The position numbers and the translations under genes are program-made. Below are positions 1 to 33,538 of a stretch of DNA of 33,538 bases, one piece after another. The notes below the pieces were generated by a model, which had not been told where the DNA came from, made no database searches, and saw only the letters and a list, made by a program, of their open reading frames with translations. The stretch covers positions 1-33,538 of the forward strand of contig JAANXG010000038.1 in the NCBI GenBank assembly GCA_018263405.1, in the 5' to 3' direction. The stretch comes from Gammaproteobacteria bacterium (lineage in GTDB: Bacteria > Pseudomonadota > Gammaproteobacteria > Arenicellales > JAANXG01). Numbering within the stretch: position 1 is the first letter of the stretch; the number at the start of each line of letters is the position of its first letter.

Positions 1-702
1 GTAGTAGGCGCCGTTGATCGTAATGTTGCCGAAGGTCGCCGCGGCGCCGAATGTGACGGCATCCAGCGTTTCGTCGTTACCCGCTTCGGTCGCTTGATCA
101 AAAATACCTTGCACGCTAAAAGTGAACGGATCGCTGCCGTAACCGCCCGATCCGTAGGTGTATTTCACGGCGTCGGACACACGCAAGCCAAATCCATCGT
201 CATTGATTTTACCCGTGGTTTCGTAGTAGGTGGCGCCGCCAAAGCCGTGCGAGCGGAAGTCGTTCCAGCCGAGGTACTCGTACAGCACGCCCCACTGGTT
301 ACCGACCTTCAACGATCCGAAACCGCCGGACAGGCTAACATTCGCGAGGCGCTTGTCCCAGGGCTCAGCGTCTTCCTTCACACTGCCGCGGCTGAAGGCG
401 GACGTGCCAAAGCCGATCTCAATCCGGTAGCCCGCGGTCAGGCCGTTGCCCAGATCCGTGCTGCCACGGAAACCGAATCGCGAGTTGGCCTGGTCACCCA
501 GGTGGAAATCGCTATCGGCACCGGCGGGCAGGAACATATTGCTGCCGACGCCACCGTTGCTGGTGTCGGCAAAGTCGCCCGTGACATTGACGAACCCGTA
601 AACTTGATGGTTGCCTTCGGCATCCACGGTCATCGCTTGGGCCGACACGGACGCCCCGCAGGCACCCGCAACAGCCACTGCAATTGCAGTTTTCTTAAAC
701 AT
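1..702 (-). CDS. Outer-membrane porin (general Gram-negative porin family), N-terminal part; the CDS runs off the left window edge
   Basis: Not in the supplied ORF track because there is no stop inside the window. The reverse complement of 702..1 is one open frame: MFKKTAIAVAVAGACGASVSAQA|MTVDAEGNHQVYGFVNVTGDF...GNITINGAYY. It has a basic n-region, hydrophobic core and AQA signal-peptidase site, followed by Gly/Tyr/Phe/Asp/Asn-rich alternating beta-strand composition typical of porins. The + strand ORF 94..729 is its antisense shadow. Confidence 0.7.
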   Translation of the reverse strand, partial: MFKKTAIAVAVAGACGASVSAQAMTVDAEGNHQVYGFVNVTGDFADTSNGGVGSNMFLPAGADSDFHLGDQANSRFGFRGSTDLGNGLTAGYRIEIGFGTSAFSRGSVKEDAEPWDKRLANVSLSGGFGSLKVGNQWGVLYEYLGWNDFRSHGFGGATYYETTGKINDDGFGLRVSDAVKYTYGSGGYGSDPFTFSVQGIFDQATEAGNDETLDAVTFGAAATFGNITINGAYY

Positions 703-1066
703 AGCTCATTAACCCTAAATTATCGTTAGTGTGAATAACTTGTACTGCCCGCTACAAACCGCAACGATTGTCAAATCGAGCAACGGTTGCCGCCGTTGCC
801 GTACTACAACAATTGTTGTTTTTGTAGCGTGAACGAGTTTATAGCACAAAAGATTTTTCAGTGCAACAAAACGAGAAAATGCTTTTTTACTTTCCAAACA
901 AGAACTTACGAGCTGCTGTCCGGTTAACCTTGCGACCCATTCAGGCCGTCCGCCGGGCGTCGCGAAACCACGTGAGTCCGTGTTGTGGAAACCTTTGTTG
1001 GCCTGAAACCACAATACACAACTTTATCGCTTATAATATCGCGGGTTTCTCGACGTTCGATTATTC

Positions 1067-2812
1067 ATGAGTCGCAAGCATTCGCGCCGTACCACGCATG
1101 GCAACTCTCCGGGCGCCGCACCGGCGGGCAATCCCGCGCGGCGTTGGCAGCGGGCCGTAACCGCCTACCAACGCGGTGACGCCGCAGAGGCCCGGCGCGC
1201 ATTGAAGCCTCTGCTCGAACACCCGTCGGCGGACGGCCATACCTTCCTGTTGGGGGGGATGGTCGAGGCGCAGCTCGCGAACTGGCCGCGCGCCGAGAGT
1301 TTTCTCGTTAAAGCCGTCGAAACGATCCCTGAAAGGCTGGAGGGGTGGCTGACTCTGGGCAACGTGCTGCACGCCCGGGGACGCATGGAGGAGGCTTCGA
1401 ACGCTTACCAAGAAGCGTCGACCCGGGCGCCCGGTAACGTGCAGGTATGGAACAACCTGGGTGTCGTCAACGAAGACATGGGCCGCATCCGGGATGCCCT
1501 CGACTACTACGAGCGCGCTTTGGAGATCGAGCCGGATTTTGCTCAATCCCTGCGGGGGCGCGCGGGCGTGCTGGGCCACCTGCGCTGGTTCGAGGAGGCG
1601 AAGCGGGCGTACGAGCAACTGTTCGGCCGGTTTCCGGATGACAAGGTGCTGCAGATCGAGTACGCCGAATTGTTGGAACAGGCAAACCGCCCGAAGGCCG
1701 CGGCGATGTATCTGCCCGGACCCGGTGTGCTTCGGGACACACTTGCCGACGCCCGGGCGGAATACTTGCGGGCTCAGCTATCGATACGCGAGGGGAAATT
1801 AAGCTCCGGTTTGGAGGGCCTGCGGCGGGCGCGCCAACGTACCGGCCAAGACTTTCTGTGCTATCGCGAAGGGACGATTCTCGATCGTCTGGGCCGTTAC
1901 CCGGAGGCCATGACGGCGTTCGCGCGGGGTAACGACTCACGGTCCAAACAGAAAAACTTCCAGCGCTTGCTCGCGCAGCCGGTGGCGGAATATCTCGATC
2001 ACAAGCTCGATAAAGGCGTCGAGTTATCCGCAACACCGGACGGCGAGAACGCAAGCGACGAAATCCTTCCGGTATTTATCACCGGCCTGCCGCGCTCGGG
2101 CACCACCTTGCTCGACCGGATGCTGAACGCGCATCCCGAAATCCAAGTGCTGGAGGAACTGGAAGGTTTGCGCATGGCCGAGGCCGCCTTGGCCGAAAAT
2201 GCCACCCCTGTCGAAGCCCGGCGCCTGTACTGGGATTTCATCAGGCGCCACGTACAGCCAAGACCGGGCGCAACGATTATCGACAAGAATCCACTGCACG
2301 TCATGCACCTGGACGTACTATCGAAACTATTCCCGGAGGCTTCCGTCATTTTCGTGCTGCGTCACCCCTACGACGCGGCCCTGAGCTGTTTTATGCAGGA
2401 TTTTAGCCCCGGGCCGGTCACGGCCCGCTTCCTAGAGCTCGGCTCCACCGCGGCGATTTGCGCGCGGTTCGTGAAGCTTATGCGACAGTACGAGGCGGCC
2501 TGCCCGCAGCGCACGATGCGGGTGCATTATGAAAATTTGGTTACGCGGTTCCAAGAGGAAGTGAAGCGCATTCTCGGGAAAATCGGGCTCGATTGGCACG
2601 AGGCGATCGAGGACTACGCGAACATTGCCGCCGGATCGGCGCCCATCATGACGGCAAGCTATGAACAAGTTACCCGAAAATTGTACAAAACATCCGTGGA
2701 GCGTTGGAAATATTACGAGCCGTGGCTGGGCCCGTTTCATAACGCGCTCGGCGAAGTGCTTGGCGATTTCGATTACGGGCGGGGAATTGATATCGACCCC
2801 GGAAGCGGTTAA
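1067..2812 (+). CDS. TPR-repeat protein with C-terminal sulfotransferase domain
   Basis: 581-aa ORF with ATG start. The N-terminal half has repeated TPR-like units (AEARRALKPLLE, WLTLGNVLHARGRMEEASNAYQEA, WNNLGVVNEDMGRIRDALDYYERALEIEPDF). The C-terminal half has a PAPS-binding loop (PVFITGLPRSGTTLLDRMLNAHPE) and a later FVLRHPYDAALS segment typical of the Sulfotransfer_1/3 families. Confidence 0.8.
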   Translation: MSRKHSRRTTHGNSPGAAPAGNPARRWQRAVTAYQRGDAAEARRALKPLLEHPSADGHTFLLGGMVEAQLANWPRAESFLVKAVETIPERLEGWLTLGNVLHARGRMEEASNAYQEASTRAPGNVQVWNNLGVVNEDMGRIRDALDYYERALEIEPDFAQSLRGRAGVLGHLRWFEEAKRAYEQLFGRFPDDKVLQIEYAELLEQANRPKAAAMYLPGPGVLRDTLADARAEYLRAQLSIREGKLSSGLEGLRRARQRTGQDFLCYREGTILDRLGRYPEAMTAFARGNDSRSKQKNFQRLLAQPVAEYLDHKLDKGVELSATPDGENASDEILPVFITGLPRSGTTLLDRMLNAHPEIQVLEELEGLRMAEAALAENATPVEARRLYWDFIRRHVQPRPGATIIDKNPLHVMHLDVLSKLFPEASVIFVLRHPYDAALSCFMQDFSPGPVTARFLELGSTAAICARFVKLMRQYEAACPQRTMRVHYENLVTRFQEEVKRILGKIGLDWHEAIEDYANIAAGSAPIMTASYEQVTRKLYKTSVERWKYYEPWLGPFHNALGEVLGDFDYGRGIDIDPGSG

Positions 2813-2851
2813 TCTCACGGCCGGTTCAGCAACACCGGATAGATCGACCCG

Positions 2852-3544
2852 TTGAAATATCGTCCCCTGCTTGTCGTGGCGGAGCGCAACAAATCATCCG
2901 CCGCCAAGGGACCGTTGGTTCCCTTCCTATTCTCCGCCATCGCGGCGCTGGCACCATTCTCCTCCCCCGCTGCTTCCCACGGGGCGGGGCTTGACGATAT
3001 TCCAATATGCCACGGCTTTGGATGCCGGAACAAAGAAACCGCGTCGATTTCCGAAGCAGAGTGGAAACAGATCAAAGCGTTCTTCAGCGATCCCGCTGAA
3101 TCCCCGAAAGAGGAGCGTGAACAAATCAGAAAAGCCGCCGGCTGGTTCGAGGTGGTCATCGGCCGTCATACTCCGATTCACCTGGATAAAGGCAAGAACG
3201 AGTACCCCGGCCGTATTAAGACCGCCGGGCCGGCCACGACGGAAGACGGCCCGAACGGAACCACCGTGGGGCAGATGGACTGTATCGACGAGTCGTTGAA
3301 CACAACCACCTATCTGACCCTGATGGAAAAAGCCGGGCTGTTCAGATACCACCGAGTCGTGGAGCGGGCGCATCGGAAGTCGGCGTTCGACCAGCATTAC
3401 GCGGGCCAGATCGAGGAGCTCCGAAGGGGGGCCCGGTGGGTCGTCGACTCGTGGTTCTACGACTATGGCAGCCTACCCTACGTTGAAGAAGCCACGGAGT
3501 GGTATGACATACCCTATTTGTTCAGCACATCGTTTCCGGAATAG
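2852..3544 (+). CDS. Secreted or periplasmic hypothetical protein
   Basis: 230-aa ORF with a TTG start at 2852; an in-frame GTG at 2876 is an alternative. It has a signal-peptide-like N-terminus (GPLVPFLFSAIAALAPFSSPAASHG) and non-shadow amino-acid composition. No family was recognised. Confidence 0.5.
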   Translation: MKYRPLLVVAERNKSSAAKGPLVPFLFSAIAALAPFSSPAASHGAGLDDIPICHGFGCRNKETASISEAEWKQIKAFFSDPAESPKEEREQIRKAAGWFEVVIGRHTPIHLDKGKNEYPGRIKTAGPATTEDGPNGTTVGQMDCIDESLNTTTYLTLMEKAGLFRYHRVVERAHRKSAFDQHYAGQIEELRRGARWVVDSWFYDYGSLPYVEEATEWYDIPYLFSTSFPE

Positions 3545-3710
3545 CGCCCTGCGCTTGGATGGGATCCAGCGGGTTGGGCATCGACCCGCCCGAACGCAAG
3601 CGACGCGATGCACAGGATCGATCGCGCATGCGGTAAAGTGGAGTCCCGATTCGCTACTGACGAGGCGATGCTGTCGAGGATTATCCCCGACACGATGCGG
3701 GAGGGCACTC

Positions 3711-5747
3711 CTACAAATCCTTGCAGATACGAAGGGAATCGTAGATGGCCGAGTGAATGTTCCGGCTGGCCACGGCGTCCCCAACGCGGAATAGATCAAA
3801 ACGGCCGTCCGGATTGGCTTGCGGCTTCTCCAGGCGGCCGTTCAGCAGTGAGGTGGAATCGACCTCCCCCCGGTTGATCGCCATATCCTTCAGTTCGAAA
3901 TACAGGTCATCCACCGGCAGCGTACCGTGCTCCACGATCACTTGATCCACGAGCTGTTCCTGCCGGCTGTCGTCGAATTCGTTGTACAAATGCGCTTTCA
4001 ACCGGCCATCGGAACGTTCCACCCCGACGAGCCGGAGGGTCGGCGACATCGTGACGCCGTTTTCGTGGAAGGTTTTCAGATAAGCGGGAATATTCGTGCC
4101 GCCCACTTCCTGCCCGATCAGGCGATCGGGTGTGGCGATCTCCACGCTGCTGCCCGCGTGAACCAGGTACTCGGCGCAGGACAACCCCTGGTGCTGGCCG
4201 TGGTCGTCAAACACCAGTACCTCCTTCGCCGGGGGCACCTGGCCCCCGAGTATGTCCCAGGTGGTGGTAACGAGCTCATCGCCGCTTTTCAGAAACGCGG
4301 TATTCGGCAGCCCCCCCGTCGCGACAACCACCGCGTCCGGCTCCAGCTGGAGCACGCTTTCGCTATCGGCCAGACAGTTGAACCGCGTCTCGACGCCGGC
4401 CGCTTCGGCCTCGGCGCTCAGCCACTCGGTGATGCCGATGATTTCCCGGCGGCGTTCCACTTTGGCAGCCAGCAGCACCTGACCGCCGGGCTGGGCGGCC
4501 GCTTCGAGCAGCGTGACCCGGTGACCGCGCCGGGCACAGACCCGCGCCGCCTCCAGGCCGGCCGGTCCGGCACCGACGACCACCACCCGCCGCTGCCGGG
4601 AGGCGGGCACGATGTCGTGGGGCATGTGCCGCTCCCTGCCGGTGGCGGGGTTGTGGATGCACAAGGCGTCGCCCGGTTCATACAGGCGGTCAATGCAATA
4701 CCCCATACCGACGCACGGGCGGATCCGGTCTTCTTGTCCCCGCTCGATCTTGCGGGTGATGTGGGGATCCGCCATGTGTGCCCGGGTCATGCCCACCAGG
4801 TCCAGGGCGCCGCCGGCGATCGCGTGCCGGGCCGTGGCCACATCGTTGATGCGCGCGGAATGCAGTACCGGTATCTCGAGCGCCTCCTTGATCGTTCTAC
4901 AGAAGTCGAGGTTGGGGCCGCTGGGCGTGCCCATGTTGGGAATGACTTTCGACAAACCCTTGTCGGTATCGATATGTCCGCGGATCACGTTGATGAAATC
5001 GATGGCCCCGGTATCCACTAGCCGGCGGGCAATCTCCAGGCCCTCGTCGAAGTGGAGGCCGCCGTCCAGCGCTTCGTCTAGCACCATGCGCACCCCAACG
5101 ATATAGCCCCCGCCGACCTGCCGGCGAACCTCGTCCAGGACTTCGAGACTGAAGCGCATGCGCTTGTCCAGACTGCCGCCGTATTCATCCGCCCGCCGGT
5201 TCATGCGCGTGGCCCAGAATGCGTCGAACAAGTGGCCGTAGGCCTGGATTTCGACGCCGTCCAGGCCCCCTTCCCGGCACCGCCGCGCACCTTGACCGTA
5301 ACTGCGCACCGCACGCGCAATATCGAAATCCTCCATGGGTTTGGGAAAGGATCGATGGGCGGGCTCGCGCACGCAGGACGGCCAAAGGGTCGGAAACCAA
5401 TGCCCGGAGTACGAGGATGAGCGGCGCCCCAGATGGGTGATCTGACACATGATGCCCGCGCCGTGGGCGTGGACCCGTTCCGCAAGCCGCCGGAAGTGAG
5501 GGATGATTTCGTCACCGCCCACGTCCAGATTACCGAAAGCCGGGGCGCAATCCCGCGCCACGAGCGCCGAACCGCCGAACATGGTCAGGCCTAACCCGCC
5601 CTTGGCCTTTTCCTCCTGGTAGAGCTGGTAACGTTCGGTGGGGAGTCCGTTCTCGCTGTAGCTCGGTTCGTGGGCCGCACTGAAGATGCGGTTTTTCAGT
5701 TGCAGGTGCTTCAGCGTGAACGCTTGCAGTAAGGGGTCATTCTTCAT
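3711..5747 (-). CDS. FMN/FAD two-domain oxidoreductase of the N-methylproline demethylase (StcD) / DgcA / 2,4-dienoyl-CoA reductase family
   Basis: 678-aa ORF. The N-terminus (MKNDPLLQAFTLKHLQLKNRIFSAAHEPSYSENGLPTERYQLYQEEKAKGGLGL...QITHLGRR) is an OYE-type TIM barrel closely resembling StcD-type N-methylproline demethylases. The central segment RPCVGMGYCIDRLYEPGDALCIHNP has only 3 Cys. The C-terminal part has an NAD/FAD Rossmann motif (VVVVGAGPAGLEAARV). Confidence 0.8.
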   Translation of the reverse strand: MKNDPLLQAFTLKHLQLKNRIFSAAHEPSYSENGLPTERYQLYQEEKAKGGLGLTMFGGSALVARDCAPAFGNLDVGGDEIIPHFRRLAERVHAHGAGIMCQITHLGRRSSSYSGHWFPTLWPSCVREPAHRSFPKPMEDFDIARAVRSYGQGARRCREGGLDGVEIQAYGHLFDAFWATRMNRRADEYGGSLDKRMRFSLEVLDEVRRQVGGGYIVGVRMVLDEALDGGLHFDEGLEIARRLVDTGAIDFINVIRGHIDTDKGLSKVIPNMGTPSGPNLDFCRTIKEALEIPVLHSARINDVATARHAIAGGALDLVGMTRAHMADPHITRKIERGQEDRIRPCVGMGYCIDRLYEPGDALCIHNPATGRERHMPHDIVPASRQRRVVVVGAGPAGLEAARVCARRGHRVTLLEAAAQPGGQVLLAAKVERRREIIGITEWLSAEAEAAGVETRFNCLADSESVLQLEPDAVVVATGGLPNTAFLKSGDELVTTTWDILGGQVPPAKEVLVFDDHGQHQGLSCAEYLVHAGSSVEIATPDRLIGQEVGGTNIPAYLKTFHENGVTMSPTLRLVGVERSDGRLKAHLYNEFDDSRQEQLVDQVIVEHGTLPVDDLYFELKDMAINRGEVDSTSLLNGRLEKPQANPDGRFDLFRVGDAVASRNIHSAIYDSLRICKDL

Positions 5748-5762
5748 TGCATCACCTTGTCG

Positions 5763-5936
5763 GGAATTATGAATTATGGTGACAGTGAATTATGGTGAAT
5801 TATGGTGACAGTTACCTTAATTCACCATTTCTACCGCGCATGCACGACGAACATCGTGTCGCCGGCACATAACCCTCAGCGCTCATTCCTGGAATTAAGG
5901 TAACTGTCACCATAATTCATGGTCACCATAATTCAT
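5763..5936. repeat. Composite inverted/tandem repeat element between the two flavoprotein genes
   Basis: A 28-bp perfect inverted repeat: tgaattatggtgacagttaccttaattc (5796..5823) and its reverse complement (5892..5919), with a 68-nt spacer. The motif gaattatggtga occurs 3 times in direct orientation on the left (5771, 5787, 5797) and 2 times inverted on the right (gtcaccataattc at 5906 and 5922). Confidence 0.8.
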
Positions 5937-5947
5937 GCGCGCCCGGA

Positions 5948-7957
5948 TCACACTGCCATGCCAAGCTTGCGCCCCTCATAGATTGCCATCACGACCAGCC
6001 GCGGCGCGACGCAGTCGCCGATGGCGTGCACCTCCATGCCGCTGTCGGCGAGCTCGTCAGCCAGCCAGGTCTGTGCCTCGCTGATCGTGGCGGTCACCAG
6101 GGTGTCGGCCTCGATGCGCGTCTTGCCGCCGTCGAGCAGATTCACCACGTCGGCGGCATCGCCGTGCCACTCGGTAATCGCACTATCTCCGACCTCGACC
6201 ACGCCCAAGCGCTTCAGGCGCGCGCGCAACGGCACGTCCGCCGCCGTGCGCGCCAGCTCGACCCCAACAACCGGGTGGCGCGTAACGATGGTGACCTGGT
6301 GCCCCGCCTCTGCAAGATGCCACGCGGTCCCCGCGCCGTGCCAATGGCCAAGATCGTCCAGCAGGATAACACGCCGGCCGGGCCGGGCTACGCGGCCCAT
6401 GACGTCATCGATCGTGCAGACCCGGCCCCGGTCGATGCCGGGCAGCCGCTCGACCTGGGGCAAGGCCCGCTGAAAGCCGCTCTCAGCGGGCAGCGAACCG
6501 GTCGCCACGACCACGGTATCGGCCCCGTAGGCTGGGACATCCCGGGCTTCCACGGGCGTGTTGTACCGCACCTCGACCCCGCAACGTTCGAGCTCGCGCG
6601 TCCACCACTCGATGAGCTCGGCGATCTGGCCCCGCCGGGGCTGCAGCCCGGCATAGAAAAACCGCCCCCCCAGCCGGGGGCTCGCCTCGGCAAGAGTAAC
6701 CGCGTGGCCCCGCCCGGTGGCCACACGCGCCGCCTCGAGTCCGGCCGGTCCACCACCGACGACCAGAATCTTGCACGGTGTTTTGGTCCTGGCCGGGGCG
6801 TCACCGCCCCATTCGAACTCGCGCCCGGTCGACGGGTTCACCAAGCAGGAGATCCAGTAGTCGCGGTAACGCCGGCCCCAGCACATCTGGTTGCACGACA
6901 GGCAAGGCCGGATCTCCGCCTCGCGCCCTTCCCGGGCCTTGTTGCCCAGGTACGGGTCGGCAATCTGGCCGCGCACGATCGATACCAGGTCGGCCTGGCC
7001 GGCGCCAAGAACGGTGTTGGCGTTCTCGGCGGTACGCACGTGGCTCTCGCACTGTACCTTCGCGTGCCGCGTCACCTGCTTGAGCGCTTCGGCGAACGGC
7101 GCTCCGAGCTTGTCCGCGTAGAGGACCGTGGGCATCAGCGGGTAGAAGTCGAAATAACTGCCCGTGCCGCAGGTGACATAGTCCATCAGCGCGCGCTCGT
7201 CGTGCCAGGCAACGAGCTCCTGCATGGCCTCGATCGACAGCGATACCTCGACTCCCGGGTGCATATTGACCGCGAGGCCGATGATGAAGTCGTCGCCGCA
7301 GCGGCGGCGGATCCGGTCGAGCAGGGTCGCGGAAAATCGCATGCGGTTGTCGAACGACCCGCCCCATCGGTCATCTCGACGATTCGACCAGGGTGTCCAG
7401 AACTGATCGATCAGCGCATGATAGGCTGCGAACAGCTCCACACCCTCGAAGCCGGACTCCTTCGCCCGCCACGCCGCATCCTCGAAGCATTGCAGCGTCT
7501 CCTCGATCTCGGCTTCCGTCATGGCATGACTGCCGTCGGAATCGTGGTACGAGGGCAGGCCCGAGGGCGACCAGTTCGCGTGGAACGAATTGTCATAATC
7601 GCCATGCTCGCCGACGTGATAAAGCTGCTGCAGCACGACCACGTCGTATTGCTTAACGGCCTCGGCGATGCGCCGAAAATACGGAATGACCGCGTCGTCA
7701 CAAGGCCGGTAATTGCGCGCCGTCAGCACCGCGGCCGGATGCACCGGCATCGGCTCGGTGACGATCATGGCGGCGCCCCCGCGGGCCCGTTCCTCGTAGT
7801 AGCCGCGGTGACGCTCGCTCGGCAGACCGTTATCCGCCATGTTCGCCGTATGCGCCCCGAACACGAGGCGGTTCTTGAGGCGCTTGTGCCGCAACTCGAG
7901 CGGCTGGAACAGGTGGCAGAACGGTTGCTCACCCATGGTCAAGTAGTACTCCTTCAA
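5948..7957 (-). CDS. FMN / 4Fe-4S / FAD oxidoreductase (DgcA / trimethylamine-dehydrogenase / 2,4-dienoyl-CoA reductase family), paralogue of 3711..5747
   Basis: 669-aa ORF with an OYE-like N-terminal domain (LKNRLVFGAHTANMADNGLPSERHRGYYEERARGGAAMIV). It has the canonical Fe-S motif C-x2-C-x3-C-x11-C (RPCLSCNQMCWGRRYRDYWISCLVNP), then ILVVGGGPAGLEAARV. The start is ambiguous: TTG at 7957, or ATG at 7936, which lies 12 nt downstream of an AAGGAG. Confidence 0.8.
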   Translation of the reverse strand: MKEYYLTMGEQPFCHLFQPLELRHKRLKNRLVFGAHTANMADNGLPSERHRGYYEERARGGAAMIVTEPMPVHPAAVLTARNYRPCDDAVIPYFRRIAEAVKQYDVVVLQQLYHVGEHGDYDNSFHANWSPSGLPSYHDSDGSHAMTEAEIEETLQCFEDAAWRAKESGFEGVELFAAYHALIDQFWTPWSNRRDDRWGGSFDNRMRFSATLLDRIRRRCGDDFIIGLAVNMHPGVEVSLSIEAMQELVAWHDERALMDYVTCGTGSYFDFYPLMPTVLYADKLGAPFAEALKQVTRHAKVQCESHVRTAENANTVLGAGQADLVSIVRGQIADPYLGNKAREGREAEIRPCLSCNQMCWGRRYRDYWISCLVNPSTGREFEWGGDAPARTKTPCKILVVGGGPAGLEAARVATGRGHAVTLAEASPRLGGRFFYAGLQPRRGQIAELIEWWTRELERCGVEVRYNTPVEARDVPAYGADTVVVATGSLPAESGFQRALPQVERLPGIDRGRVCTIDDVMGRVARPGRRVILLDDLGHWHGAGTAWHLAEAGHQVTIVTRHPVVGVELARTAADVPLRARLKRLGVVEVGDSAITEWHGDAADVVNLLDGGKTRIEADTLVTATISEAQTWLADELADSGMEVHAIGDCVAPRLVVMAIYEGRKLGMAV

Positions 7958-7975
7958 GCTGATATTGACGAGGTA

Positions 7976-9538
7976 CTAGTACCATGCATCCGCCATCGAT
8001 GCCTTCCGCCGAGCGACGAAATCTCGCAATGCCTCATCGAGGGCGGGATCCAGTACCGGTTCCTGCTCCGGGAACTGCGCCAGCATCGCCTTCCAGCGTG
8101 CGTTGGCGCGGGCAACGATGTCCTTCGATCCTTCCTCGGTCCACTGCTCGTAGGACTGATTGTCGGCCAAGTCCGAAGGATAGAAAGCCGTCCGGTAGTT
8201 GGCTAGGGTGTGTGAACAGGCGAGGAAGTGATTCCCCGGCCCCACCTCGCGGAAAGCATCGAGCGCGAGCGCGTTGTCGTCGGTGGCGAAGCCTTCGGCA
8301 AACGTATGCATGGCACCGCAGCGGTCGGCATCGATAACGAACTTCTCGTAACCGACAGCGAGAGCGCTCTCGAGCCAACCGGCGGCGTGAAGCACGTAGT
8401 GGGCACCCGCGAGCAGCGTCGGCATCAACGTATCCGCGCTCTCCTGAGCCGCCTGGGCATCCGGGATTTTCGATGCTGTGAGTGAACCACCAAGGCGCAG
8501 CGGCACACCGAGGCGGCGCGCGAGTTGGCCCACCACGAAATAGGCCAGGGCGGGCTCGGGAGTACCAAATGTCGGTGCCCCGGAGCGCAATGACATCGAC
8601 GACAAGAAAACCCCGAGGACGGCGGGCGCACCGGGGCGAACGAGCTGGGTCAGCGCGACTCCGGCCATAGCCTCGGCAAACGCCTGGGCGACAGCGCCCG
8701 CCCCGGTCACCGGCCCCATCGCCCCGCCAAGGATGAAAGGCAGGATGATAGTGCCCTGGTTGGCAGTCGCGTAGGTGCGCAACGCACTGGTTGCCATTCG
8801 GTCGAACACCAGCGGCGAGTTCGCGTTTACGTTACCGAGGATTACGCAGTGCCGGTCCACGAATTGTTCGCCGAAAACCAGTCGGGCCATCTCGATCGAG
8901 TCGGCGGCCCGCTCCGGCGCCGTAATGGAGCCGAGGAATGGCTTATCGGAGTACTTCAGGTGGGCGTAGACCATGTCCAAGTGGCGATTGTTTACCGGCA
9001 GATCGACCGGCTCACAGACCGTGCCTCCCGAGTGATGGAGCCATGGCGACATCCAGGCGAGCTTGACCAGGTTGCGGAAGTCCTCAATGGAGGCATATCT
9101 ACGTCCGCGGTCGGCGTCGGTCACGAATGGAGATCCGTACGCCGGGGCGAAGATCGTGGCATCACCGCCAAATTGGACCGAGCGCTCGGGGTTGCGCGCG
9201 TGCTGGATGAAGGTCCGCGGCGCAGTCTCCTGAATAATACGACGCAGCATGCCCTGCGGAAATCGCACGCGCTCGCCGTCGACATCGGCGCCTGCTTGGC
9301 GCCAAATTGCCAACGTCTCCGGGTCGTCCCGGAAGTCGATGCCGGGGTCCTGAAGAATCGAATCGATCGTGTTCTCGATCCGGCGCAACGCCTCTTCCCC
9401 CAAGAGTTCATAAGGACGCAAGTGGCGTGTCAGGTTGGCGGGTCCTCGTGTCGGACTCGCCGAAGACGGCGTTCGGCGCTTGGCCCCCGCACCGCCTTGT
9501 CGGCGTTTGCGCCGGCGAGTGGCATTCGCTTCGATCAA
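7976..9538 (-). CDS. Trimethylamine-methyltransferase (MttB) superfamily protein, non-pyrrolysine type (MtgB/MtpB-like quaternary-amine methyltransferase candidate)
   Basis: 520-aa uninterrupted ORF with no in-frame TAG. The TTG start lies 8 nt after a GGAG. Family-typical segments include FIQHARNPERSVQFGGD, HHSGGTVCEPVDLP, NANSPLVFD, GAPTFGTPEPAL, LHAAGWLES and EKFVIDADRCG. It is clearly paralogous to 13046..14602 and has an Arg-rich N-terminus (ATRRRKRRQGGAGAKRR). Confidence 0.85.
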   Translation of the reverse strand: MIEANATRRRKRRQGGAGAKRRTPSSASPTRGPANLTRHLRPYELLGEEALRRIENTIDSILQDPGIDFRDDPETLAIWRQAGADVDGERVRFPQGMLRRIIQETAPRTFIQHARNPERSVQFGGDATIFAPAYGSPFVTDADRGRRYASIEDFRNLVKLAWMSPWLHHSGGTVCEPVDLPVNNRHLDMVYAHLKYSDKPFLGSITAPERAADSIEMARLVFGEQFVDRHCVILGNVNANSPLVFDRMATSALRTYATANQGTIILPFILGGAMGPVTGAGAVAQAFAEAMAGVALTQLVRPGAPAVLGVFLSSMSLRSGAPTFGTPEPALAYFVVGQLARRLGVPLRLGGSLTASKIPDAQAAQESADTLMPTLLAGAHYVLHAAGWLESALAVGYEKFVIDADRCGAMHTFAEGFATDDNALALDAFREVGPGNHFLACSHTLANYRTAFYPSDLADNQSYEQWTEEGSKDIVARANARWKAMLAQFPEQEPVLDPALDEALRDFVARRKASMADAWY

Positions 9539-9582
9539 AATAACGTCTCCGTCTGCCTGAGCTGTGTGGACGTGAGCTCGGT

Positions 9583-9610
9583 TGTTTAACCGGGTAACGA
9601 CTTATGTCAA
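9583..9610 (-). promoter_or_regulatory. Candidate internal sigma70-type promoter upstream of the MttB-family gene
   Basis: In minus sense: TTGACA (9610..9605), a 16-nt spacer, then TAAACA (9588..9583), about 45 nt upstream of the TTG start. The -35 box is perfect but the -10 box matches only 3 of 6 positions. Motif evidence only. Confidence 0.25.
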
Positions 9611-9705
9611 ATACTCTGCGCCGTTGATTCGCTCGGCGTCAAACAACATTTTTCGGGGGGAATTCGATAATTGTGGTTGATGCGTGGGTGTCGATAACCG
9701 TGAGA

Positions 9706-10755
9706 TCAGTTGGCGCGGGCGCGGCCTCGCCGGCGCGAGCGGCGCACCGCACTCCGTACCGGAGCCGGAGCGCCGGCGATCTGGGTGCGCATTCCCTCGG
9801 TCACCGTACCCAGTCGCTGGATCACGGCATCGACATCGGGGAGTGGTTCCGGCTCCGCTTGTGCCAGGGCCTCGCGCATCGCCCGGACATGTCTCGCCGT
9901 GGTGCCGCAGCACCCGCCGATAATGGTAGCTCCCGCTGCGTAGGCCAACCGGGCGTAATCGGCCATCAACTCGGGCGTACCGTTGTAAACGATTTTTCCA
10001 TCGATGTACTCCGGTATCCCGCAATTAGCCTTCGCCACCAGTGCCGGTTTTTCGGCGTTGTCTTCCCGTTCCCGGTTCATCCGCAGTATCGCCATGACCA
10101 CCTCGGCGGCACCGATGCCGCAATTCGTACCGAAGGCCACCGGCGCCGGATTCAGCGCGTTTTGCAGGGCGACGATATCCTGCGCCGATACACCCATCAT
10201 GGTACGGCCGTTGGTGTCGATGCTGAAACAGGTCACAATCGGCAGACCGGTGTCCGCGGCGCCCCGCACCGCCGCTGCCACCTCCTCCCTGGAGGACATG
10301 GTCTCGATCCACAACACGTCGACACCGCCTTCCCGCAGGCCCCTGGCCTGCTCCGAGAACGCGGCGACTGCGTCGTCGAAACACAAGCTGCCCACGGGCT
10401 GGAGAATTTCCCCGGTTGGGCCCATGGAGCCGGCCGCCACGACCGTCCGCTCCGACGCGTCGATGGCACCTCTCAGGATCCACGCCGCCTGCCGATTGAT
10501 TTCGTAGACGCGGTCCTGGGCCTGGTGCAGGGCCAGGCGATGGCGAGTGCCGCCGAAAGAGTTGGTGAGCACGATGTCGGAACCGGCGTCGATGAAGCTG
10601 CGGTAATGGACCTCCACGCGTTCCGGATAGTCGATGTTCCACAACTCCGGCGCACCGCCGCTTGGCAGGCCCAGATCGAACAAACCGGTGCCGGTCGCGC
10701 CGTCCGCCAGCAGCCAGGGCCTGATATCCAGCAGTTTCCGCAGCAGATCAGTCAT
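9706..10755 (-). CDS. Homocysteine S-methyltransferase-domain protein (stand-alone MetH N-terminal / BHMT / MmuM-type domain)
   Basis: 349-aa ORF with the N-terminal LLADGATGTGLF motif (DGxxGT). Zn-ligand cysteines sit in KANCGIP and IIGGCCGTTARHV, matching the GGCCGT signature of Pfam S-methyl_trans. There is no B12-binding domain. The C-terminal tail is Arg-rich (RSAVRRSRRRGRARAN). Confidence 0.8.
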   Translation of the reverse strand: MTDLLRKLLDIRPWLLADGATGTGLFDLGLPSGGAPELWNIDYPERVEVHYRSFIDAGSDIVLTNSFGGTRHRLALHQAQDRVYEINRQAAWILRGAIDASERTVVAAGSMGPTGEILQPVGSLCFDDAVAAFSEQARGLREGGVDVLWIETMSSREEVAAAVRGAADTGLPIVTCFSIDTNGRTMMGVSAQDIVALQNALNPAPVAFGTNCGIGAAEVVMAILRMNREREDNAEKPALVAKANCGIPEYIDGKIVYNGTPELMADYARLAYAAGATIIGGCCGTTARHVRAMREALAQAEPEPLPDVDAVIQRLGTVTEGMRTQIAGAPAPVRSAVRRSRRRGRARAN

Positions 10756-10943
10756 TGTCTGTTTATCATACCGGATCGACCCGTTTTGAATCCGTTCTGC
10801 AATCGCTCCGTAGCGGATTCAATCTCCAGGGATGGAGGAAGTGCAATAAATGGCCGGGAGCGAGTTGCTGCCGGCCGCGATATCGTCCTGGTCGGAGAAT
10901 CGCAGCCAATAAAGCCGCTCCTGCTACACTCGGAACACCAAAT

Positions 10944-11879
10944 CTACGCTTTCAGAGCCTCGGTCAACGCCGGGACCGCTGTAAACAGATCTTCCACCAG
11001 ACCGTAATCGGCCACCTGGAAGATGGGTGCTTCCTCGTCATTGTTGATGGCCGCGATTACCTTGCTGTCCTTCATGCCGGCAAGGTGCTGAATAGCGCCG
11101 GAAATGCCGATCGCCAGATAAAGATCCGGAGCCACAACTTTGCCGGTCTGGCCAACCTGATAATCGTTCGGCACGTAGCCAGCATCCACGGCGGCGCGAG
11201 ACGCGCCGACCGCGGCATTGAGACTCGCCGCGAGATCCTCGATCATCCGGAAATTTTCCGCGCTGCCAACGCCCCGACCACCGGACACGACGGTGCGCGC
11301 TGAGGTCAGCTCGGGCCGGTTCGACTGGGACAGATTCTGTTCCACGAAGCGCGATCCTTCGCCCGACACCGCCGCTTCCACGTTTTCCACCTCCGCGTTG
11401 CCGCCCTCGATGCCTGCGGCGTCGAATTTAGTGGTCCGCACGGTGACGACCTTAATCGGATCGGCGGACTGCACCTTCGCCAACGCGTTGCCCGCGTAAA
11501 TCGGGCGCTCGAAGGTATCTTCCGAGAACACTGCACTGATGTCCGAGATCTGCGCGACATCCAGCAGGGCGCTGACGCGGGGCATCACGTTTTTGCCGTA
11601 CGTAGTGGCGGCGGCAACGACATGACTGTATCCCTCGGCGAGCCCGACAATCAACGGCGCGATGTTCTCGGGCATATGGTGTTCATACTCGGGGGCATCC
11701 GCCAGCAGGACGCGTTCGACACCGCCTACCCTCGCACAAGTATCGGCAACACCCGCGCAACCGGAGCCGGCTACCAGCATTTCGACCGGCCCGCCCATCC
11801 GTGAAGCGGCGGTCACCGCGTGGAGGGCTACCTCGAGTAATTCGGAATTGTTGTGTTCGGAAACTACCAGGACCGCCAT
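10944..11879 (-). CDS. etfA: Electron transfer flavoprotein, alpha subunit
   Basis: 311-aa ORF with a classical EtfA sequence (MAVLVVSEH..., VVSGGRGVGS, AVGASRAAVDAGYVPNDYQVGQTGKVVAPDLYLAIGISGAIQHLAGMKDSKVIAAINNDEEAPIF). Its ATG overlaps the etfB stop by 1 nt (TGATG). Confidence 0.92.
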   Translation of the reverse strand: MAVLVVSEHNNSELLEVALHAVTAASRMGGPVEMLVAGSGCAGVADTCARVGGVERVLLADAPEYEHHMPENIAPLIVGLAEGYSHVVAAATTYGKNVMPRVSALLDVAQISDISAVFSEDTFERPIYAGNALAKVQSADPIKVVTVRTTKFDAAGIEGGNAEVENVEAAVSGEGSRFVEQNLSQSNRPELTSARTVVSGGRGVGSAENFRMIEDLAASLNAAVGASRAAVDAGYVPNDYQVGQTGKVVAPDLYLAIGISGAIQHLAGMKDSKVIAAINNDEEAPIFQVADYGLVEDLFTAVPALTEALKA

Positions 11880-12628
11880 CAGATTACCTTTGCCTCGTTT
11901 TTCAATTTTTCGACCAGCTCTGCGACACTGCCGACCCGTACGCCTTCGGCACGGGGCGGCGGTTCGCTGACATTTAATATTTTCATCCTCGGTTCCAGGT
12001 CAAGGCCCAGATCGCCCGCGGCTTTTTTTTCCACCGGCTTTTTCTTCGCCTTCATAATATTGGGCAGTGAAGCATGCCGCGGCTCATTCAAACGAAGATC
12101 AACGGAAACGATGGCGGGCAGATCCAGCTCGACGGTCTCCAGGCCACCGTCGATCTCGCGAACCACCTTGGTCGTTTCGCCTTCCAGTTCAACGCCGGAC
12201 GCAAACGTGCCCTGGGGCCAGTTCAGCAAAGCTGCCAGGCTCTGGCCGGCCTGGTTGCAGTCGTCGTCGATGGCCTGCTTGCCCAACAACACGAGCTGCG
12301 CAGATTCTTCCTCAACGATTTGCTTCAGGATCTTCGCGACCGCCAAGGGTTCGAGGTTTCGTTCACCTTCCACCAGAACGCCCCGGTCGGCACCCATGGC
12401 CAAGGCGGTGCGAATGGTTTCTTCGGACTTCGCCGGGCCGATCGACACAGCGATAATTTCTTCGGCGGCACCCGCTTCCTTCAGGCGCACGGCCTGTTCC
12501 ACGGCGACCTCGTCGAAAGGATTCATGGACATCTTGGCGTTGGAAAGATCCACACCGGAGCCATCGGGTTTCACGTAAGCGCGGACATAGGGATCCAGCA
12601 CTCGTTTCACACCTACGAGGATTTTCAT
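11879..12628 (-). CDS. etfB: Electron transfer flavoprotein, beta subunit
   Basis: The ORF track starts at GTG 12634. The ATG at 12628 gives the canonical EtfB N-terminus ([28 protein letters not shown]...). The rest ([32 protein letters not shown]) is typical EtfB. Confidence 0.9.
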
Positions 12629-12652
12629 GCTCACTCTGCTTTCCGGTTATAG

Positions 12653-12713
12653 TTAGTACCCCTTGGCACAATTACGCACGCGTTCAGTGCGTAATTGTGC
12701 CAAGGGGTACTTA
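12653..12713. repeat. Perfect palindromic REP/MITE-like element (family copy 1) in the etfB 5' region
   Basis: The arms gtaccccttggcacaattacgcac (12656..12679) and gtgcgtaattgtgccaaggggtac (12687..12710) form a 24-25 bp perfect stem with a 7-nt loop, flanked by TTA on each side. The termini are repeated at 33170..33240: a 20-nt identical left end (ttagtaccccttggcacaat) and the right end ccaaggggt.cttaggg. Confidence 0.8.
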
Positions 12714-12738
12714 GGGTGCATGTTGTCACAGCCTGTGG

Positions 12739-12747
12739 ATTCTACCA
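12739..12747 (-). promoter_or_regulatory. Candidate extended -10 promoter element for the etfBA-led operon
   Basis: The minus sense reads TGgTAGAAT (TGn plus a 5/6 match to TATAAT), about 110 nt upstream of the etfB ATG. No good -35 box. A transcript from here would carry the 12656..12710 hairpin in its 5' UTR. Motif evidence only. Confidence 0.25.
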
Positions 12748-13045
12748 GATCGTCTCATAATGAGGACCGCCACCGACAAGGCCGACCGGATCGGACCGGT
12801 CGACCCATAATCGGCCAAGCATCGATAAAAGCGCGGCAGTGTAGCTTCGGTCAAAAACCCGCTACAACGCGTTTGCGACTGCGTATGATGAAATTGCGTC
12901 ACGGGTATGGCGCAGGTAAGAACATGGCGGTCGCGAGTCGCGCTGAAAGTCCAAAGGGAATCTTCAATGATTCGCACCGTAAAGCGCGGGACCGATATGA
13001 GTCTGACCGGCCCCGTCATCTACAGCCGAAAGCCGGAACCCCGAT

Positions 13046-14602
13046 ATGACCGACACTACAACAAGACGACGAGGCGGCGGCCGCGAGGCTCGTCAACGCC
13101 TGCGCAGCGAGATTGCACCCGCCCGTACCGCCTACATTAAGAGGCGTATCCCCGTCTATCAGATACTGGACGACGATGGCTTGTCGGTTATCGAAGCCAA
13201 CGCCGATACGATCCTTCAAGAGATCGGCATTGAGTTTCGAGACGACGCCGAAGCTTTAGCATTATGGAAGGAGCACGGTGCGGATGTACAAGGTGAACGG
13301 GTGCGTTTCCCCAAAGGAATGTGCCGCTCGATTATCCAGGCATCGGCGCCTGTAGAATTTACCCAGCACGCGAGAAACCCTGCCAACAGCGTCCGGATCG
13401 GGGGCGACAACCTTGTGCTCGTCCCCGGCTACGGTCCGCCGTTTATTCGCAATCTGGACGAAGGCCGCCGCTACGCGAGGCTCGAGGATTTCCAGAATTT
13501 CGTCAAGCTTGCTTATATGGCACCGGCGCTTCACCATTCCGGCGGCACCCTGTGTGAGCCCGTGGATATACCCATACCGAAACGGCATCTGGACATGCTC
13601 CATAGCCATATGCGCTACAGCGACAAATGCTTCATGGGCTCGGTCACGGCCCCGGAGCGCGCGGAGGACACGATGGCAATGGCCAGGATCCTCTTCGGCG
13701 ATAGCTTCGCGGACCCCGAAACCGGCGAAGAACGCACTTGCGTAGTCAGCCTAATCAACGCCAATTCGCCCTTGACCTTCGATGCGACCATGCTGGGGGC
13801 CGCCAAGGTTTATGCGCGCGCCAATCAGGGCACCGTCATCTCGCCGTTTATTCTGTCCGGCGCCATGTCGCCCGTGACCGTCGCCGGGACGGCGGCCCAG
13901 ATCCTGTCCGAAGCCATGGCCGGCATGGCATTTGTACAACTGGTGCGACCCGGCGCTCCGGTCGTGTTCGGGACATTCTCCAGCTCCATTTCCATGCAAT
14001 CCGGCGCCCCCACGTTCGGAACCCCGGAGCCGGCGCTGGTGATCAACGTGGCCGCGGCGCTTGCCCGGCGTCTGGGGGTACCTTTCCGCAGCGGCGGCGG
14101 CTTGTCGGCCTCCAAGATTGCGGACGCGCAGGCCGGCTACGAATCGGCCAACACGCTCAACGCCGCGGTCAATGCCGGCGTGAATTTCATGCTGCACACC
14201 ACCGGCTGGCTGGAAGGAGGCCTGGCGATGGGCTACGAAAAATTCGTGCTGGATGCCGACCAGGCCGGGATGATCCAAGCGCTGTGCAACGGCGTGGACT
14301 TGTCCGACAACGGTCAGGCACTGGACGCAATCCGCGAAGTCGGTCCGGGGCAGCATTTTCTGGGCTGCGCCCACACCCAAGCGAACTTCCAGTCCGCGTT
14401 CTATCGCTCCAGTACCGCCGACAACAACAGCTTCGAACAGTGGGAATCCACAGGCGGTCTCGATGCCGCTCGACGGGCCAACAAGTTGTACAAGAAATGG
14501 CTCGCCGAATACCAGGAACCGAAGCTGGACGCCGCCGTTGACGAAGCACTGCAGGCATACATCTCGAAAAGAAAGTCGCAATTGCCGGACCGCGGCGAAT
14601 AA
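13046..14602 (+). CDS. Trimethylamine-methyltransferase (MttB) superfamily protein, non-pyrrolysine type, second paralogue
   Basis: 518-aa uninterrupted ORF with an ATG start. Collinear similarity to 7976..9538 includes FTQHARNPANSVRIGGD, HHSGGTLCEPVDIP, NANSPLTFD, GAPTFGTPEPAL, LHTTGWLEG and EKFVLDADQAG. The N-terminus is Arg/Gly-rich (TTRRRGGGREARQRLR). Confidence 0.85.
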   Translation: MTDTTTRRRGGGREARQRLRSEIAPARTAYIKRRIPVYQILDDDGLSVIEANADTILQEIGIEFRDDAEALALWKEHGADVQGERVRFPKGMCRSIIQASAPVEFTQHARNPANSVRIGGDNLVLVPGYGPPFIRNLDEGRRYARLEDFQNFVKLAYMAPALHHSGGTLCEPVDIPIPKRHLDMLHSHMRYSDKCFMGSVTAPERAEDTMAMARILFGDSFADPETGEERTCVVSLINANSPLTFDATMLGAAKVYARANQGTVISPFILSGAMSPVTVAGTAAQILSEAMAGMAFVQLVRPGAPVVFGTFSSSISMQSGAPTFGTPEPALVINVAAALARRLGVPFRSGGGLSASKIADAQAGYESANTLNAAVNAGVNFMLHTTGWLEGGLAMGYEKFVLDADQAGMIQALCNGVDLSDNGQALDAIREVGPGQHFLGCAHTQANFQSAFYRSSTADNNSFEQWESTGGLDAARRANKLYKKWLAEYQEPKLDAAVDEALQAYISKRKSQLPDRGE

Positions 14603-14635
14603 GCCGGGCCCAAGATTCGAATTGGCGGCACGGCA

Positions 14636-14669
14636 ACGGCCCGGAATCGAAGCATCCGGGCCGTTTTCT
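14636..14669 (+). terminator. Rho-independent terminator candidate after the second MttB-family gene
   Basis: The stem acggcccgg (14636..14644) pairs with ccgggccgt (14656..14664) across an 11-nt loop, followed by TTTTCT. It starts 34 nt after the stop codon. Confidence 0.55.
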
Positions 14670-14784
14670 AATTGCGTCACCGGATATTTCCTCCTATATT
14701 GCAGACGATTTGCGTTTTCGCTCGTTTCGGCGGGAATCGGTCGCGCACCGTTTGTGCGCTGCAAAGTGAGGCACGCTACCAATT

Positions 14785-15762
14785 ATGTCCGGTTCCTCAG
14801 AAAATTCGTTACCCAAGGTATTCAATTTCCTTTTGGTTCCGAATTTCACCTTGTTGGCCTACTCCTCCGCGGTAGAACCACTTCGGATGGCGAATACGCT
14901 ATCGGGCCGGGAACTCTACAACTGGAACATTATTTCCCTCGACAGCGATCCGACGCCATCCAGTAGTGGCGTCAGCCTGCCCGGAAATTTCACGATTTAT
15001 GATCGAATTCCGCCGGGGGCCCTACTGATCTGCGCCGGAATTGACGTCCTGCACGCCAATACGCCGGCATTGCAGGCGTGGTTAAAAAAAGCAGCAAAAC
15101 AATACAGCCCTATCGGCGCCCTATGCACCGGCACCTTCATCCTGGCCGAAGCACAACTTCTGGCGGGCTACCGTTGTACGATCCACTGGGAGTATAACGC
15201 CACACTGCGGGAAACCCATCCCAACCTGGTTGTATCGCAGGAGTTGTTCGAAGTCGACCGCGACCGGTATACCTGCGCGGGCGGTGTCGCGTCGTTGGAT
15301 ATGATGTTGCACCTCATTCGGCAACAACAGGGCGCAGAGTTGTCGGCGGCTATATCCGAACAGTTGATCTGCGACCGTATACGGGACAAAAACGACCGCC
15401 AGCGCATCCCCCTTCGTCATCGTCTTGGTACCGGCCAACCCAAACTACTGGAGGCGGTCTCGTTGATGGAAGCCAACATAGAGGAGCCCATGGCCCTGGA
15501 CGAACTGTCGCGGCACATCGGCTTGTCGCGCCGGCAGTTGGAGCGCCTGTTCAAGTCTTATCTGAGCTGTGTACCGACGCGCTACTATCTTCAGCTACGC
15601 TTGGAACGGGCCCGGCAACTGCTGCTGCAAACCAGCATGCCGGTGGTGGACATCGCCCTGGCCTGCGGCTTTATCTCCGCCCCTCACTTCAGCAAATGCT
15701 ACAGATTGATTTTCGGCATACCTCCACGCGAAGACCGCAGACGGGCGACTTCGCCGAATTAG
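14785..15762 (+). CDS. GlxA-family (DJ-1/PfpI-like domain + AraC HTH) transcriptional regulator, GbdR/CdhR-like
   Basis: 325-aa ORF. The N-terminal amidotransferase-like domain (FNFLLVPNFTLLAYSSAVEPLRMANTLSGRELYNWNIISLD...ALCTGTFILAEAQLL) resembles the betaine/carnitine-responsive regulators GbdR and CdhR. The C-terminal AraC HTH is present (LDELSRHIGLSRRQLERLFK...IALACGFISAPHFSKCYRLIFGIPP). Confidence 0.85.
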   Translation: MSGSSENSLPKVFNFLLVPNFTLLAYSSAVEPLRMANTLSGRELYNWNIISLDSDPTPSSSGVSLPGNFTIYDRIPPGALLICAGIDVLHANTPALQAWLKKAAKQYSPIGALCTGTFILAEAQLLAGYRCTIHWEYNATLRETHPNLVVSQELFEVDRDRYTCAGGVASLDMMLHLIRQQQGAELSAAISEQLICDRIRDKNDRQRIPLRHRLGTGQPKLLEAVSLMEANIEEPMALDELSRHIGLSRRQLERLFKSYLSCVPTRYYLQLRLERARQLLLQTSMPVVDIALACGFISAPHFSKCYRLIFGIPPREDRRRATSPN

Positions 15763-15964
15763 TTGACGTTCAAAAAAACCCGGGCGACCGGCCACCATCA
15801 AGCGCCCTCCCGTCGCCGAATGTATGGCCGTGGGGTTGCATACATTCTTGCCGGCAATATCCTGCGCGGCACCGCCGGCCGGATCGAACAATCCGGTACG
15901 GTCGACGAGATATGAAACTTATTCCACAGAGGGGATTGAACTTGGACTTGCTCGGGACCACGTC

Positions 15965-17131
15965 ATGAATTTGCGCACGATCCGGTTGATCGCCGCCCTG
16001 TTGTTGGTTGGGTTGCCACTGGTAACGGGGTGGGCAGTGGGCTTCCCCGAGGGGTTTTTCGAGCTTCCGCCCAAAACAGTTTACATTGACCCGCCAAAGT
16101 TCTCGGTACCGTTGTATTCGTTCTTCACGGTACTTCTGTTTGTCGCTCTTTTCTTCTTGTGGGCGCCGCGGGTCTTTGGTTTCAACGGGCAAAGCCGGTC
16201 CGACTTCACTCCGTTTGACTGGACGGCCCCGCCGACTCACGGACATCGTTTTCCTGCCTGGGGTTGGGTTGGGATTGCCTTAATCGCCGCGAGCTGGCCG
16301 GCGGCTTGGACGCGTCCGGACTGGCTCGGCTCCGCCATCGATCATACCTTCTTTCCGCTTTGGCTCGGCTACATCCTAACCGTGGACGCTCTCACCTATC
16401 GCCGCGCCGGCACGAGTCCGATGTCCCGACACACCGTCGAGTGGCTGGCCTGGTTTCCAGCATCGGCTTTGACCTGGTGGTATTTCGAATTACTCAACCG
16501 GTTTATACAGAACTGGGTGTATCTCGGCATCGACCACTTCTCTTCGCTTCGCTACGTGTTGGGATCCACTCTCGCATTCGCTACGGTCATCCCGGCGGTT
16601 CTCACCACAGCGGCACTGCTTGGCACCTTCGATTATTTCCATGACCGTTTCGTTCGGACCGAACCGGGATACGCCGAATCGGTCCCGCGCCGTGGCGTAT
16701 GGTGGGGGTTGGTGGCGGCGGGGTCACTGGGCTTGACGGTAATGCCCTGGTTTCCGATCACGTTATTCGCCTTAATCTGGGTTGCCCCCCTGCTCATCCT
16801 CGCCGGCCTTCTGGAACAGGCGGGGATAAACACCGGAGTAGGCCACCTGCTGCGCGGGGATTGGGGGCCGATCGTTACACTGGCCGTGGCCGCTCTGATA
16901 TGCGGCTTTTTCTGGGAATTGTGGAACATCTACGCGCTACCGAAGTGGACCTACCAAGTACCCTGGGTAGACCGGTTCAAGTTGTTCGAAATGCCGCTCG
17001 CGGGTTACCTCGGCTACCTGCCGTTCGGCCCGGCATGCTGGATGTTCTGGCTGCTGCTGGCACCCCGCGCCGTGCAGGCAACGCCGAGACCTCAAGATAC
17101 AACAGTTTATCGGGGACTTCAAAGACGATAA
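15965..17131 (+). CDS. Polytopic inner-membrane protein of unknown function
   Basis: The ORF track begins at 15824. The ATG at 15965 (MNLRTIRLIAALLLVGLPLV) begins the first hydrophobic span. About 9-10 hydrophobic segments rich in Trp/Phe follow (WWYFELLNRFIQNWVYLG, FFWELWNIYALPKWTY). No family was recognised. The 3' end overlaps the convergent gene by 13 nt. Confidence 0.6.
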   Translation: MNLRTIRLIAALLLVGLPLVTGWAVGFPEGFFELPPKTVYIDPPKFSVPLYSFFTVLLFVALFFLWAPRVFGFNGQSRSDFTPFDWTAPPTHGHRFPAWGWVGIALIAASWPAAWTRPDWLGSAIDHTFFPLWLGYILTVDALTYRRAGTSPMSRHTVEWLAWFPASALTWWYFELLNRFIQNWVYLGIDHFSSLRYVLGSTLAFATVIPAVLTTAALLGTFDYFHDRFVRTEPGYAESVPRRGVWWGLVAAGSLGLTVMPWFPITLFALIWVAPLLILAGLLEQAGINTGVGHLLRGDWGPIVTLAVAALICGFFWELWNIYALPKWTYQVPWVDRFKLFEMPLAGYLGYLPFGPACWMFWLLLAPRAVQATPRPQDTTVYRGLQRR

Positions 17132-17904
17132 AGGCGACCGTATTCGTGCCGCCGCTCTTCGATTCCCGCCAGGCGCAGGCTGTGCCAGGCCATGGCATGA
17201 TTGCTGGCAGTGGCCGGCTTGCCCAGCGTCTTTTCGATATCGTCGATTACCTCGGCTACCCTCAAACTGGTACAGGACACGAAGACACCGTCCACTTGTT
17301 CGTGACGTCCAAGATCAATGGCGGCATCCTGAATAGATCCGGGCGTTATGCGACAGGCCTTTCTGTCGTCTTCTACATTGAACGATCCCATGACAGGCAC
17401 CTTAATGCCGGTGTCTTCGATATAGTCCCGTATGTGGTTATTAATGTCGTCGGTATAGGGCGTCAAAAGAGCGATCGCCTTCATACCGAGCTCACCGAAT
17501 GCCGCACGGGCGGCTGTAATAGGGGTTGTGCATCGACTGTCGGGACGCGCCGCTTTCATCAGATCCATTACCCGCTGTTCCCCGATTTCCATCGTGGCGG
17601 AAGTACAACCGTAGCCGATAACATCCATGCGCATCCCCGGCAGTAACAGGTCGGTGGCGGCGGTAATACGCGCCTCCATGGCCCGCAGGTTTTCCCGGGA
17701 TATGTCGTTGGAGTTGGTAAGCCGGCTTTGATAAACGGCGACACCCGGGAGATTCATAAGAAGCCGGTACTCGTACTCGATAGTCTGATCGCTGGACAGC
17801 ACCACGAGTCCAATGTTGGCGCGGGGACCAATCCCTTCGTCCGCTTCGAAGGAAAGGTGTTTCAAGTTGACTTCGGCGGCTACAGCATCGGCTTGAGTGA
17901 CCAT
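17119..17904 (-). CDS. Asp/Glu/hydantoin-racemase superfamily protein (maleate isomerase / arylmalonate decarboxylase / EutA-like)
   Basis: 261-aa ORF with its ATG 9 nt after a GAGG. It shows the family pattern IGLVVLSSDQTIEYEY, DVIGYGCTSAT, ALLTPYTDD, VFVSCTSLRV and ASNHAMAWHSLRLAG, with paired catalytic-position Cys in GCTS and SCTS. Confidence 0.7.
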   Translation of the reverse strand: MVTQADAVAAEVNLKHLSFEADEGIGPRANIGLVVLSSDQTIEYEYRLLMNLPGVAVYQSRLTNSNDISRENLRAMEARITAATDLLLPGMRMDVIGYGCTSATMEIGEQRVMDLMKAARPDSRCTTPITAARAAFGELGMKAIALLTPYTDDINNHIRDYIEDTGIKVPVMGSFNVEDDRKACRITPGSIQDAAIDLGRHEQVDGVFVSCTSLRVAEVIDDIEKTLGKPATASNHAMAWHSLRLAGIEERRHEYGRLYRL

Positions 17905-17919
17905 GTTCTTGACCTCGAT

Positions 17920-19164
17920 TCAGCGCAGGATCGGCGCCTGCATGGGCAATTCGGCATCTTTCCCATCGATCGCATCGGCCAGCAGCCGCGCCGTCCCGCA
18001 GGCCATCGTCCAGCCCATGTTGCCATGTCCCACATTCAAGTACAGATTGTCATACCGGCTCGAGCCGACGAACGGACGACCATTGGGGGTCATCGGCCGC
18101 AGGCAACTCCAGTATTCCGGACGGCCATAGTCTGCCGCATCGGGCATCAAGGCGGAAAATACTTCGATCATGTGATCGAAGTCGGCAGGTTTATACGATA
18201 CATCGTATCCGGCGATTTCGGCGGTCGAAGTTACCCGCAACCGGTCGCCGAGCCGGCTGAACGCGATCAAACGATCCTCGTCCACGCCTCCGATCGAGGG
18301 CGCGTGGTGGTCCTGCCCCACCGGGAATGTGACCGAATAACCCTTGACCGGATAAATCGGCAGATCGATGCCGATAGGCCGCGTCAGCCGTGGCGCCTCG
18401 ACGCCCGACGCGAGCACATAGATGTCGGCGTCGCGCTCGCCCGATGCCGTGCTCAGACATTTGACCCGGTTATTTTCCACCACCAACCGATCAACCGCGC
18501 AGTCAAACACAAACCGAACCCCCTGCTTCCTGCACGCTTCGGCCAGCTGCAACGAAAACAGTCTGGCATCCCCGCTTTCGTCCGTCGGGCAATACACGGC
18601 ACCGGCGATCTGACCGGTCGACTGAGCAAAAGCCGGTTCCCGTTCTACGACTTCATCCACGGTCAGTACGCGAATCTCGTGGCCCATGTCCTTTATGATT
18701 TCCCTGTGTTTTACCCCCTCCCGCAGAGCGGAATCGCTCCGAAAGACATACAACAGGCCGCCACGCCGCGAGTCGTAATTCAACCTTGCTTGTTCGGTCA
18801 CCTGGTGCAGACGCGACTGCGCGTACCGGCACAACCGGTATGCGTGGGCAGTGTTTTCGGCCGCGCGCCGATTGGTACACTGGCGGAGAAAGCTCAGACC
18901 CCAACACATCATGTGCCAATCCAGCCGGGGCCTCAGGCGATACGCCTGATCGGCGGTAAACAAGGACTTGAGCAGTATGCCGGGCACCTTCGGTGATGCC
19001 CAGGGCATGGCGTGCCCGGTTGCTATCAAGCCCGCGTTGGCATAGCTTGTCTCTGCGGCTGCCTCGGGCTGGCGGTCCAAAACAGTGACCGTGTGACCCG
19101 ACTGCGAGAGTTCCCAGGCCGCGGTCACCCCCGCCAGGCCCGCGCCGATCACGAGTGCGTCCAT
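17920..19164 (-). CDS. FAD-dependent oxidoreductase, D-amino-acid dehydrogenase (DadA)-like
   Basis: 414-aa ORF with an N-terminal dinucleotide fold (MDALVIGAGLAGVTAAWELSQSGHTVTVLDR) followed by ETSYANAGLI, as in DadA/DAO-family enzymes. Its stop lies 15 nt upstream of the next gene start on the same strand. Confidence 0.8.
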   Translation of the reverse strand: MDALVIGAGLAGVTAAWELSQSGHTVTVLDRQPEAAAETSYANAGLIATGHAMPWASPKVPGILLKSLFTADQAYRLRPRLDWHMMCWGLSFLRQCTNRRAAENTAHAYRLCRYAQSRLHQVTEQARLNYDSRRGGLLYVFRSDSALREGVKHREIIKDMGHEIRVLTVDEVVEREPAFAQSTGQIAGAVYCPTDESGDARLFSLQLAEACRKQGVRFVFDCAVDRLVVENNRVKCLSTASGERDADIYVLASGVEAPRLTRPIGIDLPIYPVKGYSVTFPVGQDHHAPSIGGVDEDRLIAFSRLGDRLRVTSTAEIAGYDVSYKPADFDHMIEVFSALMPDAADYGRPEYWSCLRPMTPNGRPFVGSSRYDNLYLNVGHGNMGWTMACGTARLLADAIDGKDAELPMQAPILR

Positions 19165-19354
19165 GGGTTAAACAGCAGTCCCTCGATACGTCTCACAATA
19201 TTGCGGGTTTGCCGGGTCACGGACTCCCCCGTCCGCGGCAACCTGCCCGGCGGGGTAGACTAACCCGGCATGGATCACTGCCTGGCTCATGCGCCGACCC
19301 GTTTTAATGCGTTTCACGTTCATCTTGAGTCCCAGTTTTGGTTCATTTTCGAGA

Positions 19355-20194
19355 ATGACGAGTACGTCGCGTAGAATAGTGGCGGACTATACCTTGCCCC
19401 GCGGTAGTGGAACAAAGTTGAACAACGAGCTCGAAAGATTTGCACTCAATGGCAAGACCGTATTGATTACCGGTGCCTCGAGCGGCCTGGGCAGTCATTT
19501 CGCGCGAACCGTGGCAGCCGCCGGCGCCCGGACGGTACTCGCGGCGCGGCGCTTGGAGCGTCTCCAACAACTGCAAGAGGAAATCCGCTCGACGGGCGGA
19601 ACGGCATGTGTGCTGCCACTGGACGTTACGGACGCAGCCGGCGTGGAATCGGCCTATGACAGCGCCGAGGTACAATCCGGCGGTGTGGATATTCTGATCA
19701 ACAATTCCGGCGTAGCACTAGTCGCACCGGCCGTCGACATCAGCGAAAACGACTGGGACCGGCTGATCGATACCAACCTAAAGGGGGCGTGGTTAATGTC
19801 CCGGGGTTTCGCACGGCGCGCCATCGCCCGGCGGACGGGGGGTTCGATTATCAATATCACTTCGATTCTGGGCCGTCGGGTGGCCAAAGGCGTGGCCCCC
19901 TACTGTGCTTCCAAGGCGGCGCTGGAACACCTGACCCGGTCCCTGGCCCTGGAATGGTCACCCCACGGCATTCGCGTCAACTCCATCGCCCCGGGCTACT
20001 TCGACACCGAAATGAATCGGGATTTTCTGCAAAGCGGTCCCGGACAAGCTATGCTGAAACGTATCCCGCAACGCCGGGCCGGCTCCTTGGCAGAACTCGA
20101 CGGTGCACTGCTACTGCTGGCAAGCGATGCTTCCAGCTACATGAGCGGCAGCACCCTAGTGGTGGATGGCGGTCATCTTTGCTCCACGTTGTAA
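19355..20194 (+). CDS. Short-chain dehydrogenase/reductase (SDR)
   Basis: The ORF track begins at 19289. The ATG at 19355 is the last in-frame ATG upstream of the Rossmann motif, so the start remains uncertain. Motifs present are KTVLITGASSGLG (TGxxxGxG), NNSG, and catalytic S...YCASK (YxxxK). The stop lies 3 nt before the next ATG. Confidence 0.8.
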   Translation: MTSTSRRIVADYTLPRGSGTKLNNELERFALNGKTVLITGASSGLGSHFARTVAAAGARTVLAARRLERLQQLQEEIRSTGGTACVLPLDVTDAAGVESAYDSAEVQSGGVDILINNSGVALVAPAVDISENDWDRLIDTNLKGAWLMSRGFARRAIARRTGGSIINITSILGRRVAKGVAPYCASKAALEHLTRSLALEWSPHGIRVNSIAPGYFDTEMNRDFLQSGPGQAMLKRIPQRRAGSLAELDGALLLLASDASSYMSGSTLVVDGGHLCSTL

Positions 20195-20197
20195 GCC

Positions 20198-21397
20198 ATG
20201 GACTTTCAGCTCGATCCATTCGTCGAAGACCTGCGCACCCAGATCCATGCGTTTGTCGACAACCGCGTTATCCCGCTTGAACAGAATCCGGACGCCCTGG
20301 ATGAAGGTGGCAACATCGCCGAATCCCGGCTCAACGACTTGCGGGACAAGGCCAAGTCCGAAGGGTTGTGGTGCCTGCAGCTGCCCGAGCGCCTGGGTGG
20401 CCGGGGTTTGGGCAAAGCCGCCTTGGCGATCTGCTACGAGGAAATGAACCGTTCCATCTTCGGTCCGGTCGTGTTCAACAGCGCGGCGCCGGACGACGGC
20501 AATATGATGCTGCTGGAGAAAGCGGCCACCGAGGCCCAACAGGAGCGTTGGCTAAAACCAATTGCCGAAGGAATGGTTCGCTCGGCATTCGTCATGACCG
20601 AACCCCATCCCGGGTCCGGCTCTGACCCCGCCGGGATGATGCGCACAACGGCGTCCCGGGATAACGATCACTGGATCGTCCACGGGCATAAATGGTTCAT
20701 TACCGGCGCCGGCATCGCCCGGCATTTCATTCTGGTGGCACGGACCTCGAATGACCGGCGCAAAGGGCTAACCGCGTTTTTGTTCCACCGCGACGACCCG
20801 GGCTGGGAAATCGTACGCCGAATTCCGATCATGGGACCGGAAGAGCACGGCGGCCACTGCGAACTCGAATTCAACGGCCTGCGTATCCCCGACAGCAACC
20901 GTTTGATGGAAATCGGTGACGGTTTAAAAGTGACCCAGATCCGGCTCGGTTCGGCGCGCCTTACCCATTGTATGCGCTGGCTGGGTCTGGCACGCCGCTG
21001 CCTGGAAATTGCCGGCGAATATGTCGGCGAGCGCGAGGCATTCGGCTCGACGTTGGCGGAACACGAAGGCGTGCAATGGATGCTCGGCGAAGCGGCGATG
21101 GCGGTGCAGACCGGTCGCTTGCTGACGCTGCACGCTGCCTGGAAACTGGATCAGGGTAACTTCGCACGCAAGGAAATCTCCATGGCCAAAGTGGCCGTGG
21201 CCGATGCGCTGCAGAGGGCGGTAGATACCGCTATCCAACTCTGCGGCGCCAAAGGCTATTCCAAGGACACAGTGCTGGAGTGGATCTACCGCTACGCCCG
21301 ACAAGCAAGACTCGTGGACGGTGCCTCGGAAGTTCACAAAATGGTGCTGTCCAAGAATCTCATTAACGACCCAAATAGTTTTTGGTCATGGGATTAG
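20198..21397 (+). CDS. Acyl-CoA dehydrogenase family protein (ACAD10/11- and LvaC-like subtype suspected)
   Basis: 399-aa ORF with the ACAD fold pattern (FVMTEPHPGSGSDPAGM, HWIVHGHKWFITGAG, EREAFGSTLAEHEGVQWMLGEAAM). The C-terminal motif reads ARLVDGASEVHKMV, so Asp occupies the place where most ACADs have the Glu of the Y/I-E-G-T/S motif. Confidence 0.85.
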   Translation: MDFQLDPFVEDLRTQIHAFVDNRVIPLEQNPDALDEGGNIAESRLNDLRDKAKSEGLWCLQLPERLGGRGLGKAALAICYEEMNRSIFGPVVFNSAAPDDGNMMLLEKAATEAQQERWLKPIAEGMVRSAFVMTEPHPGSGSDPAGMMRTTASRDNDHWIVHGHKWFITGAGIARHFILVARTSNDRRKGLTAFLFHRDDPGWEIVRRIPIMGPEEHGGHCELEFNGLRIPDSNRLMEIGDGLKVTQIRLGSARLTHCMRWLGLARRCLEIAGEYVGEREAFGSTLAEHEGVQWMLGEAAMAVQTGRLLTLHAAWKLDQGNFARKEISMAKVAVADALQRAVDTAIQLCGAKGYSKDTVLEWIYRYARQARLVDGASEVHKMVLSKNLINDPNSFWSWD

Positions 21398-22413
21398 AAC
21401 TCGACGGACTGACTGATTTCATCAAGCAAGGAACCGAATCCAAGCGGATTTCGTTGACGTACAACCGGATAGACGGCGGCGCCATCCAGCAAAACTACGC
21501 TCTGGATATAGAGATCCATGACGGCCCGTGGCGCGGGTTTCGCGAGTGGGTACTGCGCACCGATTCACCTTCCGGCCTACAGATGAGCCATTCGCGCGAG
21601 AAAGAATTCCTATTATTGACCGCGGCTTTTGAAGCGGGCCTTACCGTTCCGAAGCCTTTGTGGCTATGCACCGATTCAACCGCCATCGGCCGGCCCTTCT
21701 ACGTTATGGCAAAGGTACCGGGAACGGCCGACGGCCGTCGCCTGGTTCAAACCAATTGGACAAAAGCGCAACGACGCGCGATCGTGGAGGTACTCGGCGG
21801 AGAACTGGCGCGCTTGCATGCCATCGACCCCGAGAACGCCGGGTTGTCCTTTCTTCAATCACGCCGGGCGTCGTCATCCATCGAACGTATCGATCGATAC
21901 CGTACCTATCTGGACGAGCTATCCGACCCGCAACCGGTTCTGGAATGGGGACTGCGCTGGCTGGAGCTGAACGCTCCCTCCCGCGAGGAAACAGCCCTGT
22001 GCCATGGCGATTTCAGAACCGGCAACATTATGATCGCCGGCGACCGAGTGAGCGGTATTCTCGACTGGGAATTCGCCGGCTACAGTAACCCGGTCGAGGA
22101 TCTCGGCTGGTACTGTGCGCGGTGTTGGCGCTTCGGCGCGGATGGTTTCACAGCCGGCGGCATCGGCGAAAAAGAGGACTTTGTGCGTGCTTATGAGCAG
22201 GCCTCCGGCCGGCGCGTCGACCGCGATGAACTTGTCTACTGGCAGATCATGGCCGAAGCCCGCTGGGCCGTGATCGCTCTGCAACAGACCGACCGACACT
22301 TATCCGGGCGGGAATCGTCGCTGGAACTCGCGCTCACCGGCTACCTGGTCCCGGAAATGGAGCTGAACCTGATCCACAGCATCGAACGATCCATCCATGC
22401 ATCGGCCGATTAA
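21388..22413 (+). CDS. APH-type phosphotransferase / kinase family protein
   Basis: The ORF track starts at TTG 21382. The ATG at 21388 overlaps the ACAD stop by 10 nt. The catalytic loop is HGDFRTGNIMI (HxDxxxxN) and the metal-binding motif is ILDWEFAGY. Length is about 341 aa. Confidence 0.8.
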   Translation: MGLELDGLTDFIKQGTESKRISLTYNRIDGGAIQQNYALDIEIHDGPWRGFREWVLRTDSPSGLQMSHSREKEFLLLTAAFEAGLTVPKPLWLCTDSTAIGRPFYVMAKVPGTADGRRLVQTNWTKAQRRAIVEVLGGELARLHAIDPENAGLSFLQSRRASSSIERIDRYRTYLDELSDPQPVLEWGLRWLELNAPSREETALCHGDFRTGNIMIAGDRVSGILDWEFAGYSNPVEDLGWYCARCWRFGADGFTAGGIGEKEDFVRAYEQASGRRVDRDELVYWQIMAEARWAVIALQQTDRHLSGRESSLELALTGYLVPEMELNLIHSIERSIHASAD

Positions 22414-22542
22414 CCCGCTCCTGGTGACCGCGCGAGGCTCTTGAATCCGTTCTCCGTGAATCCGCTGCGGATCAACCGAATTAACTACCGTGTCCCCGGA
22501 ACTTGGAAGCGAGTGCCGCGCCGGGTTATGCAGGGATACGTT

Positions 22543-23793
22543 TCATGCTGTCGGGCCGACGCTGTCGAGAAAATACCGGAACAACACGGGTTCCTGCCGC
22601 TTGAGACGGGCGCGCAAGGCCATGGCTCGCTCTTGCCCGGCCTTCGTGTTCTCGTTGCCACGTTCCACTTGGGTGCGGACATGGTCGCGCTGTATCCGGT
22701 CCACGGTCCGGTAACTCGCGGGACACACCATCCCACTGCCGGCGGGCTTGGGCAATATCCGGGTCAACCCGGGTTTGTTCAACAACAGCCACGCCGGGAA
22801 TGACTGGGTCGGCAGCTCCGGATCCAGTTCCAGGAAACTTACCCACTGCCGGCCCAGTTCCTGGTCGCCGCTGGTTTCGAGCGCATCGCTTTGCTCGGGA
22901 AATCGCCAGCACAGCTCGAACCAGCTTTGCAGCGCCGCAGCCCGCTGGTGCAGGTGATCGCAGGCCTGAGCATGGCGGCGCAACAACACGGAGTCGGCCC
23001 GCCAATCGGCTTCGCGCTCTACCGCCCGGCGGACCGTGCCCCAGTCCATCGCGCGGTTGGCCGTATAACTCAGGTGCAGATCGGGATGCGATGCCCGGTA
23101 GGATCGCCCGTGTAGGGCGGCGGACAAACGCCGCCACAACGGGATTAGTAGGTTGCGGCTGTTTTTACCCAGCAGGCTTTCAGCCAACGGCGTCAGCCAT
23201 TGCTGCAGGTTCCGCAGCTCGTCGGCGACATCGTCCACCGGCGTGTCCAGGACTTCTACCGCTTTCACCAGACGCTCCAATTCCCCCAAACGGGCATGGT
23301 CCGGAGCGGTGTCGTAAAGCCGTTCCAGACCATGGCGAGCCTCAACCGGGTTCCGCTCCGCCAGCGCCAGGACGATGGCATTGGCTAGGTTGGTGGCCGG
23401 TGCGTCCGTGAACAGGTCCATCTGCGGCTGGTCTCGCGGCTTACGATAGCGCCGGAGAAAACAGCGCTCGAAGGCCTCGTTCGCGCTGAATCTCAGCGGC
23501 GCCGACGCCGCTTGCACGGCGGTCGGCGGATCAACATCTGACCAGGTCGTATAGGCGATGGATTCCGCCTGCCAGCCGCGGCGCTGCAAGTAGTCTTCCG
23601 CTTCCAGCAGTTGTTGCCGAATACGTTCGGGGTCGCCGAACAATGCCCGATCGAGAAAATCCAGCTCGCCATTACGCCAGGCCTCGTAATCGGCGAAAGC
23701 CAGGCATCCCTCCCGCAGCAGGAGCTCCAAGGGCAGGTACTCGCCTCGTTCCAGCAGGAGTTGGTCGACGTAGTAGTGGATGTGTTCGGTCAT
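22543..23793 (-). CDS. Hypothetical cytoplasmic protein (416 aa), no recognised family
   Basis: A long ORF with balanced Leu/Glu/Arg/Asp-rich helical composition (MTEHIHYYVDQLLLERGEYLPLELLLREG...). The overlapping ORFs 22526..23137 (same strand, different frame) and 22800..23411 (antisense) are Arg/Pro/Gly-rich shadows. No TM segment or signal peptide. Confidence 0.55.
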   Translation of the reverse strand: MTEHIHYYVDQLLLERGEYLPLELLLREGCLAFADYEAWRNGELDFLDRALFGDPERIRQQLLEAEDYLQRRGWQAESIAYTTWSDVDPPTAVQAASAPLRFSANEAFERCFLRRYRKPRDQPQMDLFTDAPATNLANAIVLALAERNPVEARHGLERLYDTAPDHARLGELERLVKAVEVLDTPVDDVADELRNLQQWLTPLAESLLGKNSRNLLIPLWRRLSAALHGRSYRASHPDLHLSYTANRAMDWGTVRRAVEREADWRADSVLLRRHAQACDHLHQRAAALQSWFELCWRFPEQSDALETSGDQELGRQWVSFLELDPELPTQSFPAWLLLNKPGLTRILPKPAGSGMVCPASYRTVDRIQRDHVRTQVERGNENTKAGQERAMALRARLKRQEPVLFRYFLDSVGPTA

Positions 23794-23840
23794 GGGGTCA
23801 ATGCCCCGGCAGTACGAATAGAAGTATGGCCCCCATCTCC

Positions 23841-24110
23841 CTAGTGTACCCCGTCACTGATATTGCAACATTCAGAGCGTGCCGGAGCCGCCAGTGGAAG
23901 GCGCGATCCGCAGTGAATGGCCCAGTCCTTTACCAGGAGTGCAACGCCCCAATGGTGGCTCAGGCGCGCTCCCTTCGGGCGGCCCGGAAAGCGATCATCC
24001 GCGGCGTTATGTCTGTTGAGAAGGGCGCACCATTCCCGGCGAGACAGGCCTTGCGGCTCACCGCTTTCCGGGCCGCTGAACGTTACAATATCAGTGACGG
24101 GGTGCACTAG
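23841..24110. mobile_element. 270-bp non-autonomous MITE-like element with ~31-bp terminal inverted repeats and a CTAG target-site duplication
   Basis: The left end is ctag|tgtaccccgtcactgatattgcaacattcag (23841..23875). The right end is ctgaacgttacaatatcagtgacggggtgca|ctag (24076..24110). The arms match at 28 of 31 positions and both ends carry CTAG. There is no internal transposase-size ORF; the two ORF-track entries ending in NISDGVH are the mirrored TIRs. Confidence 0.7.
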
Positions 24111-24180
24111 CTTGAAATACGCTCGAACACAACACGCCGGCCAGGTTAACAGCGTTATTGAAGGTCGAATTTTGGATGCG
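24108..24180 (+). repeat. Direct repeat, left copy, bracketing the AT-rich insert
   Basis: tagcttgaaatacgctcgaacacaacacgccggccaggttaacagcgttattgaaggtcgaattttggatgcg is repeated at 25710..25781 with about 4 mismatches and 1 indel. The last 36 nt are identical. Confidence 0.85.
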
Positions 24181-24583
24181 TAGCGGGCGACGAATTATTC
24201 CGGGCACCCCGCCCTCCACTCCTACGGGACCGGCCTTTGGCCGTTTAAATACGTTCCCGCCGCATTTGTTCAGCGGCTCCAGGATGACATGGGTCGTGCC
24301 GTTGCGATACGGTGTTTCCCCCGGAAGGGCCTTTTCACTACAAGACATAGGGTTTATCCTCTCTCTCTTATCCGTGATAACAACTTTTATCGGTATCACC
24401 CTGGTATCGGTATCACCTCCGACACCTTTGTCTCTGCCAATATCGAGCGGGGACCGGGAACGATTGAGTCTTTAAGCGATCTGACCGTACTACAAACGCT
24501 GATTGCTTTGGCACTGCTTGGAGTTTTCACGTTAATGCCGACAATCTACAGACAAATCAAAACTCGTAAAAAGGAAAATCAAC

Positions 24584-25175
24584 ATGTCATTCAAAGGCAA
24601 AACAGCAATCATTACCGGTTCAACAAGCGGAATTGGTTTAGGCATCGCGCAAGGTTTTGCAACACAAGGAATTAATATCGTCATGAACGGATTTGGTGAT
24701 GAAGGCGAAATTGAAAAGGAACGCGCCGCACTGGAGGAAACGGGTGTCCGGACTGTTTATAACGGCGCAGACATGACCAAGCCGCATGAAATTACGGCAA
24801 TGATTGAAGATACGGTGAAAGAATTCGGTTCTGTTGATATGGTACTCAATAATGCAGGCATACAATTATGTCGCGCCGGTTGAAGAGTTCCCGCCGGAAA
24901 AATGGGACGCCATTGTTGCGATTAACATGTCATCAAGCTTTCATACGGTACGCGCTGCTATCCCCCATATGAAGAAACAAGGCTGGGGGCGTATTATAAA
25001 TATCGCCTCGGCGCACGGCCTTGTCGCTTCGCCTTTCAAGAGTGCCTATGTGACAGCCAAGCACGGCATTTTGGGCTTTGTCAAAACCATTGCCCTGGAA
25101 GTGGCACAGGACAACATCACCGTCAACGCGATTTGCCCCGGTTATGTGCTCACGCCTTTAGTGGAAAAACAGATA
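24584..25175 (+). pseudogene. bdhA: 3-hydroxybutyrate dehydrogenase remnant: +1 frameshift near 24866 and loss of about 60-70 C-terminal codons
   Basis: Frame A reads MSFKGKTAIITGSTSGIGLGIAQGF...VDMVLNNAGIQ and then stops at 24883. Frame B continues with YVAPVEEFPPEKWDAIVAINMSSSFHTVRAAIPHMKKQGWGRIINIASAHGLVASPFKSAYVTAKHGILGF...NAICPGYVLTPLVEKQI. Joined, the two frames give a near-canonical BdhA. One extra nucleotide in caa-t-tat (about 24866) breaks the frame, and the sequence ends abruptly after VEKQI. An RBS (aaggaaa) is retained 7 nt before the ATG. Confidence 0.8.
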
Positions 25176-25180
25176 GTCGC

Positions 25181-25648
25181 GATGTGGTAATTGTCCATAT
25201 CAATCCAATGGAACGTCCTGAAACCCCGACAACCGCGCCGGAGATCATGAACCGCCTCAATGAGATCAGCTTCAATTCCTCCCTCTTAAAAGAAATGCGG
25301 GCTATCGCCTTCGTTAAGAAACTGGTTGAACATGATATACTCAAAGACGAGCATAAGCATGATTTCAAGGATGTGCTGGTCCATTCGGTTCGCGCCGATG
25401 AAGCTTTGTGCGATTTATCTGTTGCCAGCAAATTCGATTCCGACTGGGATTTTCTGACCATGCTCCGCGATAGGGGTCGCGAGACTATGGCGTCATGGCT
25501 TGATGAACATTTTGATGATATCTGCGTGCGCGATACGGTCGCCCTGCATGGAGAATTTTTGAACTCGAACACAAGGCTGTTTGAAGACAAGCACGGCAAT
25601 CACAGACATCGTCATAAAGAAGCCGAATCCGGAAAGAAAACCGCCTAA
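25181..25648 (+). pseudogene. C-terminal fragment of a patatin-like phospholipase (DUF3734-type tail); the catalytic N-terminal domain is missing
   Basis: DVVIVHINPMERPETPTTAPEIMNRLNEISFNSSLLKEMRAIAFVKKLVEHDIL...DWDFLTMLRDRGRETMASWLDEHF matches the conserved C-terminal region of bacterial patatin-like proteins. No GxSxG or oxyanion-hole region precedes it, and it abuts the truncated bdhA directly. Confidence 0.7.
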
Positions 25649-25709
25649 GGGCTCGCGTAAAAAGTCGGTTCACGTGGGATTGTGCCACAAATAGAACCCC
25701 CTATCTCCT

Positions 25710-25781
25710 TAGCTTGAAATCCGCTCGAACACAACACACCGATCAGTTAACAGCGTTATTGAAGGTCGAATTTTGGATGCG
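25710..25781 (+). repeat. Direct repeat, right copy, bracketing the AT-rich insert
   Basis: See 24108..24180. The sequence is tagcttgaaatccgctcgaacacaacacaccgatcagttaacagcgttattgaaggtcgaattttggatgcg. Confidence 0.85.
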
Positions 25782-25835
25782 CGGCTGGCGAAATCGTTTT
25801 TTTGCTGGTGCCCGCGCACTTCTTAGTCGCCTAAG

Positions 25836-26174
25836 ATGAATAAACCGAGTAATGCACCGGCGCCGGACGAACTGCTGTCGACGGCGCGTGAGGCGCTCAA
25901 GACCATGCTGCGAGAGTCGGACGCATACCACGCCTACACGATTTTAATGGCCATGAACGCCATGGGCATTGCGGCACGGGCCATGCGGGCCGAGGAGCCC
26001 GTTCCCGTTCGCGCCCCGGAAATTGATATGCCTTTCAAGGAATGGGTACGGCAGGGGGACGAGTCCGCCGTCACCGACCCCGGGCTGTTGCGGAACCTGC
26101 GCCGCCACGTGGCGCAAAAACTCGCCGTGGCCAACCCCCGCTTTCGAGCCGAGGCAGCGAAGGAGACACCGTGA
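25836..26174 (+). CDS. Small DUF6285-like protein (candidate LvaB-type kinase partner)
   Basis: 112-aa ORF. It shows the pattern P-x-ELL-x-A-x-EAL, then helical MAMNAMGIAARAM, then a C-terminal RRHVAQKLAVANPRF, recalled from the small proteins that accompany APH-kinase/ACAD pairs. Its TGA overlaps the GTG start of the next gene (GTGA). Confidence 0.6.
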   Translation: MNKPSNAPAPDELLSTAREALKTMLRESDAYHAYTILMAMNAMGIAARAMRAEEPVPVRAPEIDMPFKEWVRQGDESAVTDPGLLRNLRRHVAQKLAVANPRFRAEAAKETP

Positions 26175-29100
26175 CCGGTTTTCTCAAAGACGTCCGGATC
26201 GACGACAAGTATACCGTCGAGGACGGTCGGATCTTTGTCACCGGTATCCAGACCTTGGTGCGGCTGCCGATGCTCCAGCACCAGCGCGACCTCGCGGCCG
26301 GCCATCGCACGGGAGGATATATCACGGGTTACCGCGGCTCGCCTCTTGGCGCCCTCGACCTGCAGTTGCAGCAGGCGCGGGAGCATCTCGACGCTCACCA
26401 TATTACTTTTTCGCCGGCGGTTAACGAGGACTTGGCGGCCACGGCCCTGTGGGGAAGCCAGCAGGCGGAGCTCGACGGTGAGGGTCGCTTCGACGGCGTC
26501 TTCGGTATGTGGTACGGAAAAGGACCGGGAGTGGACCGCTCCGGCGACGCCCTGCGTCACGCCAACCTGGCGGGGACCTCGCCTCTGGGCGGCGTATTGG
26601 TTGTGATGGGCGACGATCACGCCTGTGAATCCTCCACGACATGTCACCAGAGCGAACCGGCCATGATGGACGCGATGATTCCGGTGTTGAGCCCGGCAGG
26701 CGTCCAAGACATCGCGGATTTTGGTTTGTACGGCTGGGCACTATCCCGTTACAGCGGATGCTGGGTGGGATTAAAATGCGTCCACGACACCGTGGAAGCC
26801 ACCGCTTCCATCGATATCTCGCCGGGCCGCGTCCATATCGCGCTGCCGCCCAATTTCGAGCCGCCCGACGGCGGCCTGAATATCCGCTGGCCGGACACGC
26901 CCCGGGAACAGGAGCGCCGTCTGCACGCATACAAGCACCGCGCCGCCCAGGCCTTCACTCGGGCCAACGGCCTGGACCGCGTGATCCTTGATGCCGAAGA
27001 CGCATGCATCGGTATTGTCACTGCCGGCAAGTCCTACCTCGATGTCAGGCAGGCCTTACGCGAACTCGGTATCGACGAACGGGAAGCAAAGCGTCTCGGT
27101 ATCCGCCTATACAAGGTCGCCATGACCTATCCCCTGGAACCGTCGGGTATCCGTCGATTCTGCCGCGGCCTCGAGCGCGTCGTGGTGGTAGAGGAAAAAA
27201 GCGGTATCGTGGAAGACCAACTGAAAAGCATTCTGTTCAATGAGGCCAACAGACCCCAAGTAGTCGGCAAACACGACCTGAATGACACGCAGCTCTTTCC
27301 CTCCGCGGGGCGCCTTGAGTCCAACCAGATTGCCCGCGAACTGGGTCGGCAAATCCTGGGGCTTCGAACCGACGTTGCACTCGAGGACCGGCTGGGTCGC
27401 TTCGTCGAACGGCTGGAGGCGGCGCCGGCCGGTCACGTCGCCCCCATGATTCGCACGCCTTACTTCTGCTCCGGCTGTCCCCATAACACTTCGACGCTCG
27501 TACCGGAAGGCAGCAAGGCACTGGCGGGCATCGGCTGCCACTACATGGCGCAATGGATGGACCGCGACACCGCCCGGTCCACTCATATGGGCGGCGAAGG
27601 CGTAAGCTGGGTCGGCCAGGCGCCGTTCAGCACCCGTCCCCACATGTTTCAGAACATCGGCGACGGCACCTATTATCACTCCGGACTGCTCGCCATACGC
27701 GCCGCCATTGCCGCGGGCACCAATATTACGTTCAAGATTCTGTATAACGATGCCGTGGCCATGACCGGTGGCCAACCGGTGGACGGGCCGTTGTCCCCCG
27801 AGCAGGTTACCTGGCAGGTTTACGGCGAAGGGGCCAAGCGCATTGCCCTGATCAGCGACGAACCCGACAAGTACCGGCAGGACGACCTGGCGCCGGAGGT
27901 GGCCGTGCATCACCGGGACGTATTGAACGACGTACAACGGTCGTTCAGGGAAACACCGGGCACCACGGTGATTGTCTACGAACAGACTTGCGCCGCGGAA
28001 AAACGCCGGCGACGTAAACGCGGTACCTATCCGGACCCCGCTAAGCGTGTATTCATTTACGACCGAGTGTGCGAAGGGTGCGGCGACTGCGGCGTGCAAT
28101 CCAACTGCGTTGCCATCCTGCCCAAGGACACGGCATTCGGCCGCAAACGGGAAATCGACCAATCGGCGTGCAACAAGGATTTCTCCTGCCTGAAGGGTTT
28201 CTGCCCCAGCTTCGTAACGGTATACGGCGGTACACCGAAACAGGGCATCAGCGACGCCCGCGCCGTCGATCAGGCACTCGATGGCTTGCCGGAACCGGAA
28301 CAGCCGCCGATCGACGGCACTTACGATATCGTCCTGACCGGCGTCGGGGGCACCGGGGTGGTCACCGTCGGGGCCATACTCGGGATGGCGGCCCATGTCT
28401 CCGAAAAGGGTTGTTCGGTGCTGGACATGATGGGCCTGGCGCAGAAGGGCGGCGCGGTCATGAGCCATATTATCCTGGCCAACGACCCGGCGGATGTGGC
28501 GGCCACACACGTGCCGGTGGCAGGCGCCGACCTGCTTCTGGGCTGCGACATGGTGGTCGCGGCCGGCCCCGATGCCATCACCCGTGCCCAACCCGGTACG
28601 ACACAGGCCGTGGTGAATGAATTCGAGCTGATGACGGGGGACTTTACCCACGACCCCGACAAGGGGTTTCCAGCGGAGAAGTTGAAGTCAGTCATCCGTG
28701 AACACACCGGGCCGGAGAACGCGTTGTTCGTCAATGCCACAGTCCTGGCGACACGGTTGCTCGGCAACTCCATCGGCGCCAATATGTTCCTCCTGGGGTG
28801 TGCCTACCAGATAGGCCGGCTCCCGCTTCATCGCGCCGCCATACATAAAGCCATCGAGCTCAACGGCCAGGCGGTGGATATGAATCAACGGGCATTCGGA
28901 CTGGGACGTCTCTACGCGCTCGATCCCGAACAAGTCCGGCGCCTGGCCTACCCCGCCACCACCCCCTTAAAGCAGATCCCTCGTACGCTGGAGGAAATCG
29001 TCGCGCATCGTACCGATCAGTTGCGCGACTATCGAAGCCAAGCATACGCCAACCGATACCGCGAGGCGGTGGAGGGCGTCACACAAGCCGAGCGCGACAA

Positions 29101-29641
29101 AGCCAAGGGCTTCGAGGGGCTAGCGTTGAGGGCGGCGCACAACCTGTACTCGGTCATGGCCTACAAGGATGAGTACGAAGTGGCGCGGTTGTTTACATCT
29201 ACCGAATTCCGCAATCAACTCACCGAAACCTTCGAAGGCGGCTATAAGATCGAATTCAATCTGGCGCCGCCGCTTCTCAGCCGGCCCGATCCGCGAACCG
29301 GGCGACCGCGCAAAATACGCTTGGGTCCCGGGATGATGAGCGTATTCAGAATACTCAGTGCGCTACGCGGATTGCGGGGTACATCGTTTGACGTATTCGG
29401 CTGCTCGCGCGCGCGCCGGGTGGAGCGCCGGATGATTGACGATTACCTGGCTGATATCGATCTGGTAACCCAATGCCTGGATTCCCGAAACCACAAACTG
29501 GCCCTGAACTTGCTGAGCTGGCCGGAGACAGTAAGGGGCTTCGGAGACATCAAATTCGCCGTCCTCGAAAAAGCCACGAAGCGGCGGGATGACCTTCGAG
29601 CTGCGCTGCAGGCACCCCCTGGAGAGCGGACGGCCGCTTGA
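26171..29641 (+). CDS. Indolepyruvate:ferredoxin oxidoreductase family protein (fused alpha-beta 2-oxoacid:ferredoxin oxidoreductase)
   Basis: The ORF track begins at 26042, but that extension is Arg/Pro junk overlapping the upstream gene. The GTG at 26171 lies 5 nt after AGGAGA and gives the family-typical N-terminus VTGFLKDVRIDDKYTVEDGRIFVTGIQTLVRLPMLQHQRD...GYITGYRGSPLG. Also present are a TPP-binding GDGTYYHSG and the Cys clusters YFCSGCPHN and CEGCGDCGVQSNC...CNKDFSCLKGFCPSF. Length is about 1156 aa. Confidence 0.85.
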   Translation: MTGFLKDVRIDDKYTVEDGRIFVTGIQTLVRLPMLQHQRDLAAGHRTGGYITGYRGSPLGALDLQLQQAREHLDAHHITFSPAVNEDLAATALWGSQQAELDGEGRFDGVFGMWYGKGPGVDRSGDALRHANLAGTSPLGGVLVVMGDDHACESSTTCHQSEPAMMDAMIPVLSPAGVQDIADFGLYGWALSRYSGCWVGLKCVHDTVEATASIDISPGRVHIALPPNFEPPDGGLNIRWPDTPREQERRLHAYKHRAAQAFTRANGLDRVILDAEDACIGIVTAGKSYLDVRQALRELGIDEREAKRLGIRLYKVAMTYPLEPSGIRRFCRGLERVVVVEEKSGIVEDQLKSILFNEANRPQVVGKHDLNDTQLFPSAGRLESNQIARELGRQILGLRTDVALEDRLGRFVERLEAAPAGHVAPMIRTPYFCSGCPHNTSTLVPEGSKALAGIGCHYMAQWMDRDTARSTHMGGEGVSWVGQAPFSTRPHMFQNIGDGTYYHSGLLAIRAAIAAGTNITFKILYNDAVAMTGGQPVDGPLSPEQVTWQVYGEGAKRIALISDEPDKYRQDDLAPEVAVHHRDVLNDVQRSFRETPGTTVIVYEQTCAAEKRRRRKRGTYPDPAKRVFIYDRVCEGCGDCGVQSNCVAILPKDTAFGRKREIDQSACNKDFSCLKGFCPSFVTVYGGTPKQGISDARAVDQALDGLPEPEQPPIDGTYDIVLTGVGGTGVVTVGAILGMAAHVSEKGCSVLDMMGLAQKGGAVMSHIILANDPADVAATHVPVAGADLLLGCDMVVAAGPDAITRAQPGTTQAVVNEFELMTGDFTHDPDKGFPAEKLKSVIREHTGPENALFVNATVLATRLLGNSIGANMFLLGCAYQIGRLPLHRAAIHKAIELNGQAVDMNQRAFGLGRLYALDPEQVRRLAYPATTPLKQIPRTLEEIVAHRTDQLRDYRSQAYANRYREAVEGVTQAERDKAKGFEGLALRAAHNLYSVMAYKDEYEVARLFTSTEFRNQLTETFEGGYKIEFNLAPPLLSRPDPRTGRPRKIRLGPGMMSVFRILSALRGLRGTSFDVFGCSRARRVERRMIDDYLADIDLVTQCLDSRNHKLALNLLSWPETVRGFGDIKFAVLEKATKRRDDLRAALQAPPGERTAA

Positions 29642-29832
29642 TGAGTCGACCAGTCCGAAACGACCGGCGTATGGAACGTACTTGAATGCACTGCTGTCTC
29701 ACTTTTTCATTGTGTAGCAAGTAACTCAATGACACCGTGCATCACCGGGCCTGCAAGCGGACGCTTTTATCGACATGCCTTATAAGCTCCGAGGATGCTC
29801 GAATATAAACATCGATCCGACCAGAGGCTGAG

Positions 29833-30666
29833 ATGGTTGACAAAATTGCCGCGTCGATAGAGATAACTCCAAGACAAGCGATGGAAAGCGACGATCTGCC
29901 CGGGCTCTTTCCCAAGGGCGTGCGGGTGTACATGACGGACGTCGGCACGGACACCACCGAAACGATCACCGCGGGGGCGGCGCGCCTCAATGAACTGGGA
30001 TATGTCTCTGTCCCTCATTTCGCGTCCCGGCGCCTTACCACCCGAAAAGACCTGGAAAAACGCGTCAGGATGCTCGCTGAAGAAGCCCGAGTGAATGATG
30101 TGTTGATCATCGGCGGCGGCCTGGATAAACCGGCGGGCGAGTTTGCGTCGTCCATGGATATGCTGGAAACAGGGTTGTTTGACAAATACGGCATCAAACG
30201 GATCGGCATCGCGGGACATCCCGAAGGGTCCCCGGATTTCTCGAATCAGGCAGCGGAGGAGGCGCTACGACTCAAGCAGGCATTCGCCGGGCGCACGGGC
30301 GCCGAGATGCGGATCGTGACCCAGTTCGGATTCGATGCGCCCGGTTTCATTCGCTGGGCCAACGGTCTGCAGGAAGCCGGTATTAATCTGCCCGTACATT
30401 TGGGGGTTGCCGGACCAGCGAAGCTGACGACACTGGTCAGGTTTGCCGTGATGTGTGGCGTCGGAGCTTCGACTCAATTCATCAAGAAGCGCGCTGCATC
30501 GATCGGCACGTTGGTCAAGGGGTTCGACCCGGAAGAAGTCATCAAACCTATCGAGGAGCACGTCAACGAATCCGAGCAGACGCCCATCAAACAAATTCAT
30601 GTCTTCGCCTTCGGCGGGATGAAAAAATCAGCCGAGTGGCTCAAGGCCCGCGGGAGCTGGGTTTAA
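29833..30666 (+). CDS. Methylenetetrahydrofolate reductase family protein (MetF-like)
   Basis: 277-aa ORF with an ATG after GAGG. It follows the MTHFR TIM-barrel pattern: ASIEITPR, PHFASRR, VLIIGGG, IGIAGHPEGSPD, RIVTQFGFD, PVHLGVAGP and HVFAFGG. Confidence 0.7.
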   Translation: MVDKIAASIEITPRQAMESDDLPGLFPKGVRVYMTDVGTDTTETITAGAARLNELGYVSVPHFASRRLTTRKDLEKRVRMLAEEARVNDVLIIGGGLDKPAGEFASSMDMLETGLFDKYGIKRIGIAGHPEGSPDFSNQAAEEALRLKQAFAGRTGAEMRIVTQFGFDAPGFIRWANGLQEAGINLPVHLGVAGPAKLTTLVRFAVMCGVGASTQFIKKRAASIGTLVKGFDPEEVIKPIEEHVNESEQTPIKQIHVFAFGGMKKSAEWLKARGSWV

Positions 30667-30890
30667 ACTTCAACCGGTACCGCCTTTCTTTAGCGCGATC
30701 CACGAGTGGATCGCAAGGGTGGCGATGACAAGCCACCAAAACCAGAATGTACCCGGGATAGCTTCGGCCCTGAGGAGCCGGCGATTATACGGATGAACCC
30801 CAATTACGGCGATACACAGTGGGGAATCGCGCCACAAGAAACACGTTACAATGTGAGGTCGAAACCCATCGCATAAAGAGAGCGTATAGT

Positions 30891-31112
30891 ATGAAACCTT
30901 TCATCGCCGGCCTGTTAATCGGGTTAATTGTCGCCTTTCCGCTGGGCATGAACGTAGGGAAGGGCAATCCAGTATTCAGCAATCCTTTCGCTAATAAACC
31001 CCTGTCCGAACAAATCGGGGATGCGGCCAAGAGTGCTTCGGAAAAACTGAAGGAGAAAACCGGTGAGCTCATGCAGAACGCCGAAGACGCCGTGAACGAG
31101 GCGGCGGAGTAA
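30891..31112 (+). CDS. Small membrane-anchored hypothetical protein (73 aa)
   Basis: The ATG at 30891 follows AAGAGAG. The N-terminal TM segment is MKPFIAGLLIGLIVAFPLGM, followed by a Lys/Glu/Ala-rich helical tail (SEKLKEKTGELMQNAEDAVNEAAE). The upstream extension to 30819 in the ORF track looks non-coding. Confidence 0.45.
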   Translation: MKPFIAGLLIGLIVAFPLGMNVGKGNPVFSNPFANKPLSEQIGDAAKSASEKLKEKTGELMQNAEDAVNEAAE

Positions 31113-31139
31113 ATCCGGGAGCTTTGAATACGGTATGCT

Positions 31140-33158
31140 TCAAGGTTCAGATCGCCGCCGGCTGCGACGCCGGCGGCGATCGGGAACGTTGTCGCCTTGG
31201 AAGCGCGCCGATTCCGGCAGGCTGACCTTCTTCCGCAACTCGGCGTACGGGTCAATTTTGTGCGGAATAGCCATGGCATTGATAAAATGCTCCTGGAACC
31301 TCGGTTCCACGGCAGTTTCGATTTTTTGGATGCGTTTCACGACGCGGTCGATTTCGACCCGGGCATTCTTGTCCATCAATGCCATGCGGGCGCCGTCGCC
31401 GGCAGCATTGCCCACGGAAAACACATTGTCCAGATCGCAATCCGGAATCAACCCCAGAACCATCGCGTGCTTGGTGTCGATATGACTACCGAAGGCGCCG
31501 GCGATCTTGATTCGGTCTACATGGTCCACGCGCATCCGCTCCATTAACAGTTTCGCCCCGGCATAAAGGGCGGCTTTGGCCAGCTGGATCTGCCGGACAT
31601 CGTTCTGCGTGACGACGACCCTTACGTTTTCGCTCTCATACAACAGGTAGGAATATGTTCGACCGTTGGGAAATACACGCTCGCTCCGGGCGGCAAGTTG
31701 ACCGTCGATGATGCCGTCGGTGCTGACGATGCCGGCCAGGTACATTTCCGCAATCACTTCGATGATCCCAGACCCGCAAATCCCCGTGACTCCGGTTTTA
31801 CTGCTGTCGAACGCCTCGCTATCCGACCACTCGTCGCAGCCGATCACCCGGACACGCGGCTCCAGCGTACCCGGATCGATCCGGACGCGGTCGATGGCAC
31901 CCGGCGCCGCTCGCTGGCCGCCGCTGATTTGAGCGCCCTCGAATGCCGGCCCGGTGGGGCTGGAACAGGCCATCAGCTGCTCACGGTTGCCCAATACGAT
32001 CTCGGCGTTGGTGCCGACATCCACCAGCAGCGTCATGGCGTCGTCGTGGTAGGGCCGTGCCGACAGCACCATCGCGGCGGCATCGGCGCCGACATGGCCC
32101 GCTATGCACGGCAGCACGTAGACCCGCGCCTCCGGGTTCATATCCAGTTTCAGGGTAGCCGCCGACGTTGCCACCGATTCATCGGTGGCCAGTGCGAAGG
32201 GCGCGCCGCCGAGTTCCACCGGATCGATTCCCAATAGCAGATGATGCATCACCGGGTTGCCCACGAAAGTCATATCCAATACATCGTGCAGGTCCGCTCC
32301 GATCTCCCGGGATACGTCCGAAATCAGACGAGCGATAGTTTCGCGTACCGACATAGTCATCTCCCTGTCACCGCCCGGGTTCATCATGACGTAGGACACC
32401 CGGCTCATCAGATCTTCGCCATAACGGATTTGCGGGTTCATTGCTCCCGATGACGCCAAAACCTTGCCATTGGCGAGATCGCACAGATGCACCGCGATCG
32501 TCGTGGACCCCACATCGATGGCCGCTCCGTAGACTTGGTCGTGAAATCCCGGCCACAGGGCAATGATGTCCCGCTCGTCATAGACCGCGGCCGTGACTTT
32601 CCACTCGCCTTGTCTCAGAATTTTCTGAAGATCCTGCACCAGCTCCACCCCGCACCGAAGGTCCGTCAATCCCCACTCGAATTCCAGTGCAAGCTTCAGC
32701 CGAGTCAGATCGCCTTCCGGATTGTGCATATTGGGTTCGGGCACCTCGACGTAGTGCAGGCGCACCGTCGGAAACAGCTCAAGGTCCAGCAGACCCGCCT
32801 GCTTGCGAATGACCTGCCGATGCACCTGGCTGTCCGGCGGGACATCGATGACGACGTCGTCGAGCAGGCACGCCTGACAGGCCAAACGCCTGCCTTCGGC
32901 AAGCCCGTATTGACGTTCATACCGGGTTTCGACAGCCCCCCGACCGCTGAGATGGTCTGCTTTGGAGCTGATACCATGCTTGGCGAATTCGCCTTCGGTG
33001 CACAGAACCTGACAGCGGCCGCACATCGCACGTCCACCACACACCGAGTCCAAATCGACGTTCAGTGTCCGCGCGGCGTCAAGTAGCGTCGTGCCCGGTT
33101 CGAATTCACCGCGCTTGCCGCTGGGAAGAAATACCACTTTGGCGGGTCGCTGGGACAT
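31140..33158 (-). CDS. 2Fe-2S ferredoxin-domain + ASKHA ATPase-domain protein (DUF4445 / RACo-type reductive activator of corrinoid enzymes)
   Basis: 672-aa ORF with an N-terminal plant-type ferredoxin motif (SVCGGRAMCGRCQVLC...RLACQACL). ASKHA phosphate-binding motifs follow (AIDVGSTTIAVHLCD, LLVDVGTNAEIVLGN, GICGSGIIE). The C-terminus is Arg-rich (DRRRRRSRRRSEP). Confidence 0.8.
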   Translation of the reverse strand: MSQRPAKVVFLPSGKRGEFEPGTTLLDAARTLNVDLDSVCGGRAMCGRCQVLCTEGEFAKHGISSKADHLSGRGAVETRYERQYGLAEGRRLACQACLLDDVVIDVPPDSQVHRQVIRKQAGLLDLELFPTVRLHYVEVPEPNMHNPEGDLTRLKLALEFEWGLTDLRCGVELVQDLQKILRQGEWKVTAAVYDERDIIALWPGFHDQVYGAAIDVGSTTIAVHLCDLANGKVLASSGAMNPQIRYGEDLMSRVSYVMMNPGGDREMTMSVRETIARLISDVSREIGADLHDVLDMTFVGNPVMHHLLLGIDPVELGGAPFALATDESVATSAATLKLDMNPEARVYVLPCIAGHVGADAAAMVLSARPYHDDAMTLLVDVGTNAEIVLGNREQLMACSSPTGPAFEGAQISGGQRAAPGAIDRVRIDPGTLEPRVRVIGCDEWSDSEAFDSSKTGVTGICGSGIIEVIAEMYLAGIVSTDGIIDGQLAARSERVFPNGRTYSYLLYESENVRVVVTQNDVRQIQLAKAALYAGAKLLMERMRVDHVDRIKIAGAFGSHIDTKHAMVLGLIPDCDLDNVFSVGNAAGDGARMALMDKNARVEIDRVVKRIQKIETAVEPRFQEHFINAMAIPHKIDPYAELRKKVSLPESARFQGDNVPDRRRRRSRRRSEP

Positions 33159-33169
33159 ACTCGTTTAAC

Positions 33170-33240
33170 TTAGTACCCCTTGGCACAATGACGTACCCGT
33201 TCAGCGGGATCGGAAAGGCCCATCGCCAAGGGGTGCTTAG
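33170..33240. repeat. REP/MITE-like element (family copy 2) immediately upstream of the activator gene start
   Basis: ttagtaccccttggcacaatgacgtacccgttcag...gccaaggggtgcttag shares both termini with 12653..12713, but the internal right arm is replaced. The outer stem ccccttggc/gccaagggg is retained. The element begins 11 nt from the ATG at 33158. Confidence 0.75.
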
Positions 33241-33456
33241 GGCTCGCGCAAAAATAACTTCCCATTTTCACATCCCGTCTTCGGGCCGTCTTCGGGCCAT
33301 CTTTGAACGATCCTCCATCGCAAAATCCTCATAGCAGCCCTGCTAGGAGCCTGTCGGACTTAGGATGAATCTACTGCGGCGGCGGGAGATCGGCCCACTT
33401 TCCCGATTTATTTGTAAGTTCATTTCAATAACCCCGTGCAAGAATGTGGGGGTAGG

Positions 33457-33538
33457 GTTGTCTTTCAGGGCTGTCGAAAGCACGGAGGCTTTCGCCAGAG
33501 CGTACAGGGAGGTATCTACAGCGTCCCTGAAAGACAAC
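33457..33538. repeat. Nested inverted repeat at the right window edge
   Basis: gttgtctttcaggg (33457..33470) and ccctgaaagacaac (33525..33538) form a perfect 14-bp inverted repeat with a 54-nt spacer. The spacer contains a second hairpin, cgaaagc-acggag-gctttcg. The window ends exactly at the repeat, so it may extend further. Confidence 0.6.

Follow-up and report, generated by a model that had tools for sequence, protein, structure and literature searches.

A gammaproteobacterial contig with a predicted aerobic cobalamin-dependent betaine demethylation system and a second MttB clade tied to HpbA/StcD-like flavoproteins

An aerobic, B12-dependent route of betaine demethylation has been described for Proteobacteria in the MtgBCDE model of Ruegeria pomeroyi (Mausz et al. 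2025, PMC12478193). The published parts are MtgB (pfam06253), a shared MtgC, MtgD, MtgE (pfam02574), MetF2, RamA and DUF1638; these genes commonly lie scattered, and a genome can hold as many as seven pfam06253 paralogues (PMC12478193). A split methionine synthase has been reported with RamA and DUF1638 (PMC5764234). The locus examined here fits a gammaproteobacterial copy of this already described system, with MttB2 corresponding to the MtgB type, a 349-aa protein to MtgE, an MTHFR-like protein to the MetF2 type and RACo to RamA. What is new is a paralogue, MttB1, in a clade separate from the MtgB type and tied to HpbA/StcD-like flavoproteins. From the observed domain content, clade structure, neighbourhood statistics and synteny, we put at roughly 0.7 the probability that the contig encodes the greater part of an MtgBCDE-type aerobic system for the cobalamin-dependent demethylation of quaternary amines, linked with flavoprotein/ETF N-demethylases in two modules that share a carrier; every activity and substrate given below, like the occurrence of mtgCD in the genome, is a prediction.

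The window, meaning the whole stretch of DNA analysed, is one entire contig from an Arenicellales-like gammaproteobacterium; at 33,538 nt it is as long as any contig found with these proteins. For a gene, being out of view thus means no more than being absent from this assembly fragment. ORF calling and Pfam searches recovered every gene named in a preliminary description of the window, at the following coordinates.

3711-5747, minus strand: OYE_A flavoprotein (Oxidored_FMN + Pyr_redox_2; second Cys of the 4Fe-4S motif is Met)
5948-7957, minus strand: OYE_B flavoprotein (Oxidored_FMN + Pyr_redox_2; canonical CxxCxxxC..C 4Fe-4S motif)
7976-9538, minus strand: MttB1, clade B (PF06253, 725 bits, full length)
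9706-10755, minus strand: MtgE-like homocysteine S-methyltransferase module, 349 aa (PF02574, E 8e-61)
10944-11879, minus strand: EtfA, electron transfer flavoprotein alpha subunit (PF01012 + PF00766)
11879-12634, minus strand: EtfB, electron transfer flavoprotein beta subunit (PF01012), gene 1 of the minus-strand operon
12655..12711, no strand: near-perfect palindrome, arms ~25 bp, 20 nt upstream of the etfB start
13046-14602, plus strand: MttB2, clade A, MtgB type (PF06253, 747 bits)
14785-15762, plus strand: GbdR-like AraC-family regulator (HTH_18 + DJ-1_PfpI, Pfam)
29833-30666, plus strand: MetF2-type divergent methylenetetrahydrofolate reductase (PF02219)
31140-33158, minus strand: RACo/RamA-type corrinoid reductive activase, 2Fe-2S + ASKHA (Fer2 + RACo_linker + Raco_middle + RACo_C_ter)
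33159..33538, no strand: non-coding contig end with dispersed repeats, at the assembly break

[quoted passage not shown] The two proteins are 56% identical, and NJ trees placed MttB1 in clade B and MttB2 in clade A. Judged by sequence, the paralogues belong to different predicted functional clades, a point the preliminary description had missed. An OYE flavoprotein gene (HpbA/StcD-like) lay directly downstream of MttB in 29 of 48 clade-B loci, compared with none of 18 clade-A (MtgB-type) loci. Clade A was found in the company of RACo, MtgC, MtgD, Sox, FolD and GbdR, and clade B in that of LysR and OYE_A; in L004, L065 and L037 the clade-B MttB lies within ~3.5 kb of MtgC. Residues Y97, R312 and H348 of DhMtgB are kept in MttB1, F356 is kept in neither paralogue in the alignment, and MttB1 cannot be told from MttB2 at the four positions that bind glycine betaine.

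MttB2 scored 748 bits against S. meliloti 4YYC and 435 bits against D. hafniense MtgB (2QNE). Its neighbours in the NJ tree come from loci with RACo, MtgC, MtgD, MetF/MetV, DUF1638, FolD, SoxAB and DMGDH, and it also groups with an Azoarcus copy adjoining betAB; the orthologue in locus L086 is 88% identical. MttB2 is thus a predicted glycine betaine:corrinoid methyltransferase of the MtgB type. The best NCBIfam match of the regulator was GbdR (431.8 bits, under the 480-bit cutoff). GbdR-like genes occurred in 13 of 80 related loci, mostly adjoining clade-A MttB genes, and the regulator in L086 is syntenic and 84% identical.

The surroundings of MttB1 point to another substrate type. In Rhodobacter sp. 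CZR27 a clade-B MttB gene sits inside a proline-betaine (hpb) cluster, where it follows a LysR gene in divergent orientation to Rieske hpbBC-like genes, with proVWX and hpbA nearby. MttB1, whose orthologue in L088 is 84% identical, appears to be a corrinoid-dependent demethylase of a proline-betaine-type betaine, from an unstudied clade. Full-length comparison of OYE_A gave 50-53% identity with R. etli stcD and with the proteins that PGAP names HpbA in Paracoccus and Rhodobacter, against 43% with the DgcA flavoprotein of a canonical dgcAB-fixAB cluster; a DgcB gene was not detected in the window. In the rhizobial stachydrine-type cluster, EtfB is 64-66% identical (88% in L086), EtfA of the stc cluster 60%, and a "FAD-dependent oxidoreductase" 59-61% identical to OYE_B (83% in L088). 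This rhizobial stachydrine/proline-betaine cluster holds the orthologues of OYE_A, OYE_B and both ETF subunits, and the DgcAB dimethylglycine system is less close; the preliminary description had missed this relationship too. Orthologues of ETF (60-66%), OYE_A (52%) and OYE_B (60%) co-cluster in rhizobia with ProVWX, with formaldehyde-detoxification genes alongside, and the Shinella locus has a Rieske demethylase pair as well. Because of this orthology and the clade-B neighbourhoods, the operon looks like a proline-betaine-type pathway in which the O2-dependent Rieske first step would be replaced by the B12 methyltransferase MttB1.

All 32 OYE_A orthologues examined carry a three-Cys Fe/S motif (Cx5C..C). 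This matches the motif of the 2-ER "cluster 2" class, for which N-methylproline demethylation has been demonstrated in vitro (PMC11759058). OYE_A is predicted to be an HpbA/StcD-like N-methyl amino acid (N-methylproline-type) demethylase that passes electrons to ETF. OYE_B, which has a four-Cys motif (CLSCNQMC..C) and probably starts at a Met at about 7936, matched NCR, DCR, TMADH and histamine dehydrogenase in the PDB. It is a predicted amine dehydrogenase, an FMN/FAD flavoprotein of the 2-enoate-reductase/TMADH class, although for both OYE_A and OYE_B amine dehydrogenases in the PDB scored no better than enoate or dienoyl-CoA reductases. Complexes of TMADH, a structural relative, with ETF have been solved (1O94/1O95, PDB).

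Since proline betaine needs only two demethylations, this reading leaves the role of OYE_B unaccounted for. OYE_A could instead act on dimethylglycine, the product of MttB2. L086 holds etfBA-mtgE-OYE_A without MttB1 or OYE_B, and OYE_A and ETF therefore need no MttB1 in cis; stand-alone OYE_A homologues (62-65% identical) also exist without MttB nearby.

A choice between readings also arises for the 349-aa protein, which matches NCBIfam NF005718 (452.6 bits, over the 338-bit cutoff) and is annotated in databases as "betaine-homocysteine S-methyltransferase". A direct betaine-homocysteine methyltransferase, the simpler alternative raised in the preliminary description, is the less likely identity, as the protein is nearer to the T. 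maritima MetH homocysteine module, its best PDB match (138 bits), than to mammalian BHMT (50 bits). The alignment to the MetH module displays a GGCCGT motif, presumably the zinc site. Its homocysteine S-methyltransferase family has been reinterpreted as MtgE (PMC12478193), and the protein fits MtgE. Growth on glycine betaine represses mtgE in the model organisms (PMC12478193), so the published model does not predict mtgE in the window's catabolic operon.

A cobalamin-binding domain had been reported missing from the window, and this was borne out: the DxHxxG..SxL..GG motif had no match in six frames of the whole window, and tblastn with MtgC, MtgD, DUF1638, MetF and MetV queries from related loci returned nothing there at E<=1e-3. 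The carrier had been proposed either to be encoded outside the window or to be replaced by another methyl acceptor. In the collinear relatives L089 and L090 (RACo 84-86% identical), RamA is immediately preceded on its own strand by mtgC, DUF1638, PF13769 and mtgD, the B12-binding protein having 239-240 aa and mtgD being Pterin_bind. Both loci share the window's MTHFR-like/IOR/DUF6285 order, which L090 keeps further through APH/ACAD/SDR/Amdase, and one 388-kb contig holds both L086 and L089, ordered as in the window. The NCBIfam AcsV/RamA models match the window's RACo, both below their cutoffs, and it is predicted to be RamA, the last visible gene of an mtgC-DUF1638-PF13769-mtgD-ramA operon. 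From these relatives, the other four genes are expected just beyond the contig end in the window lineage, and would be missing because the contig stops 380 nt upstream of ramA. This exact synteny supports a carrier encoded outside the window; use of another acceptor is without support. The missing-carrier puzzle, which was to disappear if carrier genes lay immediately outside, is largely gone by synteny and seems mostly an artefact.

The MTHFR-family protein is divergent (PF02219 at 32.5 bits, gathering score 24), and NCBIfam MetF models scored far under their cutoffs. Its homologues are 65-81% conserved and named methylenetetrahydrofolate reductase at NCBI; in Salaquimonas pukyongi a 67%-identical homologue lies between PF13769 and mtgD in an mtgC..ramA operon. 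The gene fits the MetF2 type.

In the proposed mechanism, an MttB-family enzyme would move one betaine methyl to the Co(I) corrinoid of MtgC, the carrier common to a glycine-betaine module (MttB2 and the GbdR-like regulator) and a proline-betaine-type, stachydrine/hpb-like module (the operon etfBA-mtgE-mttB1-OYE_B-OYE_A). Tetrahydrofolate would receive the methyl from MtgD, after which methyl-THF would be oxidised by the MetF2-type reductase; in an alternative branch, MtgE would hand the methyl to homocysteine, giving methionine. RamA/RACo would re-reduce inactive Co(II). The remaining tertiary or secondary amine would be demethylated oxidatively by the two OYE/TMADH-class flavoproteins, with electrons going to EtfAB and OYE_A serving as N-methylproline demethylase of the proline-betaine-type module. 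Comparative evidence supports the hybrid route first suggested for this locus, from MttB through a carrier to homocysteine or THF with MTHFR, flavoproteins and ETF, and the route agrees with the MtgBCDE model (PMC12478193).

The contig terminates within a dispersed repeat, and the same breakpoint also ends an independent Logan contig. Repeats at the contig end match L089:13818-13881, L086:20811-20860, L089:9748-9810 and L088:2369-2434. The only gene-like ORF in 33159..33538 is a 64-codon frame (33343-33537, minus strand) that runs off the contig end and has no similarity to anything recognisable. The palindrome upstream of etfB is a member of a dispersed repeat family, with a degenerate copy at 33170-33242, upstream of the window's ramA, and another upstream of ramA in L089.

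The ORF listing and the Pfam/NCBIfam scans confirmed the gene content claimed in the preliminary description.

Genes of the window, with strand or orientation and the evidence for each
11879-12634, minus strand: EtfB (ORF listing and Pfam/NCBIfam)
10944-11879, minus strand: EtfA (ORF listing and Pfam/NCBIfam)
9706-10755, minus strand: stand-alone homocysteine S-methyltransferase domain protein (hcyMT; 349 aa, pfam02574)
7976-9538, minus strand: MttB1 (PF06253, 725 bits, residues 14-515)
5948-7957, minus strand: OYE_B (Oxidored_FMN and Pyr_redox_2)
3711-5747, minus strand: OYE_A (Oxidored_FMN and Pyr_redox_2)
13046-14602, divergent from the minus-strand run: MttB2 (PF06253, 747 bits, residues 9-514)
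14785-15762, with MttB2, divergent from the minus-strand run: GbdR-like AraC/DJ-1 regulator (Pfam/NCBIfam)
29833-30666, to the right of the MttB2 block: MTHFR-family gene, divergent in sequence (Pfam)
31140-33158, right part of the window: RACo/RamA-type activase (Pfam)

Both MttB ORFs (520 and 518 aa) are uninterrupted, with no in-frame UAG, so neither enzyme uses pyrrolysine; the NCBIfam model for the pyrrolysine-type MttB gave only 245 bits, below its cutoff of 525. The two proteins share 56% identity, match PF06253 over their full length and thus belong to the non-pyrrolysine branch of the MttB superfamily, whose predicted role here is to methylate a corrinoid. The regulator scored 431.8 bits, below the NCBIfam equivalog cutoff of 480, and has the DJ-1/PfpI plus AraC HTH architecture of GbdR. 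All parts of the activase (N-terminal 2Fe-2S ferredoxin, linker, middle and ASKHA C-terminal domains) were found by Pfam, and its scores fell under the cutoffs of both the AcsV and the RamA models of NCBIfam.

The preliminary description had reported that no corrinoid protein is encoded in the window, and this holds: a six-frame scan for the B12-binding motif was negative, and tblastn of the window with MtgC, MtgD, DUF1638, MetF and MetV from related loci found nothing. The window is an entire contig, at 33,538 nt the longest one carrying its proteins, and it stops 380 nt upstream of the ramA start. These final 380 nt consist of dispersed repeats shared with relatives and contain no gene-like ORF except a short frame running off the end. 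An independent 7.5-kb Logan contig, retrieved by an exact-protein look-up of RACo, breaks at the same place. Two loci of close relatives, L089 and L090, lie on long contigs and carry a RACo 84-86% identical to that of the window, together with IOR, MTHFR-like, APH, ACAD, SDR and Amdase genes that are 71-83% identical and ordered as in the window. In both, the RACo gene is immediately preceded on its strand by genes for a protein with B12-binding_2 and B12-binding domains (239-240 aa), DUF1638, PF13769 and a Pterin_bind protein (305-306 aa). MtgC (pfam02607 + pfam02310), MtgD (pfam00809) and DUF1638, absent from the 33.5-kb contig, are found directly upstream of ramA in both collinear relatives. 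One relative's 388-kb contig carries the etfBA/hcyMT/OYE_A/MttB2/GbdR block (locus L086) as well as the Mtg core (L089), in the order of the window and at about the same distance. Given this synteny and the stop of the contig upstream of ramA, mtgD and mtgC would be expected ~0.4-3 kb beyond position 33538, a placement transferred to this genome from its relatives. The missing carrier is most probably a contig-end effect: a contig break at a repeat, rather than the biology, would explain why no corrinoid protein was in view. The outline of the preliminary description was right, and the puzzle that headed it is very probably an assembly artefact.

Ruegeria pomeroyi demethylates glycine betaine with three proteins: MtgB, of pfam06253; MtgC, a shared corrinoid protein; and MtgD, which binds pterin and works in both directions (Mausz et al. 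2025, PMC12478193). Its split methionine synthase consists of MtgC, MtgD and MtgE, the last from pfam02574 (PMC12478193), RamA and DUF1638 are reactivation partners (PMC12478193; Price et al. 2018, PMC5764234), and MetF2 is a strongly induced MetF paralogue adjoining mtgD; the mtg genes are dispersed, with up to 7 pfam06253 paralogues per genome (PMC12478193). The window resembles this MtgBCDE system of R. pomeroyi and Phaeobacter inhibens in that its pfam06253 methyltransferases, stand-alone pfam02574 MtgE, MetF2-type MTHFR and RamA-like activase are all present, while MtgC (pfam02310), MtgD (pfam00809) and DUF1638 are found in its syntenic relatives. Several MttB paralogues per carrier and genes that are not all contiguous are further shared features. 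Unlike the model organisms, the host is a gammaproteobacterium (Arenicellales-like) and has a second MttB clade tied to OYE flavoproteins. The window's mtgE lies in a catabolic operon with etfBA and the N-demethylases. In the models, mtgE serves anabolism and is repressed on glycine betaine, so this placement truly sets the window apart.

The family of the MTHFR-like gene is well conserved (65-81% identity). Its homologue in Salaquimonas pukyongi lies inside an mtgC-DUF1638-PF13769-[MTHFR-like]-mtgD-ramA operon that adjoins MtgE and an MttB gene. This corresponds to the MetF2 position, and the putative MetF2 status of the window's gene rests on that operon context. Immediately upstream of the gene and on the same strand (25836-29641, plus), a DUF6285 gene and a 1156-1199-aa indolepyruvate/POR-family oxidoreductase (POR + DUF6537) form a pair conserved in all close relatives, and MetF2 may be co-transcribed with these rather than with the Mtg core. 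The mtgC-DUF1638-...-mtgD-ramA operon consistently includes the PF13769 gene ("Virulence_fact", ~105 aa) in both Gamma- and Alphaproteobacteria (8256-8573 in L089, 8177-8494 in L090, 7621-7923 in the related locus L094 and 19169-19507 in L058), another difference from the model system, and the MtgBCDE paper makes no mention of it (PMC12478193).

Comparison with two relatives clarified the make-up of the catabolic operon. In L086 the genes run etfB-etfA-hcyMT-OYE_A; 13 nt separate hcyMT from OYE_A, and MttB1 and OYE_B are absent. In L088 they run MttB1-OYE_B-OYE_A, and ETF and hcyMT are absent. The operon of the window is the union of these two sets, MttB1-OYE_B being placed between hcyMT and OYE_A and flanked by spacers of 167 nt and 200 nt, the latter filled by a 30-nt inverted repeat. 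The arms of this repeat, at 5769-5798 and 5907-5936 between OYE_B and OYE_A, are 93% complementary and contain GAATTATGGTGA units; the 5769-5936 element is the right-hand junction of the MttB1 + OYE_B insertion relative to L086. In L088 (2530-6184), a CoxSML-type molybdenum hydroxylase (Fer2_2, FAD_binding_5, MoCoBD) comes immediately before MttB1-OYE_B-OYE_A, and a P450 and a TonB receptor come after it. Such neighbours might point to an unusual substrate, for instance an N-heterocyclic one.

A scan of the genome collection with MttB1 yielded at least 80 loci, the best being 69% identical among the matches listed, and BLAST, clustering, Pfam checks and NJ trees separated two clades. Clade A includes MttB2, the Sinorhizobium meliloti protein 4YYC, the Salaquimonas protein and an Azoarcus copy that adjoins betAB and a choline ABC transporter. 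Its neighbours are RACo, MtgC, MtgD, DUF1638, MetF/MetV, FolD, SoxAB, DMGDH and GbdR-like regulators, which is a glycine-betaine context. A 689-aa Hydantoinase_A (hydantoinase/oxoprolinase-family) gene also recurs beside FolD-MttB of this clade in five related loci (L043, L060, L070, L077 and L083). Clade B, to which MttB1 belongs, had an OYE flavoprotein directly downstream on the same strand at 29 of the 48 loci with enough sequence, compared with 0 of 18 for clade A (among the matches listed). This adjacency spans Alpha-, Beta- and Gammaproteobacteria. A divergent LysR regulator is common in clade B, and the remaining neighbourhood is variable. Because clade-B genes lie within ~3.5 kb of mtgC in three of the related loci (L004, L065 and L037), this clade also appears to use a corrinoid carrier. 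One clade-B subclade (L011, L015, L026 and L078) is paired with a DMGDH-like demethylase (FAD + GcvT) and not with an OYE protein, which suggests that the second-step enzyme is interchangeable.

The glycine-betaine-binding residues of Desulfitobacterium hafniense MtgB (DhMtgB) have been defined experimentally as Y97, R312, H348 and F356 (PMC13080624). The first three are conserved in MttB1, MttB2 and S. meliloti 4YYC, and position 356 is non-aromatic (Ala or Gly) in all three proteins; in MttB2, F356 is replaced by Gly and a Trp occupies position 352. The pattern is alike in both paralogues, so these residues cannot assign substrates. The pair shares with MtpB, MtgB, MtcB, MtyB and MthB of Eubacterium limosum and D. 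hafniense the non-pyrrolysine MttB-superfamily TIM barrel, three of the four DhMtgB residues and a requirement, here predicted, for a corrinoid protein and a RamA-type activase. It differs in being only 39-46% identical to DhMtgB, in the replaced F356 with Trp at 352, in its aerobic host and in downstream steps that proceed by oxidation through flavoproteins and ETF, not by acetogenesis or methanogenesis.

The flavoproteins pointed to a second family of pathways. Across its entire length, OYE_A shares 50-53% identity with proteins of Paracoccus and Rhodobacter that PGAP names HpbA (N-methyl-L-proline N-demethylase) and with Rhizobium etli stcD, a level of identity too low to prove the same substrate. 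Its identity to the flavoprotein of the canonical pepD-hp-dgcA-dgcB-fixAB-gbcAB cluster of Ralstonia was only 43% (cluster as defined in PMC12093977). OYE_B has the canonical four-Cys 4Fe-4S motif (four Cys in 5/5 orthologues), while OYE_A has C-VG-M-G-YC..C, in which Met takes the place of the second Cys, a three-Cys motif present in all 32 OYE_A orthologues examined. The three-Cys variant defines "cluster 2" of the OYE 2-enoate reductases, one member of which demethylates N-methylproline in vitro (PMC11759058), and OYE_A has the cluster-2 architecture of Oxidored_FMN and FAD/NAD(P)-binding domains with the modified Fe/S motif. Three further OYE_A homologues (62-65% identical) on megabase contigs are stand-alone genes and give no substrate clue. 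Orthologues of OYE_B (59-61%), OYE_A (52%), EtfB (64-66%) and EtfA (60%) occur together in Rhizobium anhuiense and Shinella zoogloeoides, in a single cluster with a ProVWX-type betaine transporter and genes for glutathione-dependent formaldehyde detoxification. The Shinella locus additionally has a Rieske demethylase pair. This is a stachydrine-type cluster. Rhodobacter sp. CZR27 has a clade-B MttB gene behind a LysR gene; a Rieske hpbBC-like pair is divergent from it, and proVWX and hpbA are a few kb away.

The proline-betaine pathway of Paracoccus denitrificans comprises HpbR-HpbB1C1-HpbA (PMC3950512), with Stc2-4/StcD as its rhizobial stachydrine counterpart. The locus resembles these systems in its HpbA/StcD-like OYE_A, in an ETF pair and OYE_B orthologous to those of the rhizobial cluster, in the divergent LysR regulator that usually accompanies the clade-B module (compare hpbR) and in the position of the CZR27 clade-B MttB physically within an hpb cluster. 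It differs in that a predicted B12-dependent MttB, instead of an O2-dependent Rieske oxygenase, would remove the first methyl group, and the window has no Rieske, ProVWX, HpbD or PutA gene. The DgcAB-FixAB system under GbdR of Pseudomonas aeruginosa and Vibrio natriegens (PMC12093977) likewise combines an OYE-type flavoprotein with an ETF pair near a GbdR-like AraC regulator, for the predicted N-demethylation of a betaine breakdown product. It differs in OYE_A's lower identity to DgcA and in two further respects: the (Fe-S)-binding/DUF3483 family of DgcB, which the canonical Ralstonia cluster has, was not detected among the Pfam matches of 20 gene-sized ORFs (operon included), and the window's ETF had no reportable match (more than half the length at E<=1e-10) to the dgc-linked FixAB.

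The most economical reading of these gene arrangements is that clade-B MttB starts proline-betaine-type catabolism in a B12-dependent manner, as an alternative to the Rieske enzyme, with OYE_A as the probable enzyme of the second demethylation and ETF as its acceptor. We tentatively put at about 40% the probability that clade B catalyzes an aerobic, cobalamin-dependent first step of this kind, as part of a widespread, undescribed LysR-MttB-HpbA module of Alpha-, Beta- and Gammaproteobacteria that is here co-transcribed with mtgE and ETF. Such a module would work beside the O2-dependent Rieske demethylase or take its place, as MtgBCD parallels GbcAB for glycine betaine. In the lineage of the window, the first methyl group would pass to methionine via the shared corrinoid protein and the later ones to the respiratory chain. 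Proline betaine needs only two demethylations, leaving OYE_B without an explained role, and OYE_A could instead demethylate dimethylglycine produced by MttB2, as the L086 arrangement suggests.

A pathway for glycine betaine only, in which MttB1/2 would form dimethylglycine, OYE_B would convert this to sarcosine and OYE_A sarcosine to glycine in a DgcAB-like manner with no proline-betaine route, seems to us rather unlikely. The adjoining GbdR-like regulator, the match of three methyl groups to three enzymes, the DMGDH-like partners in a clade-B subclade, the carboxylate-binding residues kept in both paralogues and the coupling of an OYE-type flavoprotein with ETF in dgcAB-fixAB of Pseudomonas, Vibrio and Ralstonia all fit it. 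However, DgcB is missing from the Pfam matches of the gene-sized ORFs, OYE_A shares more identity with HpbA/stcD than with DgcA, the ETF matches that of the stc cluster (60-66%) and had no reportable match to FixAB, no clade-A gene among the matches listed (0/18) has OYE_A downstream, and the CZR27 gene resides in an hpb cluster. Nor is it likely, in our estimation, that OYE_A and OYE_B are enoate or dienoyl-CoA-type reductases of an unrelated pathway that adjoin MttB1 incidentally; this we regard as very improbable. Their top PDB matches are indeed 2,4-dienoyl-CoA reductase and 2-naphthoyl-CoA reductase, enoate reductase activity is kept in OYEBi, and ACAD and SDR genes are present in the window, but the clade-B MttB-OYE adjacency recurs across three proteobacterial classes, the orthologues occur in betaine-transporter, Rieske-demethylase and formaldehyde-detoxification clusters, and the 50-53% homologues are named HpbA by PGAP.

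The methyl-transfer genes admit other explanations as well. The 349-aa protein might be a corrinoid-independent betaine-homocysteine methyltransferase (BHMT) that performs the first demethylation of glycine betaine, with OYE_A/ETF then acting on dimethylglycine and the MttB proteins serving other substrates. It passed the NCBIfam equivalog "betaine--homocysteine S-methyltransferase" (452.6 bits, cutoff 338), S. meliloti Bmt is cited in this role, a 2025 preprint lets MtgE act either way, and the L086 operon consists of etfBA-hcyMT-OYE_A alone. That NCBIfam family has been re-read as MtgE, S. meliloti "Bhmt" included; in the S. meliloti-type proteins, the residues by which BHMT binds glycine betaine are missing, and a bhmt mutant supplied with methionine still catabolizes glycine betaine (PMC12478193). 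In a comparison of overall sequence, the protein also scored 138 bits against the MetH homocysteine module and 50 bits against BHMT, and with OYE_A nearer to HpbA/StcD than to DgcA and a complete Mtg core linked in relatives, we consider a direct BHMT unlikely. It is scarcely credible that RamA, MetF2 and the off-contig mtgCD form only an anabolic split methionine synthase, with unrelated MttB proteins using another methyl acceptor. The ramA region does lie ~16 kb from the MttB genes of the window, but R. pomeroyi mtgC and mtgD mutants supplied with methionine neither grow on nor consume glycine betaine (PMC12478193), every characterized MttB-superfamily enzyme methylates a corrinoid, and MttB genes of both clades adjoin mtgC or ramA in many genomes. 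Our preferred reading is an MtgBCDE system combined with a proline-betaine-type module.

Aerobic cobalamin-dependent demethylation of glycine betaine was recognized only in 2025, and many pfam06253 paralogues are uncharacterized (PMC12478193). The general mechanism is thus already published, and what is new here is a variant, an uncharacterized MttB clade coupled to HpbA-like demethylases; the particular feature of the window is that these two are joined with mtgE and ETF in one operon. The searchable literature contained no paper naming MttB together with hpbA, stcD or dgcA and none combining MttB, ETF, homocysteine and betaine. The locus and its relatives offer a candidate role for one clade of pfam06253 paralogues, with a proposed proline-betaine-type substrate, an HpbA-like partner and cultured carriers. 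LysR-MttB(clade B)-HpbA is carried by Shinella sp. PSBB067, Thalassobaculum fulvum KCTC 42651, Rhodoferax lacus IMCC26218 and Rhodobacter sp. CZR27, the last of which combines Rieske and MttB routes. If this role is correct, the B12 requirement of marine and soil bacteria would extend to a second abundant class of osmolytes, and the oxygenase and B12 routes would be interchangeable first steps.

Among non-coding features, Rfam at the gathering threshold gave zero matches in the window, hence no cobalamin, SAM or THF riboswitch, and terminator counts in a promoter/terminator scan of 3400-15900 were no different from the shuffle level. A near-perfect palindrome (AGTACCCCTTGGCACAATTACGCAC / GTGCGTAATTGTGCCAAGGGGTACT) at 12655-12711 precedes the etfB start by 20 nt. 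A degenerate copy is located at 33170-33242, just upstream of ramA, and another upstream of the relative's ramA (9748-9795 in L089). A sigma-54 promoter was rejected for this etfB/ramA element, as its spacing and -12 element are unfit and the element is of the dispersed REP-like type; the palindrome could be such a REP-like repeat or a shared leader/operator element.

Three ORFs had no Pfam match: 22543-23793 (minus, 416 aa), 2852-3544 (plus, 230 aa) and 15824-17131 (plus, 435 aa). The 416- and 230-aa ORFs had no NCBIfam match either, and the 435-aa product is hydrophobic and membrane-like. The 230-aa ORF is 66% conserved in L086, where it adjoins a TPR-sulfotransferase gene. Between 24000 and 26000, the GC content is low (0.51 vs ~0.60), with ~83-nt direct repeats on both sides (24108-24190 and 25710-25791). 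This stretch contains a frameshifted short-chain dehydrogenase (24584-25190) and an unassigned 171-aa ORF (25133-25648), and looks like a decayed insertion.

Follow-up and report, generated by a model that had tools for sequence, protein, structure and literature searches.

The closest described systems are the levulinate (lva) operon and the mammalian enzymes ACAD10 and ACAD11. As the reference for the P. putida type of lva operon (lvaR and lvaABCDEFG) we used the copy on P. aeruginosa plasmid p12939-PER (NZ_MF344569.1). The signature residues of the ACAD10/11/LvaC type of acyl-CoA dehydrogenase (ACAD) have been defined (PMC12440821), and bacterial kinase and ACAD orthologues from another genus can stand in for the ACAD10 domains in vitro when 4-hydroxyhexanoyl-CoA is the substrate (PMC11342911).

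Here we analyzed a 33,538-nt stretch of DNA from a marine bacterium (the window). By homology, its gene set comprises relatives of four levulinate-pathway genes, with a 2-oxoacid:ferredoxin oxidoreductase of the indolepyruvate:ferredoxin oxidoreductase (IOR) family replacing the usual CoA ligase. The pairing of an Lva-like module with an IOR and no CoA ligase differs from the lva operon, whose ligase is LvaE. We lean toward reading the region as a variant of the Lva/ACAD10-11-type 4-hydroxyacyl-CoA phospho-elimination pathway, in which the thioester would arise from IOR action on a 2-oxoacid. SDR-ACAD-kinase and DUF6285-IOR(-MTHFR-like) are arranged as neighboring transcription units (Table 1). 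The window sequence agrees with unitigs from four runs, and the same gene set was found again in at least eight independent related contigs, a recurrence that indicates more than a chance association.

Table 1. Positions, strands and supporting matches of features in the window.
Feature	Position	Strand	Evidence
Asp/Glu-racemase-superfamily gene, divergent upstream neighbor kept in related loci	17119..17904	-	Pfam Amdase
D-amino acid dehydrogenase (DadA-like), divergent from SDR operon	17920..19164	-	NF001933, 438.7 bits (cut-off 383)
LvaD-like SDR, putative 4-oxoacyl-CoA reductase	19418..20194	+	52.3% identity to LvaD over 256 aa; Pfam adh_short
LvaC/ACAD10-11-type acyl-CoA dehydrogenase-family protein, putative 4-phosphoacyl-CoA phosphate eliminase	20198..21397	+	44.1% identity to LvaC; ACAD11 PDB matches
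LvaA-like APH-family kinase, putative 4-hydroxyacyl-CoA kinase	21388..22413	+	49.7% identity to LvaA; PDB matches 3dxp and ACAD11 kinase domain
Conserved hypothetical gene, 416 aa, convergent; inserted cargo outside module	22543..23793	-	538 representative homologues
Multicopy MITE, 270 bp, 35-nt terminal inverted repeats	23841..24110		Inverted repeat, 91% complementarity
Direct repeat copy 1, 83 nt	24108..24190		90% identity to copy 2
Low-GC (45-50%) inserted fragment, about 1.6 kb	24191..25709		GC profile
Direct repeat copy 2	25710..25791		44 nt upstream of DUF6285 start
LvaB-like DUF6285 small protein, putative kinase partner, 112 aa, predicted all-helical	25836..26174	+	Pfam DUF6285; HMM match to LvaB
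Fused IOR-family 2-oxoacid oxidoreductase, 1156 aa	26171..29641	+	NF009589; Pfam POR and DUF6537
MTHFR-like gene, conserved downstream neighbor of IOR in clade	29833..30666	+	68-78% identity in L001, L005, L007, L010

A candidate phospho-elimination module

The SDR domain matches adh_short with 196 bits. The first-pass annotation had placed the start of this gene elsewhere; the TTG at 19418, which gives 258 aa, is the likelier start because it agrees with the length in relatives (L001) and with gene calls on other same-species contigs, the alternative upstream starts lying at 19355 and 19289. Three bases (gcc) separate the SDR stop codon (TAA, 20192-20194) from the ACAD ATG (20198), a gap that is identical in L001. 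The ACAD stop codon (TAG, 21395-21397) overlaps the kinase ATG (21388) by 10 nt, as it also does in L001 and L009. The close packing of the three genes described previously is therefore correct at base level.

In a domain search the ACAD gene product yielded three ACAD domains, and it carries the motifs QIRLGSARLTHCMRW and RLVDGASEVH. It displays the ACAD10/11/LvaC signature, R..H-C-M-R plus an Asp that replaces the catalytic Glu. Within VDGASEVH, this Asp aligns with D753 in ACAD11, with the LvaC Asp and with the Glu that ordinary ACADs carry in their YEGT motif, in agreement with the earlier proposal that VDGASEVH occupies the place of the catalytic-base Glu motif. The equivalents of ACAD11 R626, H634, R637 and D753 are all conserved. 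A PDB search ranked ACAD11 (3e-69) 20 orders of magnitude above any ordinary ACAD (2e-49 or worse). In these alignments the ACAD retains both the Asp base and the Arg/His/Arg pocket with which ACAD11 handles a 4-phosphoacyl-CoA. The kinase (APH domain, 150 bits) likewise retains its catalytic motifs, with HGDF..N aligning to 3dxp and to the ACAD11 kinase domain.

The 112-aa ORF matches Pfam DUF6285 at 38.1 bits (cut-off 28.1); the Pfam profile covers only its C-terminal 35 residues, and the family alignment spans the full length. PF19802 is carried by 41/41 of its homologues, and the dN/dS of the gene is 0.16-0.32 between the window and relatives (0.10-0.32 over all computable pairs). The RefSeq-annotated LvaB of the complete plasmid-borne operon is itself a DUF6285 protein (85 bits), a membership established in the present analysis, and an HMM built from window-clade DUF6285 proteins matches LvaB with E=2e-20. 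These matches uphold the suspected similarity of the small ORF to DUF6285 and LvaB, a likeness at the family level. Together with the homology to LvaD, LvaC and LvaA and the ACAD11-type active site, they bear out the first-pass assignment of a related phospho-elimination module.

Insertions between the kinase and DUF6285 genes

The DUF6285 gene lies directly 3' of the kinase in lva proper, in Azoarcus and Pseudomonas, and in L012/L102. In the window, 3422 nt separate the kinase stop from the DUF6285 start. The MITE and AT-rich insert reported for this spacer are present, and we add that direct repeats of about 84 nt bound the insert. The convergent gene cannot be called an orphan, as it had been: of its 538 representative homologues, 138 have E<=1e-30. 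Its protein gave no match in Pfam, NCBIfam or PDB searches, and the gene is missing from related loci and present on other same-species contigs. In four metagenome runs, the read depth of the MITE was 70-100 times that of its flanks, with many different flanking sequences at its edges (23840/23841 and 24110/24111); relatives of it occur in L001 and L005. The low-GC fragment, a foreign pseudogene remnant, holds a frameshifted, truncated SDR (about 24585-25190), which adh_short covers over part of the profile only, and an ORF fragment (25133-25648). In the four runs it is covered to the same depth as its flanks, indicating that it belongs to the same genome.

Across related loci, spacer length ranges from 122 nt to 5.6 kb, the cargo differs in each lineage, and eight different spacer contents were seen. 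The ancestral arrangement was a near-contiguous cluster, with the 3.4-kb split a lineage-specific pile-up of insertions. The small gene had been described as detached; the distance is real, but it reflects lineage-specific insertions into a clade-wide spacer, an insertion hot spot throughout the clade, and not a functional design.

The IOR and its proposed role

The IOR matches NF009589 at 1590 bits (cut-off 816) and is 65-80% identical to its relatives over the full length, with the GDG..ND and Cys-rich motifs invariant. The DUF6285 stop codon (TGA, 26172-26174) overlaps the IOR GTG (26171) as GTGA, just as first reported, and a Shine-Dalgarno sequence (AAGGAGA) lies 6 nt upstream of the GTG. 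The fused IOR is intact, and its translation is coupled to that of the lvaB-like gene. In each of the seven lineages read (window, L001, L005, L007, L009, L010, L013), the two genes either overlap by 4 nt or lie no farther than 5 nt apart; for L101, tblastn coordinates, the sole source there, point to a gap of roughly 20-30 nt.

Related marine MAGs or contigs, some labelled Arenicellales, preserve the order (SDR)-ACAD-APH-spacer-DUF6285-IOR (L001-L010, L013/14 and L101), and synteny of the IOR with a kinase/ACAD pair, on which the first-pass proposal depended, was present in every close relative examined. These loci contain no AMP-binding gene and the window no LvaE homologue, as expected from the claim that an acyl-CoA synthetase is absent; an AMP-binding gene lies within 10 kb in three of five distinct cluster types without an IOR. 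The proposal that the IOR may feed the module, previously speculative, gains strength from this synteny and from the lack of a CoA ligase.

In the pathway that we favor, a 5-oxo or 5-hydroxy 2-oxoacid would undergo oxidative decarboxylation by the IOR to a 4-oxo or 4-hydroxyacyl-CoA, with reduction of ferredoxin. The SDR would reduce the 4-oxo group, and the kinase, with its DUF6285 partner supplied in trans, would phosphorylate the 4-hydroxyl. Elimination of phosphate by the ACAD would then yield a 2-enoyl-CoA for beta-oxidation. We infer both the IOR step and the substrate, the latter as a guess. The 2-oxoacid probably derives from an amino acid and may be supplied by the racemase-like gene and the D-amino-acid dehydrogenase, which sit in an island for demethylating betaines. 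The best NCBIfam match of the racemase-like gene is ectoine-utilisation EutA, below cut-off; its homologues (69-75% identity) occupy the same position in L001, L009 and L013, and L005, L009, L012 and L102 retain DAO, with or without RidA.

Alternative interpretations

It is possible, if rather unlikely, that the Lva-like module is real and the IOR functionally unrelated to it, being part of a betaine/corrinoid-methyltransferase island and adjoining DUF6285 through inherited gene order and operon compaction. The IOR might then oxidize ordinary 2-oxoacids derived from amino acids, or provide the corrinoid activator RACo with reduced ferredoxin of low potential. Within the clade the MTHFR-like gene always comes next after the IOR, and RACo, pterin-binding methyltransferase and B12-binding genes are close by; the conserved MTHFR-like and RACo neighbors suggest another possible role. 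Since the DUF6285 gene overlaps an unrelated downstream lactamase_B/rhodanese gene in L012/L102, which have ACAD-APH-DUF6285 without an IOR, its overlap with the IOR may be plain operon compaction. Moreover, 67/80 IOR-family loci lack any Lva-like gene, indicating that the IOR family is not dedicated to the pathway.

However, same-clade ACAD and SDR genes adjoin the IOR, without corrinoid or MTHFR-like genes, in Arenicellales L016/L022, where the IOR lies between two ACADs inside a CoA-pathway operon, and in an alphaproteobacterial clade. The alphaproteobacterial loci also count against the favored pathway, in that the IOR is followed there by an AMP-binding gene and lies up to 6.5 kb from the SDR-ACAD pair. 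The lack of a CoA ligase in window-type IOR-linked loci also argues against an unrelated IOR. An ACAD of the same clade and an LvaD-like SDR occur near a fused IOR, without kinase and DUF6285, in 13/80 distant IOR loci, which fall in two separate IOR clades. The broader association of the IOR is thus with the ACAD/SDR pair and less with the kinase/DUF6285 pair, and a gene for the kinase step is not always found nearby.

The full R..HCMR..D signature is also present in these SDR-ACAD-IOR loci that lack a kinase, which would fit a reading that we consider improbable, namely that the ACAD/kinase clade acts on another acyl-CoA whose leaving group is anionic or otherwise good, with the kinase either optional or serving a different hydroxyl. 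The absence of the SDR from L012/L013/L102 and an identity to LvaC of just 44% are compatible with it, but every ACAD11 4-phosphate residue is conserved, identities to LvaA and LvaD reach 50% and 52%, and bacterial orthologues can replace the ACAD10 domains in vitro (PMC11342911). Recruitment of DUF6285 as an accessory IOR subunit that no longer serves the kinase is highly improbable: despite its tight coupling to the IOR start in seven lineages, its constant separation from the kinase and the lack of any insertion between it and the IOR, a DUF6285 gene occurs in 0/80 other IOR-family loci and elsewhere always directly 3' of an APH kinase, and the window protein has no Cys or cofactor motif and retains, in the family alignment, the motifs common to kinase-linked DUF6285 proteins.

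Comparison with known systems

All four core enzymes of the lva operon are matched in the window (identities in Table 1), including the Asp base of LvaC and the DUF6285 family of LvaB, and the chemistry, 4-oxo to 4-hydroxy to 4-phospho to enoyl-CoA, is presumably the same. The window differs in lacking the LvaE acyl-CoA synthetase, the LvaF/G transporter and the sigma-54 regulator LvaR, and in its gene order, D-C-A ... B versus A-B-C-D, with the lvaB-like gene apart from the kinase and overlapping the fused IOR. Its neighbors are the D-amino-acid dehydrogenase, the racemase-like gene and betaine-demethylation genes.

Among solved structures ACAD11 is the nearest to the ACAD, and its N-terminal kinase domain is homologous to the window kinase. 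In contrast to mammalian ACAD10 and ACAD11, kinase and ACAD are separate genes in the window, and the setting is amino-acid and osmolyte catabolism in a bacterium; no DUF6285 counterpart was found for ACAD11, whereas the window has such a partner. The APH-DUF6285(-phosphatase)-ACAD clusters of Pseudomonas, Azoarcus and other Proteobacteria (L011, L098, L099, L103, L012, L102) resemble the window in having a kinase of the same family (47-54% identity), a DUF6285 partner and an Asp-type ACAD. In these clusters, however, DUF6285 abuts or overlaps the kinase, there is no IOR, and an AMP-binding ligase is often nearby. Finally, the IOR matches the IorAB/fused IOR family of Proteobacteria (NF009589/NF009588) over its full length, with TPP and Fe-S motifs present, and would share its reaction class, 2-oxoacid + CoA to acyl-CoA + CO2. 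Among the 80 loci sampled from this family, DUF6285 coupled to the IOR start, with a kinase/ACAD pair upstream, is peculiar to the window clade.

The Lva-like gene cluster and its homologues

Reading of the gene junctions confirmed the layout described in the first-pass annotation. The SDR gene ends at 20194 and the ACAD gene starts at 20198, leaving a 3-nt gap, while the ACAD stop codon (21395-21397) lies beyond the kinase ATG (21388), giving a 10-nt overlap. The kinase gene ends at 22413 and the 112-aa ORF starts at 25836, 3422 nt further on. The TGA of this ORF shares GTGA (26171-26174) with the GTG of the 1156-aa gene of the indolepyruvate:ferredoxin oxidoreductase (IOR) family, 5' of which is a ribosome-binding site (AAGGAGA). 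All domain assignments of the module were backed by both Pfam and NCBIfam.

The kinase is 49.7% identical to annotated LvaA over 324 aa (E=3e-114), the SDR 52.3% identical to LvaD over 256 aa (E=2e-77), and the ACAD 44.1% identical to LvaC. Among solved structures the kinase came closest to 3dxp and to the kinase domain of ACAD11; the catalytic HGDF..N is aligned (HGDFRTGN opposite ACAD11 HGDFKLDN), and this APH-family protein carries the catalytic HGD..N and DWE motifs of LvaA-type kinases. For the ACAD, the best solved structures were human and mouse ACAD11 (3e-69 and 5e-69), followed by 4hr3, a mycobacterial putative ACAD of unknown type (1.3e-63); named ordinary ACAD structures scored 2e-49 or worse. 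R626, H634 and R637 (the 'HCMR' helix) and the catalytic D753 are common to ACAD10/11 and LvaC only (PMC12440821). The equivalents of all four are kept in the window ACAD, in QIRLGSARLTHCMRW and RLVDGASEVH, and alignment to 8v3u confirmed conservation of R..THCMR and D. Opposite the Asp of VDGASEVH, ordinary ACADs have the Glu of YEGT, as had been proposed for the catalytic-base position, and the suggested placement with LvaC and ACAD10/11 agrees with both the structure matches and these residues. The LvaA, LvaC and LvaD homologues, an LvaB relative at the family level and the retained ACAD11 residues all argue for the earlier suggestion of a related phospho-elimination module, which would be predicted to carry out a conversion of the kind that takes 4-hydroxyvaleryl-CoA through 4-phosphovaleryl-CoA.

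Features of the window and of related loci. Positions are those of the window unless a locus is named.
Feature	Position	Strand	Description
TPR-sulfotransferase fusion	1067-2812	+	581 aa; left edge of the island; unrelated to the Lva-like module
Betaine/methylamine catabolic island	3711-17131 and 29833-33158		
Two non-Pyl MttB homologues	7976-9538, 13046-14602		
Betaine-homocysteine S-methyltransferase	9706-10755		
Conserved ORF	15965-17131		388 aa; no family match
D-amino-acid dehydrogenase and EutA-like racemase-superfamily gene	17119-19164	-	Upstream of the SDR operon and divergent from it
Convergent gene	22543-23793	-	416 aa; uncharacterised family of about 400 aa
MITE	23841-24110		270 bp, non-coding; 35-nt terminal inverted repeats
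Related MITE copies	L001 18990-19068; L005 18796-18917		At other sites in related MAGs
Direct repeats	24108-24190 and 25710-25791		84 nt, 90% identical; bound the low-GC fragment
Low-GC fragment			1.6 kb, 45-50% GC; pseudogenes (frameshifted SDR, unidentified ORF remnant)
Kinase-less loci	L016 6283-16162; L022 6248-17948		Arenicellales MAG chromosomes; TPP enzyme - SDR - Asp-type ACAD - IOR - Glu-type ACAD - aldehyde dehydrogenase

The small protein and LvaB

The 112-aa ORF scored 38.1 bits against Pfam DUF6285 (cut-off 28.1), the profile match being confined to its C-terminal third, and 41 of 41 database homologues carried PF19802. Pseudomonas DUF6285 proteins linked to kinases align with it from end to end. 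Its dN/dS against relatives was 0.16-0.32 (0.10-0.32 over all computable pairs), with dS saturated. By these sequence measures the ORF is a real gene. Annotated LvaB, a protein of about 12 kDa whose RefSeq name is '4-hydroxypentanoyl-CoA kinase subunit' (7990-8346 in L100, the lva locus of plasmid p12939-PER, NZ_MF344569.1), scored 85.3 bits on Pfam DUF6285 and is thus a DUF6285 protein. An HMM of the window-clade DUF6285 proteins matched LvaB with E=2e-20, whereas pairwise BLAST of the window ORF against LvaB was not significant (E=7); the tie to LvaB that had been anticipated therefore holds at the family level only.

Other searches added little. NCBIfam (release 20) had no model match at any threshold for either LvaB or the window ORF, and a PDB sequence search with the window protein gave no match. 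A word-indexed search from a Pseudomonas DUF6285 protein returned close relatives and did not reach LvaB, and a metagenome scan with the DUF6285 alignment contributed one extra locus. The AlphaFold model, of modest quality (pLDDT 69.5, pTM 0.40), consists of four to five helices, and Foldseek against the PDB returned nothing with E<2. The term DUF6285 was absent from the literature searched, so its equivalence to LvaB is stated nowhere in it; the same literature yielded nothing on DUF6537 or on an IOR combined with an ACAD and a phosphotransferase. According to the passages of PMC11342911 on a Burkholderia kinase and ACAD, this pair replaces the ACAD10 domains in vitro; those passages make no mention of a small subunit. 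The tie between DUF6285 and LvaB sharpens the question of what this subunit contributes.

A variable spacer between the kinase and DUF6285 genes

Neighbourhoods of close homologues share the order (SDR)-ACAD-APH-spacer-DUF6285-IOR-(MTHFR-like). The spacer is empty at 122 nt in L013/14 and at 414 nt in the Arenicellales MAGs L001-4 (one short ORF call in L002), measures about 0.9 kb with an opposite-strand peroxiredoxin gene in L010 and about 1.1 kb in L101, and reaches 1.3 kb with a DUF222 gene in L009, 3.0 kb with an opposite-strand molybdopterin oxidoreductase (927 aa) in L007/8, 3.4 kb in the window (convergent gene, MITE and low-GC fragment) and 5.6 kb with four unrelated genes in L005. 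Given this recurring spacer with varied inserts, the wide gap in the window represents one case of repeated insertion into a clade-wide spacer. The "detachment" of the small gene is an ordinary, insertional one. On its other side, the DUF6285 gene overlaps the IOR gene by 4 nt or lies at most 5 nt from it in all seven lineages in which the junction was read; in L101 the gap is ~20-30 nt, judged from tblastn coordinates only.

The convergent gene in the window spacer had been called an orphan, but 538 representative homologues were found, 138 of them at E<=1e-30; Pfam, NCBIfam and the PDB gave no match. Further contigs from this species carry it, and it is missing from related loci. The MITE was recognised correctly, both by its short length with terminal inverted repeats and by copy number: in four marine metagenome runs its depth was 70-100x that of its flanks, the flanks were many and different, and contigs of several samples ended at it. 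Its ends fall within CTAG...CTAG, where the TA may be a target-site duplication or part of the repeat termini. The AT-rich insert corresponds to the low-GC fragment between the direct repeats. These repeats are too long for a target-site duplication, and there was no tRNA or Rfam match; when the spacer was scanned for Rfam families, tRNAs, promoters and terminators, nothing rose above background. No RNA-seq run was found to contain the region. Misassembly was rejected as the cause of the separation: unitigs overlap consistently in four runs, insert depth equals flank depth, and the 84-nt repeat copies differ at ~10% of positions.

Reach of the IOR linkage

The IOR matched NF009589 over its full length (1590.6 bits, cut-off 816) and contains Pfam POR and DUF6537; the IOR alignment shows no variation in its TPP and Cys motifs, GDG..ND and CxxCxxC. 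By profile it is a fused member of the IOR family, a family name that is no evidence of indolepyruvate or arylpyruvate specificity. Scanning with the IOR alignment, one genome per species, gave a non-random sample of at least 80 loci with IORs 49-61% identical to that of the window. Among the 80 matches listed, neither DUF6285 nor APH was encoded within 10 kb in any locus. In 13 of them the 10 kb upstream of the IOR include the gene of an ACAD that shares 61-69% identity with that of the window; an LvaD-like SDR (45-56%) was also present in 11 of these 13. The complete R..THCMRW / VDGASEVH signature was found in 12/12 ACADs aligned from these 13 distant loci. The IOR is thus more widely associated with the ACAD/SDR pair than with the kinase/DUF6285 pair. 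The linkage of the IOR is real and conserved, mainly with the ACAD/SDR pair, and the DUF6285-IOR adjacency singled out by the first-pass annotation was seen in each of the seven lineages read at this junction.

In the two Arenicellales loci L016 and L022 the genes are directly adjacent, with no kinase or DUF6285 gene within 10 kb. Two of the genomes with kinase-less loci are OZ241380.1 and OZ219781.1. The TPP enzymes near the L016/L022 and Azoarcus clusters share only 26% identity, which makes them weak candidates for a common component. Eleven alphaproteobacterial loci from a single IOR clade (two Xanthobacteraceae-labelled, two Pseudolabrys) carry the ACAD/SDR pair 0.1-6.5 kb upstream of the IOR and no kinase, with an AMP-binding gene and a Liv-type ABC transporter after the IOR. 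L012 and L102, relatives at ~56% kinase identity, have ACAD-APH-DUF6285 followed by a lactamase_B/rhodanese gene and no IOR; here too the DUF6285 gene overlaps the next gene. In NJ trees without support values, the IORs from loci with a kinase gene group together, and the Arenicellales kinase-less loci are among the neighbours of their clade. The ACADs of L016/L022, L012 and the full loci join in a single gammaproteobacterial clade, next to which lies the alphaproteobacterial one. For kinase-less loci there are two options: the kinase gene may lie at another place, or the ACAD clade may sometimes do without a kinase. The presence of this ACAD clade there sharpens the question of the kinase's contribution.

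Genomic surroundings and a possible route

The D-amino-acid dehydrogenase matched NF001933 (438.7 bits, cut-off 383), and the best model for the adjacent Asp/Glu-racemase-superfamily gene was ectoine-utilisation EutA, below the EutA cut-off. IOR-linked relatives and the IOR-less L012 and L102 retain the dehydrogenase gene, in many cases accompanied by a RidA gene. The remainder of the window makes up an island for betaine and methylamine demethylation, where two OYE-type Fe-S flavoenzymes, ETF alpha and beta, an AraC/DJ-1 regulator, RACo and an MTHFR-like protein are also encoded.

No acyl-CoA synthetase accompanies the module, as had been noted from the sequence: tblastn with LvaE gave no match in the window or related loci, the domain listings of the related loci contain no PF00501, and an AMP-binding ligase is absent from the window and the related IOR-linked loci. 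The best reading is an Lva-like pathway in which the thioester would come from oxidative decarboxylation of a 2-oxoacid by the IOR and not from an ATP-dependent ligase. The racemase-like protein and the D-amino-acid dehydrogenase could plausibly deliver the 2-oxoacid, by racemising an amino-acid or osmolyte breakdown product and oxidising it to a 5-oxo- or 5-hydroxy-2-oxoacid. Lva chemistry would require one of these two groups, and a 5-oxo group would account for the LvaD-like reductase. The fused IOR would turn this 2-oxoacid straight into a 4-substituted acyl-CoA, keeping the thioester energy and yielding reduced ferredoxin, and the Lva-like enzymes would then process the product. The DUF6285 protein, if co-translated with the IOR, might physically bridge the IOR and the kinase. 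We offer this fuller scheme of a ligase-free entry, from a racemised and oxidised precursor onwards, as a tentative proposal, on the doubtful side. Two candidate substrates are pure speculation: 2,5-dioxopentanoate, which would lead through 4-hydroxybutyryl-CoA to crotonyl-CoA, and the 2-oxoacid of 5-hydroxylysine.

The main rival explanation assigns the IOR to the surrounding corrinoid/methyl-transfer island, or to the general oxidation of 2-oxoacids. This rival is made less likely by the ACAD-SDR-IOR loci that occur without any such island. For an IOR-fed Lva-like pathway, replacement of the ligase by a 2-oxoacid:ferredoxin oxidoreductase, near a D-amino-acid dehydrogenase and within a betaine-catabolic island, suggests a physiological amino-acid or osmolyte source of the 2-oxoacid. 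If true, this would provide the first testable pathway context for the large uncharacterised family of fused IORs in aerobic Proteobacteria.

Comparison with known systems

The phospho-elimination route for 4-hydroxy acids was reportedly discovered in bacteria in 2017 (lva), and mammalian ACAD10/11 are said to have been shown to perform it in 2024-25. We know of no natural bacterial substrates of the route, the industrial chemical levulinate aside. A tblastn search of plasmids led to p12939-PER of P. aeruginosa, on which RefSeq annotates a complete lva operon; in it, a prpR-like regulator is followed by kinase, lvaB, ACAD, SDR, acyl-CoA synthetase, DUF485 and symporter genes. The kinase and DUF6285 genes adjoin or overlap each other in lva proper, in Azoarcus, in three Pseudomonas-type clusters and in L012/L102. 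A phosphatase-type gene, 2-phosphosulfolactate-phosphatase-like or histidine phosphatase, lies directly 3' of the DUF6285 gene in Pseudomonas and Azoarcus clusters (L011 10435-11166, L103 9429-10184, L099 8355-9032); none occurs in the window's clade.

The window cluster differs from the lva operon in lacking an LvaE acyl-CoA synthetase and in the position of the small gene: lvaA and lvaB overlap by 4 nt, whereas their counterparts are 3422 nt apart in the window and 122 nt to 5.6 kb apart in its relatives. ACAD10 and ACAD11 combine kinase and ACAD in one polypeptide; in the window, the two are encoded by separate genes that overlap by 10 nt.
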